From IMG/VR virus record IMGVR_UViG_3300037225_000305: 57,512 bases of DNA, one strand, 5' to 3'. A model generated the notes under the pieces. The model was not told where the DNA came from. It worked only from the letters and a program-made list of their open reading frames with translations, and did no database searches. The stretch is from a virus. A program made the translations under genes and the position numbers. Below are positions 1 to 57,512 of this stretch, piece after piece (position 1 is the stretch's first letter; each line of letters opens with the position of its first letter).

Positions 1-127
1 CCATCGGTCTTAATTGTCAAGGTCTTATTCCTCTCCGAGGCGGGCTCAATCCACTGCACGCCACCCGCCGCCAGCCCTCGGTTGAAGTTCACAACGAGTT
101 TACCTGTCCGTTTTTCCCGTGCAGCAG
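1..127. repeat. Terminal exact duplicate (copy 1) of 57386..57512; overlap signature of a circular or circularly permuted genome assembly
   Basis: Read base by base: 1-127 (ccatcggtcttaattgtcaagg...tttttcccgtgcagcag) is identical to the last 127 bases of the window. Confidence 0.95.
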
Positions 128-179
128 TCGCACGGATATCCTGTTCAGCGGCATTCGGGAGTGTCACGACGCGCTTCAT
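1..179 (-). CDS. Hypothetical 61-aa protein, N-terminal part (ORF runs off the window start; completed at 57379..57512)
   Basis: ATG at 179-177 overlaps the portal stop (ATGA). Hand translation MKRVVTLPNAAEQDIRATAAREKRTGKLVVNFNRGLAAGGVQWIEPASERNKTLTIKTDGA. Only the last 7 nt lie beyond position 1. Confidence 0.45.
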   Translation of the reverse strand, partial: MKRVVTLPNAAEQDIRATAAREKRTGKLVVNFNRGLAAGGVQWIEPASERNKTLTIKTD

Positions 180-2224
180 CGGCTTGTGGTGATTGTGCTG
201 CGCGTGCCGCCGTCCTTGGATTTAATCGCGGGTGGAGCGGAGTTGCTGTTCGGCCTGCCGCGCCCACCGCCGCCCTTTTCTGGAGCGCCCGCCTGCATGT
301 CTTCCGCGATGGCGTGCTTGAGTTCCTGTTCGACGGTCCACTTGTCCATCTCCGTCACAGGCGCTTCGCCGTTGCGCATCGGCGGCAATTCCCCGACGTT
401 CAGCCCGAGCCCCTTCATGACGGTGTGGTCGGAAATCATCAAGCCTGCTTTCTTGCCTTGCAGCAGTACGAGGTTGCGGCCGATGCGCGATACCTGCGCC
501 TGAGAGAACGGTTCGATCACATACGACAACTGATCGACCACCCACCGGATGCGCTCGAACGTGGCGAAGGCAGACGGCTGGCGCTTGTCCTCGCCGGGTA
601 GGTGCGAAGGGATGATGTTGCCGGGGTCGAAGTCGATGGACTCCTTCAGCGCCCCGTCTTCCCCGAGAACGTGGAAAACCTTGTCGGCCCCCCAGAATTG
701 CAACGCCATCGGGTAGAACAGTTGATCCAGTTGGCAGGTGACTTCCTCCCCACCACGGCAGATGTCTTGCACCACCGGGCCAGCCGATTCGAGGATCTTT
801 TCGATAGAATCGGAGCTCGGAATCTGCTTTGCCTTGGCAACCGCCATCAGGTCTTTCACGACGGAGAGTTTGTCGAGTTCGTCGTACAGCATCGTGATTA
901 CCTGAATGATCCACTGCGGCACGTCCCAGAACTGGACCGGGAGTAGCGGGGCAACCGGGTCTCCCATGCCGAGCGCACCCTGAATCGTCTGACCGGGGAT
1001 GCGCGTGTTGATTCGCGCCATCGCTGCCGGGTCGATCACGTTGGGGTCGTACTTCAGCGGCGGCTGGAGGCGCACGAGCACGCTGTCGATAATCGCCCGC
1101 CAAATCTGGTTGATGGCCTTCTGGATCTTCCAGGTGTCGTGGATGATGGAAATTCCGAGGTAGTCCCACGGCTGGTCGTCGAAGCGCAGCGGGACGAGCG
1201 GCACGCGCCCATGCAGGTACGGCGACGAACCGTCCTTCAGCACGCAGGTGTCGGTCCAGATGACGCGGCGGCGAAGCGGGAACAGTTTGCAGTCTTCCTC
1301 GGTCGCCGTCCGCATGATGGGATTTCCCCGAATGTCGCGCAGCCCGCTCGAAATCTGCTTGCCGACGAAGGGAACGGTGTATTCCCACGATGTGCCGGGG
1401 TCGCCCATCGGTATATCCCGCCCGGTATTGTTGATGGCGGGGTCCATGATGTACGTGGTGTACACGTCCACAATAGGCATCTCGTGGCCGATTGACCGCT
1501 GAGGGGTGGCCAGGACACCAAGAACCCCGTTCTGTTGCGCTGTGGGTCTCCGTACGCGGTCCCAGAGCCTACCCATCCAGCCTGAGAAAGAGCGGGTGGG
1601 CACGATGATGCTGGCGAACGCCGGGTAGTTCGCCATGACGATGTGTAGGGGAATGGGTTCGGCTATCGTGACCGCGTACGCTTTCTGGAGGTCGTTGTCC
1701 TCCGTCAGCATGACCGGGTAGACGCTGGCCGGTCCGCGCACCTTGACGGCAATTTCCCCGCGCCCCGGAGCGTAAAAGTTCGGGTCGTACCACGGCTCCA
1801 GATAGGAAGTTCCGAGGGCGCACGTCCACTGGCAGGCTTTCCGGTACTTGCGGTCCTGGAAGGTGGACATCCACCAGTGATTCTTCATCTTGTTGAGCCT
1901 GTCCACTGAACCGATCATTTCGCGGTTCTTGGTGACGGCCTGCCCCGTGGGCTTCAGGTTGGCGACGGTCGCCACCAGATTCCTGAAGTTCATCTTGATT
2001 CGATTGATCGACAACGTGGAGTAGCCCGCCAGTTTGCCGGGGGAATCGCCGCTGAGGATGTCGTAGGCGCGGGGGATCTCGTTCCAGGCCGCCTGCCCCT
2101 CCAGGAAGGACTTCCCCGCTTCCAGCAAGGCTTTCATGGACCCCAGAGTCGCGGTCTCCATGCCGTCCGCCCCGGAGAGCACCTTGAGGTAGTCGGGGGC
2201 TTGGTAGTTGTCTATCGTGGGCAT
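176..2224 (-). CDS. Putative portal protein (682 aa)
   Basis: Long ATG-initiated ORF in the same-strand block just downstream of terL; size typical of portals; coupled to flanking ORFs. Call is by synteny and size only. Confidence 0.55.
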   Translation of the reverse strand: MPTIDNYQAPDYLKVLSGADGMETATLGSMKALLEAGKSFLEGQAAWNEIPRAYDILSGDSPGKLAGYSTLSINRIKMNFRNLVATVANLKPTGQAVTKNREMIGSVDRLNKMKNHWWMSTFQDRKYRKACQWTCALGTSYLEPWYDPNFYAPGRGEIAVKVRGPASVYPVMLTEDNDLQKAYAVTIAEPIPLHIVMANYPAFASIIVPTRSFSGWMGRLWDRVRRPTAQQNGVLGVLATPQRSIGHEMPIVDVYTTYIMDPAINNTGRDIPMGDPGTSWEYTVPFVGKQISSGLRDIRGNPIMRTATEEDCKLFPLRRRVIWTDTCVLKDGSSPYLHGRVPLVPLRFDDQPWDYLGISIIHDTWKIQKAINQIWRAIIDSVLVRLQPPLKYDPNVIDPAAMARINTRIPGQTIQGALGMGDPVAPLLPVQFWDVPQWIIQVITMLYDELDKLSVVKDLMAVAKAKQIPSSDSIEKILESAGPVVQDICRGGEEVTCQLDQLFYPMALQFWGADKVFHVLGEDGALKESIDFDPGNIIPSHLPGEDKRQPSAFATFERIRWVVDQLSYVIEPFSQAQVSRIGRNLVLLQGKKAGLMISDHTVMKGLGLNVGELPPMRNGEAPVTEMDKWTVEQELKHAIAEDMQAGAPEKGGGGRGRPNSNSAPPAIKSKDGGTRSTITTSR

Positions 2225-2433
2225 GGCGTCTCCGGGTAAATCAGCGCCTCAGTGATTGACGTTCCGCCGTTGCATTCGACCTTCGCGTCTTTGATGGTCT
2301 GCATGAATAAAAGAAGCCGATTTTTACGGTCGGCTTCCGCCAACTCTTCCGCCCATGCTGCCTCTTCGACAGTGTTAATCGGTCTGCCGTAATACTCGGT
2401 CAACGTGATGCGGCTCATATTGTCGAGCATCAT
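2212..2433 (-). CDS. Hypothetical protein (73 aa)
   Basis: ATG 2433 overlaps the upstream stop (ATGA) and is preceded by GAGGAA; the 3' end overlaps the portal start by 13 nt; protein-like sequence MMLDNMSRITLTEYYGRPINTVEE... Confidence 0.5.
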   Translation of the reverse strand: MMLDNMSRITLTEYYGRPINTVEEAAWAEELAEADRKNRLLLFMQTIKDAKVECNGGTSITEALIYPETPCPR

Positions 2434-2981
2434 TTCCTCACCCTGTTCCCTTCGCGGTCCCTGCCGGGGTCGCGGTTGCTGGCATTGTACGACAACGCCT
2501 CGAACTCGAAATGGCCGCTGTACTTCGGCTTCGGTTTCGAATTGTTCTTGTCGATGCTGAATCTGGCGAAGTCGCGCATGTGCGGCTGCATGTGCGCCAT
2601 CCGGTCGCGCAACTGGGAGCGGTTGGTCGCCTGCACCGCTTCCATGCCCATCTCCTTGCCGATCTGGGTGCGCTCGAATTTCTCCGCTTCCTCGCGGTTT
2701 ATTGCCCTCTCGACGCCGCGAATCTCGAAAGCGTTGCGGAGTTCGACGCGGGTGTATTCGGCGGGCATCCGTGCGTCCGGTTGGGCAGGCACGGCGTACG
2801 TCCCGTCCCCACGCGCCCAAACCACAAGCGGCTGCGCGAGATGGTGGCGCGACACCGACGTGTAAATGCGGCTCGACGGCGCGGCGCACTCGGGGCAGGC
2901 TTGCGGTCTCTCGCACTCGGCCATCGAAGCGAAAGACTCGAATGTTCCGTGAGCGGCACAGACAAAATCATACAACGGCAT
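2430..2981 (-). CDS. FmdB-family-like zinc-ribbon protein (183 aa)
   Basis: N-terminus MPLYDFVCAAHGTFESFASMAECERPQACPECAA matches the MPxYxYxC...CPxC pattern of FmdB/CxxC_CxxC_SSSS zinc ribbons. Confidence 0.6.
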   Translation of the reverse strand: MPLYDFVCAAHGTFESFASMAECERPQACPECAAPSSRIYTSVSRHHLAQPLVVWARGDGTYAVPAQPDARMPAEYTRVELRNAFEIRGVERAINREEAEKFERTQIGKEMGMEAVQATNRSQLRDRMAHMQPHMRDFARFSIDKNNSKPKPKYSGHFEFEALSYNASNRDPGRDREGNRVRK

Positions 2982-3678
2982 ATAAAATGTCCTTTTTCCT
3001 CTTTAGGTAGATTGTAGCGCCGCCATACAAATAATCGGAGACCTTCTCGCATAGTAGGTTCCCGCTGTATTCAAGCGCAAAACATCCATGAGCCTTGCTG
3101 ATGCTTCCCCTGTCTCCAATGAAATCCTTGACGCTATCCAGGAATGCCCTAGTCCCCAGGAACGTCATGCGCTTTTGAGGTTTCCTGTTAACGTACCTTT
3201 TGATGGTGGCCGACCCATCCCCGTCAAAATATCCACGGATGAAGTGGCTAATGGCTACAGATGGGAGAACAGGGAATGTGAGAACTTTGCTTTTTCGAGC
3301 AACGCATCCCAAGTTCTCTAGGCGTTCGGTGATGTGGGATGCTGGAAGTTGAATCTGAAAAGAAAGAAACGGCCCAATCTTGGGGCTAATTGATGCGTTA
3401 GTTTTGATGTCTCTTTTGAACCGTTCCAAATGGGGACGGTCTTTTTCTGCCATGCTCAAATTGAAATATAAGCCACGCCCATGTTCATAAATGCACCCAT
3501 CGGCAAAAATGAAACCCAACCAGTATGCGGGATTCTGCCTAGTTAAATCGTCAAAAAACGAGACATTACAAGACACTACCTTTTGAGGAGAAAACTTCCC
3601 CTTCAACCACCGCTGTAGTGTGCATGGGTGAACTCCGCGTTGCTTTGCTAGTTTAGTCAGTACTTCCGCGGATGGCAT
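2968..3678 (-). CDS. Free-standing LAGLIDADG homing endonuclease (two-motif type) with N-terminal HTH
   Basis: Motifs YWLGFIFADGCI and FIRGYFDGDGS; ATG at 3678 lies 2 nt after the terL stop (the track start 3684 is TTG); the gene body is visibly AT-richer than its neighbours. Confidence 0.85.
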   Translation of the reverse strand: MPSAEVLTKLAKQRGVHPCTLQRWLKGKFSPQKVVSCNVSFFDDLTRQNPAYWLGFIFADGCIYEHGRGLYFNLSMAEKDRPHLERFKRDIKTNASISPKIGPFLSFQIQLPASHITERLENLGCVARKSKVLTFPVLPSVAISHFIRGYFDGDGSATIKRYVNRKPQKRMTFLGTRAFLDSVKDFIGDRGSISKAHGCFALEYSGNLLCEKVSDYLYGGATIYLKRKKDILYAVV

Positions 3679-3680
3679 CG

Positions 3681-5900
3681 TCAAAGCTCCAATCCATCTT
3701 CCTCCATTCCAGCGCCAGGGTGCAACGGTCCCTGGAAATACTCCCCCAACTTCGGCGTCCCGAGTTCCTGCATCTGCCGCACGGTGGGTCGAATCACCAT
3801 CGGTTCGTCGCCGGCCAGCATCTCCCGGTACGCCACCGGCCCGCCCTCGGCGCGGCGCTGCCGCAGGTATGATGTCGAGGCCACCTTCCCGGCAAATTCC
3901 AAAATGTGCAGCGAAAGGTAGATGATTCCCAACGCCATGAATCGGTCGTCATGCTGGCCCTGTTCGGCGCGCGCCATCTGAACGCCTTCGTCGCGGTGCA
4001 ACGCCGACATCTCGCGCACAAATTCAGGCGAGTTGATTTCCATGTCGCCGTCGCGGAGGGCCTTGATTAGGTAGTCCATCAACATCGGGCGTGACCACCT
4101 GTTTGTCACGAACCCGATGCGCGAAGCGTCCTTGTTCGAAATCTTCTTCCGGTCGTACCTGATCCACTGGTGGAAGTTATTCCACCCCAACTTGCGAAGT
4201 TCAAGCTGCGTGACCTCGCCGTTCAGTCCCGTCTCAATCGCAATCTTCGGTTGCCGGTTGCTCCCGTTCTGGTAGAACAGGCCGATGCAGTGGAGGATGG
4301 GTGCCAGGTCGTTCGCGTTGATGTACTCGCTGGCGTACTCTGCCGCCTGCTGATCGGAGTGTGTAAGCGTTCCCTTGCACAGCACCTCGACTACCGAACG
4401 GTCCTGCCCGATGCCGTCCCCGGTGTCCACCCCGAAGCCGTAATCTTCGCCTTGTTCCGGCCAGCGGAAGACCAGCAACTTCGCGCCCCAGTTCGACGTG
4501 GCCCACCCTTCCCACCGCAGCGGGACCATCTGGTACGGGCCGATATCGAGGATGGGTTTGTTCTTGTCGCGGTCGTGTTCTTCGGCCTGAAGGCGCGGCG
4601 GAATCATGCTGACCGGACCACGAAATCCGAAGACCCCCTTGGGTTCCTCGCACGATTGCGTGTAGTCGCTGATCGTCTCCACGTCAAACACGCTCTCGCC
4701 GGAAGCGCAGAATGACTCAATGTCGCTGGCGGCAAACTCGCGCTGGAACCGAGCGAGGATTTTCTTGTTCCGGTACTCTTCGCGGGTTACCTGCCAGAAC
4801 CACATTTGCTCTTTCGGCATCGCCCAGTTTTCGGGAAAGTACCGGCACAGTAGTTCGTTGGTTCTGACAAACTTTCGGGCGCTCTCCGCGTGGGCAACCG
4901 TGATGCCTTCCGGGTGCCAGTCGGTCAACTTCTCGCGGGCTTCCTCGCGGAGTTGTCGCGTGTCTACCTGACTGTTCAGCCGCAGAGATCGCTTGAGCCA
5001 CGTGTCGGTCGGGTAGAAGTCGGATGCCACGAACCACGGAAGGAACCCCGGCCTGAACTTTGCCTGCCCCTTCCAGTAGTATTTCTTGCAGTGGTTCCAC
5101 GTGTCATAAAGCCAGCCGAACGGACCTTCTCCCGTGCTCTCCAGAATTACAATCTTGCGGGCGCTCTCGTGGACGGCAGGGACCAATCCCGCGTCAATCA
5201 GGTCGGCGGCGTTTAAGTACGTGGCAACTTCGCTGAGGTGTACGACTGACGGCGTGTTGCCGCGCCCGATATCGTACTTCTGGCTTCCGTGCTGGAGAAC
5301 CAGTTTGGAATTGATGCCGCCGAACTCCATGCGGGTGCCGGCGCGGTCGGCGGTCATGGCGGGGACCAGCCAGAACGGAAGCGACTGATACAGCCGCTTG
5401 TACTTGTCCACCATGTCCCGAGATCGTTCCTTGTCGGACGACCCGGTGAGAGCAATCACGTTGTCGAAAAACAGGGTGCGGTGTCCGACAACCACCTGAC
5501 TGTCAGTTGTAATCCCGCACTGCCTTCCCTTGAGCCACATTTGCATGATGGCCCACCCGAGGTCTTCCTGTTCAGCACGGGCGTCGTTCACAATCAGTTG
5601 AGCGATGTTCGGGTTGTAGTGGATCTCTTCTTCATCGGCGTTTAGAATCTTGGCGTACCGGCTGGCGAAGTACAGGTAGTCGATTTTGCAGATAGCCCGC
5701 TCATTTCGAATCCACTGGACTTCATCTTCGCTGTACAGCAGAGGGACGTTCGGACCCACTGTGTCGATGTGACGGAACTGCTTGTCGGCGAAGTGTTCGA
5801 CGGCTTCGTCGCAGGCATCGACAGCGTGCCATATCGGTTCGTGACCGAGAGCCTTTTCCACCGCAGGAATCGCCAACTCGATACTGCGCTTGGAGTACAT
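3681..5900 (-). CDS. terL: Terminase large subunit (739 aa)
   Basis: Walker-A-like KGRQCGITT, Walker-B-like VVHLSE, C-terminal nuclease-like GVDTGDGIGQDRS; size and position beside the portal block. Confidence 0.8.
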   Translation of the reverse strand: MYSKRSIELAIPAVEKALGHEPIWHAVDACDEAVEHFADKQFRHIDTVGPNVPLLYSEDEVQWIRNERAICKIDYLYFASRYAKILNADEEEIHYNPNIAQLIVNDARAEQEDLGWAIMQMWLKGRQCGITTDSQVVVGHRTLFFDNVIALTGSSDKERSRDMVDKYKRLYQSLPFWLVPAMTADRAGTRMEFGGINSKLVLQHGSQKYDIGRGNTPSVVHLSEVATYLNAADLIDAGLVPAVHESARKIVILESTGEGPFGWLYDTWNHCKKYYWKGQAKFRPGFLPWFVASDFYPTDTWLKRSLRLNSQVDTRQLREEAREKLTDWHPEGITVAHAESARKFVRTNELLCRYFPENWAMPKEQMWFWQVTREEYRNKKILARFQREFAASDIESFCASGESVFDVETISDYTQSCEEPKGVFGFRGPVSMIPPRLQAEEHDRDKNKPILDIGPYQMVPLRWEGWATSNWGAKLLVFRWPEQGEDYGFGVDTGDGIGQDRSVVEVLCKGTLTHSDQQAAEYASEYINANDLAPILHCIGLFYQNGSNRQPKIAIETGLNGEVTQLELRKLGWNNFHQWIRYDRKKISNKDASRIGFVTNRWSRPMLMDYLIKALRDGDMEINSPEFVREMSALHRDEGVQMARAEQGQHDDRFMALGIIYLSLHILEFAGKVASTSYLRQRRAEGGPVAYREMLAGDEPMVIRPTVRQMQELGTPKLGEYFQGPLHPGAGMEEDGLEL

Positions 5901-5901
5901 G

Positions 5902-6543
5902 CTATGCCGATTTCTCCGCGATGGCGGGCAGTGTTCGCATGGCGGTGGACAGTTCCTTGATGCCAGCTTCGAATGCCGGGAGTTCGACCCCTCCGGGGTT
6001 GACTCCCTGCATGTCTGCCTTGGCTTGCGCGATGGCGGTGTTCGTGACGGGCACGTTGACGGTGAAGCCGCCCCCGGTCTTGTCGGTCTGCCGCGTGACT
6101 TCCATGAACAGGCGGCGGTCTGCGATGCCGTCCGGTTTCGACGCCTGGTTAGCCATCGCTATCGCCACCCGGCCAGCCTGCCGTGCCGCGACCGTGGCGA
6201 TGACAGTGCGCGTGATGTCGAAGCTGTAGCGGTGGAGGACGCGAGAAATGGCCCCGAAGCAGTCCGAGCGGTTTGTGCCCGATAGTTCGCAAATGCGTTC
6301 GAAGGAAGTAGCGGAAGCGCGGCGGGACTGAATCTCGAAGGTCTCGACGAACTTGCGCATGTCTTCCTCGCCCTTTAGGAGTTCGACGACGCGCCTGCGG
6401 GTGTCGGTCGGCTTCTCGCTGGGCTCCTGAATGAGTCCAACCATACTATCAAGGGAACCATCATACCGTGGCGCTATGTGGTCACCGAGCATCCCGAGCA
6501 CCTTGGAATCCTTGCCGATCACATTGGGGTCTTTCTTTGCCAT
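5902..6543 (-). CDS. Putative terminase small subunit (213 aa)
   Basis: Immediately upstream of terL (stop 5902, terL ATG 5900); AGGAGA RBS. Position-based call only. Confidence 0.4.
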   Translation of the reverse strand: MAKKDPNVIGKDSKVLGMLGDHIAPRYDGSLDSMVGLIQEPSEKPTDTRRRVVELLKGEEDMRKFVETFEIQSRRASATSFERICELSGTNRSDCFGAISRVLHRYSFDITRTVIATVAARQAGRVAIAMANQASKPDGIADRRLFMEVTRQTDKTGGGFTVNVPVTNTAIAQAKADMQGVNPGGVELPAFEAGIKELSTAMRTLPAIAEKSA

Positions 6544-6582
6544 GCCTTACTCTTCTCCTGCCTGTTGAATTTTGCAGGCATG

Positions 6583-6711
6583 TTACGAATAAAATACGTT
6601 GCCTACGGCGTGGGCAGTTTCGCCGCCTCCCCCGCTTGGTGGAGGCGTTATCTGTGCGTGGACAGCCGAGGCAAATGCTAAACACAGAGCAATGGACACC
6701 AAAATCTTCAT
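6583..6711 (-). CDS. 42-aa signal-peptide ORF resembling the N-terminus of the fibre-like protein 52062..53066 (possible gene fragment)
   Basis: Hand translation MKILVSIALCLAFASAVHAQITPPPSGGGGETAHAVGNVFYS; ATG overlaps the upstream stop (ATGA at 6708-6711); AQITPPPSGGGG is shared with 52062..53066. Confidence 0.35.
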   Translation of the reverse strand: MKILVSIALCLAFASAVHAQITPPPSGGGGETAHAVGNVFYS

Positions 6712-7043
6712 TTGAATCCTTCCCTTTTTAGAATACGTAAAACGGACCCCGGATTCCAGCGACCACGGCGGGCGGGGAACTTGGCGAGGTCGAGTTCCGC
6801 CACGATGTCGCGGATAGTTCGCTTCTCGCGGCGCATTCGGAGAATCAGGTCGAGTCCCATGCGTTCGTTCGGCAGGCTCCCGTAAGGCTTGCTGCCTTCG
6901 ACCCGGTTGTTGCGGCGATTCTCCTTGTAAGTCTTGATGGCGATGCGTTTCTTCTCCGCATCGTAGTCTACGATGGCGGTCAGCACCGCACCACGCACGG
7001 AATCAAGAACTCGGTCGAGGAAGACTTGTTGTGGTTCAACCAT
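6708..7043 (-). CDS. DNA-binding protein with recombinase-domain-like HTH (111 aa)
   Basis: C-terminus RTIRDIVAELDLAKFPARRGRWNPGSVLRILKREG resembles the IAxxLNxxGxxxxRGGxWxxxxVxxIL motif of serine-recombinase accessory domains. Confidence 0.45.
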   Translation of the reverse strand: MVEPQQVFLDRVLDSVRGAVLTAIVDYDAEKKRIAIKTYKENRRNNRVEGSKPYGSLPNERMGLDLILRMRREKRTIRDIVAELDLAKFPARRGRWNPGSVLRILKREGFK

Positions 7044-7115
7044 TTATTTGTAGGGCGGGCGGCTCATGGACGCCAATCCCTGGACCGCCCTCCCGCCTTA
7101 GCCCAAGCGGGAAAC

Positions 7116-10100
7116 TCAATTCCACTCGTCCCATACGTCAACTGCCAATCCAGATCCAGGAACACAATAATAGTACCAAGACGGAGGAACGATAAAACTA
7201 CCAGACAATGTAAGCCCCAACGTTGCCCCAACGCTTCCGGAACCTGCCCATGCGTTATATGTTGACCCAGGAGAAGTTGGTCCCATTGAGCACCCAATCC
7301 CTCCTAGCCATGACCCCGCATATCGTATGCTCATGCTCACAAATCGTGGGTTAGAGTTATTATTCTGATAGGTAACACCCAGCGCTCGTGTGGGCTGTGA
7401 AAATGATGAAGGTCCACATGCCGGACACCCTCCTGTCCCCACGGTCAGTTTGGCGAGATATGACCCGGAGGGGCTGTTATCCTGAATCCCATATCCGCTT
7501 GGCGTGTAGACGGCGAGCGTAGCCAGTGACCCATTCCGGTTAGCATCGATTACCGACGTACCCGCGACCTTATATCCCCCGATCAGATTGGCCGACCCAG
7601 CACCAGAAATGTTGCCGTTGCCATCCACTTGGAAGTTGTAAGGGCTCGCCGTCTGGAACGCGATGGCCGAGCCCACCGCGCTGGACTGGACGACGCCCGT
7701 TGATGTCACCGTACCAAAAGTAGCTGCTCCCGAAGAATTGATCGTCCCTGCTACATCCAATGTGTACGAAGGGCTCGCCGTCCCGATGCCGACGTTGCCG
7801 TTGGAACTAAGGCTCATTACTGTAACCTCGGTGGTTGGTCCCGCACTGTTAGCGAGCTTAATATCAAGACGTGTGTTGGCATCGCTAGTGCCGATGTTAT
7901 ACCTTCCAAGAGCAAAAGCAGCAGCCGTCGCCTGCGATACATTCGCCGTGCCAGGTCTCGTAAGAATCAGTTCCGTTTCACTGGTGTAATCTTGCGTGAT
8001 GGCAGACCCAGCAATTTCCACTTTGGCGTGAGGAATAGTCGTGCCGATGCCGACGTTACCGCCGTTGTAATAAACCGACGTGCCGCTTGTAAGCCACGGG
8101 GAAATGTTCTGCCACGTGGTCCCGTTATAGACTTTGGCTGTCCCTGATCCAGTATCGAAGTATTGTCCACCAGCGTGTATGGCATCGCCTGTGGTGAGTG
8201 CCGGGACTCCACTGCTATTTCCAGTCTGAATATAATTCTTCGCAGTGAAGGACAATGCTGCCATGCCTCCTACTAGGGTTCCGCCGAAATTGACGGGCTG
8301 AAAACAGTTATACTGTGCGCAAGCAATCGACACGAAACCCGCATCCGATTGAACAAACCCAGTGGAGACGGCAAGGCCAGCGTTCGCCGAACTCAGCGCA
8401 TTAACGGTCAACAGTTGCGTCGAGTTGTTCCAAGTGAAGTTGGAAGACCCCCCGAATGCGCCGGAGTTATTGAACTGGACTTGCGTGTTGGACCCACCAG
8501 GAGTTCCCCCGCCCCCGCCGAGCGCGGCATAGGCACCGCCGTTTTGTGAAACCAGCAACGTGTGCGTCGAGCTGCTCGCGTAGATGCGCGCCTGCCCCGC
8601 TGCCGAAAGTGCTGGCGCGGCCTCTTCGGCCAAGAACAGCGAGTCTCCAGCGTAGATCCACTTGCCTTCGACTCCACCATTCGGAGCCTGAACCGCGTTT
8701 ACCAAACTGCTGGGGGTCTCGAACCCTGAGTCGGACTGCACGTACCCGTTGGTCACGTTGATGCCCGCGATGGCAGACGGCGTGGTGACGTTCAAAAGCG
8801 TGGAAGCAGCCGTCCAAGTCAACGCGCTGGACCCTCCGAAAGACCCTGCGCTGTTGAACTGGATATTGGTACTCGCGCCACCTGGGGATGTCGCGCCACC
8901 TGTCGCCAGCGCAACGTACGCCGACCCATTCCAGATTTGCGGGTTTCCTGCCACTGTGTCCCAGTACAGCAGTCCGGGGTGCTGTGCATCCGATGTCGTC
9001 AGGGATGGAGCCCCCGCATGACTTCCGATCTGGATATAGTTGGCCGCCGTGAAGGACAGAGCCGCAGCACCCCCTGTTGGTGCCTGCACGCAGTTGTATT
9101 GTACACAGGTTCCAGGAGTGGCGATGAATCCCTGGTCGGCCTGCACGAAGCCGCTCCCTACAGCAATGCCTGCGACCGAAGAACTGAGCGCCTGTACCGT
9201 CAGAAGGTGAGTCCCAGAGTTGTAGTAGAAATATGTGTCGCCGCCGAGGGTGCCGGAGTTATTGAACTGCACAGAAGTGTTGACTCCGCCTGGGGTGCCG
9301 CCACCACCAAACGCAGAGTAGGCACCGCCGTTCTGGCTGATGAGCAAATGATGTGTGCTGCTGTCCGCATAGACCCGCGCTTGCCCTGCCGCCGACAGCG
9401 CGGGGGCAGTCTCTTCCGCCAAAAACAACGAGTCCGTACCGATCAGCCATTTCGCGGTTACGCCCCCATTTGGCGTCTGAATTGAATTGGTGTTGGTCCC
9501 GGTGGAGAGAAACCCCACCGTGGCTAGCGCGTACCCGGTAATCGTCAACTGTCCCGGCCCGTCGCTCCACGTCAGTTTGGCCGAACCGGCAAACGAACCG
9601 GAATCGTTGTACTGAATCTGCGTGTTCCCGCCTCCGGGAGTCCCTCCACCGCCGCCACCCGCGAAATCAACCGTGTTCCACGACCGCGACGTGTTGTTGA
9701 AGTACCAGAACTTCGAGCCCCCCTGGTACGCGAAGCCCCCGTAACAATTTGCAATCGACTCGATCTGGACACATGAGGCAGACGGCGTATTCAGCCCCGT
9801 GGATGTCGCGTGCGCTTGAAGGTAGATGCCTTGGTCCAGCGTCTCCCCCAGCCGGATGTAGGACCCGCCGAGCAACGACTGGATGCTGTTGTACCCGCTG
9901 TTGTCGGTCGCAAACCCGCCACGAGCAAAGATGTAGGTGCTGGAGTTCAGCCCCCAAAAATTATCCACGTACCCAGGCAACGGCTGACCGCAACTCCCGT
10001 TCAAAGGCATCGAAGGCGATGTCCCTACCCACAACACGGTGTCGTGTGGACCGAACGTCCCTCCCGTCACAGGCAAGGGCTGCTGGACCGGGTTTCCCCA

Positions 10101-10895
10101 TTGGTCGAAACACGGAGACCCGTTGTACGGGTTGTAGTCGATAGGTGAGATCACAAGATACCCCCCATTAGGAGGCGAGACAGATCCGGGAGACTGCACA
10201 ACCGAGTAGCCGCTAAATACTAGGCCAGAACTCGACATATCCTCCGTCAACGTGTTGTACTTCCCGCCACCGAACTTCACCTGCTGGGAGAACAGCCCGT
10301 CTCCAAGTACCGTCGTCCTTCCATTCACAAACAAGCCGAGATTGGTTATCCCGGTTGACAGGTATAGCCCCGTCGTATTCGACCACATGAAATTCGATGA
10401 ACCGCCGAACACGCCCGATGTCCCCACCTGTACCGACCCATCCGGCCCACTGGGAAGGCACGATGCAAAAGAAATGGCTCCAGGGGTGCCGGAATACCAG
10501 CACCCCGTACCGCTCGTAGACGGCAGCGTCCACCCGAACCCAAACACGTCGATGTCGCCGAACGTGACCGCCGAAGGCATAGCAGGCGTGCCGCCCGACA
10601 ACTGCACGTCAACATGCCCATTCGGAGTGTACAGAAAATAGTGCCCGGTGGAATCGGCAGTCGTCGGATTTGAGATTGGGGTGGACCCGGCAGCGTCGGA
10701 GAACAGACTCGCCCGCGTCCCGCCGCTCCCCGTCACGTACACGTTCACCACGCAGAACGGATACGATCCTTGAACCTTCGTGGTCGAGGTCTGCCCTGAA
10801 GTTACGACGGGACGGTTGCCGATCTGGCACCATCCCTGGACTCGATCCATGCAATGCGCCGAGCACGCCAGCGCCAACAACAGCAACGTCTTCAT
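7116..10895 (-). CDS. Large tail-fibre-like protein (1259 aa) with N-terminal signal-peptide-like segment
   Basis: MKTLLLLALACSAHC N-terminus; repeated TPGGxNTQxQFNxxGxFGGSSxxTW modules; NVGIGT(T/A)xPxxxL(E/D)(I/V)AG motifs typical of fibre proteins. Confidence 0.7.
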   Translation of the reverse strand: MKTLLLLALACSAHCMDRVQGWCQIGNRPVVTSGQTSTTKVQGSYPFCVVNVYVTGSGGTRASLFSDAAGSTPISNPTTADSTGHYFLYTPNGHVDVQLSGGTPAMPSAVTFGDIDVFGFGWTLPSTSGTGCWYSGTPGAISFASCLPSGPDGSVQVGTSGVFGGSSNFMWSNTTGLYLSTGITNLGLFVNGRTTVLGDGLFSQQVKFGGGKYNTLTEDMSSSGLVFSGYSVVQSPGSVSPPNGGYLVISPIDYNPYNGSPCFDQWGNPVQQPLPVTGGTFGPHDTVLWVGTSPSMPLNGSCGQPLPGYVDNFWGLNSSTYIFARGGFATDNSGYNSIQSLLGGSYIRLGETLDQGIYLQAHATSTGLNTPSASCVQIESIANCYGGFAYQGGSKFWYFNNTSRSWNTVDFAGGGGGGTPGGGNTQIQYNDSGSFAGSAKLTWSDGPGQLTITGYALATVGFLSTGTNTNSIQTPNGGVTAKWLIGTDSLFLAEETAPALSAAGQARVYADSSTHHLLISQNGGAYSAFGGGGTPGGVNTSVQFNNSGTLGGDTYFYYNSGTHLLTVQALSSSVAGIAVGSGFVQADQGFIATPGTCVQYNCVQAPTGGAAALSFTAANYIQIGSHAGAPSLTTSDAQHPGLLYWDTVAGNPQIWNGSAYVALATGGATSPGGASTNIQFNSAGSFGGSSALTWTAASTLLNVTTPSAIAGINVTNGYVQSDSGFETPSSLVNAVQAPNGGVEGKWIYAGDSLFLAEEAAPALSAAGQARIYASSSTHTLLVSQNGGAYAALGGGGGTPGGSNTQVQFNNSGAFGGSSNFTWNNSTQLLTVNALSSANAGLAVSTGFVQSDAGFVSIACAQYNCFQPVNFGGTLVGGMAALSFTAKNYIQTGNSSGVPALTTGDAIHAGGQYFDTGSGTAKVYNGTTWQNISPWLTSGTSVYYNGGNVGIGTTIPHAKVEIAGSAITQDYTSETELILTRPGTANVSQATAAAFALGRYNIGTSDANTRLDIKLANSAGPTTEVTVMSLSSNGNVGIGTASPSYTLDVAGTINSSGAATFGTVTSTGVVQSSAVGSAIAFQTASPYNFQVDGNGNISGAGSANLIGGYKVAGTSVIDANRNGSLATLAVYTPSGYGIQDNSPSGSYLAKLTVGTGGCPACGPSSFSQPTRALGVTYQNNNSNPRFVSMSIRYAGSWLGGIGCSMGPTSPGSTYNAWAGSGSVGATLGLTLSGSFIVPPSWYYYCVPGSGLAVDVWDEWN
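8103..9662 (-). repeat. Intragenic (A-B)x2 tandem duplication in the fibre gene, period about 254 aa (about 762 nt)
   Basis: Residues about 412-665 and 666-931 align module for module (for example FLAEE(T/A)APALSAAGQAR(V/I)YA, QYNC(V/F)QxxxxGG..AALSFTAxNYIQ). Coordinates derived by counting residues. Confidence 0.7.
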
Positions 10896-11207
10896 CTACT
10901 TCTCCTTTGTCGGAGCCGCCACACACTGTACCGTCTCCGCATTGAACTGCGCCCCGCCGTCCGCACAGGTCTTCGCCAACGCCTGCGAGGCCGACTCGTA
11001 CTTCGCCGCGACCGGCTCTTTCTTGAACGCTTCCTCGTACCGACGCTGTAGCGTCAGCCAGTCCCGCTGCACCAGCAGGAATTCCGCCCGGTCCTTGTCG
11101 GCAACGGTCGGAAGAGTCTTCGCGGCGTGAACATTCGGCGCAACCTTGGCGTCTTGGGCGAACCCGAGGCCCGTCATCAGAATAGCAATCGTCAGGAACA
11201 GTTTCAT
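10896..11207 (-). CDS. Small secreted-type protein (103 aa)
   Basis: Internal ATG gives MKLFLTIAILMTGLGFAQD (n-h-c signal-peptide shape); stop abuts the fibre gene ATG (10895). Confidence 0.5.
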   Translation of the reverse strand: MKLFLTIAILMTGLGFAQDAKVAPNVHAAKTLPTVADKDRAEFLLVQRDWLTLQRRYEEAFKKEPVAAKYESASQALAKTCADGGAQFNAETVQCVAAPTKEK

Positions 11208-11252
11208 GCCCTTCACGTTACACCCAAGCAAGAAAGGATGCAACAAACTCGC

Positions 11253-11270
11253 ATCGGGGATCTACCTGAT
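11253..11270 (+). promoter_or_regulatory. Conserved intergenic motif, copy a (ATCGGGGATCTACCTGAT)
   Basis: 15/18-nt core GGGGAT(C/G)TACC(C/T)GAT recurs at 17651..17665 and 26961..26978, always intergenic on the + strand. Confidence 0.4.
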
Positions 11271-11354
11271 TGTCAGGATTTTTTGAAAGCGCGACACTGG
11301 TTCTGCGGCGGGACAACCGTCAGGACCGGGCCATCGCGTCAGCTTAGGCTCTCT

Positions 11355-11373
11355 GGAACCCGCCGCGAAAGGA
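11355..11373 (+). promoter_or_regulatory. 19-nt RBS-containing leader repeat, copy 1 (GGAACCCGCCGCGAAAGGA)
   Basis: Identical 19-mer at 11588..11606; each copy ends 4-8 nt before a start codon. Confidence 0.4.
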
Positions 11374-11381
11374 GATTCAAA

Positions 11382-11588
11382 GTGAGAAAGCCGAAGAGCA
11401 CCAGAAATAACGGACATGCTCCGTGTAGACCGGGTGTGTCCCACCGCGTCTATTGCCCAGTTTGCCCGCCATCAATTGCAGGCAACCCCCAAACCGTGCC
11501 GCACATTTCAGTGGGCGCGAAACTCCCCCGCGTGGCCACCTTCTCATGTGGTCATTCAGTGCAGGTAACCGGATCGGCTTATCGGTAG
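11382..11588 (+). CDS. Small zinc-ribbon-like protein (68 aa, GTG start)
   Basis: AAAGGAG 8 nt upstream of GTG; VRKPK...RVYCPVCPPS...FSCGHSV (CxxC...CxH). Confidence 0.4.
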   Translation: MRKPKSTRNNGHAPCRPGVSHRVYCPVCPPSIAGNPQTVPHISVGAKLPRVATFSCGHSVQVTGSAYR

Positions 11589-11606
11589 GAACCCGCCGCG
11601 AAAGGA
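11588..11606 (+). promoter_or_regulatory. 19-nt RBS-containing leader repeat, copy 2
   Basis: Exact copy of 11355..11373; overlaps the stop of the preceding ORF and precedes ATG 11611. Confidence 0.4.
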
Positions 11607-11610
11607 ACGC

Positions 11611-11733
11611 ATGGACACCACGCAAGCACTGGATGAATTGGAAGGGCACCTCAAAATCATCATGGAAGCTCTGCAAGGAGCCAAGGACGATATGCCCACT
11701 CTATTTGACATGGAACCCACGGAGGCAGAATGA
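11611..11733 (+). CDS. Hypothetical acidic microprotein (40 aa)
   Basis: ATG 4 nt after the leader repeat; MDTTQALDELEGHLKIIMEALQGAKDDMPTLFDMEPTEAE. Confidence 0.35.
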   Translation: MDTTQALDELEGHLKIIMEALQGAKDDMPTLFDMEPTEAE

Positions 11734-11876
11734 GCAGCCCATATTCAAAACGCCAACTTTGAAGGATGTTCAAGCATACTACAGAAAATTCGCACGCAAA
11801 GGTGATCTCTATGATCAGGAGGGCAGAAGCCCGCCACGCCCTACGGCTGACCGGCATGACGGGCTCAAAACGAAAA

Positions 11877-11917
11877 GACCCAATCCATCTACTTTCTGAG
11901 GGCTGATGGATTGGGTC
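11877..11917 (-). terminator. Rho-independent terminator candidate for leftward transcription
   Basis: Perfect 13-bp stem GACCCAATCCATC/GATGGATTGGGTC with a 15-nt loop; on the minus strand the stem is followed by TTTTCG. Confidence 0.55.
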
Positions 11918-11969
11918 GTGGTCGGTACCGCACTATTCCGCAGGCTGGCTTGCGACGGTCTGCGATTCA

Positions 11970-12052
11970 GGAGGGTGACCGGATGGTTCCGGAAGCGGTC
12001 CTATAAACCGCAATGCTCTGCCGGGCATGGGGTCCAAATCCCCCACCCTCCT
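11970..12052 (+). tRNA. tRNA-like cloverleaf with long variable arm; nominal anticodon UAU (loop CCUAUAA), non-canonical C33 and C55
   Basis: Hand fold: acceptor GGAGGGT(G)/(C)ACCCTCC 7-8 bp; D arm CCGG-ATGGTT-CCGG; anticodon arm GCGGT-CCTATAA-ACCGC; variable arm ATGC(TC)-..-(GG)GCAT; T arm GGGG-TCCAAAT-CCCC. No encoded CCA. Confidence 0.45.
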
Positions 12053-12097
12053 CTTCCATTCTACCGCCGCCATTGACGCCAGCGCTACAATGAAGTC

Positions 12098-12247
12098 GTG
12101 GCTAACATTCCTAAGGTGCCCCGTGCGGAATTCGAAGCCGTCATCAAGGCGTTACTGGACACACCGCCGATGCCCGCCAGTGCGATAACCGACAAACGCC
12201 CGCGCAAGGACGGCGCGAAGCGGCCAGGGCCGCAGAAGCGCGGATAG
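12098..12247 (+). CDS. Hypothetical basic microprotein (49 aa, GTG start)
   Basis: Hand translation VANIPKVPRAEFEAVIKALLDTPPMPASAITDKRPRKDGAKRPGPQKRG; third-position G/C is high by eye; no obvious SD. Confidence 0.35.
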   Translation: MANIPKVPRAEFEAVIKALLDTPPMPASAITDKRPRKDGAKRPGPQKRG

Positions 12248-12260
12248 CGATTATTGCGCG

Positions 12261-12722
12261 TTAAACGTTCGGCACGATTGATGGTGGATCATCGATCTCC
12301 ACCGCAAATAATCCAGATCGATGATTGAATGCAACATTAACGCGGTCAAAGAAACCACACTGCCCTAGAAGCCCAAGTCCGACATTGTCGAGCCCTATTG
12401 TGAATCCTGCATACACATCTAGGGTAGTGACCCCAGGAAATTCGATTTTGATGGGCCAGTAGAACGTTGGAACCGAGCCGTTTCCTACTCCCAAGGTGTT
12501 GCTCGCTGGTTTTGTGAGCGGATCCAGGCCAAGTTGCAGGGCAAACGACAGGGGGAATGTGCAATGGTCCGCCCCTGAGTCCACAATAGCGTAACACGGC
12601 AACCTGGCACTTCCGTTCAGCAGGTCAATACGCAGAACGGGGCGCTTCGCTGAGTGTCCGGTTGGGAAAGATGGATCTGGCGGGCAAGGGAATACGCCGT
12701 AAGGAATTTGGTGCCAAGCCAC
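12261..12722 (-). CDS. Retropepsin-like (clan AA) aspartic protease (153 aa)
   Basis: Catalytic-type motif AIVDSGADHCTF (DSGA); size and hydrophobic pattern fit single-domain bacterial retropepsin-like proteases; GTG start 8 nt after the upstream stop. Confidence 0.65.
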   Translation of the reverse strand: MAWHQIPYGVFPCPPDPSFPTGHSAKRPVLRIDLLNGSARLPCYAIVDSGADHCTFPLSFALQLGLDPLTKPASNTLGVGNGSVPTFYWPIKIEFPGVTTLDVYAGFTIGLDNVGLGLLGQCGFFDRVNVAFNHRSGLFAVEIDDPPSIVPNV

Positions 12723-12730
12723 CGGAGCGC

Positions 12731-12940
12731 CTAGAATAGAAACGCTGCCGACGACTGGGGCACACGCACAATCACTGGATTTGGCTCGCCCTGTTCCTGG
12801 GCTTTGCGAATTGCATCCTTCAGTTCGGCCGCATATGCCAGAACGCGGTCTTCGTTCTGTGAAAGTGCGACCCAGGCTCCTCGCGGAATGCCTTCGAGGA
12901 GTTTATCGAAGTCATGAACCATCGGTGCCATTGTTGCCAT
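12731..12940 (-). CDS. Small DUF5678-like protein (69 aa)
   Basis: ATG 12940 preceded by GAGGAAGGAG; the pattern GAWVALSQNEDRVLAYAAELKDAIRKAQEQGEPNPVIVRVP matches my recollection of the DUF5678 family, which is often next to retropepsin-like genes. Confidence 0.5.
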   Translation of the reverse strand: MATMAPMVHDFDKLLEGIPRGAWVALSQNEDRVLAYAAELKDAIRKAQEQGEPNPVIVRVPQSSAAFLF

Positions 12941-13073
12941 TTCACTCCTTCCTCTAGTAGACGACATATCCAGCATGTTTGGACTCAGCATTGTGCCCCA
13001 TTTTGGCATCAAACAAGACACTACGCCATAGAAACAGTACCAAGTACTCTTCCACGGATATTTTATTAAATTC

Positions 13074-13102
13074 TTGACTAAACCCTATATTACCTTTAGG
13101 TT
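13074..13102 (+). promoter_or_regulatory. Sigma70-like rightward promoter candidate in an AT-rich divergent region
   Basis: TTGACT, 17 nt, TAGGTT; lies in the AT-rich gap 13022..13184 between the leftward cassette and the rightward early genes. Confidence 0.3.
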
Positions 13103-13346
13103 GCAAGGCAATGATAGCATTAAAGCGTAAGGTGTTTACCTGATCTCTACCTATAGCTGCACCCTATCGCTGACCCAAAGAACAGTGCTGCAAAACACAC
13201 AGCTACCCCGCTTATTGAGTGTTGAAGCTCAGCGCGAGATTCTCAAGTGTATTTGCCACCGGCCTGTCACCGCTACCCATTGTGGTGTGGAAATGGTTCA
13301 GCCCGCACTGCTTGGAACCCATGAGCCTGTTTGGAGGAATTCAGTA

Positions 13347-13508
13347 ATGCACCTGAACGAACGCTACCAATCCCACTGCCGCTGGTGTTGGAAGGTCCAC
13401 GAGGACGATTCCTACATCCAAGCCATTCGCAAGACGGAAGAACATGAGCGGCAGTGCCCCCGCAAGCCTCAAGCCAAGGAACCCGCGCCTCGGGAGGCCG
13501 CAAAGTGA
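13347..13508 (+). CDS. Small Cys/His-rich protein (53 aa)
   Basis: GGAGGA 9 nt upstream of ATG 13347; MHLNERYQSHCRWCWKVHEDD...ERQCPRK. The longer track ORF from 13185 starts at GTG without an SD. Confidence 0.45.
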   Translation: MHLNERYQSHCRWCWKVHEDDSYIQAIRKTEEHERQCPRKPQAKEPAPREAAK

Positions 13509-13531
13509 GCGACTTCATCCTCGGAGTGGCA

Positions 13532-13750
13532 TTAGCCTGCGCTCTCCGCTACCTCGTTCTCATCCTCTCCGACATCGAGCGCAACACCCGACAACGCTGA
13601 TTTGTACGCGGCACTAACGCCAAGACCTTGACGAATAAGGGGCATCGCCACACGGTCCAGCGCACGGATCGCCGCCCACCCCTCCAACTTCCGCGCCGAC
13701 GACGTGATTTTTTGCGATGCCACTTGACAAGTGTACCCCGAAAGGCGCAT
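13532..13750 (-). CDS. Leftward hypothetical protein (72 aa; may extend to ATG 13870)
   Basis: Protein-like MRLSGYTCQVASQKITSSARKLEGWAAIRALDRVAMPLIRQGLGV...; third-position G/C about two-thirds by hand count. The opposite-strand track ORF here is Arg-rich shadow. Confidence 0.4.
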   Translation of the reverse strand: MRLSGYTCQVASQKITSSARKLEGWAAIRALDRVAMPLIRQGLGVSAAYKSALSGVALDVGEDENEVAESAG

Positions 13751-13843
13751 ATTGTTCTCGTTCAGTCTTGCAAGCTGAATAGCAGGAATCTGAGACGACC
13801 GGGACGGCAGTCGAGTCCCGGCCCGGTCATCAGACTCGACCAG

Positions 13844-14155
13844 ATGAACAACGATCAATCGTCCATACATCCCGTTACCGACATCGTAGAAGACCGGATG
13901 CGCCGCGCTTTCGCAGGCGAAGACGTAGGCCTCACTTCCGGATTGACCTACGGTCAGTACTTCCCCGCTCCCACTGAGGACGAGACGCGAATGGCAATCG
14001 CCCGCACCAACTACGAGCGAGGGCGCGATGCCGAAAGAGAAGCCTGCGCCCAACTCGCAGACATGTTTGACACAGGGAAATACTACACGGAAGATGCACG
14101 TGCAAGGGCTATCGCCGCCGCCATCCGCGCACGCTCCCAGGAGTCCCCACGGTGA
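13844..14155 (+). CDS. Hypothetical early protein (103 aa)
   Basis: ATG 13844; strong third-position G/C bias; stop overlaps the next start (GTGA). Confidence 0.55.
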   Translation: MNNDQSSIHPVTDIVEDRMRRAFAGEDVGLTSGLTYGQYFPAPTEDETRMAIARTNYERGRDAEREACAQLADMFDTGKYYTEDARARAIAAAIRARSQESPR

Positions 14156-14523
14156 AGCTCACCTTCAAAACTCGCACCGGCTACCTGATCGAAACATCTC
14201 AGGTTGACACCGAAAAAGAACTCTTCAAAGCCACCGCCAACCTCCAAGCCATCTTCGCCGCCGAAGACTCCTGCGGTTGCTGCCAATCCCCCTACATCTC
14301 CTACCGCTTCCGCACCATCGACGAGAACGACTACTACGATCTCGTCTGCAACGCCTGTTCCGCTTCCTTCCGCTTCGGTCAAACCCGCAAGGGTTCCCTT
14401 TTCCCAAAACGCAAGGACGACCAGAACCAGCCCCTTCCTAATCGCGGCTGGTCCGTCTGGAAATCCCTCCCCGAAGCCAAGAACAACGCTCTCGTTTCTC
14501 AACCTCGCAAGGTGTCGCAATGA
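14152..14523 (+). CDS. Hypothetical Cys-containing protein (123 aa, GTG start)
   Basis: GTGA coupling to the upstream gene; CGCC...CNAC pattern; protein-like composition. Confidence 0.6.
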   Translation: MKLTFKTRTGYLIETSQVDTEKELFKATANLQAIFAAEDSCGCCQSPYISYRFRTIDENDYYDLVCNACSASFRFGQTRKGSLFPKRKDDQNQPLPNRGWSVWKSLPEAKNNALVSQPRKVSQ

Positions 14524-14816
14524 CACAACTGGTCCAGGACTTCCCGCAAAGTCCGAACTCGCCGTATCCCCAGGGAAGGCTCACGACTGATTCCGTGCGC
14601 CCTGGTCTATCCGGCGTCCGCCGCATCCCTGCCTCTGCCGTGTTAGAGATTCTTCAACCGAATCTGATTGAGGCATGTGCCAAGCGCGTAAATCCTCAAA
14701 AAGCCCCCCGTTTAACCCGCTCGTGCAACTCACGTCTCCGGGGATCGGATTCGGGCTCTGTCGCAACCGCCCTGATGTCCGGCGAAACACTTGTCGCCGT
14801 AAGTTGCCCTGGATAG
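14520..14816 (+). CDS. Doubtful ORF (98 aa), ATGA-coupled to the upstream gene
   Basis: ATG overlaps the upstream stop, but the composition is S/P/R-rich and third-position bias fades after about 35 codons. Confidence 0.25.
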   Translation: MTQLVQDFPQSPNSPYPQGRLTTDSVRPGLSGVRRIPASAVLEILQPNLIEACAKRVNPQKAPRLTRSCNSRLRGSDSGSVATALMSGETLVAVSCPG

Positions 14817-15708
14817 TCGTCCATTGCACTGAATCGAAAGGCGCTAGTCGAAAGATGCGGCCACCGGACTACAAGCCGGGAGGGGGTGGGGGGTAGCTCT
14901 CATTGCGCCCGGTTGTCACGTCCTCGCCCCATCCCACCCGTCAGAAACAGCCTGCTCCCCACCGCATCCCCGCCTCAAAAAAACACCGCCGCCCACCCAG
15001 AAAAAATCCCCCCAAGAAAAATGCTCTATCGGCATCAGTAAGGCCAATCGCACGGGAGGAGCCCCCTGGACAATCCCGACGCGGCCGGCCTGAGCCTGGC
15101 GCTCGCCGCCGGCCGCCGGACAGAACAGGACACAACGTCACCACGTGGCGTAGGAGCGCGTGCAGGGTCGATAGGCTGTAACCCACGGTGATACCCCCTA
15201 CGGCGCGCTGTAGGCCCTGGAACGCGCGGGAATCGGCATTGTACAGACTATCAGGGACTATGCCGGACGCCCTCCGCCTATCTCACATTCTGTAGATACT
15301 GCGACGGTATCGCGCATCCCTTTTGTTATCAACGCGATGGGCCGATTGCAGGCCGAATAGCTGCTGGGACGATCGCCGGCTCGCCTGGTAAGCTTGTTAT
15401 GGCCGGCAAGGTGCTCGCGATCCGGCGCGGCGTCTTCGGTTGACGCGATGGCGTTTCGTGACATGTTGGCGTAGTTATGACGGGCGTTATGGCGTGTTGT
15501 TGAGCGGAAAGGGGATAGGTTTGTGTGGGTATTGGAGTACCCGCATTTGGGCACGCGTGATACCCGCAAAGTAGCGTGGCTGATCCCCGCAACGGGGGTC
15601 TTGTGAGGGGGATTGAGTAGGCGCATGATGGATTCAGGTAGGGGAGCAACGCACCTGGCAGATTCAGGGAACAGCGCGCGACCCTACCGGGCCTGAGGAG
15701 GCAATCCG
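14817..15708. other. Coding desert (about 0.9 kb; 1.2 kb if 14520..14816 is non-coding) with several structured or low-complexity elements
   Basis: Only short, Arg/Pro-rich ORFs on both strands. Contains a G-run at 14878..14893, a C/A-rich G-poor tract at about 14921..15022, a 9-bp GC inverted repeat at 15081..15116, a G/T-rich GGCGT cluster at 15429..15495, and phased repeats at 15538..15606. Confidence 0.5.
15538..15606 (+). repeat. Three 23-bp-phased direct repeats T(A/C)CCCGCA-N12-TGA (iteron-like)
   Basis: TACCCGCA at 15538, TACCCGCA at 15561, TCCCCGCA at 15584; spacing is exactly 23 nt and each unit ends in TGA. Confidence 0.5.
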
Positions 15709-16029
15709 ATGCAACGGTACACGATACAAGACGGAGCTACGACGTACACGCGAATCAGCAAGTCTGATGCGCGCAAGATGTTTGACGCGGGAGAGGTATT
15801 CTACATCACCGCGCACAAGATGCGACCTGGCTTCCCTTTTTCGCTGGGAACGACGATAGACGGAGCGCACGTGCGGGCGGAGCGGAGATTGAGCCCCACG
15901 TATCCGACGCTGGAAAGTCTGTTTGATGCGACGGTGACGGAGTTCTGCTGGTACAACGCGAATTGCCATGAGACGGGGTTGTATGCGGCGTTTTACCGGA
16001 TGGCGGAGCAGAAACCGCGCGTGGCGTAG
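15709..16029 (+). CDS. Hypothetical protein (106 aa)
   Basis: ATG preceded by CCTGAGGAGGCAATCCG (the same leader recurs before 16479); protein-like. Confidence 0.65.
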   Translation: MQRYTIQDGATTYTRISKSDARKMFDAGEVFYITAHKMRPGFPFSLGTTIDGAHVRAERRLSPTYPTLESLFDATVTEFCWYNANCHETGLYAAFYRMAEQKPRVA

Positions 16030-16109
16030 TACTGGTGACCGGTGTTTCCCCGATTGCAACGGGCTTTTGCAAGGTTCATAGTGGGGATACGGTTGAGGAG
16101 CCGAAAACG

Positions 16110-16451
16110 ATGGCATACACGATTTGCGATAGAAACGGAGATTGCCGGCCGCTGCGGTTGATTGTTCCGAACGTGCACGGCGTGCCGGAGGTCAAGGCGG
16201 AATTCACACCGTTTTGGTGGGTCTGCGATCCGTGCAATAGCTCGGAGAAACGGTACTCCGTGGAGTATAACTCCGCGCAGGAGACACCGACGTATTTGTC
16301 GTGGTACCAGGTGGTGACGACGGACGATAGCGCGGAAGATGTGGCGGTGAAGGTGGCGTACTACGCGCGGGTGATTGCGGCTCGAAACGCGCTGGATGCG
16401 GCAAGTGTGGAGTATCGGCGTTTGACGGGGTGCGGGGAAACGGGCGCATAG
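16110..16451 (+). CDS. Hypothetical protein (113 aa)
   Basis: GAGGAG about 9 nt upstream of ATG 16110; MAYTICDRNGDCRPLRLIVPN... Confidence 0.55.
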   Translation: MAYTICDRNGDCRPLRLIVPNVHGVPEVKAEFTPFWWVCDPCNSSEKRYSVEYNSAQETPTYLSWYQVVTTDDSAEDVAVKVAYYARVIAARNALDAASVEYRRLTGCGETGA

Positions 16452-16478
16452 TGGAATAGACCTGAGGAGGTCAATCAG

Positions 16479-17162
16479 ATGAGAACACAGACAGTTTACG
16501 TGAAACCGAATGACGCGACGGCGGTATTGCTGGTGGGTCGCGCGTTTCCAGGTGCGCGGGTTTCGAAGGTCGCCATCAACGTGCATGATGCGGGCGGAAT
16601 GGCGCTCACGTCGTATTGGAGCGGTGGGACGCGAGATTACCACGCGGTTGTGCGGCTGGCGGATATGCAGGTTTGGCAGGTGCCGGAGAATGGGTCTGGA
16701 TACAGCGCGGTGGATCGCGCGTTCGGCCCGGCTGGAATGCCGTTAGAATTACCGGCACCGGGCTTTGCTGTGGTGACGTTCACGGACGGTTGCTACAAGG
16801 CGGTATCGTGCCACATTCACAGGGATAACGCGGCGAAACTGATCGCGGCGCCGGTGGAAGTGACGTGGGCGGAAAAGGTTGTTCTGGTCGCTACCAGGGC
16901 GCTCAAGTCGAGCTACTGTGGCGTCAAGGATTACAGGTTTCAGGAAGCTCGACGCGATACCGGCATCACGCGGGCGGAATGGGACGCTGCGGTTTCGGTT
17001 TGCAAGTCGCGGGGTTTCTTGAATGCAGCCGGCGCGATCAGTATTGACGGGCGGAATGTGGCTGGTCACGCGGACCTGTATCGCATGAAGCGCGTGGCGG
17101 ACGATACCAAGCTCGGAGCGGACCGGCTGGTGGGCGAAACCGAAGCACGGACGGAGGTTTAA
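16479..17162 (+). CDS. Hypothetical protein (227 aa)
   Basis: ATG preceded by CCTGAGGAGGTCAATCA; long ORF with protein-like composition. Confidence 0.65.
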   Translation: MRTQTVYVKPNDATAVLLVGRAFPGARVSKVAINVHDAGGMALTSYWSGGTRDYHAVVRLADMQVWQVPENGSGYSAVDRAFGPAGMPLELPAPGFAVVTFTDGCYKAVSCHIHRDNAAKLIAAPVEVTWAEKVVLVATRALKSSYCGVKDYRFQEARRDTGITRAEWDAAVSVCKSRGFLNAAGAISIDGRNVAGHADLYRMKRVADDTKLGADRLVGETEARTEV

Positions 17163-17163
17163 C

Positions 17164-17412
17164 ATGGAGCGCGAAACCTACAAGGCGAAAAGCGGGCGGA
17201 CGTGCTTTAAGCCCGTGGCTACGGAAGCGGAAATGCGGCACGCGCTGTACCACGAGGCGAACATCGGCTGGTGTCTGGCTTGCGGCACGGAAACGGACGG
17301 AGTGGAGCCGGACGCGCGGCGGTACAAGTGCGAGAATTGCGGCGAAATGCTGGTGTACGGGTTGGAAGAATTGGTGATGATGAACCTGGTACATGTGACG
17401 GAGGCGAAATGA
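17164..17412 (+). CDS. Zinc-ribbon protein (82 aa)
   Basis: CLACGTE...CENCGE (CxxC-N17-CxxC). Confidence 0.6.
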   Translation: MERETYKAKSGRTCFKPVATEAEMRHALYHEANIGWCLACGTETDGVEPDARRYKCENCGEMLVYGLEELVMMNLVHVTEAK

Positions 17413-17651
17413 TCGCGACGTTCAACGAGAAGCACCACGCGGAACTATTCGAGGCAGCGCGGGCGGAAGGTTCGGCAATTGGCGCGGCTGTCCGTGAGCA
17501 CGGTTGGGTTGCGGCGGACCAGACGATAGCGCGGGCGGCAACGGGTTGGGTGAATCGCCAGCCGTTGAACAACATCAAGCTGGAAGTCGAGCTACGTTGG
17601 GCCTACATCATCGCGGCGGAAACGGCGGCGACGGCGGAAGTACTGCCGTAG
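17409..17651 (+). CDS. Hypothetical protein (80 aa)
   Basis: ATGA coupling at 17409-17412; MIATFNEKHHAELFEAARAEG... Confidence 0.55.
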   Translation: MIATFNEKHHAELFEAARAEGSAIGAAVREHGWVAADQTIARAATGWVNRQPLNNIKLEVELRWAYIIAAETAATAEVLP

Positions 17652-17665
17652 GGGATCTACCCGAT
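17651..17665 (+). promoter_or_regulatory. Conserved intergenic motif, copy b (GGGGATCTACCCGAT)
   Basis: Starts on the last base of the upstream TAG stop (17649-17651); 56 nt before ATG 17722. Confidence 0.4.
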
Positions 17666-17721
17666 AGCGCAGCGGGAGAAAAGAGCGCAAGATAAGTACA
17701 GCTCTGGGGAGAGCGAAAAAG

Positions 17722-18114
17722 ATGATCGACTACAAAGACATTTCAGACATCAAAGAGCGAAACCGGCAGATGGGGTTTCACTTTTTCGACACGGGCGCGC
17801 TGCGTTTCTTCCGGTCGCGGGTAAGCGATACGGTGTACCAGGGGCCGGGCGGAATCTATATCGTGACTTCCGAGCAATTCACGCTTGGCGAATATGCCGA
17901 GACGCGCAAGTACACGCCGCGCAAGTTCAACTGGGGAACGGGATCGTTTGAGCACTTTGACGGAGAGCCGGAGTTCAACACGTGCTCAAAGGCGGTCGCG
18001 CACAGGATCGCGCGACAGGCGGCAATGATTGACCCGGCAGTGAAGGCGGCAAATAACCTGTCACGCGCGGCGCTGGTCGAAGCGGCTTCAGAAGCGGTCG
18101 CGCTCGGAGAATAG
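17722..18114 (+). CDS. Hypothetical protein (130 aa)
   Basis: ATG-initiated ORF with protein-like composition. Confidence 0.65.
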   Translation: MIDYKDISDIKERNRQMGFHFFDTGALRFFRSRVSDTVYQGPGGIYIVTSEQFTLGEYAETRKYTPRKFNWGTGSFEHFDGEPEFNTCSKAVAHRIARQAAMIDPAVKAANNLSRAALVEAASEAVALGE

Positions 18115-18116
18115 CT

Positions 18117-18323
18117 ATGAGCGGCTTCGATTACATCCTCGGGCTTTTCGTGTGGACCTACCCCGCGCTGCGGCTGGCGCGGTGGGCTCGGCTGCGGCGG
18201 GCGCGAGTGGCGGTGGAGGCGCGGGTTAACCGGGCGCTGGCGGTGTGGCTGCCGGCTGGAGCTTGCGGCGAGGACCGGGTGCGGGTGTATCAATTCCACG
18301 GCTTGGGAGGTGATATGCGGTAA
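18117..18323 (+). CDS. Hypothetical small protein with hydrophobic N-terminus (68 aa)
   Basis: ATG 2 nt after the upstream stop; MSGFDYILGLFVWTYPALRLARW... Confidence 0.4.
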   Translation: MSGFDYILGLFVWTYPALRLARWARLRRARVAVEARVNRALAVWLPAGACGEDRVRVYQFHGLGGDMR

Positions 18324-18567
18324 GGCGAAAAGGCGGGCTACCGGGAGCGGGTAGCCCGTCAAAGCGGGCATCGGAAGCGTTTCAGACTCTCGGGGGAGCG
18401 TAGGGAGCGATAGCCGGTGCCCACTTTGGCGGAAAATGAGGATACGGACAGCAGTACAGGCTTCCAGGTTGCCGCGCGGGTTCATCGACCGCACGCAATC
18501 TCCTCAGCCGAAGGGCGGCCGGCCGGAAGGTGCCGCCCACGAGATTAGGCTTTAAGGAGTCGTAGCC

Positions 18568-18693
18568 ATGTGGATCTGGTGCGTGTTTATCGGGCTTCTG
18601 GCTGTGGATGCTGCGTTGTTCGCGGCGTCGTGGTGGAAGTACCGTGACGAGCGGCGGGAGAGGCGGGCGCGGCGGGTTCGGTGGGAGGACTGA
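18568..18693 (+). CDS. Single-pass membrane microprotein (41 aa)
   Basis: AAGGAG 8 nt upstream; MWIWCVFIGLLAVDAALFAASWWKYRDERRERRARRVRWED; stop overlaps the next ATG. Confidence 0.45.
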   Translation: MWIWCVFIGLLAVDAALFAASWWKYRDERRERRARRVRWED

Positions 18694-18884
18694 TGGCCTG
18701 CATTTGCGATATTCCAGACGGTTGCGGCGGGACAGGCAATCTCTACTGCGAGGGTTGCGGCGGCGATCTGTGCGTCTGCCCTGGCGGTGGCGACTTGGGA
18801 CCGTGCCCCGGCTGCGACGATTGCGACGGCGAGGCGGAAGACTGGGACGACTACGACGACTACCAGATCCCGGAGGACGAATAG
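18693..18884 (+). CDS. Cys-rich acidic microprotein (63 aa)
   Basis: MACICDIPDGCGGTGNLYCEGCGGDLCVCPGGGDLGPCPGCDDCDGE... (CxxC-type repeats, acidic tail). Confidence 0.5.
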   Translation: MACICDIPDGCGGTGNLYCEGCGGDLCVCPGGGDLGPCPGCDDCDGEAEDWDDYDDYQIPEDE

Positions 18885-18885
18885 C

Positions 18886-19050
18886 ATGGCACGCGACGTT
18901 GACATGCGGCTACCAGCGGACCCACCGAGCGAATGGTACGGCGAGAGTGTGTGGGATGACCGCGACATCGAATGCCCTATTTGCGGGGCGGCTGATGCGC
19001 GATGGTGCGACGAGGCCAAGCACGCGGCGGAAGAACGCGAAAAGGCTTGA
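18886..19050 (+). CDS. Small zinc-binding-type protein (54 aa)
   Basis: ATG 1 nt after the upstream TAG; ...DIECPICGAADARWCDE... Confidence 0.45.
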   Translation: MARDVDMRLPADPPSEWYGESVWDDRDIECPICGAADARWCDEAKHAAEEREKA

Positions 19051-19081
19051 CTACTTCCACGTAAAGGTTTACGCTAAGGGA

Positions 19082-19216
19082 ATGCAGATACAACACATCA
19101 AGATTCGGCACTGCCTGCGGTGTGCTCACAAGTGGTGGCCGCGTAATCCGACAACCGTGCCGAAGATTTGCCCGAAATGCAAGTCGGCGGGCTGGGCAAC
19201 CAAAAAGGAGAAGTAG
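19082..19216 (+). CDS. Zinc-ribbon microprotein (44 aa)
   Basis: MQIQHIKIRHCLRCAHKWWPRNPTTVPKICPKCKSAGWATKKEK (CxxC-N16-CxxC). Confidence 0.45.
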   Translation: MQIQHIKIRHCLRCAHKWWPRNPTTVPKICPKCKSAGWATKKEK

Positions 19217-19498
19217 ATGGAGTGGCCGATATACCTGCGCAATAAATCCGGCTTCATTCATCGCGTGGATATCACGGGTGAGACAACCCGAAGTTGGGTG
19301 TGCTCACGGTATGGGCGCGACACCAAGTACGCCAAGAAAGACCACCAGATAGCCACTGAGGATGAATACCGGAAAGACATCTGGCGTGACAAGCACCAGT
19401 ACCGCATCGGCCACCTGGTAGGGAATCGACTGCCATACGAGACCCTGAAAAAAATCGCAGACCTGATCGGTTACGACGAAACGAAGGAGAGCAAATGA
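19217..19498 (+). CDS. Hypothetical protein (93 aa)
   Basis: ATG directly after the upstream stop; protein-like. Confidence 0.6.
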   Translation: MEWPIYLRNKSGFIHRVDITGETTRSWVCSRYGRDTKYAKKDHQIATEDEYRKDIWRDKHQYRIGHLVGNRLPYETLKKIADLIGYDETKESK

Positions 19499-19701
19499 GC
19501 GAAGTTACGGAACGGGCAAGACTGCTGATCGAGAGCACGGCTAAGGCGGCGGAAGAGAAAGCCACGCTGGTAGCCGATTTGAACGCGCAGATTGACGACG
19601 CGAAAGCGGCCTTGGTGGCGCTTGGCGTGAAGCGGACGCGCCGGGTGAGCGCGGTGAAGGCGACCAAGCGGACGCGCAAACCGAAGGGAGAAGCGGCGTG
19701 A
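19495..19701 (+). CDS. Hypothetical coiled-coil/basic protein (68 aa)
   Basis: ATGA coupling; helical heptad-like N-terminus, Lys/Arg-rich tail. Confidence 0.55.
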   Translation: MSEVTERARLLIESTAKAAEEKATLVADLNAQIDDAKAALVALGVKRTRRVSAVKATKRTRKPKGEAA

Positions 19702-20027
19702 AGAAGGCTGGCACTGCCACCGCAAAGTGGCACACAGTTAAGGCCACCGACTATTACGGAGCTTTCGAGTCCATCGGTGATAACAAACTTAAAACCCGCA
19801 TGGATGTACTGGTCCGTTGGCCTGACAAGTCAATCACGGAAGAGAGGCTGATCGTGGTGGACGCCAACGGTTCCGCTCAGATAGACATGAACAACTGTCC
19901 TAACCATTTCAAAACCAGAGCGTTGTTTGTGCGGACTATGGTCCGTGGGTTGGCGGTATTGGTCCCCCTCAATGGACTCCGTGTAGCAATAGCAGCAAGA
20001 AAGCGGGAGCGTAAGGAGGCGGCATGA
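19698..20027 (+). CDS. Hypothetical protein (109 aa, GTG start)
   Basis: GTGA coupling; protein-like. Confidence 0.55.
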   Translation: MKKAGTATAKWHTVKATDYYGAFESIGDNKLKTRMDVLVRWPDKSITEERLIVVDANGSAQIDMNNCPNHFKTRALFVRTMVRGLAVLVPLNGLRVAIAARKRERKEAA

Positions 20028-20317
20028 CACGCGAGGGCGCAGGGCGCTACGACCACCTGCACGGCGACGAGGACGAGATCGCCGCCGCGCGGGTGGAGCG
20101 GGTCAGTAGTTGCGACGAGTGCGGCAGCACGGACGGCTGCTTGTGCTCAGTACGTGAGGCGCGGGAGAAAGAGTGGGAGCAGGCACACCCGCGCAAGACA
20201 GGCTATCCGTGCTCACTGTGCGGAGCATCCCCTTGCGAGAGTCCGACAGCGTGCAGGGCGCAGGCGCGGGCGGAAAACGAGGATCGAGATGAGCCAAGAC
20301 CTGATACGGAAGACTGA
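20024..20317 (+). CDS. Cys-rich hypothetical protein (97 aa)
   Basis: ATGA coupling; SCDECGSTDGCLC...PCSLCGASPC; the 3' end overlaps the next gene by 29 nt. Confidence 0.45.
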   Translation: MTREGAGRYDHLHGDEDEIAAARVERVSSCDECGSTDGCLCSVREAREKEWEQAHPRKTGYPCSLCGASPCESPTACRAQARAENEDRDEPRPDTED

Positions 20318-21008
20318 GCCGACCGTCCTGGAAGTCATCCAGGCGCTTGCGACCGACGAGCGGGTATCGGTCGAGAAACTGGCGGGCCTGATGGAGCTTC
20401 AGGTCCGCATGGAAGCACGCAACGCCGAGCGGGAGTTTAACATGGACCTCGCGGCGGCGATGGCCGAAATGCCGACTATTCGCAAGAATGCCGTCAAGGA
20501 CATGGGGGCCAAGGGCAGTATCCCCTACGCCACCTACGAAAAATTGGACAAAACAATTCGGCCAATCGAACGCAAGTACGGATTCTGCCGGATCTTCACG
20601 ACAGCGCCGTTGGAGAAGCCGGGTACGCTGATGACGTGCAAGTTACTCCATCGTGGAGGGCATAGCATTTCATCGACCCGGTACCAGCCACCGGACCCAG
20701 GACCGGGGCGCAACGAAACGCAGGCCATCGGAAGCGCCGACAGCTACGCACGGCGGTATCTCACGCTGGCGCTCTGGAACCTTGTAACCATCGGCGCAGA
20801 CGACGACGCGAACTCGGTCGATACGCTGACGGCCACGCAGTTGGAATCCATCACGGACATGGTGAACGATTGCGACTTGACGGCGGCGCGGCTGGCGAAG
20901 TTCCTGGAACTGATGCACGCCACTTCGCTGGACACCATCAAGCGGCACGAGTTCGACCGGGCGATGGAGACGCTTCGGAAGGCGCTGCGGGCAAAGGAGC
21001 CGAAATGA
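20289..21008 (+). CDS. Single-strand annealing protein, ERF-family-like (239 aa)
   Basis: QAIGSADSYARRYLTLALWNLVTIGADDDAN resembles the GSAxxYARRY...DDD signature I associate with ERF-type recombinases; sits next to an exonuclease gene. Confidence 0.6.
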   Translation: MSQDLIRKTEPTVLEVIQALATDERVSVEKLAGLMELQVRMEARNAEREFNMDLAAAMAEMPTIRKNAVKDMGAKGSIPYATYEKLDKTIRPIERKYGFCRIFTTAPLEKPGTLMTCKLLHRGGHSISSTRYQPPDPGPGRNETQAIGSADSYARRYLTLALWNLVTIGADDDANSVDTLTATQLESITDMVNDCDLTAARLAKFLELMHATSLDTIKRHEFDRAMETLRKALRAKEPK

Positions 21009-21730
21009 TAATCCACGAGGCAGAACAAGGCAGTGCGGAGTGGATTCGCTTGCGCTTGGGCATCCCCACGTCCAGCATGTTTGACCAGATCATCACGCCG
21101 AAAACGATGAAACTGTCATCGCAGGCGGCTGGATACATGAACATTCTGATTGCGGAGTGGATAACCGGCGAACAGGTAGAGCAATTCGAAAACGACTGGA
21201 CGCGCCACGGCATCGAGTACGAGGCAGAAGCGCGGGCGGCTTACGAGTTCTCAAGCGGGCAGGACGTGCGGCAGGTCGGCTTCGTCACGAGCGACGACGG
21301 CATGGTGGGCGCGAGTCCTGATGGCATGGTGGGCGACAACGCGCTCGTAGAGTTGAAGTGTCCGAAGGCCAACAACCACGTAGGCTACATGATTCAGTCC
21401 GACGTGAACGAGAAGTACAAGACCCAACTGCAAGGCCAACTGTGGGTATGTGAGCGCGAATACGTGGACATCCAGAGCTACTGCCCCGGTTTGCCCACGG
21501 TCGTGATCCGCGAGAACCGCGACGAGAAGTACATCGCGTTGTTGAGCGCCGCTGTGCGGGCGTTCGTGGACGTGATGCAGGAAACCCGCGTTCGGCTGAC
21601 CCAGAAGTACGGGCCATTCCCCGAGCGCAAGCGGCAGGCGCAGTCAGACGATGAACCTGGACCGCTCAACGTGTCCGACGAGGACGTTACCCAAATCATT
21701 AAGGCCGGCGTTTCGACGCCGCAATCGTAG
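21005..21730 (+). CDS. YqaJ-like viral recombinase exonuclease (PD-(D/E)XK) (241 aa)
   Basis: N-terminus QGSAEWIRLRLGIPTSSMFDQI and core SPDGMVGDNALVELKCP fit the YqaJ/lambda-Exo-type pattern; ATGA coupled to the SSAP gene. Confidence 0.65.
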   Translation: MIIHEAEQGSAEWIRLRLGIPTSSMFDQIITPKTMKLSSQAAGYMNILIAEWITGEQVEQFENDWTRHGIEYEAEARAAYEFSSGQDVRQVGFVTSDDGMVGASPDGMVGDNALVELKCPKANNHVGYMIQSDVNEKYKTQLQGQLWVCEREYVDIQSYCPGLPTVVIRENRDEKYIALLSAAVRAFVDVMQETRVRLTQKYGPFPERKRQAQSDDEPGPLNVSDEDVTQIIKAGVSTPQS

Positions 21731-21738
21731 GAGGACCG

Positions 21739-22200
21739 ATGACGAATTTAGAAGTAGCGCAGGGGTTCCGGCAACTTGCCGACCTGCTAGAGAACAATCC
21801 CGACATGGCGCAGCCGTACGAGGGCACCACCTCATCGCTGCTGTTCATGTCGCACAAAAAAGAACAATTTATCGCCACCATCAAGGCGTTCGGTAAGGGC
21901 ACCAAAACCAACGGCGGCGATACGCTGGACTTCACGCCGGAATTCCCGCTGAATTGCCGGGTGTTCGGCTTCAAGAGCGGCATCTGCGAGAAGCGTCCCG
22001 TCACGCGCGTGGTCCCGGCGACCGAGGCGCAGGTGATTCCTGAGCGGTTTATCTCGGCGGTACCGAAGCACGAGGTGACCACGATGGAGTACGTGTGCGA
22101 TCCGAGTTTCTTGCGCGTCGAGGACAAACCCGTCGAGGGCGTCGAACTGGCGTCGGCGGAACAGGTCGCGGAAATCAAGGAATCTTTGGAGGTGCTATGA
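21739..22200 (+). CDS. Hypothetical protein (153 aa)
   Basis: AGGAGG RBS; protein-like. Confidence 0.65.
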   Translation: MTNLEVAQGFRQLADLLENNPDMAQPYEGTTSSLLFMSHKKEQFIATIKAFGKGTKTNGGDTLDFTPEFPLNCRVFGFKSGICEKRPVTRVVPATEAQVIPERFISAVPKHEVTTMEYVCDPSFLRVEDKPVEGVELASAEQVAEIKESLEVL

Positions 22201-22493
22201 AAAAGGCAGTCAAGCCGTACGTGATCGTGAGAACCTACAGCGCCGGTGTCTTCGCCGGGACGCTCGAAAGCCGCAACGGAAAGGAAGTAGTCCTCTCTGC
22301 CGCGCGGCGGTTGTGGTACTGGGCGGGAGCGGCATCGCTCTCGCAGTTGGCGGTATCGGGAACCAGCAAACCCGCTGCCTGCAAATTCCCTGTTGCCGTG
22401 CCATCGGTGACACTGACCGAAGCTATCGAGATTCTGGATGTCACTCCAGCGGCACAGGCTTCCATCGCGGCGGTGAAGCTATGGAGCGAATAG
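22197..22493 (+). CDS. Hypothetical protein (98 aa)
   Basis: ATGA coupling; MKKAVKPYVIVRTYSAGVFAGTLESRNGKEVVLSAARRLWYWAGAASLSQLA... Confidence 0.6.
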   Translation: MKKAVKPYVIVRTYSAGVFAGTLESRNGKEVVLSAARRLWYWAGAASLSQLAVSGTSKPAACKFPVAVPSVTLTEAIEILDVTPAAQASIAAVKLWSE

Positions 22494-22753
22494 GCTCCGG
22501 CTCCGGCTCCGGCTACGGCTACGGCGACGGCTACGGCGACGGCTCCGGCGACGGCTACGGCGGCGGCTACGGCGACGGCTCCGGCGACGGCTCCGGCTCC
22601 GGCGACGGCTCCGGCTACGGCTCCGGCGACGGCTCCGGCGACGGCTCCGGCGACGGCTACGGCGGCGGCTACGGCGACGGCTCCGGCGACGGCTCCGGCT
22701 CCGGCGACGGCTCCGGCTACGGCTCCGGCGACGGCTCCGGCGACGGCGAATAA
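22481..22753 (+). CDS. Strict (Gly-X)42-Gly repeat protein, X = Ser/Asp/Tyr/Gly (90 aa)
   Basis: MERI then Gly at every second residue for 85 residues, ending GE; overlaps the upstream gene by 13 nt. Confidence 0.55.
   Translation: MERIGSGSGSGYGYGDGYGDGSGDGYGGGYGDGSGDGSGSGDGSGYGSGDGSGDGSGDGYGGGYGDGSGDGSGSGDGSGYGSGDGSGDGE
22493..22747 (+). repeat. Hexanucleotide tandem repeat (GGC-KMC/GRC)n with a perfect 102-nt higher-order duplication
   Basis: About 42 consecutive GGCNNC units. 22550..22651 is repeated at 22652..22747 (96 nt identical, read by eye). Confidence 0.9.
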
Positions 22754-22756
22754 TCT

Positions 22757-23455
22757 ATGAAGTGCTTCGCATACTGTAGAGTTTCGGGTTTGTCTCAGTT
22801 AGATGGAGATGGCTTTCCAAGGCAGCGGGAAGCCATCGAAACCTATGCGCGGGCGAACGACTTGCGAATAGTCCGATGGTTCCAAGAGAAGGCGGTCCCC
22901 GGCAAGACCGAGTGGGAAGACAGGCCCGCGTGGAGCGAGATGGTGGTATCGCTGAACGGCGTGCAGACCATCATCATCGAGAAGTTGGACCGACTAGCAC
23001 GCGACCTCTTGGCGCAAGAACATATCATCCTGGACTTGCAGCGGCGAGGCATCAATCTGGTGTCGGTTCACGAGCCTGATCTGATGGCGAAAGACCCGAC
23101 GCGCATTCTGATGCGGCAGATCATGGGTTCAATCGCGCAGTACGACCGAGCCATGCTGGTTCTGAAACTCCGGGCGTCCCGCGATCGCAAGAAGAAACTG
23201 ACAGGCCGGTGCGAGGGCGCGTTGGCGTACGGAGCACCAGGCACGGCACCGGAGGAACTGGAAGTGATGGAGCGGGTTCGGGCGCTGCGTGCCGAGGGCC
23301 TGACCTGGGCCGTTGTCGCGGACGAGTTGAACTCGATGGGGTACCGGACGCGGCCACGGCGCGGGACCGAGCAGGGCGCGGAGTGGTATCCGGGGACGTT
23401 GTGCCGGCTGTTCTTTGAGCCGGGTAGGGTAGCGAGGAAAAGGGAGAAAAAGTGA
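22757..23455 (+). CDS. Small serine recombinase (resolvase/invertase-type catalytic domain plus recombinase-like HTH) (232 aa)
   Basis: FAYCRVSGLSQ catalytic-Ser motif, IIIEKLDRLARD, C-terminal VVADELNSMGYRTRPRRG...WYPGTLCRLF. Confidence 0.8.
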   Translation: MKCFAYCRVSGLSQLDGDGFPRQREAIETYARANDLRIVRWFQEKAVPGKTEWEDRPAWSEMVVSLNGVQTIIIEKLDRLARDLLAQEHIILDLQRRGINLVSVHEPDLMAKDPTRILMRQIMGSIAQYDRAMLVLKLRASRDRKKKLTGRCEGALAYGAPGTAPEELEVMERVRALRAEGLTWAVVADELNSMGYRTRPRRGTEQGAEWYPGTLCRLFFEPGRVARKREKK

Positions 23456-23997
23456 AATTTACCGAATACCTGAAATACACATTCACCGATGCCGAGATCA
23501 CGGATGCGGCGAAGGAACTGGCGCGTGCCGCACAACAGCGGACGAGCCTCGAACAGCGCAAGAAAGAGGTCGATAGCCAACTGAAGGCCGACATCGAAGC
23601 GCAGAACAGCATCGTAGGGCGGCTGTCGTCCTACATCAACACCGGGTACGAATACCGGGACATTGAGTGCCGGGTCGAACTGGACACGCCGGAACAGGGC
23701 AAGAAGCGCATCGTGCGACTGGACACCGAAAAAGAGGTCAAGGTGGTTCCCATGACGGACATGGACCGGCAGATGCGGCTGGAGCTTCAGGAGAAGGCCG
23801 ACGCAGCGGACGCGGAGAAGGAAAAGGCGAAGGAACCCATCGTGACGCCGCCGCCGATTGTCCTGCAACTGCCGGAACCCGAGCCTGCCGTCGCGCCGCT
23901 GGCTTCGGTAACCGTGATGGGCGGAAGCCACCAGAAGCGCGAACGGCGCAAGCGGAACCCCGAGGCCGAGGCGTTCGCGGACGGCAGCGGAGAGTGA
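23452..23997 (+). CDS. Hypothetical coiled-coil protein (181 aa, GTG start)
   Basis: GTGA coupling; protein-like, acidic/basic heptads. Confidence 0.6.
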   Translation: MKFTEYLKYTFTDAEITDAAKELARAAQQRTSLEQRKKEVDSQLKADIEAQNSIVGRLSSYINTGYEYRDIECRVELDTPEQGKKRIVRLDTEKEVKVVPMTDMDRQMRLELQEKADAADAEKEKAKEPIVTPPPIVLQLPEPEPAVAPLASVTVMGGSHQKRERRKRNPEAEAFADGSGE

Positions 23998-23998
23998 C

Positions 23999-24451
23999 AT
24001 GGTGGTGCTTGCGATAGACCCCGGCCCGGAAGAATCCGCGTACATGTATTGGAACGGTGTGCAGATCGGTCAATTCGGCAAGATTCCCAACACGTTGATG
24101 TTGGAATTCATCACAGGCCGAACACCACAAGTTGAACGCTGCGTGATCGAGAAGGTCGCGTCGTTCGGAATGCCAGTCGGCGCGGAGGTCTTCGAGACTG
24201 TCTACTGGTCCGGGGTCTTCGCGCACGCCTTCGGTTTGGATCGCGTCAGCCGTATCACCCGGATCGAAATCAAGAACCACCTGTGCCACTCCAGCCGGGC
24301 GAAGGACGGCAACATCCGCCAGGCGTTGATTGACCGACTGGGAGCGCCGGGGACGAAGAAAGCGCCCGGCCCCACCTACGGGGTGTCTGCCGATATCTGG
24401 TCGGCGCTGGCGGTCGCGGTGACGTGGTGGGATGTTTACCGCGCGGGGTGA
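23999..24451 (+). CDS. RuvC-like Holliday-junction resolvase (150 aa)
   Basis: VLAIDPG (Asp), VIEKV (Glu), SADIWSALAVA (Asp) in RuvC-fold order. Confidence 0.55.
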   Translation: MVVLAIDPGPEESAYMYWNGVQIGQFGKIPNTLMLEFITGRTPQVERCVIEKVASFGMPVGAEVFETVYWSGVFAHAFGLDRVSRITRIEIKNHLCHSSRAKDGNIRQALIDRLGAPGTKKAPGPTYGVSADIWSALAVAVTWWDVYRAG

Positions 24452-24974
24452 ACGTGGGGATTGCGAATATGCGTCAATTCGAATATACTGAGTCTGTCCG
24501 CAAAGTACTCTCAAGCGCATCAGGCCCGCCAACGATTCCGACTGGTCATCGGAAGATTCAAGTTGACGGGCTTCTGATTTTGTGCCAGACTTCCAACAGT
24601 TCCATCAGGCCTGATGGGATTAGCGAACTTGAAAAGAGTACAGAATGCGGACCAGACCAATCTCGGACCACCACAACATTCTGTTGGGCTACTTCTTCGC
24701 GTCAGCGTGCGTGTGACAGTGGAACGAACGCTTCGCGCACGAGAGTACCGCCGCTAAAGGAGTATCGCGGAGCGGCAACGTTGGGTGGCTGTGGCGTAGC
24801 GAGCGCGGGCACAATCCGCGTTAAAGCACGGCCTTCGTGGGAAATTGCTCTTGCCCACGGCTGCCGACTGGGCCTCCGATGGACTCAGGGATATACCAGG
24901 CAGGATACCCTGAACCTGCTTTTAGCGGGCAGGGGGTTTTCCTGCCTCCGAACCCCCTCAAGATCTTGGGATAT
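24452..24974. other. About 520-bp apparently non-coding, AT-richer gap inside the early operon
   Basis: Only a compositionally odd ORF (24424..24984). Perfect 16-bp palindrome CCATCAGGCCTGATGG at 24602..24617; hairpins near 24900-24955. Confidence 0.4.
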
Positions 24975-25349
24975 ATGCAAATAAGCAAGCAGTTCAACGA
25001 ATTCTGGAAACTGTATCCGCGTCGTTTCGGAAAAGATTCAGCTTGCCGCGATTGGGTTTCTGAAGTCACGGAGGAAAACGAATCGCAAGTATTTGAGTGC
25101 CTAAAGCGTTACTTGAAGTCGGCGGAAGTGGCGCGTGGCTGCGTGATGAGTGCAGGTTCGACGCTTCGTGACACCGGCTGGATTGTAAAGTGCGCGCGGG
25201 ACGATTGGGAGAGCGAATGGCCTCCAGCGGTTGTTCCTAAAGGCATGTCAGTGTTCGAAACACCGCGACCGTGTTTTTGCGGCGCTCCATCAGAGCAGCG
25301 CGGGCTTTGCCGATTACATCTTGCCGAAATGGAAAGGGAGACAGCTTAA
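24975..25349 (+). CDS. Hypothetical protein (124 aa)
   Basis: ATG 24975; MQISKQFNEFWKLYPRRFGKDSACRDW... (FWxxYPxxxGK pattern, seen by recollection in phage early proteins). Confidence 0.55.
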   Translation: MQISKQFNEFWKLYPRRFGKDSACRDWVSEVTEENESQVFECLKRYLKSAEVARGCVMSAGSTLRDTGWIVKCARDDWESEWPPAVVPKGMSVFETPRPCFCGAPSEQRGLCRLHLAEMERETA

Positions 25350-25519
25350 TGACGCTACCTGAAAAACTATATGCGCTAGAAATGCGCGAACGTCAAGGAA
25401 ACCCAGAAATGCGCGACCTTCCAATCGAAAAGAGTTGCCAAGTGTCCGAGGCGCTGTACGAGGACATCATGGTTGAACAGGCCATGCGGCGTTCGGCGGT
25501 GCGGGAGGCGCAGGAATGA
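25349..25519 (+). CDS. Hypothetical protein (56 aa)
   Basis: TAATG overlap with the upstream stop; MTLPEKLYALEMRERQGNPEMRDLP... Confidence 0.45.
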   Translation: MTLPEKLYALEMRERQGNPEMRDLPIEKSCQVSEALYEDIMVEQAMRRSAVREAQE

Positions 25520-25737
25520 ACAACTGCAAAGAACGCGGATGCCGCTGGGACATGTCGTATTGGGGTCCAGATGGACCGGACTTCTCGCGGTGGGGCGCTG
25601 AGTGTGGACGCGGCGTGCGGTACCGGGAAACCGGAGCGGCAGTAGCAAGCGGGACGGCCGGCGTGCGGCGAACGTTCGGCGGCGGCAGGAAGCACCGGGG
25701 TTCCGCATCGGAAGACATGGAACGGAGGCAACAATGA
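25516..25737 (+). CDS. Hypothetical protein (73 aa)
   Basis: ATGA coupled at both ends. Confidence 0.4.
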   Translation: MNNCKERGCRWDMSYWGPDGPDFSRWGAECGRGVRYRETGAAVASGTAGVRRTFGGGRKHRGSASEDMERRQQ

Positions 25738-26951
25738 ACGGACTGGAGATGCTGGCGAACGGGAAGGAGCGGCAGGCGCTCTCCTTCCTGCGCAAAGTGG
25801 CGCAAAGGACGCCGAACTACGGAAACCTCATCAACGTAGCCGCTGCGCTACGGGCGTGCGGGGAGGTGGATTCCGCAATCGGCGAACTGAAGCGTGCGCT
25901 GGCGATTGACGAGACGCGCGCCGAGGCGTGGAACAACCTGGGGCAGTGCGCCACCGACCTCGGGAAGTTCGACCAAGCGCCGGGGATTTTCCAGCGCGCT
26001 CTCCAGTGTCACAAGAAAGCAGGTATCCCGATTGACTCGGCCACGGAATCCCTGCTGGCGTTCGCGTACTCCATGATGCGGCTGGGGCAGTTTGAGTACA
26101 TCTGGCCGGTGTGGGAGGCCGCACGGTTCAATCGGTCGTGGCATCCGTTCCCGAATCTGCAGGTGTGGCGCGGGGAACCTAACGCGCGGCTGCTGGTGTG
26201 TCCCGAGGGCGGATTCGGGGACGGGTTCAACTTCCTGCGGTGGGCACGAACGCTGCCGGCCGTTTCCACCACGTTCATGGTATGGGATTCCCTATTCGAA
26301 TTTACGCAACACGCCTTGCCACAACACGTCATCCTCCCCATGTCGCACTCGTTCCAGTACAACGAACTGGCTCGCTACACCCACTGCACGTCGATGTTGA
26401 GCCTGCCGGGGTTGTGCGGCATGAAGTCGTGGGCCGACGTGCCGCCGCCGCTGGACTGGACACCGAGGCACATGCTGGTACACCCGCCGCTGGATCAGAT
26501 CGGCTACTGCTGGGCGGCGGAAGAGAACGGGGTCACGCGCAAGAGCCGGTCTCTGGACGCGCAGGCGGCGAACCGAATCGGGTCTGCCCTTGCCCGAAAA
26601 TGCAAACGGGTGGTGTCGCTGGTACCGGATGGACAGGAACTCTACCGCAGGCGCGGCCAGGTGCCGGTTAGGGGGGTCACCCAGGACGATGCGTTGCTTG
26701 CTGACTGGGAGGAAACGGCGCGGACGATTCTGAAGTGCCGCCTGGTGGTGACGGTCGATACGGCGGTGTTTTGGCTGGCGCAAGCATTGGGAGTACGCAC
26801 GTTGCTGCTACTTCCGCTTCGCTCGGACTGGAAGTGGGGAGTGGCAAATCAGCCCTTCGCATGGGGCGGAAACAACGTGGTGATGTTCCGCAATTCTCAC
26901 CCAGTGACGTGGGACGTTGCGGGGATACTCGAAGTAATGAAAAGCATGTGA
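25734..26951 (+). CDS. TPR-repeat plus GT9-like (heptosyltransferase-fold) glycosyltransferase (405 aa)
   Basis: GGAGG RBS, ATGA coupling; TPR-like N-terminus (AEAWNNLGQCATDLGKFDQA); LLVCPEGGFGDGFNFLRWARTL and VVTVDTAVFWLAQALGVRTLLL resemble GT9 signatures. Confidence 0.5.
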   Translation: MNGLEMLANGKERQALSFLRKVAQRTPNYGNLINVAAALRACGEVDSAIGELKRALAIDETRAEAWNNLGQCATDLGKFDQAPGIFQRALQCHKKAGIPIDSATESLLAFAYSMMRLGQFEYIWPVWEAARFNRSWHPFPNLQVWRGEPNARLLVCPEGGFGDGFNFLRWARTLPAVSTTFMVWDSLFEFTQHALPQHVILPMSHSFQYNELARYTHCTSMLSLPGLCGMKSWADVPPPLDWTPRHMLVHPPLDQIGYCWAAEENGVTRKSRSLDAQAANRIGSALARKCKRVVSLVPDGQELYRRRGQVPVRGVTQDDALLADWEETARTILKCRLVVTVDTAVFWLAQALGVRTLLLLPLRSDWKWGVANQPFAWGGNNVVMFRNSHPVTWDVAGILEVMKSM

Positions 26952-26960
26952 GTTACGCGC

Positions 26961-26978
26961 ATCGGGGATGTACCCGAT
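26961..26978 (+). promoter_or_regulatory. Conserved intergenic motif, copy c (ATCGGGGATGTACCCGAT; arms ATCGGG/CCCGAT palindromic)
   Basis: 10 nt after the upstream stop and 38 nt before ATG 27017. Confidence 0.4.
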
Positions 26979-27016
26979 GTTGCAACACGATAAACGGTAG
27001 TAGCATGGTTTTGTAG

Positions 27017-27721
27017 ATGCCCGACACTTCAAGGCTCATAAACGCCCGAATGAGGCGAAAGCAGCGCGACGGGATCGTGGATGTTTTCGGTGTCCCTGGA
27101 AGTCATCAAGACATTGATTTCAGGGAGATTGTCTCACTTTGGCCGATAGAACGAATCGCAGCACTGCGCGAAAAGACGAAGTTGCCGGTCGCGCGAATTG
27201 TTGCACTTCTTGGCATCAGTCAACCGGCGTATTCGAAGATGTGCTCGGGCGATTTCACCCCAAGTCCGAACCTCTGCCGGCGAATGGCAGAGCTTGAGGA
27301 CATGGCGGCACGCGGCGAACTCCATAATCAGCACGTTCCGTCATCGGCAGAGATGCGCCGCCGCATGGCGCTGTTCCGATCCTGGTTCCTGTCGAAAGAC
27401 CCGAGCGTGGACCTGCCGCTCATCCGGTGCCACTTGAGCGTGCAGTGGGGGAAAGCCGCGTACCAGAAGATCACGATTCCGATTAAGTACGTGCCGCAGT
27501 TGAGATTGAAGGAGTGGACCGGGCTGGTGGGGGTGATTCGGACGGTCACGGTGGCGCTGCGCAAGTTGGCGCAGGGGAACGCACGTATCTTGTGGCGGCA
27601 GGCTGAGGCCGAATTTTGGAGCGCGTATGCCCGTGACACGTTGCCCGCCATCGTGACCGAGAGGGCTAAGATCCTGCCGAAAGCCACGGCAGCGGCGGAA
27701 GCGAAAAGGAGGCAAGCGTGA
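27017..27721 (+). CDS. XRE-like HTH DNA-binding protein (234 aa)
   Basis: LPVARIVALLGISQPAYSKMCSG helix-turn-helix pattern. Confidence 0.5.
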   Translation: MPDTSRLINARMRRKQRDGIVDVFGVPGSHQDIDFREIVSLWPIERIAALREKTKLPVARIVALLGISQPAYSKMCSGDFTPSPNLCRRMAELEDMAARGELHNQHVPSSAEMRRRMALFRSWFLSKDPSVDLPLIRCHLSVQWGKAAYQKITIPIKYVPQLRLKEWTGLVGVIRTVTVALRKLAQGNARILWRQAEAEFWSAYARDTLPAIVTERAKILPKATAAAEAKRRQA

Positions 27722-29223
27722 CGAACTACGAGACGGTGATGGAGTTCATTGATAATCGCGTCTGCGACTCTGGATATCAGGCACGATACGACGCGGCGCT
27801 GACCGCGCTCGAAGAGATGCGGCGGGACAGTGGGCGGCTGGCTGATGTGCGCCGGGCATTAATTGAGATCACAGAGTACTCGACTGGCTGGACACACGGG
27901 CAGTTCGTGAACTGCGAGGGAATGTGCCTGCTACGGATTGATGATCTGGCTAGATCCGTTCTTAATTCGATGAAAGGAGGTGATGCCCCACGCCCTCAAT
28001 ACGACAGCGAATCGAAGACCACGATCCCTACCGAGGGACGTAGCGATGCCCCGGAAGATAGGTTTGCCGCTGCTGGAGTTTCGGCGTACACGATACGCGA
28101 AACGAAAGCACAAGAGCAATCCACTGCCGGGGCGTCTGCGCAGAGAGCATCCTGTATTCCCGCTAAGGGAGTAAAGATACAGGGGCCTTGGATTCCGTTT
28201 TATCAGGAAGCGCAGCCCCCCGAGTGCGCCGCGAGGAAGGCGCTATCGTATCAGATGCAAAACTGGGATAGCGAGAACCGGCCTTCGGATGCTAGGTCAT
28301 ATGTGGCCGAAGTCCAGAGTTTGGAATCACATTGTGACGAACTGCGGGCGGAGAATGAGCGGCTGACCGTGCAGCTTGCAGGTTGCAGCGTGGCGGCAGA
28401 AGGAGGGACTAAAGATCCGGCTACGCGAGATCAGTGGGGATGGTCGCCAGCCTATCAGGAAGTGCTAGATTTGCGCATTAAGTACGATGCCTCAACCCAA
28501 GAGGTAACCACACTCAGGGCCAAATTGCATGACGCATACCGGGAGCTATACGACGCACTCCGCGCCCGCGATCTGGCGCGAGAGGCTAGTAACCGGGATC
28601 TGGAGGCGAAGCGGGCGGCGGAACGAGAATACGAGAACGAGCGACGCGGCAAAGAGAACATGAAAGCGCAGTACGAAAACGTCATTGACCAACTATCTGA
28701 GCAAGTCTGCGTTGAATCTGCGGGATACACGCAACTCCGCGCCGCCCTCGCCACCGAGAAAGAGACGCGGGTTAAATACCAGGACATCGTGTATACGGCC
28801 TGCAATCTGCTGGACCGACAGATGTTGGCTAGGAAGGAAGAGGTAGTAAGTGCAATCCAGGAACTGATACGACAGCGTTTTGAGGCGCTTCAGAATCTCG
28901 CCACCGAGAAGGCCGCACGCGAGATAACCGAGGCCGATCTGGTTGATGTTCGGGGTGCCTGGCGAATTCAGAAGGCCGCACGCGAGAAGGCGGAGCGGGA
29001 GCGTGACGAATGGTGCCTCAAAGATGCCGCGCGCATCAACGAAAATGGCGAGATTGCGGCCATTGAACACGAACGCGCGGAGAAGGCGGAAGCGGCACTG
29101 GCGGAGGCAGCAGATATCATCCAAGGTTATATGGATGGCCCACAGTCGTGGAGTGAGCTAAATCGACGCCTGGACCGCGCCGCCGCCTTCGTGGCCGCGC
29201 ACAGCAAGGAAAAGGAGAAATAA
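27718..29223 (+). CDS. Large coiled-coil protein of unknown function (501 aa, GTG start)
   Basis: GTGA coupling; long Glu/Arg/Ala-rich heptad regions. Confidence 0.65.
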   Translation: MTNYETVMEFIDNRVCDSGYQARYDAALTALEEMRRDSGRLADVRRALIEITEYSTGWTHGQFVNCEGMCLLRIDDLARSVLNSMKGGDAPRPQYDSESKTTIPTEGRSDAPEDRFAAAGVSAYTIRETKAQEQSTAGASAQRASCIPAKGVKIQGPWIPFYQEAQPPECAARKALSYQMQNWDSENRPSDARSYVAEVQSLESHCDELRAENERLTVQLAGCSVAAEGGTKDPATRDQWGWSPAYQEVLDLRIKYDASTQEVTTLRAKLHDAYRELYDALRARDLAREASNRDLEAKRAAEREYENERRGKENMKAQYENVIDQLSEQVCVESAGYTQLRAALATEKETRVKYQDIVYTACNLLDRQMLARKEEVVSAIQELIRQRFEALQNLATEKAAREITEADLVDVRGAWRIQKAAREKAERERDEWCLKDAARINENGEIAAIEHERAEKAEAALAEAADIIQGYMDGPQSWSELNRRLDRAAAFVAAHSKEKEK

Positions 29224-29886
29224 ATGTTCGAAACTAGGAAGATTTACCGGGCCGTCAATGCGGCTGAATGGAAGCAGATCATGGTGGCGAGGATTCAGGC
29301 GGCGCTCGACGCAGACAGCACCCTGAATATCATGCGGAGCTTCCCGCTGTTTTCTTATCGCATCAGCATCGCGTTGACGCCATACCGTGCCCAGGGGACG
29401 GACCAGCAGGGCAAGGCACTGCCACCGCTGCCAGGGACGCCCATCGCCTATGAGTGCGAGGGAGAAGTATTCATCCCCGTATTCGAAAGCGCCGTAGAGT
29501 TGGTCGAGGAATCGCCCGTCTACGGCCATGACGCCGATCCCCAGAGCCTTCGCACTGCCGCCGCGATGCCGACCGTCGAGACGGCGCGGTCCAGCATCGG
29601 TGAGATCGTGGATGTAAGGGTGCCGCCGCCCGTCAAGAAGGCGGTGGACCTGGAACCCGCCGAGGCGTTCGAACCCACGGCACCGCCCGTTCCTATCGCC
29701 GCAGAGGAGAAGGAAGACGACACCATTCGCGTAGAGGAAGGCCGGTGGAGCGCGGCGCACAGCGACCCCAAGGCAGAGCAGGCGGTCGAGCACCGTGATC
29801 CAAGCATGGCCCCCGGACGGGTATCCGTGGTCCGCAGCGTGGCCGAGGGTGGCGGCTCCGATCATGGACGAGGAAAGAAGCGATGA
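29224..29886 (+). CDS. Hypothetical protein (220 aa)
   Basis: ATG abuts the upstream TAA; protein-like. Confidence 0.6.
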   Translation: MFETRKIYRAVNAAEWKQIMVARIQAALDADSTLNIMRSFPLFSYRISIALTPYRAQGTDQQGKALPPLPGTPIAYECEGEVFIPVFESAVELVEESPVYGHDADPQSLRTAAAMPTVETARSSIGEIVDVRVPPPVKKAVDLEPAEAFEPTAPPVPIAAEEKEDDTIRVEEGRWSAAHSDPKAEQAVEHRDPSMAPGRVSVVRSVAEGGGSDHGRGKKR

Positions 29887-30431
29887 TAGCCGAGATAGCG
29901 CCGTGGGCGGACTATTCGCCCCACTTCAAGCAACTGTGGAACCCTGCCGTCCCCGGTGCGGTCGCGGAGTTCGGCGTATTTAGAGGCGGGTCCGCGAGAC
30001 AGTTGGCGCAACTTACCGGAAGAACGGTCTATGCGTGGGACACCTACGACGGCCTGCCTGCAGCCGACTTCAATCCCGACGTGGACATCGACGCCCCCGG
30101 CGACTTCACGCCGGAAGCCACGGCTGCGGAACTGTTCGCCGGATGGCCGTCGATAACTCCTGTCGTGGGTAGATTCGCGGACACGCTGCCGAAGTTCTAC
30201 CCCGCCGTGCGGTTTGCGTTCTGCTACTTGGACAGCGACTATTACGAATCGACGCGGCAGGTGCTCGACTGGTTGCCGGGGCGCTTGAGCAACGGCGCGG
30301 TACTGCTGTTCGACGACTACAAATCCCACAAGGGAGTGCGGCAGGCCGTCGATGAGTTCGCGGCGAAGTGGGGAATGGAAGTGAAGCCGATTGCCAGCAG
30401 CGGGGCGGTGGTGACGTGGAGGGCGCGATGA
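29883..30431 (+). CDS. TylF/MycF-family-like SAM-dependent methyltransferase (182 aa)
   Basis: AEFGVFRGGSA (SAM-binding GxG-type) and YLDSDYYESTRQVLDWLPGRLSNGAVLLFDDY match the TylF-family pattern. Confidence 0.65.
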   Translation: MIAEIAPWADYSPHFKQLWNPAVPGAVAEFGVFRGGSARQLAQLTGRTVYAWDTYDGLPAADFNPDVDIDAPGDFTPEATAAELFAGWPSITPVVGRFADTLPKFYPAVRFAFCYLDSDYYESTRQVLDWLPGRLSNGAVLLFDDYKSHKGVRQAVDEFAAKWGMEVKPIASSGAVVTWRAR

Positions 30432-30700
30432 CAACAGACCAAGAGTACGAAAAGTGGGTACTGAATGTCGGACCCAAGGATGATGAACCCTGCCACCGAT
30501 GCCACGATTACCCTTGCCACTGCTATGAGGACGACGACGAAGACTATGGCGGTGGCTGCTACCAATGCGGCGGGCGCGGCTACATCGTGACGTGCATCGA
30601 CGACCTGTGCCACGGGCAGGACGAGTGCATCCACGGCGACCCGCCAACGCCTTGCCCGACATGCAATCCGAATGGCGACAAGGAGGACGGCCTTTTATGA
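30428..30700 (+). CDS. Cys/His-rich acidic protein with DnaJ-type CxxCxGxG motif (90 aa)
   Basis: ATGA coupling; CHRCHDYPCHC...CYQCGGRGY...CPTCNPNG. Confidence 0.5.
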   Translation: MTTDQEYEKWVLNVGPKDDEPCHRCHDYPCHCYEDDDEDYGGGCYQCGGRGYIVTCIDDLCHGQDECIHGDPPTPCPTCNPNGDKEDGLL

Positions 30701-31005
30701 GCATTCTATCGGACCTATCCGCACTCCCGAAATTTGACCGGATCGCGGACGAACTGACGAAGTGCCGCTTCGCGCTTGAGTCGATAGCCACCAGTCTTCA
30801 GCGGGCCACCGAGCTTCCCGCCGCGCCTGTGATCGAGAAGAAGATCGGCGTGAAGGACATCGGGAACTACGCGCAGGCCGTCGTGTCGGAAGAGGACGCC
30901 GAGAAGGTGCGGGATGGCCTCCACGCGGCAGGTCTTCGAGACAGCGACATCGAGGCGCAGATCGTGGCGATGATGGCCGGGGATGATCAGGAGCCAACAG
31001 AATGA
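30697..31005 (+). CDS. Hypothetical protein (102 aa)
   Basis: ATGA coupling; protein-like. Confidence 0.55.
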   Translation: MSILSDLSALPKFDRIADELTKCRFALESIATSLQRATELPAAPVIEKKIGVKDIGNYAQAVVSEEDAEKVRDGLHAAGLRDSDIEAQIVAMMAGDDQEPTE

Positions 31006-31412
31006 AGTCAGAAGGCACATATCCGATACCGAAACATGGGTGGACATGCTACCACTGCGGTGAGACATTCACCGTTTGGGGAGCGGCTGAAGACCACTTT
31101 GGGAAAACGCCAGAAGCAAAGCCCGGTTGCGTGTTGAAGGTTCAGTTCGGCAACGAGCGCGGTCTGGAGATGGAACTGCGCAAGGTTGAGGCGGAGCGGG
31201 ACGAATGGCGAAACCGAGCACTGAAAGCCGAAGAACACGAAGAATTATTGGAAGGTGAGATGTCGGAATACCGGAGAGCGGCTAAGGCTGATAACTGCCA
31301 TCAACTCCGCATGAACATCGACAGCCTGGAGGGTCGGGCTATCGCTGCTGATTTCATCGTTAATTCCCTCCGGTCTCGCGTGCCTGAACTTGTGGATGAG
31401 GTTGTTGGATGA
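31002..31412 (+). CDS. Hypothetical zinc-ribbon/coiled-coil protein (136 aa)
   Basis: ATGA coupling; GWTCYHCGETF... Confidence 0.55.
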   Translation: MKSEGTYPIPKHGWTCYHCGETFTVWGAAEDHFGKTPEAKPGCVLKVQFGNERGLEMELRKVEAERDEWRNRALKAEEHEELLEGEMSEYRRAAKADNCHQLRMNIDSLEGRAIAADFIVNSLRSRVPELVDEVVG

Positions 31413-31669
31413 GGCTCTACATCCTACTGCGCGACCTGTTCGACCTGCCCGGCATAAGCGGGAGGCACGAATGGTACGCGAACGGAATATCGCGCACGGA
31501 AGCGTGGCGTCAACTGACGAATCGGCAGACCATCCGAAGCGGGCAGGATAAACAGCGCCAGTCGGACGTGTCAGCCGGGAGGAACACCCCGGCTTCTATC
31601 CCGGCGACCGCCGCCTTGACACGTTCCCGCGTGCTCTCGACGTGGTGGTCGGCCAACGAGAAGGTCTGA
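31409..31669 (+). CDS. Doubtful terminal ORF of the rightward operon (86 aa)
   Basis: ATGA coupled, but its last about 160 nt are antisense to the 3' end of 31510..32220 and look compositionally non-protein. Confidence 0.3.
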   Translation: MRLYILLRDLFDLPGISGRHEWYANGISRTEAWRQLTNRQTIRSGQDKQRQSDVSAGRNTPASIPATAALTRSRVLSTWWSANEKV

Positions 31670-32220
31670 CGGTCAACCGCCAGTTTCTCGCTTTCGATGA
31701 GGTAGTCCACGGTCACCGTCTCCGCTTGCGCCGCGATGCACTGGAGAATCAAACCTGTATCGCGTTCCGCTTCGCCTTCCGTTGGCCGCTTCGTGCGGAT
31801 CTTCGTGGCGCGGATACCGCCCGCCTCTTGGATTTCGATGGTGCCGGTGATTGTCGCGCCTGCGATCCCCAATTCGAACTTGCGCCCGAGGTGCGTTGGC
31901 TTGATGCGGGGCTTCACGACCGAGTTCCAGAGGTTGAACAGCCTGCGCGTCGAGTACTCCACCTTGTCCGTGACCGACCTCATGCCCCTGGCGCTCTCAG
32001 CCTCCGTCAGCGCGACCGTAGCCATCTCGCCCGCCACCACCCCCGCGATGGACTGTGGGGCTTCCTGTGGCCGGGAAAGGGTATCCTGGATTAGACGGCG
32101 GACGGCGCGGGACACCGCCTGGCGGGTTGACGGCGGAAGGGGGCCGCCCTCGATGTCCACCAACTTGTGTTTGTGGCCGCACTGCGAGAACCGGGCAAGC
32201 GCGGCAGTCGTGAGGGTCAT
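31510..32220 (-). CDS. PD-(D/E)XK nuclease, Cas4/RecB-like with Cys cluster (236 aa)
   Basis: N-terminal FSQCG Cys plus C-terminal CLSCPLRMVC (C-Xn-CxxCx5C) and GTIEIQE/ATKIRTK core pattern. Confidence 0.55.
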   Translation of the reverse strand: MTLTTAALARFSQCGHKHKLVDIEGGPLPPSTRQAVSRAVRRLIQDTLSRPQEAPQSIAGVVAGEMATVALTEAESARGMRSVTDKVEYSTRRLFNLWNSVVKPRIKPTHLGRKFELGIAGATITGTIEIQEAGGIRATKIRTKRPTEGEAERDTGLILQCIAAQAETVTVDYLIESEKLAVDRQTFSLADHHVESTRERVKAAVAGIEAGVFLPADTSDWRCLSCPLRMVCRFVS

Positions 32221-33809
32221 TGCGCCGGGGTGTCGTCTTGCGGGTGTGGCATCGAAACGCCCGTCAGTCGTGCCGCCATGTTCGCCGCCGCTTCCCCATT
32301 GCCAGCAGCGATCATGTTCGCCATCTTGGTCTTAGACACCGCCGAAACGCTTCTCCATGCGGGACTCTCGAATGCCAATCCCATCAACACTGCCGCTCCG
32401 CCAGTTTCCCACATTCCCGCACCACGTTCATGTGCGGTCCCGCCGCCGACTGCCGCGCCCATCAGGAACCGTCCCATAATGCCAGCGTTACGGGCGAACC
32501 GGACTTGACCGAGTTTGCTGGTGACGTTCCGGTCCATCAGTTCCGCCATAGACCGCCACAAGTGGAACTCGTTGTTCAACGCGGCAATGGTGGGATGCTG
32601 AGAATTCAGTTCTGAACGAATAGAATTCGCCGCCGCAGTACGCACCATATTTCCGGCCTGCACCGATTCGTCGGCAGTCAACCCGTTCTTGAAAACGTAC
32701 TTGTCGAGCGCCTGCCGTACTTCCCACACCGTTGACGGCTGCGCTTTCCCGAGGTACGGGCCAAGTGCCGTTTGCAGTTCTTTCATGCGCTTCAACCCGG
32801 CTTCAAGAATCGCCGGATCTTTGATAGTGCCGACCTTGGTAAAGGCGTTATCTTCTACCCACTTGCCGAATTGGTCGTAGATCGGTTTCAGGTTCGTCTT
32901 GGCGGTGGCATCCAGTTTGGCGTACTCCGATTCGAGTTCCTTGCCGAGTTGGTCTGCGCGTCCCGAAAACTTCGCTAACAACCCTTCCGTACTGCCAGCC
33001 GTCGCCGCTCCGTATCCTCGTTCCATGACTTCTGGAATGTGATCTATCGCCACTTCTTTTGCCTTCGTGCCGAGCGGGTGAACCATCCTGGAGTATTGGG
33101 ACACGCCCCACTTTTTCAGCAAGCCTGCCAGCGGGGAAGCCGCCCCTTCAACTGCCCCGCCGACCGCACCACCAACCACAGCAGCCTTCGCGCCTTCTGC
33201 CACGCTTCCAGTTTGCGCCGTGGTCTTCAGTCCGACATCGACGCCAGTACGGAGTGCGGCCACGCCCATTTTCGCCAATCTTCCAGCGCCAGCCGCCGCC
33301 TTCACTTTGCCCAAGCCGGGGATGGGCGCGAAGAACTCTGCCACCTGTTCCACGCCACGTCCCAATCGTTGCGCGTCATTCGTGGGTTCCAGCGCCTTGC
33401 CGAGCCGAGCGTTCCATTCCTGCTGGTGCTTGGCGGCATCGGGCATGAACTTGTCCGTAACGAACCCGCCGCCGAGAGTCTTGCGCGTCAGTTCTCCCAG
33501 GTTCAGCGCCGTGTGCCCCGCGCCCTTGAGAGCGCCGACGCCAAACTGCGCCGTGTCGTACAACCCCTTGGCCGCGTTGACAACCGTGCTTGTCGCCCCG
33601 CTCTTGAACTTGTCCCACCCGGAAGGCTCTAGTGTAGAGGACGGCGCGGGCGTGCTCGACAAGTGCTGGATGATTTCCTTTTCGGAGTACCCGGATTTCT
33701 TCGCTCCGTCGATGTCGAACTTGCGCGAGGTCGTCAGGTGTTGAAGGATCTCACCGTCAGAATACCCAGACTTGCGTGCGCCTTCAACGTCGAATGCGGG
33801 ATCGGCCAT
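32217..33809 (-). CDS. Internal-virion or tape-measure-like protein (530 aa)
   Basis: Duplicated N-terminal GA(R/K)KSGYS(D/E)xEI(L/I)QHL motif; Gly/Ala-rich hydrophobic stretches; late operon. Confidence 0.45.
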   Translation of the reverse strand: MADPAFDVEGARKSGYSDGEILQHLTTSRKFDIDGAKKSGYSEKEIIQHLSSTPAPSSTLEPSGWDKFKSGATSTVVNAAKGLYDTAQFGVGALKGAGHTALNLGELTRKTLGGGFVTDKFMPDAAKHQQEWNARLGKALEPTNDAQRLGRGVEQVAEFFAPIPGLGKVKAAAGAGRLAKMGVAALRTGVDVGLKTTAQTGSVAEGAKAAVVGGAVGGAVEGAASPLAGLLKKWGVSQYSRMVHPLGTKAKEVAIDHIPEVMERGYGAATAGSTEGLLAKFSGRADQLGKELESEYAKLDATAKTNLKPIYDQFGKWVEDNAFTKVGTIKDPAILEAGLKRMKELQTALGPYLGKAQPSTVWEVRQALDKYVFKNGLTADESVQAGNMVRTAAANSIRSELNSQHPTIAALNNEFHLWRSMAELMDRNVTSKLGQVRFARNAGIMGRFLMGAAVGGGTAHERGAGMWETGGAAVLMGLAFESPAWRSVSAVSKTKMANMIAAGNGEAAANMAARLTGVSMPHPQDDTPAQ

Positions 33810-33810
33810 G

Positions 33811-35691
33811 TCATTTCTTCTCGAAACTACTCAACGGCGGGCGAGTGCCGGCTGGTGGAGTACGCGGCGTCACCTCTTCGTTTCCCACTACGTCCTCGTA
33901 CTGTTGCCCGTACAGTTCAGGAACGATCTCCTGCTTTATTCTTTTTCGTAAAGAACGTAATTCCTGGGAATACCCCTTCGTCTTTAAGGTAGTCTCGTTC
34001 TTCATCCGATCCACCATCGCCTTAGTATTCCCGGTGGTGAATCCTTCTCGCATCAGATCCCCGGCGCTGTGCAACGCTTCGACCGGGACTTGCGCGATGG
34101 ACATGCCGCCGCCAGAAATGACGCGGGCATATTCGTTTCGTACCGCTGCCAGAGCCAACCCATAACTTACGGCGTCTTCCGATACCCCGTCTACGTTGAA
34201 TTCACGCGCCCCGGACATCAGCCACTCGTTGATTTTGGTGACATCGCCATTTGGCAATTTTTTCCGCAAGTTCGTAAGAACATCAGCGTGTAATGCCAAA
34301 GCGTCTTCCAGTGCCGCGTTGCCGTGTGTGATTAGGTTCAGACGGTCATACGCCTTTTGGTCAGACTTCCGAGCTTCACTACGGGCGTCAAGTTCGGTGG
34401 CGGTAAGGCCCGTTAGTTCCCGAATGGTTGATACCCCTTTATCAAAACGAGAACGCAAAGCGGTCCCCATCCCCAAACCGCCTTTCATAATCCCCGAAAG
34501 GTAGTTGGTCGCAAACGTCACGTCGGCGCGTTGTATTTTATTCAGCCGTTCGATTGGCTTCTGCGTTGGGGATGTTTGGGGGGCGATGTCTCCCACTGGC
34601 GCGTTCGCGGCGACAGCGGCTTGTCCAACAGTGACGTGAAGTTCATTGGCCTTCTCCGTCGTGTCCAAGTGCTTCAGGGTTTTGTTTGCCGCCTCGACCT
34701 TAATGCGGGATTCCGACCAGTCAGGGTGAATGGCCCGCAACGCCGATTCCCGCGTGCCGAGTTCTCCCGTATCCAGCTTATCCGGCTTCTTGAGTGCTTC
34801 CTGTTCCTGCGTGGCCGTGAGTTTCGCGCCGGGAGCAATGTGGTTCTTCTCGCGGTAGGCCGCGAGCGCCCGCCCCTCTTCTTCCGAGTATTTAGAATGG
34901 GCGGCAGTCCCCGTCTTGTCGATGTCCGCAACGTCCGCAACGTCAATCGACTTCCCGTCGAGGGTTGTGATCTTTCCATCTGTCCCTTGCAATGCCGGAA
35001 CCCAGTCTCCCGTGGACTTCTGCTTGACGTGGATGTCAGTTGCCTTAGGCGCGGCGGGCTGCTTCGGCTCCGCAGCCGGGAGGCCGTGATGAATCCGGTC
35101 CAACTCCTCCATCGACCTGTAAAGCTCCATCGTCCGCTCCTGCTGCTTCTCGGGAGGGAGGGGGAGTTCCGTAACGCGCTTTAACTGATCCTGATAGAAC
35201 GAACGGTTGGCGTTGTACAGGGTTTCGTTTTCTCGCTGCGTCTCTTCAAACTTCTGGCGCTGAAGGCCAATCGTGCGCTGGTCCGCTTCGTCCTGCTGCT
35301 GTTTCAGCGCCTCGCGTTCTTCGGCGGCGGACGGGAACAGCGACTTGTCGGAGTCGTACCAATTATCGCCGCCCTTCTGTTTGCCGTGCTTCGCGGCGGG
35401 CTTCGCTTGCGACAACTGCCCCGCGCCGCCCTCTGCCGAGGACGAACCGTAATCCTTCCCCTTCGCCTGCCCCTTCGCGTCAGCCTGCGCCGTCTTCGTC
35501 AGCAGGTTGTGGAACATCTCGTGGTTCTGACCCTTGAGGCCGATCTTCTTGAGGGCTTCCTTCGCGTACTCGGACTTCTTCTCCGGGTTCATGCTGGACT
35601 GCATGACGTGGGAAAGCGCCTCGATCTGAAGCTGCTTCTCCTGCCGCTTGCTGGCGAACTCCTGCCCGATCAGTTCGGTAATAAGTCCCAT
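33811..35691 (-). CDS. Internal-virion or tape-measure-like helical protein (626 aa)
   Basis: Long coiled-coil regions; shares DYGSSSAxGGAGxLS with the 74-aa upstream protein. Confidence 0.45.
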   Translation of the reverse strand: MGLITELIGQEFASKRQEKQLQIEALSHVMQSSMNPEKKSEYAKEALKKIGLKGQNHEMFHNLLTKTAQADAKGQAKGKDYGSSSAEGGAGQLSQAKPAAKHGKQKGGDNWYDSDKSLFPSAAEEREALKQQQDEADQRTIGLQRQKFEETQRENETLYNANRSFYQDQLKRVTELPLPPEKQQERTMELYRSMEELDRIHHGLPAAEPKQPAAPKATDIHVKQKSTGDWVPALQGTDGKITTLDGKSIDVADVADIDKTGTAAHSKYSEEEGRALAAYREKNHIAPGAKLTATQEQEALKKPDKLDTGELGTRESALRAIHPDWSESRIKVEAANKTLKHLDTTEKANELHVTVGQAAVAANAPVGDIAPQTSPTQKPIERLNKIQRADVTFATNYLSGIMKGGLGMGTALRSRFDKGVSTIRELTGLTATELDARSEARKSDQKAYDRLNLITHGNAALEDALALHADVLTNLRKKLPNGDVTKINEWLMSGAREFNVDGVSEDAVSYGLALAAVRNEYARVISGGGMSIAQVPVEALHSAGDLMREGFTTGNTKAMVDRMKNETTLKTKGYSQELRSLRKRIKQEIVPELYGQQYEDVVGNEEVTPRTPPAGTRPPLSSFEKK

Positions 35692-35694
35692 AGC

Positions 35695-35919
35695 TTAATC
35701 GCTGTACTTGGATGCCCGCTTGAGTTGGCGCTTCGACAGGTTGCCCGCGCCACCGGCAGCGGATGACGAACCGTAGTCCAGGCCCTTGCTTGCCGAACTC
35801 TTCCCGGTAGAAATCTCACCGCCAGAGTCGCCGCCCTTACTCCCGCCCTTTGATATGCTCTTTTCAGCCAACTTCGATTGTGCTTTTTTGATCGCCAACT
35901 TCACGAGAAATCCTGCCAT
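35695..35919 (-). CDS. Small Gly/Ser/Lys-rich virion-module protein (74 aa)
   Basis: AGGAGG RBS; ATG; low-complexity sequence. Confidence 0.5.
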   Translation of the reverse strand: MAGFLVKLAIKKAQSKLAEKSISKGGSKGGDSGGEISTGKSSASKGLDYGSSSAAGGAGNLSKRQLKRASKYSD

Positions 35920-35927
35920 ACGGCCTC

Positions 35928-36434
35928 CTACAGCAATGCGTTGAGAATCCCAATTGTCTGCCCGCGTTCCGCCACTCCCGCCTGGAGCATCTGCGCAATG
36001 GCCTGCATCCCCATGTCCGACTCCTTCAGCCCAGCGTCCGTAATCTGCCCCGCGATAGCCGAAGATTCCTTCGCCGCCTGGGGACGCAACTTCTGCATGA
36101 GACCCGCCACATCGCCGGCCTGACTGAACTCCGACTGCGCGACGGCCTCGTTCGTACCGCCCGACCGGGAACCCGTCGCCGCCATCTGTTTCCGCTTGGC
36201 GCGGTACTGCGAAAGGATGTCGGCTTTCTCCGGTGCCGTGGCGCTCTCCATCTCGGACTTGTTGCCGCTCAAGATGGAATTCCAGTAGTCGAGCGCGGGG
36301 CCGAAGTCCTGAATCCCCTTCTGGTAGTTCTGTTGGCCGCTGGCGAAGGAATCGTTGCCGTACCCGGTGAGTTGCGTCTTGGTCTGGCTGAGATCGGGCG
36401 TCTTGTTTGAGCTCGGGTAGTAGGCATTGGCCAT
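35928..36434 (-). CDS. Hypothetical virion-module protein (168 aa)
   Basis: ATG; tightly packed in the late operon. Confidence 0.6.
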   Translation of the reverse strand: MANAYYPSSNKTPDLSQTKTQLTGYGNDSFASGQQNYQKGIQDFGPALDYWNSILSGNKSEMESATAPEKADILSQYRAKRKQMAATGSRSGGTNEAVAQSEFSQAGDVAGLMQKLRPQAAKESSAIAGQITDAGLKESDMGMQAIAQMLQAGVAERGQTIGILNALL

Positions 36435-36435
36435 G

Positions 36436-36825
36436 TCAGATTTCCCAAACCTGGACGTTAAGCGTGACCGTCGAAGTCACAGCCTTGCACCAAATCGAGC
36501 CAAAGTACACGCCATTGATGGCAGCCGAACGAATCGTATCCGAGATCCCACCGTTGGGGGAAGCGGTCGCACCGCTCAACACCATACCGGCCTGGACCAC
36601 GCCGTTAAGCGTGGTCCCTACGTTCTGATTTCCGAACATGCAAGACAGCGCGGCGCTGGTAGTGGGGTCAATTTGGATTGTCACCTCACGGAAGGTCGAG
36701 CCGAACATTCCCGCGCCGAGCCCAAGCATCGTTTCGCAAAGCGCCTGAAGATTGGCCGCCGTGCTGGTCACCTGAACGGACACCGCCCGGTAGCCCTGCC
36801 GAAGTGGAGCATTCTGCTTTGACAT
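36436..36825 (-). CDS. Hypothetical virion-module protein (129 aa)
   Basis: GGGAGA RBS; ATG. Confidence 0.6.
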   Translation of the reverse strand: MSKQNAPLRQGYRAVSVQVTSTAANLQALCETMLGLGAGMFGSTFREVTIQIDPTTSAALSCMFGNQNVGTTLNGVVQAGMVLSGATASPNGGISDTIRSAAINGVYFGSIWCKAVTSTVTLNVQVWEI

Positions 36826-36855
36826 CGTATCTCCCTAAGCGGATTGTACACCCTG

Positions 36856-37614
36856 TTATTGCCGGAAAAAAGGACGAAGCACTACCGCTCCGTAGAAACT
36901 GCCCGTTGCCGCGATGTTCCCCGTGCCCACCGTGCCGCCGAATTCCGCAATCGTCGGGCTGGTCGTGAGGTTCGGCAACGAAGCCGCGCCGCCGCTGCCG
37001 GTGGTGCCCAGCGTCCCGTCAGCCTTCAGAAACGTCGCCTGCCCGCCGCTGCACAGGAACCACCCAGTTCCAGGGTCCACCACGAACCCCTGCACGAAAC
37101 CCGATCCGCCATCCCCCGGTCCCCAACCCCACGCTGCGCCACCCCATTCCAGCAGATGCGCGTAGTCGGTGACGTTCACCAGGAACCCGGCATCGCCAGC
37201 CCCAAGGTCTGTCGGCAAGGTCGCCTGTGCCGTAGCCATGATTCCAGCCACGTACACCCACTGTGCCGACAGCACCACGTACAGCACCGTGCGGTCGGTC
37301 TCAAAGTACAACGTGCCGTTCGGGTGCGCGCTAGCCGCCCCGCGAGTGGCGTGGGTGCCAGCGAAGGTAACCCCCGCGCCGGTCGCCGTGCCGGGAGTGC
37401 CGGTAGCGTTGGTGATGTTCAGAACGGTGGATGCGGCTTGCTGCGCCACTGTCTGCGCGATGGCGTGGGCCTGGGGAACAGTGACGGCGGAAGACTTGAG
37501 CGTGGTGACGTGCTCCTGGTTGACGGAAACCTGCCGAGCGATGTCTTCCAGGCGGCGGGCCAGGTCGGAGGGAAGCCCGAAGCCCTGGAACGATTTGTTG
37601 CCTAATCCAGCCAT
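36856..37614 (-). CDS. Tail fibre protein with phage-tail-collar-like domain (252 aa from ATG 37614; an upstream TTG at 37713 is possible)
   Basis: GTGWFLCSGGQATFLKADG...LPNL fits the tail-collar pattern (P.GW..CDG......LP.L). Confidence 0.6.
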   Translation of the reverse strand: MAGLGNKSFQGFGLPSDLARRLEDIARQVSVNQEHVTTLKSSAVTVPQAHAIAQTVAQQAASTVLNITNATGTPGTATGAGVTFAGTHATRGAASAHPNGTLYFETDRTVLYVVLSAQWVYVAGIMATAQATLPTDLGAGDAGFLVNVTDYAHLLEWGGAAWGWGPGDGGSGFVQGFVVDPGTGWFLCSGGQATFLKADGTLGTTGSGGAASLPNLTTSPTIAEFGGTVGTGNIAATGSFYGAVVLRPFFRQ

Positions 37615-37825
37615 CAAATTGATTCTAGCGCCATTTTGTGATAGGCTGAATTCGCTGGTAGCTCCAGCAGGAATTGTCCAGACCGGGGAGCGGTCCGTAC
37701 CGCCGCTCCCCAACTGGCTACAATTCCAGGTACGATATGCAAACCTTCCACAATTCGGGTTCTCCGATTCAAAACCAAGGCCATTTCGTTCCCCCCGCCA
37801 GATCTAAGGTAATCAGGTAGAAAAA

Positions 37826-37975
37826 ATGCAACAAGACGAACTTCAAAAACAGTGGATTCAGGCGATTGAATCGGACGACGAACACGAAAGACGTTGGTCA
37901 GCGATAGAAATTCCCGCTCCCACTGAAAACCACAAACATCAAGACCCCGGCGACGATGGACTCGCTCCGTGGTAG
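37826..37975 (+). CDS. Opposite-strand acidic microprotein (49 aa) in an AT-rich gap of the late operon
   Basis: Hand translation MQQDELQKQWIQAIESDDEHERRWSAIEIPAPTENHKHQDPGDDGLAPW; weak AGGTAG upstream. Confidence 0.3.
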   Translation: MQQDELQKQWIQAIESDDEHERRWSAIEIPAPTENHKHQDPGDDGLAPW

Positions 37976-37982
37976 GCAAACT

Positions 37983-40900
37983 CTAAATTCGCGCACCCTG
38001 CGTGCCGGGTTGCCCGAACGGTCGTAGCACGCCGTAGGCTTCGTTCGATGCCCACTGCTTCGCCACCACCTCGAAATCGTCGGCGAACACTCGCACGGCG
38101 TCCCCCGTGATGCTCAAGTCGTAGAACATGCCCTTGTTGGGCGGCAGCGGCACGTACACCTTTTGGTACGCGCCAGATAGCGCAACAGTGACCGACCACG
38201 AACCGTACTCACACGACCCGGAGACCACGCAAGAGCCGGTCCCCATGACGGCGGGCCGAAGTTCGCGCACATGCAAGTACCCCTCGACGCCGAACGATGA
38301 CGGCTGAGGATGCCAGAACCCGGTGGCTTCCGGCGCGGGCGTGCCGATGGGTTCGACGGCGAACAATTCCCAAACGTCGCCCCCATCTGTAGGTGTTAGT
38401 CTGACACGATGCGCGATGACCGGGACAAACGAGTACGGGATTTGCACTTCGCCGTTGTGATTCATCGTCAGCGTGAACACGCCGCCACCAGTCGGGAAAC
38501 CGTCCCATTGAACCTGAATCGTACGCTCCACGCCGAACGTGTTGGCCGTGATGCGAAAGCCCTGGAGCCAAGTACTCTGCCCGAGGTCGATCCAATCCGT
38601 CGTGCGTAGTTGCGTGCGTTCCGGCTTCGGCAGCGCCGAAATCTCGAATCCGTAGAGCGAAGAAACCCCGGTCCAAGTGAAGGCCAGCGCCAGGTTGACG
38701 TTCTGCGCACCGAGCCCAGCCGCGATGTCGATGGGGATTCGGTTGACGTTCTGCGCGCCGGTCAGCACCGAACTGCCCACGTTGACTGAAAGGTTGTCGG
38801 CAAGCAGATTCACCGTCATGGCGGTAGCGTCCACGAACGCATCGCCGAACTGTTTCAACGCTCGGAAGTCCCCCAAGTTGAATGCCGCCGTGGTGGCTGC
38901 GCAGGAGATTCCGCCTCCAGAGTCATTCAGACCCGCCGCAAACTGACAAATCGTTCCGTTCGCGCAACCGCACAGGACCGTGATGCTGTTCGTCGCTTCG
39001 TCCTGGTAGTGGAGCGCCACGCCGGGAGTGTAGGAGTCGAACCACCAGCCAGGCGAATCGGGCTTGTAGGCCAGCGTCTTGTACGTGCCGTTGATGTCGA
39101 GGAAGTCGAAGTACAGCCAGCCGTTCTTGCAGTACGCGAGTCGCGGCGCCACGTTGAGCGGCGGTGGAGCGTACCCGTTGACCGCCACGCCCGCCACGCC
39201 TTCGTGAGGCAGGTAGGGGTATAGGTCGTCCTTTGAGATGATTTGCGCCGGCCCGAGCGCGGTCTGCGCGATCCCGTTGCGCGTCCAGAAGTAGATTTGT
39301 GGTCCCGGAGCGAAGGCCCACGGTGCCAGTAGCCCGCAGCCAGTCGGTACTTCCGAGAAAGCGTACGGCGTGGTCAGATTCCCCGTAGTAGTGCCACCAA
39401 AGAACCGTTCGCCAGTCATCGCTACCACATATCCGTTCCAGGTGGTCACCCCGAGGATGGGTTCGCCGCTGCTGGTCAGGTCCACGAATCCCGAGGTCGC
39501 CGCGCCTTCCGGGTTTGTCCGGTTGGCAAAGTAGATGCGGCCTTGGTTGATCGGGTCGCCAGCCGCAAAGAGAGTTTCGTCGAACGGGTTGGTCAGGTAA
39601 GGCAGCGGGTTCCCGAACGTGGTGGGGCTGGCGATGAGAAAAGGAACGCCCGCCGCCGCGACGATGGTTTCCTCGATCTGGAATGCGTTGGCAGTGGGAA
39701 GCCCGCGAATTACCGTCGCAATGCCGTTGATGAGAACCGTGGTCCCGATGCAGAGGTTTGTCGGGATGACAACCGAAGTGGCGAACACGCTGGTTCCCAC
39801 GACCGTGCATGTGCCCGAGACAGGCAACTGCTGAACCGGCCACGGTTGATTTACGGACAGGTCGAACGGGTCGCCAAGTTGCGCGTCGGCGAAGTTGTCG
39901 AGGAACGTGCCGGTCCCGCCCGCCGTGTTGTTGGCAATCGAACCGACGTAGAGCGGCGTGCCGTTCACGCTGGCACCCACTCGGGCGATGTCGATGGTGT
40001 CGCACTGCGGGTCGGTGCTGTAGTCCACGGACACCTGAATCCCTTGCCGCGAAGGGAACAGCCCGTACCGGGTCAGTGGCGACGGGGTGCTGATGGCCCC
40101 CGTGATCGTGGACCGATACCGATAGTGATACTTCATTGGGTTGTCGGGGTTGATGGACTCCGGGGCATTCGGCCCGTACGTGCCCCCGATCCACCACGAG
40201 TCTACTTTGATATTAGTGGCACCCACAACCGTAGCTTCTATCCGAATCGCTTTGATGTTCTGAAAGCCTACGGTTTGGTCATTCCCTACCCGCGTGAGAC
40301 CAGAAATCGGGAGAAAGACTTCGCTCCATTGGTTGCCTCCGAGGGAGAGGGAATACGAATTTGCCAAGTTCTGCAATGCCGCAATCTGCTGCTGGAGGGC
40401 AGGCGTGTTGTTCGAATGGGAGGTCGAGAACAACTCTGCAATTCCTAAGGTTAAAATGTCTGCCGCCGTTCCTGGACTTGAACCAGTGGTGCCTTGAGCC
40501 TGCGCTTGCAGAGATGCAATCTGGTCTTGTGTGGCTCGAAGATTGGCTAAGGTTGCCTGCGCTGCTGCCGAGCTTTGCAACCCGACCGATGCCTGCTGGA
40601 AGACGTTGTTGGTGATCTCCGTGTAGTAGTAGTTGTGCAGAAAGTCGTTGGTGGTGTTGTCCACATCGAGAAGGATACGAATGCTCGAAATGTTTGAGAG
40701 CATGTCGATATTCATGCTTACGTGCATCCAGTCGTTTGGCCCGACAGCGCGCCCTCCGATATTCGATAAGTCTTGGCTGCTTGTCAGGCTCATCGTTCCC
40801 ACACCAGGTGCGGTGACTGTGCCGGTAACGGCGGTAGTGAGCGCGTTGCCTGTGACCGCCTCTCCGTTCGCATGAGTCACGGCGAAGTACATGCGCGCGC

Positions 40901-41831
40901 AGAAGTAGAACGTCACAGCGTCCCCCGCCGCGTGGAACCCAGATGTCACGCACCGGAAACTTACGTTATTGTCCTCTCCGATGGCGACGGACAGCACGCG
41001 CACGAACTCGCCGCCAATCGAAATCAGAGAGTCGCGCTGGAGGACGACGCTGTTCGCGGTCAGGACGACGCAGCAGGGACCGCCCACTCCCGCATCGTAG
41101 GCAATCTGAGCCACGGTGGTTGGCGAACCCATCGCGGTCCCGATGACATCCTGGATGACGGAAGATTCGCTTCCGACGATGATGCGCGCGCCGGCCGCAA
41201 TCCACGCGGTCGCTGTCGTGGTGAAGTTTACGCACGCCCAGCCGGTAGTCCCGGAGTCGAACAGGACTTCGTTGATAGTGGTCGCCGCAGGGACGCGCGC
41301 CACAGCCGTGATGGCGCCCGCCGTTCCGCCCGGTACCCAACCGGAAGCCGAGTCGAAATCGGAGATGGCTTGGTAGCGCGGCGTGGTCAAAAGAGAGCCA
41401 GGCGGACTCGCCGGAGGAACGAGTCCCACCTGGAATCGCGTGCCGTCTGACGCGCGAATCTTACTGTATCGTTGTGAATCCGCGACGTAGAGGAAGGGAC
41501 GGACGGACTCGCTCGGTTGGTAGGACGCGAACGAGAGCGGGTTGCCAGAGAATCCGGTGTCCACCTGCACGCCGTCCTGGTAGAGCACGCCGCCAGCGCC
41601 AGAGTACCGCCGCGTCACCACGCCGTCACTGAAGGATTTTATCGAGTGTACAGGGACACCAGATCCGGTGTTCTGAAACGCAGCGAGGGCGTCCCGCGTG
41701 GTCAACGATGCGCCCACGTTACGGACGTTCGTGCCGACGAGCAACTGGTCTTGCGGGCACTGATCCGGCTGGCACGCCAGGTTCACGCCCTTGAACGTCG
41801 CCCGCTGCTGCACTCTTTTGAAGTCTGCCAT
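37983..41831 (-). CDS. Very large virion (tail/baseplate-like) protein (1282 aa)
   Basis: Single uninterrupted ATG ORF in the late operon; function not recognisable by eye. Confidence 0.7.
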   Translation of the reverse strand: MADFKRVQQRATFKGVNLACQPDQCPQDQLLVGTNVRNVGASLTTRDALAAFQNTGSGVPVHSIKSFSDGVVTRRYSGAGGVLYQDGVQVDTGFSGNPLSFASYQPSESVRPFLYVADSQRYSKIRASDGTRFQVGLVPPASPPGSLLTTPRYQAISDFDSASGWVPGGTAGAITAVARVPAATTINEVLFDSGTTGWACVNFTTTATAWIAAGARIIVGSESSVIQDVIGTAMGSPTTVAQIAYDAGVGGPCCVVLTANSVVLQRDSLISIGGEFVRVLSVAIGEDNNVSFRCVTSGFHAAGDAVTFYFCARMYFAVTHANGEAVTGNALTTAVTGTVTAPGVGTMSLTSSQDLSNIGGRAVGPNDWMHVSMNIDMLSNISSIRILLDVDNTTNDFLHNYYYTEITNNVFQQASVGLQSSAAAQATLANLRATQDQIASLQAQAQGTTGSSPGTAADILTLGIAELFSTSHSNNTPALQQQIAALQNLANSYSLSLGGNQWSEVFLPISGLTRVGNDQTVGFQNIKAIRIEATVVGATNIKVDSWWIGGTYGPNAPESINPDNPMKYHYRYRSTITGAISTPSPLTRYGLFPSRQGIQVSVDYSTDPQCDTIDIARVGASVNGTPLYVGSIANNTAGGTGTFLDNFADAQLGDPFDLSVNQPWPVQQLPVSGTCTVVGTSVFATSVVIPTNLCIGTTVLINGIATVIRGLPTANAFQIEETIVAAAGVPFLIASPTTFGNPLPYLTNPFDETLFAAGDPINQGRIYFANRTNPEGAATSGFVDLTSSGEPILGVTTWNGYVVAMTGERFFGGTTTGNLTTPYAFSEVPTGCGLLAPWAFAPGPQIYFWTRNGIAQTALGPAQIISKDDLYPYLPHEGVAGVAVNGYAPPPLNVAPRLAYCKNGWLYFDFLDINGTYKTLAYKPDSPGWWFDSYTPGVALHYQDEATNSITVLCGCANGTICQFAAGLNDSGGGISCAATTAAFNLGDFRALKQFGDAFVDATAMTVNLLADNLSVNVGSSVLTGAQNVNRIPIDIAAGLGAQNVNLALAFTWTGVSSLYGFEISALPKPERTQLRTTDWIDLGQSTWLQGFRITANTFGVERTIQVQWDGFPTGGGVFTLTMNHNGEVQIPYSFVPVIAHRVRLTPTDGGDVWELFAVEPIGTPAPEATGFWHPQPSSFGVEGYLHVRELRPAVMGTGSCVVSGSCEYGSWSVTVALSGAYQKVYVPLPPNKGMFYDLSITGDAVRVFADDFEVVAKQWASNEAYGVLRPFGQPGTQGARI

Positions 41832-41832
41832 A

Positions 41833-41958
41833 TCAACTCATACTCATTAGAATCCGCATCTCGTGTTCGTTTCCCACGTTCCACAATACGGCGCAATAGT
41901 TGCGCGCGTACTGTTCGTGGCAGCAGGGAAAGCCGAAAGCGCGCAGCCAAAATGTCAT
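41833..41958 (-). CDS. Cys-rich microprotein (41 aa)
   Basis: ATGA overlap with the upstream stop; its own stop is 1 nt before the next ATG; MTFWLRAFGFPCCHEQYARNYCAVLWNVGNEHEMRILMSMS; third-position G/C high. Confidence 0.4.
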   Translation of the reverse strand: MTFWLRAFGFPCCHEQYARNYCAVLWNVGNEHEMRILMSMS

Positions 41959-43271
41959 GCACTTACCTCTTCGGCCTTCGCCGCCTCGTAAGGTTCGTTC
42001 AGGTTCTCGATCTTAGCCACGTCGCGCAACGCATCGAAGTCAATCGCTTGCGCCCGCTCCCGGCTGGTGTAGGCTTCGGCCACGGTCAGGAACTCCTGGT
42101 ACGCACCGAGAGAACCTTCCCACTCTTGGCCCCCCATTTTGAACGCTGCGAGATGCTGGCCGTTGTTCAGGATGGCGGTCACGATGTCGGTCGGGCAATC
42201 GAATGGGGCACCGTCCGCGTAGGACGCCGGGGAGTTTCCCACCACGTCGAGCGCGATGTTGTACGCCTGATCGGGAACCGGGTTGAGCGCGACCAAGTTC
42301 CTGCCGGCGTTCGCCACCACGGTCGGCAGTCCCGGCGTCCCGTTGCGCCACCCGTCGTTCCAGTGGTCGAGCGCGTGAAGCGTGACCGGCTGCTGCGTGA
42401 ACCCTCCGGGGTACGCCTGCATGACGCACGGACACGTCTTCATCAACTGAAGCGCCCCGCGAAACCGCTGCTGCGCGTAGGAGGCACGGCGAAAGTCCCG
42501 ACTTTGGGCATCTTGTGACAAAACTGAGGCCAGAATTCCCCACGGTAGGGCAAAAGTCGAATCGTCGGGAATTCCCAAAGTTTGGGGTGCCCCCATCACG
42601 TACGGATTCGAGTTCGTCACCAGCAGGTCGAGCGACCCCTCGTTGACCGGCGACGGAATGAGTTGCATGACGAATGGGCGGGTCAGTGCCACCGAGTACG
42701 CCGTGGGAAGCGAGGGGTTCTGGCTCCACTGGTAGGACCAGCCGCTTGCCGTCATCTCATCCGACCGATGGCACTCTCCCCAGATGCCGGTGAAGGTGTC
42801 CTGCCATTCCGCCCGGTGAACCTGAATCACAGAAGACGGCAGGGTAGCCCTTCCTTGAGGCGGCGGTGGCCCAGGAACGCCTGGAAGCCACGAGACTACC
42901 ATCCAGGCCTCCCCGATGACCTCCTCGCGTCTCTGGTCAAATGCCGCCGCTACGGTGCCTATCGAGAACTGCCCGGTGTTGATGTAGTTGGCTTCGGCCC
43001 CGGAGTACTCCAGCAGGTGAAAGCCGACTTGAGCGAGGATGTCGGTGTCGAGGACGGTGAAGGGGATCGCCCCATTCGCGTGAAGGTCGTAGTACGGGAT
43101 ACCAGCGGCGGTCGTCAGTTGGACCGTCTGCCGCCAGTACCCCGTGAGCACCTGGAATTCCCGGATCGCTTGCCGGATGTAGATGCCGAGTTCGGCAAGG
43201 TTCCAGAAGTCTGTTCCAGAACTCAGGCCGAGCCGCTGCGCGAGAAGGGATTCCAGGTTGGTTATGGTCAC
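41955..43271 (-). CDS. Hypothetical virion protein (438 aa, GTG start)
   Basis: AGGAG 7 nt upstream of GTG; late operon. Confidence 0.65.
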   Translation of the reverse strand: MTITNLESLLAQRLGLSSGTDFWNLAELGIYIRQAIREFQVLTGYWRQTVQLTTAAGIPYYDLHANGAIPFTVLDTDILAQVGFHLLEYSGAEANYINTGQFSIGTVAAAFDQRREEVIGEAWMVVSWLPGVPGPPPPQGRATLPSSVIQVHRAEWQDTFTGIWGECHRSDEMTASGWSYQWSQNPSLPTAYSVALTRPFVMQLIPSPVNEGSLDLLVTNSNPYVMGAPQTLGIPDDSTFALPWGILASVLSQDAQSRDFRRASYAQQRFRGALQLMKTCPCVMQAYPGGFTQQPVTLHALDHWNDGWRNGTPGLPTVVANAGRNLVALNPVPDQAYNIALDVVGNSPASYADGAPFDCPTDIVTAILNNGQHLAAFKMGGQEWEGSLGAYQEFLTVAEAYTSRERAQAIDFDALRDVAKIENLNEPYEAAKAEEVSA

Positions 43272-43280
43272 GCGAAACTC

Positions 43281-43865
43281 CTACGCTGCCGGAGGCGCTG
43301 GAGTCGCAGGAGCCACCGGCCCAACAGCGGCGCCAATGGCCTTCATCCCTTCCACTACGGTCTTTACGGTCGCCCCCACGGTCGTAACGATGGTCGGCGA
43401 AAGCGGTTGCTTTCCCTGCGAAGTCAAAATGGAATTGATGGCGGTGAAGGTGGCGTTCGTGCCAGCCGTCACAACCGCTGCCTTCTGTTCGCCCGTCATG
43501 GGCGTAGTGAAGGTGTTGCTTATAGCCTCGATCCCGACCGCAGCCGCATTGGCCTGCGTCATCATCCCAGCGATGGCGGCACCATCGGTGCCCCCAACTG
43601 CCGCAGCCACGATGGGAGCGGCGAGTTGATCCGCCACTTCCACCGCATGTAAGATTGTCAAGAAACTCGTTAACCAACTCATCGTTTGCCTCTCGGGTAC
43701 AATGTACCCCGGAATACGCCACGTCTCCGGGTGGCTCCGCGCCAACGATACCGCGTTGGCTCGGTTGATGAACTTCCACTCATCGTACAGGCCGAGACCG
43801 TAGGGCGCGTCGGTGATGCTGTAAACGGCCTGCCTGCCTCGGTAGGTTTCAATCAGTACCTCCAC
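43281..43865 (-). CDS. Hypothetical protein (194 aa, GTG start)
   Basis: Late operon; Ala/Thr-rich C-terminal half. Confidence 0.55.
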   Translation of the reverse strand: MEVLIETYRGRQAVYSITDAPYGLGLYDEWKFINRANAVSLARSHPETWRIPGYIVPERQTMSWLTSFLTILHAVEVADQLAAPIVAAAVGGTDGAAIAGMMTQANAAAVGIEAISNTFTTPMTGEQKAAVVTAGTNATFTAINSILTSQGKQPLSPTIVTTVGATVKTVVEGMKAIGAAVGPVAPATPAPPAA

Positions 43866-43867
43866 GA

Positions 43868-44308
43868 TTACCCCGGCAGCTTCGCTGTCGGGAACGCGGC
43901 ATGGAAGAGCGCCAGCACCATCAAATACGTCAGGTGAGCCTCATCAGGCGGCAGGTTGGTTGTTGCGGCGATGCCGCCGCTCGGGATCACTGGCACGGTA
44001 GACTGCACCAGATCGGCCAACGGGGGCACGAATGGCACCATCGTGTCGTTGCCCTGATCGTCCACCACTTCCATGAGAGGCTTGGTGGGCGCCGGGACGG
44101 TGACGCCCTTAGTAATCTGCGCTTGAGAGTTCGCCAGGTTCAGGTTGTACAGCGTCAGGTTGTGAGCGTTGTTGGTAGCGGCGTTCTGCTGCTTGCCGAG
44201 TATGGCAGCTACTGTAGCATAAGCGTCGCCGTCGAAAATAGAAACCGTGACTGAATTTCCGCTGGCATCCTTGTAGGTCAGCGAGCCGTCTGGATTTGTT
44301 ACGATCAT
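43868..44308 (-). CDS. Hypothetical protein (146 aa)
   Basis: AAGGAG RBS; ATG. Confidence 0.6.
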   Translation of the reverse strand: MIVTNPDGSLTYKDASGNSVTVSIFDGDAYATVAAILGKQQNAATNNAHNLTLYNLNLANSQAQITKGVTVPAPTKPLMEVVDDQGNDTMVPFVPPLADLVQSTVPVIPSGGIAATTNLPPDEAHLTYLMVLALFHAAFPTAKLPG

Positions 44309-44398
44309 TCGTTTTCTCCTTGCCCTTTTTGTCCGCTGGGCGACTGTTTGAAGTATACGCCTACCGCACAGAAACAGAAAGGGCGAGCCCGAAAGCTG

Positions 44399-44662
44399 CT
44401 ATTTGTCGGGAGGGTCAACCGGCGTCGGCGGTACCGAGCTTGCCACATGGGTATCCGTGACCGTCGTAGTGCCGGGTGGCGCGACCTTCTGCGGGTTCAG
44501 GTGCAGCAGGAGAGCGCCAACGAACCCGGAGAGCAACGACACGAAGGTCTGATACGTCTGACCGTCGCTGGGTCGAAGCCACACCACCAGCAGAGTGATC
44601 CCGGCGAAGAACACCGTGAAGAACCCAAGAACCAGGATGGCCTTGTCTTCGCGCCAGTTCAA
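44399..44662 (-). CDS. Two-TM membrane protein, holin-like candidate (87 aa, TTG start)
   Basis: AILVLGFFTVFFAGITLLVVWL and FVSLLSGFVGALLLHL hydrophobic segments. Confidence 0.4.
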   Translation of the reverse strand: MNWREDKAILVLGFFTVFFAGITLLVVWLRPSDGQTYQTFVSLLSGFVGALLLHLNPQKVAPPGTTTVTDTHVASSVPPTPVDPPDK

Positions 44663-44666
44663 GGCA

Positions 44667-44858
44667 TCACCTATGGAACAGTGGCGTGTGCATCGTGCCG
44701 GCCTGCCCCAGCACGAGGTACAGCAGCACGATCAGACAAACCGCGCCCCACACCCACTTTACGGGAACCGGGAACCCGGCCCGGTCGCAAATCCAGAAGC
44801 CGCCCCATACCACGAAGCACACGACCACCAGCACAACCAACAGCGTGAGGAGGTCCAT
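44667..44858 (-). CDS. Two-TM membrane protein, holin-like candidate (63 aa)
   Basis: LLTLLVVLVVVCFVVWGGFWI and VWGAVCLIVLLYLVL. Confidence 0.45.
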   Translation of the reverse strand: MDLLTLLVVLVVVCFVVWGGFWICDRAGFPVPVKWVWGAVCLIVLLYLVLGQAGTMHTPLFHR

Positions 44859-44860
44859 GA

Positions 44861-45169
44861 CTAACCCCGCACCGATGTGCCGCTCGGGAACGAACCGTGC
44901 TTGCCCGCGATGTTCTGCGTGTCTTCCGTGATTTGGAATTTCACCGGAGCGCCGGCAGTCGTCGCGCCGGGTTCCTTGTACGGAGCCGACTGCATCGGGC
45001 TGGAAAGCTGTCCCGCCGCCGCGCCCTTCAGTGCCTCCATCCCGTCCTTGTCGCCGGGTTGATTGCCGCCCGCTGCCGGGTTCGGGGCCACGGCGGGACG
45101 AGACCCCATCGGGCTATCCAGCCCGTTTCCAATCGACGTTCCCTTGAATTCTGAAAACTGATTTGCCAT
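44861..45169 (-). CDS. Hypothetical Gly/Pro/Ala-rich protein (102 aa)
   Basis: AGGAGG RBS; ATG. Confidence 0.55.
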   Translation of the reverse strand: MANQFSEFKGTSIGNGLDSPMGSRPAVAPNPAAGGNQPGDKDGMEALKGAAAGQLSSPMQSAPYKEPGATTAGAPVKFQITEDTQNIAGKHGSFPSGTSVRG

Positions 45170-45210
45170 ATGGCCTCCTGTTTGAGTCTACACCTAGCTA
45201 TGCCGCAAGG

Positions 45211-45834
45211 CTACCCAGTGAGTCCTTCCCGTTCGTCCGCGTGCCCTTTTGCTTCCGACAATCTGGCAATCTGGGTAGTCATTCCGTTTGTGTGATCGTT
45301 CAAAACCTTCATTTCACGGCCCCGTCGCCTTTCTCTCCAGTATGCCAGCAGGGCATTTAGGCCGAGAAGAAGAACCGCTACCAACACTCCGCTCCCGATT
45401 CCTCGAAACCATCCCATCATCGCCTCCCGGTCGGCCTTGCGTTCGGCTTCGCGCGCTGCCTTCTCGTCTTTAATCGCCTGCATGTCTTGTTTCAATCGCG
45501 CGATATCGGCAGCCTCGACTTCCGGCTGGAGCGCGTCGATCTCCGTACGGTGGAGGTCGAGGCGGTGGCTGAGGTCCACCCGCAGGTCGTCCACAGCTTG
45601 CCGTGTTGCTGCTTCCTGCACTTCAAGCCTCTCAACTTTGTCGATTAGCTTGTTGTGCTGATCTATCATCACTTCAGCGATTGGCTTGCCAGATATCTGC
45701 GCGTAAGTGCGCGGGTCCAGAGCCTCTTTCGGTCGCGCCCCTGGAGCCTGCGCCAGATTCAATAGAGGCAACAGGAGAACAAATAGTAAAGGCAGGCAGG
45801 CCACCACAACTGTTTTTCTGTCCCTGGGATTCAT
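45211..45834 (-). CDS. Envelope-spanning-type protein: N-terminal signal/anchor, coiled coil, C-terminal TM (207 aa)
   Basis: VVVACLPLLFVLLLPLLNLAQA; central heptads; GIGSGVLVAVLLLGLNALLAYW. Confidence 0.5.
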   Translation of the reverse strand: MNPRDRKTVVVACLPLLFVLLLPLLNLAQAPGARPKEALDPRTYAQISGKPIAEVMIDQHNKLIDKVERLEVQEAATRQAVDDLRVDLSHRLDLHRTEIDALQPEVEAADIARLKQDMQAIKDEKAAREAERKADREAMMGWFRGIGSGVLVAVLLLGLNALLAYWRERRRGREMKVLNDHTNGMTTQIARLSEAKGHADEREGLTG

Positions 45835-45838
45835 ATGT

Positions 45839-46822
45839 TTAGTCGATCAGAAAGATTTCGTGGGATTGCAGATAGTTGGAATCCAGGGGTCCGCTGTATG
45901 TCGGTCCGGTCTCTTCGTTGCTGATGCGAGAGTCCATGAAACTGTTGTCGTCCAACTGCGCCCGGTTGAGCAAGTCCCGGTACTCCGCATCCACCCGCGT
46001 CAGCGCGTTCAGGTGGTACGCCTTCGTCTTGATATCCACGTCGGGTTGGTTGGCGACAAGCTCGTGGCCGTAGTGCCTAGCCCGAGCCATAATGAGTTGG
46101 TCGGGAATCTGCGGCGGCAGAACGTCGGTCGGCTTCACCGCATCACCCTTCGTCATGTACTCCCACAAGTAGCCGATTTGCTGCACCGGACCCGGCCACG
46201 CTTCGAACCTCGGGCGCTGTTGCGTGTCCCCCGGCATCAGCACGTAGTCGTGCGCCGCCATCCAAATCGGAATCGAGAAGTTCTGCCGGTTCGGGTCCAC
46301 CCGATCTACTTCCTTCTGCGTGCGGAAGAGATTGCGGTACCGGAAGCGGTACATATTCACGGGGTCCACCATCGAAAGCGACCGCTTGAAGTCCACGGAA
46401 GGAGTCGGAATGTACGGCTGGTAGATCATGTACGAACTGGCGGCGGAACCCTTCTCGGCATACGGGCGGTCAAGAGTGATGGTGGAGACCCCATCGTACG
46501 CGATGATGTTGTAGATGGGACCGCCTGTGACGCGGAACTGACGGAGAGTAAGGGGAAGTGCAGGAGGCGCGGGAAAGGCGACCGCCAGCCAGAGAGGGGA
46601 CGCTGTAGCGTCAGCCACAACGGTATTCGTGAACTGCGTAGTTTGAACCGTGCCGCTGGTGATGATGGAAGGCGCGAACCACGATCCGTTGGCCTTCAGG
46701 AAAGACCACTCGCGGGAGTCGCGGATGTCCTTATAGGCCCGCTGGACCAGGGGCAATGTGGCCAGCGGGTCTATTTGGGAGAACCAGGACTTCATTTCTG
46801 CCGCGAATTGTGCCAGTTGCAT
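45839..46822 (-). CDS. Hypothetical virion protein (327 aa)
   Basis: AGGAGA RBS; ATG; late operon. Confidence 0.65.
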   Translation of the reverse strand: MQLAQFAAEMKSWFSQIDPLATLPLVQRAYKDIRDSREWSFLKANGSWFAPSIITSGTVQTTQFTNTVVADATASPLWLAVAFPAPPALPLTLRQFRVTGGPIYNIIAYDGVSTITLDRPYAEKGSAASSYMIYQPYIPTPSVDFKRSLSMVDPVNMYRFRYRNLFRTQKEVDRVDPNRQNFSIPIWMAAHDYVLMPGDTQQRPRFEAWPGPVQQIGYLWEYMTKGDAVKPTDVLPPQIPDQLIMARARHYGHELVANQPDVDIKTKAYHLNALTRVDAEYRDLLNRAQLDDNSFMDSRISNEETGPTYSGPLDSNYLQSHEIFLID

Positions 46823-46834
46823 TTTGTGAATCTC

Positions 46835-49800
46835 CTATTGCATGTACCCCGTCATCATTCCCGTCGCGCGGCTGAACACTCCCGCCGCCCCAATCGTTAT
46901 CGAAAAGCCGGTCGGCCCTGCGCTCCCCGCACCATTCGTCGCCGTCACGTTGATGGTGCTCGTGCCTGCTGTCGTCGGCGTGCCCGAGAGCAGTCCCCCG
47001 CTCGTGAACGTCAACCCGCCCGGCACCGCGTCGTACGTCCAGGTGATCGGCGTGTCTCCCATCGCCTGGAACTGTGCCGAGTAGGGGATTCCTACCGTGC
47101 CTGATGTCAACGGGCTGGTTGTGGTGATCGTCGGGGGAGTGCCTGACAATCCACGGGGCAGGATGTCCCACTTCGGGTTGCTACTCCCACCCGTGTTGGG
47201 CACGTTGGCGTTGAGCCACGTCATCATGTTGCCCCCCGTGTAGGAACCATCCGAGTAAGCGTAAGCCCAACTCGCCATCCCCTTGAATATGTTGGCGTAG
47301 TCAGCCGGACCTGGAGTGTGAGCGACCAGCCCGCTGTTGTTCCAAATGAAGTAGTTCCTGGTATTCAACGGCGCGTAGTGAAGAACGCCGGCCGTGGTAC
47401 CCCAGCCCGTAAGCGGCACGCCAGCCTGATGCTCCGCAAGGGTGTCGGAGTCGATCATGTACGGGTTGGAGTTAGGGTTCAGAACCAGATTGATCCATGC
47501 TTTAGCCGAATAAGAAAGTAGTGACTCGAACGAGAATCCTTGATCTTTGCCGTGGCCCCACGCTGCGTATAGGAAGCCCATCATCCACAGCTTTCCGCAT
47601 GTCGTGGTGCCGTCGTAGTTTACCGTCCAGGGCGCAGCGCATTGATCCGCGGTTCCCCCGGTAGGCCACCCGAGCGGAGAGACATGTGGCGCGGCCTGCT
47701 CGGGTTCAGTCGCAGTTGTCTGGTTTCCCCAACACCATTTATCTGTCGTAGTGCTGGCGTTGTACCCAGCGCAAGTCGGGTCTGACGGCGGGTATGCCCC
47801 GGTCGTGATGTTGTACCGGCCCTCGGAAATCTGGATGAAGTTGTTCACAATGCCGGTGAAGTAGGATTTTTCCGCTGTCCCGTCTGGAGTAGAAATCGCC
47901 GCCTGAATTGCGGATCGCAAGGTCCAAGCATTTCCCCGCGCCTGTAGTCCTACAGCGCCCAGGTATCCCCAGGCACCGGCCCTTCCGTTGATAGAGCGAT
48001 CCGGGTTGATCGGGATTTGGTTATAGGAGTTCCATGCTAGCATCTCCTGAAGCGGGTACCAGTCGCCCGTCATCAGGTACTCGAAATATCCGTAAGACGG
48101 CTGATGGGCAGCGTCATAGACCCACCCGTGCGATGTACTCCGAGGCGCGGCATAGGTAACGTCGTCGGAACCCGTTGTGACGTTGAACCTCATGGTAGGG
48201 CGCGCAATGACGGACACCGGATGCCCGAAGGCATTAATCGTGTTTGTCGGCGCATCGAACCATCTGCCAGTCGCGCTCTCCCACAGATGGATCGGCACGA
48301 GGCCACTACAATTTAGCGTCTGCGTTACCGGCCCATTGAATGAGGTATTGTCTACGGACGGGTTGGACATTCCGTACAACCACCGTACTTGCCATGCGGG
48401 GATAATTCCGATAGGATCGGTGGTAGTCTGCCCGGTGGTACCCATGTCCTTCGGAAATCCTCCCGTCACGGTCTGCGTGACCACTTGGCTAGTCGCCGGG
48501 TCACACTGGTCCGTGACAACCCCACCAAACATGTTTCCAGTCCAGGTGCTTGCGTCGGCTGCAATGGAGGCCGCCGTTACCGTCCCCGTCGTATCGTAGT
48601 TTGGAATCAGCCCAGTGCTCTCCAGGTACGCAAAGCCGTGATCGAATTTTACGTCACCCAAAGCTGTGCCGCTCCAGTAAGTCTTACGCCACCGCGTCAT
48701 CGCATAGTGGGGAAACGCCGCATGGGAATATTTGGTGGTCCCATTTCCGCTGTCTCCGAAGATCGTGATGGCGTATCGTTGGTCTTGCAGAGCTGTAGTC
48801 CAATCGTCCGTGAGGACGTAATCGACCTTCACTCCGCCCGTATATCCGGCGAAGAACGTCAAAACAAAGACCGGATGCAGGCTCTTGAGCGTAGTGTCAC
48901 TTGCCCATGTAGCCGTACCGTTCGGGAACCCGCCGATTTCCAATGGACAGAATGGAAGGTTCGCACTCCCTTGAGTACTTGGGACAATCGCCGCTCCCCC
49001 ATTCGAGACAGACAACTGGAACGTGTTGGCAGCCGGATTCACAACGTAATAAGTCTGACTGTTTGTAAAACCTGAAGGGGGGCTGCAATAAGTATTGTTG
49101 ACCCTAAGGGTGACGAGTGCACCGGCTTGCAGTGTGTGCCCGTTGGACGTGATTGTTCCATCTGTGGTGTTCACAGCAGTAGATGCCAGATTCACCGTAC
49201 AGTTTCCCGAGCAGGTGTATCCAAAATCATTGGACCGTGCGGATGTCCGGTCCTCCAGGATGACTTGTGTGACAACAGGACCCTGTAGCCAATAGCGCAC
49301 ACCAAGCGAGTTTGGGTCGGTGCTGATCGACGATGCCGCGTTCAAAATGGTACGGGCGTCTGCCGTCTTCGTGACGCTGGACGCAACCGTCTGGATCTCC
49401 GCATCCCAGGAACGCGCAAGAAGATCGGTCTTGGACAAGTAGCCGGTGTTGTTCCCAGTGCTCTGATTCTGAAAAGTGACCGTGATGCTACCGCTTGCCA
49501 CAATCGTGGAAACAAAACTGACCATCGCCTGCTTCACACTGTTATCAGGCCACCGGGTTTTCACGTCGCACTGCGTAGGCACAGGCACGCCATTGACCAC
49601 GGCCTGGGCATACTGGGCGATGTCGCCCTGCTTGAAGGTCCGAAAGATCATATTGGGCCGGTTTGTCTGCGTGGAGCCGGACACGTCCGTGAGCACGGCT
49701 GGCGCGAGAGGGGTGCCCGTCGCGTCACCGGGGATTGTGGCTAAGTTGGTCGGCTCCGCTGGCTCCCAGGTGAATCCTACAGGCTCGTTGAATGTGATGA

Positions 49801-51010
49801 GCCAGTTGGAAAGCGTGTCTCCATTCCAGCCTACCGTCACGTCGGAATCTCGGATGTTGCCGCGTGGTCCGCCAGTTGGGCCGACCTTGGTAATGTCGGC
49901 GCCATAATAAGCGTACTGAAGTTGGCATTGATTCGGAGAGCACATTGGCGTAGACGCCAGCGTGATAGTCAATGTGTCGGCAGAGGCCACTGTGACGTTG
50001 GTTACGGTAACCTTTGTCCCGGTCGTATCGGTGAAGTGGAATCCCCACGGGGAGCAACCCGCTCCACTTGGACAGTTCACGTCGCCGGATGGATTGGTAA
50101 CGTTCGTAGTGTCGATGACCACCGGACCTACCGGGAGCCACAACCGCAGAGTCACCGCTGCTCCGGTGAGAGTAATGGCGCGTGGCGAGGTTGGCTTCCA
50201 CCCTTTATGTTGCCGCGCAATCCAATCCAACGCACGTCCCTGGTATTCTCCCAAGTTCTTGCTGCCACCCGCCGATAGGTGGCAGGGATTGTTTGGCGAG
50301 TAGTCCATGGTGTACTTTGGGGTGCTGAGAAAGATCGTCCCATCCGCGTAGTGATCCATCGCGGCGTGCCATTGGCCAATTTGCGTAGAATCCCCGCTGC
50401 CGGTGTTTTTGCAGGTTGTCCAGGCGTTCATTTGATCGACTACTATCGGGATTAAGCCAGTCTGCCCGATGGCTGCGTTGATGTCAGTTTGCAGCGTGGA
50501 TTGCCATTGCACGAGATCGGCTTCGTAAGTCGCCGGTGCCATCGGCCAATCTGACTCGCCGTGGGTGATGACGACGGACGGAACCCAGTACGTTCCAGGG
50601 ATCGCCAGCACTTGGGTCTTGCCGTTTGTCACGCCCGTGATAAGGTTGTTGTATGGTGTGGTGCCCTGTTTGATCGTGGAATAGATCGCCCCGTCTACGC
50701 CGTACTTGTTCACCATGAACCTGCGCCCGCCGAGAGCGCTTGCCTGGTTACCGAGCGAAGTGGCCGGAGCTTCTCCGTCCTGGCCATTACCTGTAGTCGC
50801 GGGCTCCTGAAGGTTCGTCAGGCTCCCAGTAGGCGGAAACCCCGTCATCATGTAGTTGCCGTTGGTGGAAACGGAGCACGCCGGATATCCAGTCTCCCCG
50901 CAACGAGAGTAGTCACCCCGGCTCAAGCTCTGCCCGGTGGTTGGTATGTGATAGACGGTCTGGCCGATGCCCGCCAACGTGATAACAAAGAATACCACCA
51001 GGAATCTCAC
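46835..51010 (-). CDS. Giant polysaccharide-active protein: signal-peptide-like N-terminus, SASA/SGNH-like esterase, lyase-like middle, Ig-like C-terminal repeats (1391 aa, GTG start)
   Basis: MRFLVVFFVITLAGIG; GQSLSRG ... ITHGESDW ... NPCHLSAGG (GQS / GESD / H blocks); YLMTGDWY; C-terminal PLTSGTVGIPYSAQF...ITWTY...GGLTFTSGGLLSGTPT (putative Ig pattern). Confidence 0.55.
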   Translation of the reverse strand: MRFLVVFFVITLAGIGQTVYHIPTTGQSLSRGDYSRCGETGYPACSVSTNGNYMMTGFPPTGSLTNLQEPATTGNGQDGEAPATSLGNQASALGGRRFMVNKYGVDGAIYSTIKQGTTPYNNLITGVTNGKTQVLAIPGTYWVPSVVITHGESDWPMAPATYEADLVQWQSTLQTDINAAIGQTGLIPIVVDQMNAWTTCKNTGSGDSTQIGQWHAAMDHYADGTIFLSTPKYTMDYSPNNPCHLSAGGSKNLGEYQGRALDWIARQHKGWKPTSPRAITLTGAAVTLRLWLPVGPVVIDTTNVTNPSGDVNCPSGAGCSPWGFHFTDTTGTKVTVTNVTVASADTLTITLASTPMCSPNQCQLQYAYYGADITKVGPTGGPRGNIRDSDVTVGWNGDTLSNWLITFNEPVGFTWEPAEPTNLATIPGDATGTPLAPAVLTDVSGSTQTNRPNMIFRTFKQGDIAQYAQAVVNGVPVPTQCDVKTRWPDNSVKQAMVSFVSTIVASGSITVTFQNQSTGNNTGYLSKTDLLARSWDAEIQTVASSVTKTADARTILNAASSISTDPNSLGVRYWLQGPVVTQVILEDRTSARSNDFGYTCSGNCTVNLASTAVNTTDGTITSNGHTLQAGALVTLRVNNTYCSPPSGFTNSQTYYVVNPAANTFQLSVSNGGAAIVPSTQGSANLPFCPLEIGGFPNGTATWASDTTLKSLHPVFVLTFFAGYTGGVKVDYVLTDDWTTALQDQRYAITIFGDSGNGTTKYSHAAFPHYAMTRWRKTYWSGTALGDVKFDHGFAYLESTGLIPNYDTTGTVTAASIAADASTWTGNMFGGVVTDQCDPATSQVVTQTVTGGFPKDMGTTGQTTTDPIGIIPAWQVRWLYGMSNPSVDNTSFNGPVTQTLNCSGLVPIHLWESATGRWFDAPTNTINAFGHPVSVIARPTMRFNVTTGSDDVTYAAPRSTSHGWVYDAAHQPSYGYFEYLMTGDWYPLQEMLAWNSYNQIPINPDRSINGRAGAWGYLGAVGLQARGNAWTLRSAIQAAISTPDGTAEKSYFTGIVNNFIQISEGRYNITTGAYPPSDPTCAGYNASTTTDKWCWGNQTTATEPEQAAPHVSPLGWPTGGTADQCAAPWTVNYDGTTTCGKLWMMGFLYAAWGHGKDQGFSFESLLSYSAKAWINLVLNPNSNPYMIDSDTLAEHQAGVPLTGWGTTAGVLHYAPLNTRNYFIWNNSGLVAHTPGPADYANIFKGMASWAYAYSDGSYTGGNMMTWLNANVPNTGGSSNPKWDILPRGLSGTPPTITTTSPLTSGTVGIPYSAQFQAMGDTPITWTYDAVPGGLTFTSGGLLSGTPTTAGTSTINVTATNGAGSAGPTGFSITIGAAGVFSRATGMMTGYMQ

Positions 51011-52065
51011 AGGCTACTTCCATACCATCTGACCCGCCGTATATTGGCAGGCGGCGTGTAGGTCAATTCCCACGCTCCAATGGTCGGAGCGGCTTGCCTC
51101 GTGTATCCGCCGATGTCCTTAGGCCCGTTGGTCGCGTCCAGAAACCCGTTCGCCGCCAAGTTGGTAGATGTGATCCCGATGAGATTCATACTGGCGGTCG
51201 CCGCGCTGGTAAACGGAGTCGCCGTGCTCCAGGTCACGTTGTATTGCTGATTGGTCCCGGGCAACCCCACAGCCAGGTTGGTGGCGTTGTATTTGCTCGC
51301 AGTGGCATCCCAACTTCCGCTCGTCGCCGTAGAGAAACCGAAGATCGCCGTCGATTGCAGGATTGCCGATGACCCGGAAGACATCGTGATCCCTTCGGCA
51401 GAGGCACCCACATCGGCTGGTTTGACGATGCTGCACCCCAGCACCAGAGGCGTTCCGCTGATAAGGTAGAATCCCTTCCCCGTGCCATGCTGGATGGCGG
51501 CTATGTTGATGAACTTCGCGCCCGTCGCATTATTCGCCTGAATCACACTCTCTGACCCGGCTGTCGTCACTTCAAGGATGAGGTCCTTTAGGGTGTTGTT
51601 GCTGTACGTGATTAGTGCTTCTGACGACCCAGTGCCCGTCGTCTTGATCTGCAACCGGCTGATGGTGAGGTAGGCGGCAACCGTTTTGATCCCGAACGTG
51701 CCGGTTACGGCTGTCCGTATTCCTACGCCTTTGGTCTGGTCGTAGACCAGAGGATTAGTGCGGACTCCGGCGTTATCCTGAAACGACTGACCCGCCGCCG
51801 CCGTTATAGTGATGGTGTGGGTCGAATCGGTGGTGTGCGCGGAGAAGACCGGCACGGCGGCAAACTCAGAATCGTTGTAAAGCAAACAGACGTAGCTGTT
51901 CCCATCGGTCACAAGATTAGCCGGAATTGCTACTTCACAGGAATGAACGTCAGTATAGTTTCGGCTCGACGTGCCGACCGTAGCCGTGCAGGGCGTTCCG
52001 GTAAAGAGACCCGCACAAGCTCCCCAGGAAGACGCCGACAAGAGGAATAAGAGAGGCAGTCTCAT
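51007..52065 (-). CDS. Beta-helix-like protein with signal-peptide-like N-terminus (352 aa)
   Basis: MRLPLLFLLSASSWGACAG; repetitive short beta-strand pattern (ITITAAAG.., LTISRLQIKT.., LILEVTT..); ATGA/GTGA coupled on both sides. Confidence 0.45.
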   Translation of the reverse strand: MRLPLLFLLSASSWGACAGLFTGTPCTATVGTSSRNYTDVHSCEVAIPANLVTDGNSYVCLLYNDSEFAAVPVFSAHTTDSTHTITITAAAGQSFQDNAGVRTNPLVYDQTKGVGIRTAVTGTFGIKTVAAYLTISRLQIKTTGTGSSEALITYSNNTLKDLILEVTTAGSESVIQANNATGAKFINIAAIQHGTGKGFYLISGTPLVLGCSIVKPADVGASAEGITMSSGSSAILQSTAIFGFSTATSGSWDATASKYNATNLAVGLPGTNQQYNVTWSTATPFTSAATASMNLIGITSTNLAANGFLDATNGPKDIGGYTRQAAPTIGAWELTYTPPANIRRVRWYGSSL

Positions 52066-53066
52066 CGTATCACCTTCCAGTTCAGGCTCACCGCACCAGG
52101 AGTGATACCCGTGCCGGTTCCATTACATACTGTAAAATTCACAGCCCCAGCGCTGGCGAACGGGTAGATTATCAGGCCGTCTGTGCCCGCCTTCCCATAG
52201 CCGGTGACCCCACTGATATCGGCATTAGGGGTCCAGGTAATCGTATCGGTGGATGCGACGGTTGTCAGGCTTCCAGTGGAGGCGGTTGGCTGCACTGCAG
52301 CGGCGCAGGCGTTCGCACCGATCAGCGTTGTGCCAAGTGTGGCCGTGCCCACGGCGATTGTCCGCGTGATACTAGAAGGGATATCCGCGTTGGCAATCGC
52401 GCGAGGTAGCAGCACGCTGGGATTCGCGCCATCCGAGTACACAAAACCTGCCGTTGGGGCAGACCACAGAGTATTAAAAAATGCAGTAGGCACGCTCGTA
52501 GGCGCCTGAATTCCCGTAGTGTTTGCTGGTGGCGTATTTGCAGTCCCTTGCACCATCGCGTGCATTCCTGCGGCTCCGCCAACAGGGGGACAGTTTTGTA
52601 TGTGGGTGGTCGGGTCTATCGTGCACCCACTGTCCGCAAGCACTCCGCCACTACCCGCCACCTGAATGGCATTGGGACTACCAGCAGCAGAAGCGCCTCC
52701 ACCCGTTGCCGCCCACACTCCCGCTGACACGTAGCGGCACAATTGCACCTGCCCGATGGTCTGGGATGTGCAGTTCGCGGAGTCGGTAACCACGGCCAAG
52801 GCGGTAACGGGAGGAGTGAGAGCATTCAACTGCGCCAGGGTGTACGGACCAAGCACCGTAGTGCTCACCAATAGGTTCCGTCCGACCACATTGACATTAA
52901 CCCCGTCGTCGCTGATTGCTGAATCGCCAACTGAGGTCGAACTGGTGGCTTTGGGAATCTTGTTGGTGGTCAGACCGGATATCCCGCCACCTCCCCCGCT
53001 TGGCGGCGGCGTTATCTGTGCTGAACACGCGGTGGCGATAAACGCAAACAACGCTACTATCCTCAT
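52062..53066 (-). CDS. Fibre-like protein with signal-peptide-like N-terminus (334 aa)
   Basis: MRIVALFAFIATACSAQITPPPSGGGGG; Gly/Thr/Ala/Ser-rich body; ATGA coupled. Confidence 0.5.
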   Translation of the reverse strand: MRIVALFAFIATACSAQITPPPSGGGGGISGLTTNKIPKATSSTSVGDSAISDDGVNVNVVGRNLLVSTTVLGPYTLAQLNALTPPVTALAVVTDSANCTSQTIGQVQLCRYVSAGVWAATGGGASAAGSPNAIQVAGSGGVLADSGCTIDPTTHIQNCPPVGGAAGMHAMVQGTANTPPANTTGIQAPTSVPTAFFNTLWSAPTAGFVYSDGANPSVLLPRAIANADIPSSITRTIAVGTATLGTTLIGANACAAAVQPTASTGSLTTVASTDTITWTPNADISGVTGYGKAGTDGLIIYPFASAGAVNFTVCNGTGTGITPGAVSLNWKVIR

Positions 53067-53425
53067 ACGACAATCACTCCCAGGCGCACGTATTCCCCAG
53101 ACAGATTAGTGCCAGTTGCCGCCTCCGCCCCAGCCTGTTGTTGCTGCCCTCCAACTACTGTGTTGACTGCGGAAATCCACTTCAGTATCCAGAATGCTGA
53201 AGACTTCCGAATCACCACGATATCGAAGTTGGCAGAGAACGAAGCTGTTGAGGAAATGAATTCAATCGCGTTGGAGCCAAGTGATCGAGAGTTGATTAGG
53301 TCTCCTCCGGTCGGAGGAGACCCGGCAATCACGGGCGCATATGATTGAGGCCCCGCCCATCGTATGCGCCCGTATAATTCATCTCCCTGCGGAGCAAACC
53401 GTCGTTCCCAAGCAGATACCGACAT
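53063..53425 (-). CDS. Paralog 2 of a tandem pair (120 aa)
   Basis: Aligns along its length with 53430..53798 (for example PPTGGD, W(I/T)LKWIS, VGGQxQxAG(A/T)EA). Confidence 0.6.
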   Translation of the reverse strand: MSVSAWERRFAPQGDELYGRIRWAGPQSYAPVIAGSPPTGGDLINSRSLGSNAIEFISSTASFSANFDIVVIRKSSAFWILKWISAVNTVVGGQQQQAGAEAATGTNLSGEYVRLGVIVV

Positions 53426-53429
53426 GGGG

Positions 53430-53798
53430 TCACCCCGCCATCGTGTTGATTTGGAGTTTCACGGATTCGCCGCTGAGATCGGTAGCCGAGATGGCTTCCG
53501 TCCCTGCGACTTGGCTTTGCCCGCCGACCGTGGCCGTGACCAGCGAAATCCACTTCAGGGTCCACGTAGCATCCGAAATGCGAATCGGGACTATCTGAAA
53601 CCGACCCGTGTAGCTGGAATCCCCCAGCACCAGGACGATCATACTCACGCCGAACTGCGAAGCCTTGATTTGGTCGCCACCCGTGGGCGGCGCGCCCGCC
53701 GTGACCTGCGTGTAACTCGATGGCCCGGTCCACCGCACGCGGCAGTAGGGTTCGTCGCCGGGAGGTGCCAGTTTCCGCAACCAGTCTTTGACCGGCAT
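53430..53798 (-). CDS. Paralog 1 of a tandem pair (122 aa from ATG 53798)
   Basis: ATG 1 nt after the upstream TAA; see the paralog alignment. Confidence 0.6.
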   Translation of the reverse strand: MPVKDWLRKLAPPGDEPYCRVRWTGPSSYTQVTAGAPPTGGDQIKASQFGVSMIVLVLGDSSYTGRFQIVPIRISDATWTLKWISLVTATVGGQSQVAGTEAISATDLSGESVKLQINTMAG

Positions 53799-53799
53799 A

Positions 53800-54414
53800 T
53801 TACACCACCTCATTGACCGCGCGGACGAGCACAAGTCCCGTCGTTGGCGGAAGAGTAATCGCGCCGATTGCCACGCCGATTGCCGCCTTCAACGTCAGGT
53901 AGGTCGGGGAACCGCTCTGCGTCAGCACGTCGGCCAGACCGGTCGTCACGTCGATAACCACCAAGTCGCCGTCAGCCGGCGTTCCTACCGTGGTCGGACT
54001 CTTGAACTTCACCGTCGTCTTTCCACTCCGCTGAATCCAGCAGTACTGGCCCTTGGTGACGGTGTTCAGGCAGAATCCCGCCCATTGACCCACGAGCGGT
54101 GCCGTGAAGTCGCACGTCACGACGTAGTTTTCGTAGTCCGTCCACGCGACCGGCTGGCCCTTGGTGTAGGTGCCGGTGGTCGCTGCCGTGGTCTTCACGT
54201 ACTGGAAGCACCCGCCGTACAGCGTGCCGATGGTGCTGTCGTACCGCACGCCACCGGGGTTGCCGTCCAGCCACACGCGGGCTCCCAACTGGGCCGCGTA
54301 CTGGTTCGTCGCGCCGCTGGCGCTCGGGGTGTTGTTCGCCGGGTAGGCGTCGTTGATGTCATTCAGGGCAGGAAGACTGGTCCTGACGATTGCTTGTTCC
54401 ACACGATTCGGCAT
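53800..54414 (-). CDS. Hypothetical head-module protein (204 aa)
   Basis: AAGGAG RBS; first gene after the putative capsid gene. Confidence 0.6.
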   Translation of the reverse strand: MPNRVEQAIVRTSLPALNDINDAYPANNTPSASGATNQYAAQLGARVWLDGNPGGVRYDSTIGTLYGGCFQYVKTTAATTGTYTKGQPVAWTDYENYVVTCDFTAPLVGQWAGFCLNTVTKGQYCWIQRSGKTTVKFKSPTTVGTPADGDLVVIDVTTGLADVLTQSGSPTYLTLKAAIGVAIGAITLPPTTGLVLVRAVNEVV

Positions 54415-54525
54415 TACTGGCTCCTTTTGATACCCCCGACAATCGCCTGCTGCCGGGGGCGGTTACGTTGCTATTTCGAAGACCGCTTGCGCGGCGACTT
54501 CGCCATTCTTCGCTTGTGACTTATG

Positions 54526-55686
54526 TCAAGCGGTGATCCCGTAAAAACTTTTCTGATGACGAGGACTTAAACAGATCAGATTGCAGGCCGCGTGCGTGCG
54601 CGCTACAACCTTGGTGCTGTCCGCCGCCGGGTAGAAGCCCCACAACCCGAACTGGTAGCGCGGGCTGGCCGACAACCGGAACTGCCATTTGGTCGTGTTG
54701 TACCAGTCGAACGTCTCGCCCACTGTGACGACTGCCGTAGCCACCGGCAAGTTGCTCCGGGCATCGACGCCAGACGGAACGATGAACGTTCCGGTCTTGT
54801 AGTTGCCAAGCACCGGGTCGTTCACGCCGTACGCCGCGCTCGGGTAGTAGTCGTCGGGGAAGATGATGGCGTCGTTCATCTTCACGCCGGTCACGCCCCA
54901 GATGGCGTCTTCCGCGTTGGTCAGGTTGCCGCGCTGCAAGGGCTGAATCTTTTCCTTGATGTAGGCGAACGCGCGCTTGGTCGTCACACCGAGATTCGGG
55001 CGTTCCCGGCCAATGGAGGCGTCCCAGTAGCCCTCTTCCAGAATGGAGTAGGTCAGGGCACCACCGGGCGAGGTCTGCCCCGCCGCCGTGGTGGAGTCGC
55101 CGCAGTAGCGCGGAATCGAGTTCAGCGTGGAACCCACAGCCCCGTTGCGCAACTGCCCGCCGTACGTGGTGAAGATGCTGCCGTCCCACCCCGGCGTGAT
55201 GCCGTCGTTGATGGCTTCGATCTTTCCGTTGATGTCGTACGGGCGATTGCCGACGATGCCGCTTCCGCTCGGCTGTCCGTGCAGGTTAATCGCAATGGCG
55301 ATGTCCGCGCAGATCGAATTCATCATGTTCGCCAGGTTCAGGTTCAACAGCGAGAACACTGCGTTTGGCCCGACGTTCAACACGTCGATGTTTTCCATGT
55401 ACTCGGGGTAGATCGCCGCGTAGTACTTCGGGTCGAACCGAGTGCCCGCGATGGTCTGCACCTTGTCCAAGTTGAACTGCTGGCCGATCCCGTAGCTGCT
55501 GGTCAACAGCGGAGCGTACAGGAAGGTCTGCTGCATCGTCGAACCGCCGCCGAACGTCGCCAGGCAGTGGTCCCGAATGTAGGCGAGGAAAGCGACATCG
55601 TTGAAGAAGTTATCCTGCACCACATTCGGATAAATTTCGTACAACGTAGTCGCTGAAAGTTCGTCCAGGGCCGGATCGAAAGCCAT
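54526..55686 (-). CDS. Putative major capsid protein (386 aa)
   Basis: Size, AAGAGG RBS, position after a scaffold-like gene, and a 111-nt gap with a GC hairpin (54433..54459) downstream. No homology check. Confidence 0.55.
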   Translation of the reverse strand: MAFDPALDELSATTLYEIYPNVVQDNFFNDVAFLAYIRDHCLATFGGGSTMQQTFLYAPLLTSSYGIGQQFNLDKVQTIAGTRFDPKYYAAIYPEYMENIDVLNVGPNAVFSLLNLNLANMMNSICADIAIAINLHGQPSGSGIVGNRPYDINGKIEAINDGITPGWDGSIFTTYGGQLRNGAVGSTLNSIPRYCGDSTTAAGQTSPGGALTYSILEEGYWDASIGRERPNLGVTTKRAFAYIKEKIQPLQRGNLTNAEDAIWGVTGVKMNDAIIFPDDYYPSAAYGVNDPVLGNYKTGTFIVPSGVDARSNLPVATAVVTVGETFDWYNTTKWQFRLSASPRYQFGLWGFYPAADSTKVVARTHAACNLICLSPRHQKSFYGITA

Positions 55687-55732
55687 TTTGATTGCCTCTT
55701 GTCTGTGCCGGACAAACTACGCCCGGACGGGT

Positions 55733-56614
55733 TTAGTGGTTTGCCCCGGCGTTACCCGGCGCGTACTTGTGCGACAACAGTGCCTCGGTGGCGCGTTGAA
55801 TCGCGGACCCGGCGTTCTGCTGCCTGTTGCCCAACGGGGCCTTCACCCCGGTCTTGTTCGCCGCCGCCTGGAATACAGGGCTCGGCGGAGTGGCGATGCC
55901 GAAGGGGTTGACCTTCTGCTCGCTCAACTTCTGCTTGTAGTCGATCTCGGCTGCGGCGCGGCCTTCCGCCCGGTACTTGTCGGCGGTGATTTCCGCGCGC
56001 TTCGCGGTGGCTCCGAACTTGTCGTCCCACACGGCGGTCGGGGACCGGCGCTGCGCCACGGCGTCGTTCAGAATTTCCTTCATCACGAGCGGCTTGTCGG
56101 GAAACAGTTCCATGTGCTGCCGCATCACGTCGTGTAGTTCGACCTCGAAATTCACGTTCGTGCGGAAGAGGTCTTCGAGAGCGCCGATGCGCTTGTCGAT
56201 GTCGGACGGAACGGCTTCCTGCTGCTGGCGCACCGGGGGAGTCACGACCGCATCGCCGAAGAGCTCCTTTTCGGCGTCGATGCCGTACACCTGCCCGAGC
56301 GTCTTGGCTTTCGCCTGGACCGCTGCCAGCCGGCTTTCGGCGGCTTCGCGTTCCTGTTGAGCCGTCATGAACTGCCCGTTCATGCGAACCCTGTCGCTTT
56401 CGAGTTTGGTTTTGAATTCGTCAAGTTCCTGCCGAGCGGCGGCGATTTCCGCCTTTCCGGAATTCATCATGCGGTTGTAGTCGGACTGTCTCAGCCCCGA
56501 TTCGATACTCTGTTGGAGTCCGGTTCCTACCTTCTCGTTGGCGATAAGTTGCTGCACGAGTTCTGGTGATGCGCCGAGTTCCGTTAATGTTTTCGATACG
56601 ATTTCGAATGCCAT
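55733..56614 (-). CDS. Putative scaffolding protein (293 aa)
   Basis: Highly helical, charged coiled-coil composition directly upstream of the putative capsid gene; AAGGAG RBS. Confidence 0.45.
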   Translation of the reverse strand: MAFEIVSKTLTELGASPELVQQLIANEKVGTGLQQSIESGLRQSDYNRMMNSGKAEIAAARQELDEFKTKLESDRVRMNGQFMTAQQEREAAESRLAAVQAKAKTLGQVYGIDAEKELFGDAVVTPPVRQQQEAVPSDIDKRIGALEDLFRTNVNFEVELHDVMRQHMELFPDKPLVMKEILNDAVAQRRSPTAVWDDKFGATAKRAEITADKYRAEGRAAAEIDYKQKLSEQKVNPFGIATPPSPVFQAAANKTGVKAPLGNRQQNAGSAIQRATEALLSHKYAPGNAGANH

Positions 56615-56660
56615 CTTGGCTCCTTCCCTTACGGGTTCCGGATTTCCTCGGGTTCCGCCA

Positions 56661-56981
56661 TCATCCCATTGCTCCGGTCGGGGGTTGGCTTCCCGAGGTC
56701 GAACTTCCTACGATTCTGACCAGCATCCGTGTCAGTCCAGCCTTCAGCCCTTGCGCTTCCTGGGCTGCTGCGGGGAACTGCTTGGCGATTCCGTCTAACG
56801 CTTCGCCGAGGGAGCGGATCTGGAGATTCACAGATTCCATTTGCTGCTTGCGCAGTTGCTCCGTCGTCATGCGAGCGCCTTGCTGCTGAACTCCCATCAT
56901 GCCTGCGTAGGCGGACATATCCGTGCCGGAAGATTGGTCCTGGGGTTGTTCGGGAGACGGGAATGGTTGCGGGCTGGTCAT
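56661..56981 (-). CDS. Hypothetical Gln/Gly/Ser-rich protein (106 aa)
   Basis: ATG ORF in the late operon. Confidence 0.5.
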   Translation of the reverse strand: MTSPQPFPSPEQPQDQSSGTDMSAYAGMMGVQQQGARMTTEQLRKQQMESVNLQIRSLGEALDGIAKQFPAAAQEAQGLKAGLTRMLVRIVGSSTSGSQPPTGAMG

Positions 56982-56985
56982 GGGA

Positions 56986-57099
56986 CTACTTGCAGCCGCC
57001 CTTGTGCATGGGCGTCTTTAACTTTGCCTTTTTCGCTCTGACTTTCTTCATCGCCTTTTTCTTCGGCATGTGAACCCCGAGGTCTGCTGGTTCTTTCAC
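56986..57099 (-). CDS. Lys-rich microprotein (37 aa, GTG start)
   Basis: AGGAGG 5 nt upstream of GTG 57099; MKEPADLGVHMPKKKAMKKVRAKKAKLKTPMHKGGCK. Confidence 0.4.
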   Translation of the reverse strand: MKEPADLGVHMPKKKAMKKVRAKKAKLKTPMHKGGCK

Positions 57100-57200
57100 A
57101 CCGTCCTCCTAAACTGTGGGGGTCGGTCGCAAGCCCGCCCCCCGCGTTGCCATACCCTGCGAAGGGGACACGCCTTTCAGCGCATCGTTCGCGGGAGGGC

Positions 57201-57269
57201 TTACTTCTTGGCGTGCTTTTTGACGCGCTTGCCGCGCCGCTTGTTTTCGACCGGGCCGAATCCCAACAT
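57201..57269 (-). CDS. Lys/Arg-rich microprotein (22 aa)
   Basis: AAGGAG 8 nt upstream of ATG 57269; MLGFGPVENKRRGKRVKKHAKK. Confidence 0.35.
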   Translation of the reverse strand: MLGFGPVENKRRGKRVKKHAKK

Positions 57270-57302
57270 GGCTTTTTCTCCTTTCGCCTGACCCCAAAAG
57301 AA

Positions 57303-57336
57303 AACGGCGCTCCCGGTTCAACCCGGAAGCGCCGTT
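57303..57336 (-). terminator. Rho-independent terminator candidate (leftward) between the portal block and the capsid block
   Basis: 9-bp stem AACGGCGCT/AGCGCCGTT plus inner CCGG/CCGG; on the minus strand it is followed by TTCTTTTGG. Confidence 0.55.
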
Positions 57337-57378
57337 GATTTATGAAGCCAAACCTCGTTGCGCTACTTCACATTCAAA

Positions 57379-57512
57379 TTACGCACCATCGGTCTTAATT
57401 GTCAAGGTCTTATTCCTCTCCGAGGCGGGCTCAATCCACTGCACGCCACCCGCCGCCAGCCCTCGGTTGAAGTTCACAACGAGTTTACCTGTCCGTTTTT
57501 CCCGTGCAGCAG
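57379..57512 (-). CDS. C-terminal part (with TAA stop at 57379-57381) of the 61-aa junction-spanning ORF listed at 1..179
   Basis: Same reading frame continues through the duplicated 127 bp. Confidence 0.45.
   Translation of the reverse strand, partial: AAREKRTGKLVVNFNRGLAAGGVQWIEPASERNKTLTIKTDGA
57386..57512. repeat. Terminal exact duplicate (copy 2) of 1..127
   Basis: See copy 1. Confidence 0.95.

Follow-up and report, generated by a model that had tools for sequence, protein, structure and literature searches.

What does a phage gain from a retropepsin-like aspartic protease that is encoded together with a small protein of the DUF5678 family? The question is raised by a 57,512-nt viral sequence (IMG/VR record IMGVR_UViG_3300037225_000305; hereafter the window), the genome of an Acidobacteriota-type soil phage. 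Its leftward late arm ends at position 11246 and its rightward early arm starts at about 13185, and the two genes are located between these arms, on the minus strand. Based on our observations, we tentatively suggest that the pair is an autonomous, horizontally mobile module, carried by the phage as a moron, whose protease effector is curbed by the small protein in the manner of a toxin-antitoxin or abortive-infection system. We consider this explanation quite possible, if somewhat short of probable.

The retropepsin-like protease

The second gene of the pair (12261..12722, minus strand) encodes a protein of 153 aa. It uses a GTG start codon (12722), which sits 8 nt past the stop codon of the small gene and corresponds to the start found in the homologues (MAWH..). 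The protein matches Asp_protease_2 (PF13650) at 25.0 bits (cut-off 24.3, E 3.3e-5) and contains the sequence IVDSGADHC, with D48 at the position of the catalytic aspartate in a D-S-G-A-D motif. In an alignment of 65 protease sequences D48, G50, G120 and Q121 are invariant, while S49, A51 and D52 are nearly so.

The AF2 model of the protease (pLDDT 90) was matched by Foldseek to the Rickettsia protease APRc (5c9d, E 1.5e-4, probability 1.0) and also to the HTLV, EIAV, FIV and HIV proteases; the probability was 1.0 for 5c9d, 4ydg, 1fmb, 6fiv and 2rsp, with TM-scores (normalised to the target) of 0.45-0.67. The family profile likewise matches PDB entries of HIV and HTLV proteases. A single-lobe retropepsin fold is thus confidently predicted by modelling. 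The earlier note on this DNA had recognised a retropepsin-like protease with a catalytic aspartate, and the Pfam profile, the invariant D48 and the modelled fold all bear this out.

The single-lobe fold and the D-S/T-G-A active-site loop are common to the window protease and the known clan AA retropepsins (APRc, PDB 5C9D; the HIV-1, HTLV-1 and EIAV proteases; the Ddi1 domain), and the C-terminal G-L-L-G-Q-x-G-F-F of the window family can be aligned to the HIV protease region I-I-G-R-N-L-L. Retropepsins work as homodimers; their single-Asp active site needs homodimerisation. The size of the window-family protein would fit a homodimeric enzyme of this kind, and by analogy both dimerisation and hydrolysis are predicted for it. 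Unlike the retroviral proteases, it does not belong to a polyprotein but stands alone as a cytoplasmic protein of ~145-155 aa, and an N-terminal extension of ~25 residues, which is conserved (Y8, F19-P20, R27-P28), sets it apart from the known retropepsins. The membrane/autotransporter context typical of APRc is absent, and reading of the protease sequence revealed no signal peptide or membrane segment. Finally, the near-constant DUF5678 neighbour is a feature of this family and not of other retropepsin-like proteases. To our knowledge, bacteria have numerous stand-alone retropepsin-like proteases, which are almost entirely uncharacterised.

The small DUF5678-family protein

The first gene of the pair (12731..12940, minus strand) encodes a protein of 69 aa. 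Its ATG start codon at 12940, which is supported by the homologues, lies 5 nt downstream of AGAGGAAGGAG, with the ribosome-binding site at 12945..12954 (AAGGAG). In the earlier note the cassette extended over 12098-13021; both ORFs had been placed correctly on the minus strand, but the right boundary at 13021 falls on the GTG of an over-extended 96-aa ORF.

The DUF5678 profile (PF18929) scores the window protein at 18.1 bits (E 0.0024), under the cut-off of 23.2. At the family level the DUF5678-like nature claimed for this protein is well founded, as 80 of the 87 partner ORFs match PF18929 (E<=0.01, best 9e-10), and precomputed DUF5678 matches are present at three of the loci (L001, L012 and L014). 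The core P-x-GAWVA-x-S ... Y-x-AE ... GE-x-x-P ... R-x-P is conserved in 25 close homologues, as is the C-terminal R-V-P ... F-L-F tail.

The AF2 model of the small protein (pLDDT 78) shows a strand-strand-helix-strand arrangement. No PDB relatives were found by sequence or, starting from this model, by fold: the top Foldseek matches were ubiquitin-fold domains, none of them significant (E>1). Neither a helix-turn-helix nor a ribbon-helix-helix, nor any other DNA-binding or antitoxin fold, was recognised in the model.

Pairing, distribution and decay

Using an HMM, an ORF of the small-protein family (A2) was found directly upstream of the protease in 77 of 81 assessable loci. Two further upstream copies are decayed or uncalled, so that the order of the pair is kept in about 79 of the 81, with gaps between the genes mostly of -4 to +23 nt. 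The leftward two-gene unit that had been proposed is therefore genuine: both ORFs are real, co-directional on the minus strand, and conserved as neighbours elsewhere.

At one locus (L034) a different upstream ORF occupies the place of the DUF5678 gene; it shows a marginal likeness to the VapB5 antitoxin (3dbo_A, E 0.039) and no match to Phd/YefM in Pfam.

The module defined in this way is both tight and widespread, with 243 pair loci in species-representative genomes and ~900 clusters at 50% identity (E<=1e-10). It provides DUF5678 with its first functional context, together with a testable hypothesis. Nearly all the assessed loci are Acidobacteriota chromosomes. Their flanking genes (n=142, 80 loci) match 173 different Pfam families, mostly housekeeping. 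For instance, one pair lies between dnaG and rpoD, another has a metallo-beta-lactamase-family (Lactamase_B) gene on one side and semialdehyde-dehydrogenase/amino-acid-kinase genes on the other, and yet another adjoins genes for a chorismate-binding enzyme and a glutamate-dehydrogenase-family protein.

Phages or prophages carry the pair as well, in four unrelated cases: the window phage, a prophage end (L001) beside an integrase gene and tRNA-Met, and two contigs of IMG/VR, the only ones found there to have it. These four have nothing in common apart from the pair. Chromosomal copies of the Bryobacterales type show 72-74% nucleotide identity to the window. Moreover, a tandem second copy of the pair was found at two loci (L008 and L018), and one MAG contains three copies. 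The bicistronic small-plus-large pair is thus kept as a unit at variable genomic sites, as is characteristic of type II toxin-antitoxin modules, and on these sequence comparisons we read it as an autonomous, mobile two-gene cassette.

Several copies are in decay. At L002-7, L041, L072, L073 and L076 the protease gene is broken by a frameshift or a split, next to an intact small gene; at L056 the whole module is dead, and the catalytic D of the protease is changed to A. The asymmetry of the decay (5 to 0) is not significant (P about 0.15 by our own estimate), because the protease gene and the small gene differ in length by a ratio of 2:1. Conservation of the small protein equals or exceeds that of the protease.

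Composition and expression signals of the locus

The cassette had been described as low in GC. For total GC the difference is real but modest (54.8%, compared with 59.2% on average over the genome, sd 2.6; 6th percentile of windows). It stands out at third codon positions: GC3 is 0.52 and 0.54 in the genes of the pair but 0.65-0.82 in seven long genes of the phage, which marks the pair as foreign. This atypical composition, the position between the arms and the presence of the pair in an unrelated prophage and in viral contigs support the moron-like layout suggested in the earlier note.

Known relatives of the locus were not found when the region 5000..20000 (megablast) and the protease (tblastn) were compared with INPHARED, nor when the protease was compared with PLSDB plasmids (tblastn). 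Two IMG/VR scans using the flanking proteins yielded no sister phages lacking the cassette, and the PHROGs and NCBIfam profiles gave no useful matches.

The promoter and terminator ascribed to the cassette in the earlier note correspond to signals at the level of a consensus. The AT-rich divergent intergenic region (12941..13184, 41% GC) contains, besides the ribosome-binding site, a candidate leftward promoter at 13138..13111, which matches the consensus at 9 of 12 positions; three such sites were found versus 1.5 expected, which is not above chance. As to the terminator, the strong hairpin with a T-run indeed exists. It lies on the minus strand at 11877..11917 (11866..11917 with the U-run), has a perfect 13-bp stem and a 15-nt loop (dG -23.9 kcal/mol, z -4.0), is followed by UUUUCGUUUUG, and may terminate leftward transcripts. 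It is missing from the list of the terminator scan because its loop is longer than 8 nt. However, this hairpin is situated 345 nt past the protease stop codon, and two plus-strand genes separate it from the pair.

A possible toxin-antitoxin-like module

How could such a pair function? We propose that the module came to the phage from Acidobacteriota (Bryobacterales-like) DNA and now resides, as a moron, between the late and early arms. The small DUF5678 protein would be translated first, followed by the cytoplasmic protease encoded 8 nt downstream. The protease would be the effector, active as a homodimer as in retropepsins, and the co-expressed small protein would bind it and keep it inactive. 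The pair might thus act like a type II toxin-antitoxin or abortive-infection-type module, potentially toxic to the cell, and its benefit to the phage would probably lie in retention of the element or exclusion of competitors, and not in virion production.

A toxin-antitoxin-like role, already put forward in the earlier note, fits the distribution of the pair, which is a solo module found at many unrelated sites, with the protease decaying beside an intact small gene. With type II toxin-antitoxin systems (including the Xre/COG2856 and ImmR/ImmA-like protease pairs) it shares a small upstream gene, a larger downstream gene and tight spacing, as well as a solo, patchy, multi-copy spread, carriage by phages and frequent decay.

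On the other hand, there are differences. A DNA-binding antitoxin with a palindromic operator is common among type II toxin-antitoxin modules, although not universal. Palindromes are not enriched upstream of the small genes (longest inverted repeat 5.4 bp versus 5.0 bp in shuffled sequences, 80 loci), and therefore nothing points to the usual autoregulation through an operator; the partner, moreover, has no known antitoxin fold or DNA-binding domain. Unlike many antitoxins, it is conserved at least as well as the protein that it accompanies. The predicted aspartic-protease effector also sets the pair apart from the described toxin-antitoxin families, among which, or elsewhere, we know of no aspartic-protease toxin.

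A bolder proposal is that this is the first toxin-antitoxin or abortive-infection-type system with an aspartic (HIV-protease-like) effector, kept inactive by a partner with a new fold, for instance through a block of the homodimerisation that the protease needs, widespread in Acidobacteriota and used by their phages; we regard this as rather unlikely. If the protease is a regulated toxin, it would constitute a new enzymatic class among toxin-antitoxin and defence effectors and would show a bacterial means of controlling a retropepsin.

Defence, processing and lysogeny as alternatives

The pair might instead be an anti-phage defence or superinfection-exclusion system related to the PADLOC defence candidate PDC-M52, in which an incoming phage triggers the protease and the resident phage protects its host. 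We judge this unlikely. PDC-M52 is a two-gene cassette (FAM_01284>>FAM_00696) and itself only a candidate, the PDC systems having been nominated for lying inside BREX, DISARM, type I RM or Hma loci (Payne et al., bioRxiv 10.1101/2024.01.29.577857). Like the window pair it is co-directional, and its B component (a 139-position profile) is homologous to the window protease family: PDC-M52B was matched by 23 of 36 protease homologues (best E 2.7e-8). In addition, the pair occupies moron positions in at least two phages. However, the window protease itself reaches a mere E 0.0034 with PDC-M52B, and the A component differs, since none of 25 small partners matched PDC-M52A at E<=1, so that one of the two components is recognised and the other is not. 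Nor was the small partner matched by any PADLOC model.

Whereas PDC-M52 is defence-embedded by nomination, the loci of the window family lie among housekeeping genes, and the 142 flanking genes from 80 loci show no defence enrichment in their Pfam matches. The two IMG/VR contigs with the pair are also few for a phage-borne defence system. A survey of the homologues for enrichment in prophages or defence islands, suggested in the earlier note, thus gave a negative answer, which makes the anti-defence role considered there unlikely. In the literature search no relevant work on DUF5678 or PF13650 was found, nor any joining 'retropepsin-like' with 'toxin-antitoxin', and the term PDC-M52 was absent.

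The defence and the toxin-antitoxin-like explanations overlap and are not mutually exclusive.

It is also improbable, in our opinion, that the two proteins form a non-toxic processing pair, loosely similar to Ddi1, with a protease that has a specific cellular target and a small protein that serves it as substrate, pro-peptide, chaperone or adaptor. In Ddi1 a ubiquitin-like domain occurs alongside the retropepsin domain. The high conservation of the small protein, including its C-terminal tail, the lack of operator palindromes and the ubiquitin-fold domains among its top Foldseek matches are consistent with such a role, but these matches have E>1, and no DUF5678-protease fusions were detected among 13 longer family members, whose extensions resemble miscalled starts or membrane anchors. 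Furthermore, the pair occurs patchily and at many sites, has repeatedly turned into pseudogenes and is carried by phages unrelated to one another, and therefore a selfish module fits better than a housekeeping function.

It is very unlikely that the pair, transcribed divergently from the early genes, serves as a lysis-lysogeny switch in the manner of ImmR/ImmA, with the protease cleaving a repressor encoded by the small gene. The leftward pair does face the rightward early arm across the AT-rich region, but the same pair is found alone at many chromosomal sites without a prophage, and its small protein has no recognisable DNA-binding fold. Besides, neither inverted nor direct repeats, nor operators, were found within 12941..13184, the phage has a separate HTH protein (27017..27721), and there is no integrase among the phage ORFs scanned.

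The neighbouring allo-tRNA(UAU) and ORF49

The plus strand next to the protease pair carries an allo-tRNA(UAU)-like gene (11969..12052), which had been overlooked in the earlier note. Rfam tRNA-Sec matches it with 51.7 bits (gathering 47, E 4e-9), a purpose-built covariance model scores it at 104.5 bits, and its MFE fold is a cloverleaf. The acceptor stem has 8 bp (11970-77 with 12044-51), the T stem 4 bp and the D stem 5 bp with a tetraloop, and the long variable arm has 16 nt; the anticodon loop is CCUAUAA, the T loop UCCAAAU and the discriminator U, and CCA is not encoded. In the family of 69 matches 97.6% of cells are paired, versus about 46% in slid controls, and compensatory changes occur at 21 of the 27 pairs (50 distinct sequences).

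Allo-tRNAs of Acidobacteria have a tRNA-Sec-like acceptor branch of 12 bp, arranged as 8/4 or 9/3, and were reported close to toxin-antitoxin systems (Mukai et al. 2017, PMC5389517). The window gene has the features of this class, namely a 12-bp acceptor branch as 8/4, a long variable arm and a tRNA-Sec-like D arm. With the acidobacterial allo-tRNA(UAU) it shares the 8/4 layout, the long variable arm, the similarity to tRNA-Sec, the UAU anticodon, the acidobacterial origin and the toxin-antitoxin-like neighbours. Unlike that allo-tRNA(UAU), it is located in a complete phage genome, which is thereby added to the settings of such genes. It also has C33 and C55 instead of the near-universal U33 and U55; C55 is common to a clade of 10 distinct sequences with compensatory stem changes. 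A role as tRNA-Ile(UAU) in codon supply was rejected, as ATA is rare in the phage genes (4 per 1000 codons).

The 49-aa basic ORF abutting the cassette (ORF49; 12098..12247, plus strand) is present and convergent with the protease gene, as had been described, but it is not incidental: with homologues (jackhmmer) at 37 of 60 non-redundant allo-tRNA loci, as well as at L012 and L075, it is a conserved companion of allo-tRNA(UAU). Its family has the core KV-x-K-x-x-FD-x-VL-x-x-L-x-x-x-P, in which F12 and P24 are invariant, and no relative in Pfam or the PDB; its GC3 is 0.74. This regular companion is not mentioned in the passages of PMC5389517 covered. The identification of a conserved small basic protein travelling with allo-tRNAs bears on the purpose of these RNAs.

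The allo-tRNA and ORF49 form a unit separate from the protease pair. That all four genes constitute one functional unit, e.g. one in which the protease module and a tRNA-like RNA are coupled, is largely refuted and exceedingly improbable: although the window, L075 and L012 each combine the pair with an ORF49 homologue and an irregular tRNA at mutual distances of no more than about 1 kb, these three co-occurrences show three different arrangements, the covariance model finds allo-tRNA(UAU) in only 2 of 88 pair-bearing sources, and the pair is present in 0 of 65 allo-tRNA loci, so that the allo-tRNA was rejected as part of the pair. In the closest relatives of the allo-tRNA/ORF49 unit the neighbouring slot is occupied by a Fic-domain gene with a small upstream ORF, a further likeness to toxin-antitoxin systems.

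Genomic setting of the pair

The window carries an exact 127-nt terminal direct repeat (1..127 and 57386..57512) and is therefore a complete circular or circularly permuted phage genome of ~57,385 bp once circularised. Near-identical sequence (99.8-100% identity) occurs in several further metagenomes, as contigs of 57,454 nt and as fragments. Among the phage proteins are a P22/SU10-like portal, an SU10-type adaptor, and ERF and YqaJ recombination proteins. The genome also encodes a small serine recombinase of the resolvase/invertase type (232 aa, 22757..23455, + strand) and an HTH protein (234 aa, 27017..27721, + strand), and among the ORFs scanned neither a tyrosine integrase nor a large serine integrase was detected. 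An INPHARED search revealed no relative of this phage. The cassette has its homologues in Acidobacteriota, which makes an acidobacterial host probable.

The leftward late genes stop at 11246 and the rightward early genes start near 13185, leaving ~1.95 kb between the two arms. This interval carries two small ORFs of 68 and 40 aa (11382..11588 and 11611..11733, + strand), also called by gene callers in other assemblies, a hairpin with a perfect 13-bp stem (11877..11917), a tRNA-like gene (11969..12052, + strand), the 49-aa ORF49 (12098..12247, + strand), the protease gene (12722..12261, leftward), the small-protein gene (12940..12731, leftward) and an intergenic region of 41% GC (12941..13184). 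A possible rightward 46-aa ORF ends inside the hairpin; none of the three small + strand ORFs of the 11382..11906 region (68, 40 and possibly 46 aa) had a family match. Where the protease gene and ORF49 are transcribed towards each other, the 3' end of the protease gene contains an inverted repeat (12288..12325) whose perfect 11-bp arms (ATCATCGATCT / AGATCGATGAT) are 16 nt apart.

An earlier note had described a low-GC, leftward two-gene unit with its own promoter and terminator. All the features that it listed are present in the window and the cassette was correctly identified, but its bounds were incomplete. The tRNA-like gene was overlooked. The small gene is 69 codons long and starts with ATG at 12940; the longer GTG frame from 13021 is unsupported, because its homologues have their N-terminus at the corresponding MA(P)MV. 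The low GC is modest for total GC (54.8% versus 59.2% for the genome, 6th percentile); GC3, at 0.52 and 0.54 in the pair and 0.65-0.82 in long phage genes, points clearly to a foreign origin. With dG -23.9 kcal/mol and z -4.0 the hairpin is indeed strong, and on the - strand a U-run follows it. It stands 345 nt downstream of the protease stop, with two opposite-strand genes in between. The consensus match of the proposed promoter is not above chance.

The two gene products

The identities suggested for the two genes are supported, that of the small one at family level. The 153-aa protein scored 25.0 bits with Pfam Asp_protease_2 (cut-off 24.3 bits). Two alignments, one with 36 relatives and one with 65, show D48, G50, G120 and Q121 to be invariant; S49, A51, D52, F56, P57 and the remaining positions of the C-terminal G-L-L-G-Q-x-G-F-F vary hardly or not at all. 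Its AlphaFold model (pLDDT 90) matched Rickettsia APRc and the HTLV, EIAV, FIV, RSV and HIV proteases with a Foldseek probability of 1.0. By profile, motif and fold, the larger gene product belongs to the retropepsin-like clan; no secretion signal was found on it. When 1.84 billion representatives were searched with a profile, 904 clusters scored E<=1e-10, almost all of them stand-alone proteins of 140-155 aa, and in 635 clusters at 90% identity every name was 'hypothetical' or 'Aspartyl protease'. Small retropepsin-like proteins are also encoded by other phages (BFVD).

The 69-aa protein itself scored 18.1 bits with the DUF5678 profile, under the cut-off of 23.2 bits, and 80 of 87 partner ORFs of related loci matched it (best E 9e-10). 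On these profile matches the smaller product is assigned to DUF5678 at the family level. Its model (pLDDT 78) has a strand-strand-helix-strand arrangement with a short N-terminal helix, and no solved structure resembling it was found.

Conservation, mobility and decay of the pair

With each species represented by one genome, a scan found protease relatives at 243 loci. The best 80 of these are nearly all in Acidobacteriota MAGs (Bryobacterales, Acidoferrales, Terriglobia, Vicinamibacterales), the exceptions being one Dehalococcoidales and one Acetobacteraceae. An intact small-protein homologue lies directly upstream on the same strand at 77 of 81 assessable loci, with a gap of mostly -4 to +23 nt; two more loci carry a decayed or uncalled copy, and one (L097) a DUF5678-like ORF in divergent placement. 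At the last of the 81 (L034) an upstream ORF of another kind (3700..4137, + strand) replaces the DUF5678 gene, which may be a partner swap. The N-terminus of this ORF has only marginal similarity to VapB5, an antitoxin of M. tuberculosis (3dbo_A, E 0.039). Overall, the pair is a conserved two-gene unit in which the spacing is tight and the aspartic-protease active site intact.

The pair has no fixed genomic neighbours, is of foreign composition and decays recurrently. Flanking genes differ from locus to locus, 142 of them matching 173 Pfam families, chiefly housekeeping ones, together with two IS1595 transposases. In a Terracidiphilus MAG (L069) the pair sits between dnaG and rpoD (1915..6594), within the classical macromolecular-synthesis gene cluster; the DnaG and RpoD domain families each matched three flanking genes. 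Flanking genes similar in size to those of L069 were seen at L070 and L071. The pair is tandemly duplicated at two loci (L008 and L018) and one MAG has three copies. At five independent loci the protease is split or frameshifted and the small gene intact, and at L056 both genes are dead, with Ala in place of the catalytic Asp.

The pair is the sole thing that the window has in common with L001, a prophage end by an integrase and tRNA-Met, and with each of the only two viral contigs in IMG/VR that carry it. The window copy has 72-74% nucleotide identity to Bryobacterales-type chromosomal copies over ~600-670 nt. These comparisons show horizontal mobility, with four unrelated phage contexts among the settings. 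The pair is a real, foreign and mobile two-gene cassette.

Possible role of the pair

We hypothesize that the protease would be the effector, active as a homodimer like other retropepsins, and that its activity would do harm or be of use under certain conditions. The DUF5678 protein, translated together with the protease, would bind and restrain it, so that the pair might act as a toxin-antitoxin or abortive-infection-type module, in a phage as a moron serving retention or exclusion. In its working it would resemble a type II toxin-antitoxin module. The pair would be a toxin-antitoxin-like or defence-like two-gene module whose effector class is unprecedented, although the category is not new. 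As a whole, this reading is quite possible and is advanced tentatively. Several points speak against a toxin-antitoxin module: the small protein has no known antitoxin fold and is very well conserved, no operator signal was found upstream of the small genes, and the asymmetry of decay between protease and small gene is statistically non-significant.

The nearest described system is PDC-M52, a two-gene PADLOC cassette that is only a candidate, put forward by 'guilt by embedding' (bioRxiv 10.1101/2024.01.29.577857). Its B component is homologous to the protease family (23 of 36 relatives match); however, its A component is unmatched by the DUF5678 partner and the genomic context of the pair differs, therefore we do not file the pair under this name. 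That it is a PDC-M52-like defence system, a role that would overlap with that of a restrained protease effector, is unlikely. A non-toxic processing pair is likewise improbable, and an ImmR/ImmA-like switch very much so. No paper on the pairing of DUF5678 with a retropepsin-like protease was found in the literature.

The neighbouring allo-tRNA(UAU) gene and ORF49

With Rfam tRNA-Sec, searched on a short stretch, the tRNA-like gene scored 51.7 bits (gathering 47, E 4e-9); neither ARAGORN nor the whole-window Rfam gathering run detected it. Its stems, read directly, are an 8-bp acceptor, a 5-bp D stem with a tetraloop, a 16-nt variable arm and a 4-bp T stem; the anticodon loop is CCUAUAA (anticodon UAU), the T loop UCCAAAU and the discriminator U. 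It corresponds to the '(8/4) allo-tRNA(UAU)' class of Mukai et al. (PMC5389517). A pattern scan yielded 65 further loci. In a covariance model with 69 aligned copies 97.6% of cells are paired, against ~46% in a slid-partner control, and 21 of 27 pairs show compensatory changes. The window copy has C at 33 and 55. Ten distinct sequences forming a clade, with compensatory changes in their stems, also have C55, which is therefore a conserved variant and not a product of decay.

ORF49 encodes a basic protein of an unannotated family and is no chance ORF; its homologues (core KV-x-K-x-x-FD-x-VL-x-x-L-x-x-x-P) adjoin allo-tRNA(UAU) at 37 of 60 non-redundant loci, usually divergently and 12-280 nt upstream. 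In the closest relatives of the window tRNA and ORF49 (L135, L119 and L108) ~1 kb separates the two. In L135 (1644..2464) and L119 (2482..3375) this interval holds, on the - strand, a Fic-domain gene with a small upstream ORF, a toxin-antitoxin-like arrangement. An IS1595-type transposase lies near it in L119, and L135 begins with the C-terminal fragment of such a transposase.

A phage-borne allo-tRNA(UAU) with a conserved small-protein companion next to the pair adds to the interest of the locus. That the pair forms a functional unit with the allo-tRNA is hardly credible: of 88 pair-bearing sources only two, the window and L075, have an allo-tRNA(UAU), and the pair is absent from all 65 allo-tRNA loci. 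From this loose association we conclude that two separate pieces of mobile cargo are present, the tRNA/ORF49 unit and the protease pair, with a tendency to land together.

Other tRNA-like elements were seen near the pair. At L091 ARAGORN called a 71-nt tRNA-Cys(GCA) followed by a 99-nt 'tRNA-Pro(UGG)' (2182..2365, + strand), 1.2 kb upstream of the pair, both with weak scores in the allo-tRNA model. Irregular tRNAs are found along with an ORF49 homologue in L012: a 106-nt tRNA-model match beside a tmRNA-like fragment (5113..5384, - strand) is flanked on one side by an IS1595 transposase and a pair of 66-aa and 43-aa (ORF49-like) ORFs, and on the other by the DUF5678/protease pair. This stretch may be one of the 'irregular tRNA polycistrons' described by Mukai et al. 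(PMC5389517).

Follow-up and report, generated by a model that had tools for sequence, protein, structure and literature searches.

The assembly of tailed phages is described in textbooks as wholly cytoplasmic. In podophages the fibres are attached spontaneously and without an input of energy as the final step of assembly; in vitro, P22 tailspikes and T7 fibres will attach to particles. To our knowledge, there is no precedent for a tailed phage whose fibres are held in another compartment until lysis, and a literature search returned no direct precedent for tail fibres or tailspikes with signal peptides. Some late endolysins, such as Lys44 of oenophage fOg44 and Lyz of P1, are Sec-exported or SAR proteins that amass outside the cytoplasm before lysis. 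The filamentous phage proteins pIII and pVIII are virion proteins with cleavable Sec signals that are assembled outside the cytoplasm, pIII being the receptor binder. The morons Lom and Bor of lambda and Llp of T5 also have a signal peptide and lie near tail-fibre genes, and they are small, autonomously transcribed, and expressed in the lysogen. In prophage genes of P. gingivalis, the predicted SPase I cut exposes Gln, which was read as an adaptation to host secretion (PMC10367356). Sec signals are also present on 5% of a catalogue of soil-prophage CAZyme “auxiliary” genes, from which tail fibres and structural proteins were left out (PMC13507307). Canonical podophage fibres dock at the adaptor-nozzle junction through an N-terminal beta-sandwich of ~100–130 aa (PMC12002296).

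The window, i.e., the whole stretch of 57,512 nucleotides that we analyzed, is the complete, circular genome (~57.4 kb, with a 127-bp terminal repeat) of a soil podophage of Acidobacteriota that is distantly related to the cultured Tunturiibacter phages Tunturi_1 and Tunturi_2. A sequence-only reading had flagged seven of its ORFs as having Sec-type signals. All seven were present at the coordinates given there, on the minus strand and with the N-termini it quoted, and SD-like motifs lie 6–14 nt 5' of all seven starts. Three consecutive genes that it considered overlap-coupled do overlap by 4 nt each, at 53063–53066, 52062–52065, and 51007–51010, and the 103-aa gene has its stop codon immediately before the ATG of the 1259-aa gene. 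The features are as follows (a slash marks the predicted cleavage site):

6583..6711 (-), 42-aa ORF; signal MKILVSIALCLAFASAVHA/QITPPPSGGGG
7116..10895 (-), 1259-aa fibre; signal MKTLLLLALACSAHC/M
10545..10847 (-), beta-sandwich of the 1259-aa fibre, aa 17–117, right after the signal; pLDDT 80–88
10896..11207 (-), 103-aa protein directly upstream of the fibre gene; signal MKLFLTIAILMTGLGFA/QD; helical-looking by eye
45211..45834 (-), 207-aa membrane protein; signal-anchor, coiled-coil-looking middle, second TM at ~aa 139–157
45839..46822 (-), gp11-like tail protein without a signal, 30% identical to the Tunturi_1 gp11 “tail protein”; downstream cassette boundary
46823..53429, inserted cassette of three signal genes and gene X'
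46835..51010 (-), 1391-aa mosaic protein; GTG start, signal (M)RFLVVFFVITLAGIG/Q
46883..47143 (-), its He_PIG Ig domain, aa 1290–1376
47153..49693 (-), its second module, aa 440–1286, which directly follows the signal in other secreted proteins
49778..50959 (-), its SASA/SGNH-esterase-like module, aa 18–411
51007..52065 (-), 352-aa protein; signal MRLPLLFLLSASSWGAC/AGLFTGTPC; repeats beta-helix-like by eye
52062..53066 (-), 334-aa small fibre; signal MRIVALFAFIATACSA/QITPPPSGGGGG, coded by about 53019..53066
52065..52373 (-), its knob, aa 232–334, a ~100-aa beta-sandwich with two conserved Cys
53063..53425 (-), gene X', 120 aa, a paralogue of gene X (51% identity) at the head of the cassette
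53430..53798 (-), gene X, conserved, in the position of Tunturi_1 gp10

Like T7 gp17, P22 gp9, and cyanophage A4 gp24, the proteins at issue are large late proteins of the structural module with repeats or a beta-helix and a lectin-like tip. Canonical fibres, however, lack a signal peptide and fold in the cytoplasm, whereas the window proteins have a Sec signal ahead of the first domain. Lys44 and Lyz are small muralytic enzymes; the window proteins are fibre-sized, and searches of Pfam, PHROGs, and NCBIfam found no muralytic domain here. Ff phages extrude at the membrane without lysis, whereas the window belongs to a tailed dsDNA phage and encodes a terminase, portal, and major head protein. 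Unlike morons, the window genes are translationally coupled late genes for proteins of 334–1391 aa. In comparison to the Q-rule genes of P. gingivalis, the carriers are fibre- or spike-like, come from a different host phylum, and belong to a very large family. The soil-prophage CAZymes are likewise phage-encoded and have Sec signals, but the window proteins occupy fibre positions and contain fibre modules.

Signals were called with a simple home-made n-h-c/AxA heuristic that was benchmarked on control phages. Among 31 late-arm genes, 7 matched the rule, and these were exactly the seven flagged. When it was applied to 527 mechanical ORFs of ≥40 aa, 12 matched and 6 of these were flagged genes; the 103-aa gene was unscored in that scan, its start being an internal ATG of a longer ORF. 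For ORFs of ≥250 aa, matches numbered 4/30 in the window (plus one spurious antisense ORF) and 4/21 in Tunturi_1, compared to 0/15 in T7, 0/33 in phiKMV, 1/18 in P22, 0/21 in Tunturi_3, and 0/19 in Tunturi_4. The sole P22 match was GtrC, a true membrane protein, and no large soluble protein of T7, phiKMV, or P22 matched the rule. That such signals are a general trait of acidobacterial phages was ruled out, as the tail proteins of Tunturi_3 and Tunturi_4 are without them.

The claim of Sec-type signals held for six of the seven proteins. The exception is the 207-aa protein, whose N-terminal hydrophobic segment spans roughly 20 residues; it is a two-TM membrane protein of a different class from the fibres and not a secreted fibre. 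The other six all have a positive n-region followed by an uncharged h-region of roughly 7–15 residues. Small neutral residues occupy positions −1 and −3, as in the AxA rule, with sites CSA/Q, GFA/Q, VHA/Q, GIG/Q, and CSA/H in the window and ASA/Q, GFA/Q, ANA/T, ANA/Q, and AGA/Q predicted in Tunturi_1. K or R precedes the hydrophobic core in 140/144 family members, “AQ” follows the core in 68/119 (0.034 expected), and Gln just past the site is enriched ~17-fold. Comparison of relatives, which had been proposed as a check, showed that homologues have diverged in the signal sequence itself but retain its n-h-c shape; this was the case in the 1259-aa family, the nearest relatives of the 352-aa protein, and the knob family. 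Judged by these sequence features, the six N-termini are genuine Sec signal peptides, usually ending in A/Q. Five appear to be of the SPase I type, typically cut at A/Q, and the 352-aa protein would be of either SPase I or lipoprotein type. Its signal ends in a Cys (WGAC/AG; SWGAC in the window copy) that is invariant in all signal-bearing homologues. A lipobox would read [LVI][ASTVI][GAS]C, free of charge in the six preceding positions; most homologues have Arg 5–7 residues before that Cys. A second Cys 9 residues further on could instead form a disulfide. Signal-bearing and signal-less late proteins could not be told apart by raw Cys content.

The carriers resemble receptor-binding proteins, both in their fibre modules and in their genomic position: the signal genes lie in the structural module adjoining tail or baseplate genes, and carriers match “tail fiber” families phrog_4201 and phrog_9942. 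Sequence searches of Pfam, NCBIfam, and the PDB with the seven proteins and neighbouring tail proteins gave essentially no matches. The 1259-aa protein has 4–5 fibre repeats of the form TPGGxNTQVQFNNSGxFGGS and a C-terminal part of GNVGIGT type, and its conserved N-terminal region covers aa 16–420. AF2 modelling of aa 1–420 was confident for aa 17–117 only. This beta-sandwich resembles chains of ~100–130 aa in the tail complexes of podophages Pan3 and Pam1 (E 3e-3 to 1e-2), the chains presumably being fibre N-termini, and 27 BFVD entries, from pectate-lyase, tail-fibre, and tail-collar proteins, matched it at E ≤ 1e-3. To call it a terminal docking domain would not be strictly correct, because in one protein (P0020) it is internal, ~300 residues from the N-terminus; a co-inheritance test against the tail-protein lineage likewise found the domain in distant lineages. 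Among homologues, the Cys pairs 23/48, 132/146, and 262/302 have mostly been gained or lost together, which would count toward periplasmic folding. One relative (L030) encodes a fibre of this type upstream of its terminase genes, and two further loci (L031 and L032) have a large ORF at the equivalent place, the start of which is beyond the locus edge. The 103-aa protein may be a periplasmic assembly factor.

In the 334-aa protein the signal is followed by a fibre-start motif and then by the C-terminal knob. The knob was modelled with an AF2 pLDDT of 96.5, and its Foldseek matches, although weak (E 0.16–1), were thematically consistent: H-type lectins and the C-terminal domains of tailspikes and pyocin fibres. 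Its family comprises 1805 cluster representatives in which the knob is always C-terminal. About 80–90% of the family is signal-bearing; the rule called 115/150, and 45/55 on viral contigs, with more found by eye in both. The family occurs in blocks of signal genes on at least 132 viral contigs, and in one myovirus-type locus (L097) the block comes immediately after the genes for baseplate hub and wedge, the usual fibre site. In the window, the three-gene block is an accessory cassette that is missing from close relatives with 82–91% identical capsid proteins; in relatives, the gp11-like tail gene comes straight after gene X. That X' is a paralogue of a conserved small structural-module gene is consistent with its being a cognate adaptor.

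The region behind the signal of the 352-aa protein is conserved without any signal in about 75/87 homologues; these signal-less forms are located in phage structural modules, and the protein had no match among cultured phages. In the 1391-aa protein, the SASA assignment is based on a phrog_4201 match (E 1.7e-53), on PF03629 in several homologues aligned to the N-terminal module, and on a TGQSLSRG motif read by eye after the signal, Pfam giving no match to the window protein itself. Phage fibres have homologues of this module at their C-terminal end, and one such protein (P0061) also has a T7-tail domain, whereas the second and third modules are typical of cellular secreted proteins.

Similar signals were observed in a cultured podophage. 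In Tunturi_1 they are on gp12, gp13, gp14 (the “tail spike”), gp16, and gp17, and in both Tunturi_1 and Tunturi_2 these five signals match the window type. Tunturi_1 and Tunturi_3 share a host strain, which Tunturi_3 infects with fibres that have no signal; export is therefore not a host requirement. The report on the Tunturi phages is without proteomics and does not mention signal peptides (PMC11924767).

The occurrence of fibre-sized proteins with Sec-type signals inside a structural operon, which had been pointed out as atypical for a tailed phage, was upheld. Three explanations had been offered for it. The Tunturi_1 signals, the large soil family, the spike-type N-domain, and the accessory cassette together lead to a fourth, that these are receptor-binding proteins maturing outside the cytoplasm. 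Our preferred explanation, which we regard as plausible if not quite probable, is that the signals sit on the receptor-binding and glycan-degrading proteins of the phage, which are exported, mature in the periplasm, and join the tail at lysis and/or act as free enzymes. Late in infection, the signal proteins would be translated in coupling with head and tail genes, threaded into the periplasm by the host Sec system, and relieved of their signal. There they would fold, oligomerise, form disulfides, and expose an N-terminal Gln, while tailed, DNA-filled heads are assembled in the cytoplasm. Once holin and endolysin break the compartment boundary, fibres of the 1259-aa and 334-aa types could dock onto the finished tails. 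The 1391-aa mosaic, and possibly the 352-aa protein, may also attack envelope or EPS glycans as free enzymes, both before and after lysis. We infer export itself, cleavage, disulfide formation, and, most of all, the docking to virions once the cell has lysed.

Should these proteins instead be free accessory enzymes or binders that are exported and never enter the virion, they would act on the EPS, capsule, or LPS of the infected cell, by stripping, deacetylation, or cutting, both from within the periplasm and once released. This would help progeny to leave the matrix without readsorbing to debris, and receptor binding would fall to tail proteins that lack a signal, the 1282-aa gp31-like protein among them. 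We consider this explanation rather unlikely. One of the three original options, exported glycan-remodelling enzymes, does gain support from the 1391-aa protein, with its SASA/SGNH esterase, secreted-type module, and He_PIG Ig domain, and the accessory nature of the cassette agrees with it, as do the signals on soil-prophage CAZymes (PMC13507307) and the P. gingivalis signal genes, which obey the Q-rule and have no assigned function (PMC10367356). However, the 1259-aa and 334-aa proteins have fibre repeats, knobs, and the spike-type N-domain and no recognisable enzyme, and a free non-enzymatic binder would vie with progeny for receptors. Moreover, Tunturi_1 and the myovirus-type locus have no other convincing fibre gene beside their tail or baseplate genes, and the placement of a 1259-type fibre upstream of the L030 terminase genes also fits poorly with this account. 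A second option, an envelope-anchored assembly or release apparatus, found no specific support; only the 207-aa protein looks envelope-anchored.

The third option was that the N-termini stay uncleaved, as inner-membrane tethers until assembly or as anchors buried in the tail. The topological problem would then vanish, the same phage has a true membrane-anchored late protein (207 aa), and some 1259-aa homologues have a Met exactly at the mature start, where one database entry (P0024) begins, so that a signal-less isoform is conceivable. We nevertheless judge it improbable, because the ~17-fold Gln enrichment only makes sense if the signal is cleaved; mostly short h-regions and conserved small residues at −1 and −3 are also traits of cleaved SPase I substrates, and a signal peptide inserts N-in, which leaves the mature part periplasmic regardless. 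A dual cytoplasmic and exported isoform from Met16 of the 1259-aa gene was considered and rejected, as that Met has no SD-like motif before it and is not general. More improbable still are moron-type lysogenic-conversion surface proteins from a prophage, unrelated to the virion. Signal genes adjoining tail-fibre genes are at the classic moron site, the genome has genes for a small serine recombinase and a repressor-like protein, and related contigs were binned with Bryobacterales and Acidobacteriia MAGs. However, flanking late genes overlap the signal genes by 4 nt, and a scan around the latter found no excess of promoter-like (3 compared to 3.8 in shuffled sequence; sigma-70-type consensus) or terminator-like sites (8 compared to 7.5). 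The window is also a circular free genome, the proteins are huge and fibre-like rather than small OM proteins, and the Tunturi_1 infection cycle is lytic (PMC11924767). An artefact of wrong start codons or chance hydrophobic N-termini is hardly credible. The JGI call of the 1259-aa gene is merely 950 aa (P0001) and the predictor was home-made, but every start has an SD-like motif, an independent database entry for the 1391-aa protein (P0044) has the identical start, well over a hundred divergent homologues retain the shape, and the controls were clean.

If the maturation of receptor-binding proteins outside the cytoplasm extends beyond this phage, widespread tailed soil phages, including Tunturi_1, Tunturi_2, and myovirus-type relatives, would export these proteins via Sec and arm otherwise complete, fibre-less particles only at lysis, a generalisation that we offer as possible but somewhat doubtful. 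If true, this would be a compartment-split, partly extracytoplasmic mode of assembly that is undescribed for Caudoviricetes, and lysis and the Sec, SPase, and Dsb functions of the host would be needed to complete virions, which would be new points of host dependency and resistance. Infected cells would lose receptor or EPS from within, which would affect superinfection, progeny escape, and soil carbon turnover. Receptor-binding proteins would be missed in host-range prediction and mislabelled by pipelines that call signal-bearing viral genes “auxiliary metabolic” or host-derived. Both Tunturi_1 and Tunturi_2 are in culture together with their host, which puts the question within direct experimental reach.

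The remaining flagged gene, the 42-aa ORF, has only a 37-nt near-identical DNA block, encoding AQITPPPSGGGG, in common with the 334-aa gene, and is probably a recombination remnant of a gene of that type.

All seven late-arm proteins for which Sec-type signal peptides had been claimed in a sequence-only reading were present in the window with the N-termini described, and the three consecutive genes among them were coupled by 4-nt overlaps as proposed. An SD-like motif was found 6-14 nt upstream of each of the seven starts. Signals were called with a simple home-made rule (n-region net non-negative, hydrophobic core uncharged, small residues at -1/-3), which selected exactly these seven among the 31 late genes and matched 12 of the 527 mechanical ORFs of the window. 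When applied to ORFs of at least 250 aa in control phages, the rule matched 0/15 in T7, 0/33 in phiKMV and 1/18 in P22, the sole P22 match being GtrC, a membrane protein. It likewise matched 0/21 in Tunturi_3 and 0/19 in Tunturi_4, compared with 4/21 in Tunturi_1, a cultured podophage of Tunturiibacter, and 4/30 in the window, where a single spurious antisense ORF was matched in addition. The signal-peptide shape is real and under selection. The 207-aa protein does not belong in the secreted set, however, as it is instead a membrane protein: its N-terminus is long and hydrophobic, its middle looks like a coiled coil, and a second TM is present.

The window has an exact 127-bp terminal direct repeat (1..127 and 57386..57512), and is therefore a closed circular, complete phage genome of ~57.4 kb. 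Its late operon, on the - strand, spans the junction, and ~20 more late genes follow the major head protein, reaching 31510.

Features of the window (coordinates, strand, description)
176..2224, -, portal, late arm
2968..3684, -, endonuclease gene between large terminase and portal (phrog_4645, E 3e-41)
3681..5900, -, large terminase, late arm
6583..6711, -, 42-aa ORF
7116..10895, -, 1259-aa fibre
10896..11207, -, 103-aa protein
16.4-31.4 kb, +, early genes, including the next four
20154..21008, +, ERF recombinase
22757..23455, +, small serine recombinase, 232 aa, adjoining the ERF recombinase (Resolvase N-terminal domain, E 3e-28)
25602..26951, +, TPR-repeat protein
29883..30431, +, TylF-type O-methyltransferase
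45211..45834, -, 207-aa membrane protein
46835..51010, -, 1391-aa protein
51007..52065, -, 352-aa protein
52062..53066, -, 334-aa knob protein
53063..53425, -, X', paralogue of gene X (51% identity), heading the inserted cassette
53430..53798, -, gene X, conserved small structural-module gene at the position of Tunturi_1 gp10, in tandem with X'
54526..55686, -, major head protein, late arm
across the junction, before the major head protein, -, scaffold-like gene, late arm

The window phage has only two cultured relatives, the Tunturiibacter podoviruses Tunturi_1 and Tunturi_2, with identities of 33% for the head protein, 30% for the portal, 28% for the terminase and 26-30% for the homologues of gp11, gp30 and gp31. 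Close relatives, whose head proteins are mostly 82-95% identical, are IMG/VR contigs and contigs binned with Bryobacterales and Acidobacteriia MAGs, and the host is thus very probably an acidobacterium. In Tunturi_1, an HNH endonuclease directly follows the portal gene. The size of the small serine recombinase suggests a resolvase/invertase type and not a large serine integrase.

The same kind of signal was found on Tunturi_1 gp12 (1190 aa, ending ASA|Q), gp13 (675 aa, GFA|Q), gp14 (“tail spike”, 919 aa, ANA|T), gp16 (149 aa, ANA|Q) and gp17 (1184 aa, AGA|Q); the paper describing the Tunturi phages nowhere mentions signal peptides or virion proteomics. The 1259-aa protein and gp12 have their first ~175 residues in common, signal included. 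Full-length homologues of the 1259-aa fibre mostly have a divergent signal followed by a conserved mature N-terminus, and conservation across homologues extends over the first ~420 residues, in which Cys23 and Cys48 are invariant. In most cases the two members of a Cys pair (23/48, 132/146 or 262/302) occur in a homologue together or not at all, with weaker co-occurrence for 375/384, a pattern that reads as a disulfide signature. In an AF2 model, only a beta-sandwich spanning aa 17-117 was predicted with confidence. Its best PDB matches (E 3e-3 to 1e-2, probability 0.99-1.0) were 100-130-aa chains, presumably fibre N-termini, of the Pan3 and Pam1 cyanopodophage tail complexes. In BFVD this domain had 27 matches at E<=1e-3, among phage “pectate lyase superfamily”, “tail fiber”, “tail collar” and “intramolecular chaperone” proteins. 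In podophage fibres such an N-terminal domain docks at the adaptor-nozzle junction (PMC12002296). In the remainder of the protein there are 4-5 repeats of the sequence “TPGGxNTQVQFNNSGxFGGS”, together with a match to a phrog “tail fiber” entry.

The site of this fibre, upstream of a small-terminase-like gene, holds variable large genes among relatives: a signal-bearing fibre in locus L030, a large ORF in L031 and L032, and truncated fragments in L002 and L027. A relative whose terminase is 77% identical encodes a homologue of the fibre that is 1771 aa long and has a signal, and two small signal-bearing proteins are also encoded upstream of that phage's small-terminase-like gene. In the public JGI annotation the gene at 7116..10895 is only 950 aa (P0001) and lacks the signal and N-terminal domain, so automated annotation would hide the signal. 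The first residue of the predicted mature protein (aa 16) is a Met, likewise in several homologues, and no SD-like motif precedes Met16 in the 1259-aa gene.

Relatives with 82-91% identical head proteins have gene X followed directly by a gp11-like tail gene. At that point the window has a 6.6-kb insertion (46823..53429) comprising X' and three signal-bearing genes. Since these relatives are without the insertion, the three-gene block is an exchangeable cassette that came with X', a second copy of a small structural-module gene, and X' is plausibly a cognate, cassette-specific adaptor. No excess of promoter- or terminator-like sites was found around the cassette.

The 334-aa protein of the cassette consists of a signal, a Pro/Gly linker, a fibre-start motif and a ~100-aa C-terminal domain, the knob, which was C-terminal in every one of 1805 representative proteins found at E<=1e-3. 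The knob was modeled by AF2 as a beta-sandwich (pLDDT 96.5). Its best structural neighbours are weak (E 0.16-1) but point the same way: they are H-type lectins, together with C-terminal domains from R-pyocin fibres and tailspikes (phi297 gp61, LKA1 gp49 and Klebsiella depolymerases). A 37-nt near-identical DNA block coding AQITPPPSGGGG lies at the mature start of both the 334-aa gene and the 42-aa ORF (approx. 52985..53025 and 6640..6680, same strand), with diverged flanking DNA. The 42-aa ORF does exist with the N-terminus claimed for it, but it looks like a remnant, having only this block in common with the 334-aa gene. The block is likely a footprint or substrate of cassette recombination between the two fibre loci.

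The 1391-aa protein is a mosaic of three modules. Residues 18-408 give a match (E 1.7e-53) to the C-terminal portion of the “tail fiber” family phrog_4201, and PF03629 (SASA esterase) is present in several homologues aligned to this module, where it is mostly at the C-terminal end of phage-fibre-like proteins, one of which (P0061) also has a T7 tail-fibre N-domain. Residues 440-1286 match proteins with signal- or membrane-anchor-looking N-termini, including the database protein P0060, in which the module directly follows the signal, and residues 1290-1376 are a He_PIG Ig domain.

The signal shape claimed for the 352-aa protein was also found; it ends in an invariant Cys, so that it may be of either SPase I or SPase II type. 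About 75 of the 87 members of this family have no signal, start M[AP]TTVVKTIGTSSRDYS... and are located in phage structural modules. Only the nearest relatives have an added signal and “C-x-GLFTG-x-PC” ahead of the conserved start. This distribution provides direct evidence for the gain of an export signal by a structural-module protein that is normally cytoplasmic. In one phage, which has a capsid protein of the PF05065 family and also encodes a Clp-type protease domain, a signal-bearing member forms part of a group of five or six genes with signals that follows the head-closure gene.

The knob domain was found on at least 132 IMG/VR viral contigs. In 55 loci examined (GC 0.40-0.69), 45 knob genes had a signal by the simple rule, and more by eye, and they stand in runs of 2-5 consecutive signal-bearing genes. 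In locus L097 such a run (6700..11871) follows baseplate hub, wedge and gpI-like genes, the usual place of myovirus fibre genes; in L063 it is a few kb downstream of the same kinds of genes; and in L038, a podophage of the Tunturi-like group, five consecutive signal-bearing genes (322-1271 aa) are behind a gp11 homologue. Blocks of 4-6 consecutive signal-bearing proteins within structural modules occur in unrelated phage types: L041 (6977..13789; PF05065 capsid and Clp-type protease), L038 (10001..21487) and L097, a myovirus-type baseplate locus. Some block members have lipobox-like ends (e.g., “LVSGC” in L063, “FFTGC” in L059). Tunturi_3 infects the same host strain as Tunturi_1 with fibres that have no signals, so signals are not a host requirement; they are absent from siphovirus Tunturi_4 too.

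Of the knob-family members that could be scored, 140 of 144 have K/R ahead of the hydrophobic core; Gln is the residue most often found after the predicted cleavage site, and “AQ” follows the core in 68/119 vs. 0.034 expected per window. SPase I substrates of Bacteroidetes favour Gln at +1, which is cyclised to pyroglutamate (PMC5837995), and Gln at +1 was remarked on in five genes of unknown function in P. gingivalis prophages (PMC10367356). As the preference concerns the mature N-terminus, it argues that the signals are cleaved.

Fibre-, spike- and esterase-type modules thus stand behind signals in fibre positions, and the signals are present in a cultured lytic podophage and widely distributed. 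We infer export, cleavage, periplasmic folding and the subsequent fate of the carriers. We tentatively favour the hypothesis, which may well prove wrong, that they are the phage's receptor-binding proteins. On this view they would complete their maturation in the periplasm and attach to already assembled tails once lysis has joined the two compartments; enzyme-rich carriers might additionally act as free enzymes. P22 tailspikes and T7 fibres attach spontaneously in vitro, making docking at lysis physically plausible. The main rival, which we consider less probable, holds that the signal-bearing proteins all stay out of the virion and remodel the envelope or EPS as free proteins. In its favour are the dispensability of the cassette and the cell-type modules found in the 1391-aa protein; against it, the fibres are non-enzymatic and lectin-tipped, and other fibre candidates are lacking. 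Uncleaved anchors are improbable, moron-type conversion genes still more so, and an artefact is scarcely credible.

Sec-exported phage proteins such as endolysins, morons and Ff coat proteins are already known. Signal-bearing viral CAZymes have also been described (PMC13507307). In the literature on tailed phages, we found no account of Sec signals on entire sets of tail-fibre or tailspike-like proteins, and extracytoplasmic arming of virions, if true, would be categorically new.

Between the late and early arms, ~5 kb of the window (11200..16450) has ORFs with third-position GC of 0.52-0.63, vs. 0.65-0.83 in known genes. No ORF with elevated third-position GC, tRNA or Rfam match was found there, repeats are only short and scattered, and DNA similarity to relatives is almost nil. 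The GC skew changes sign near 16 kb.
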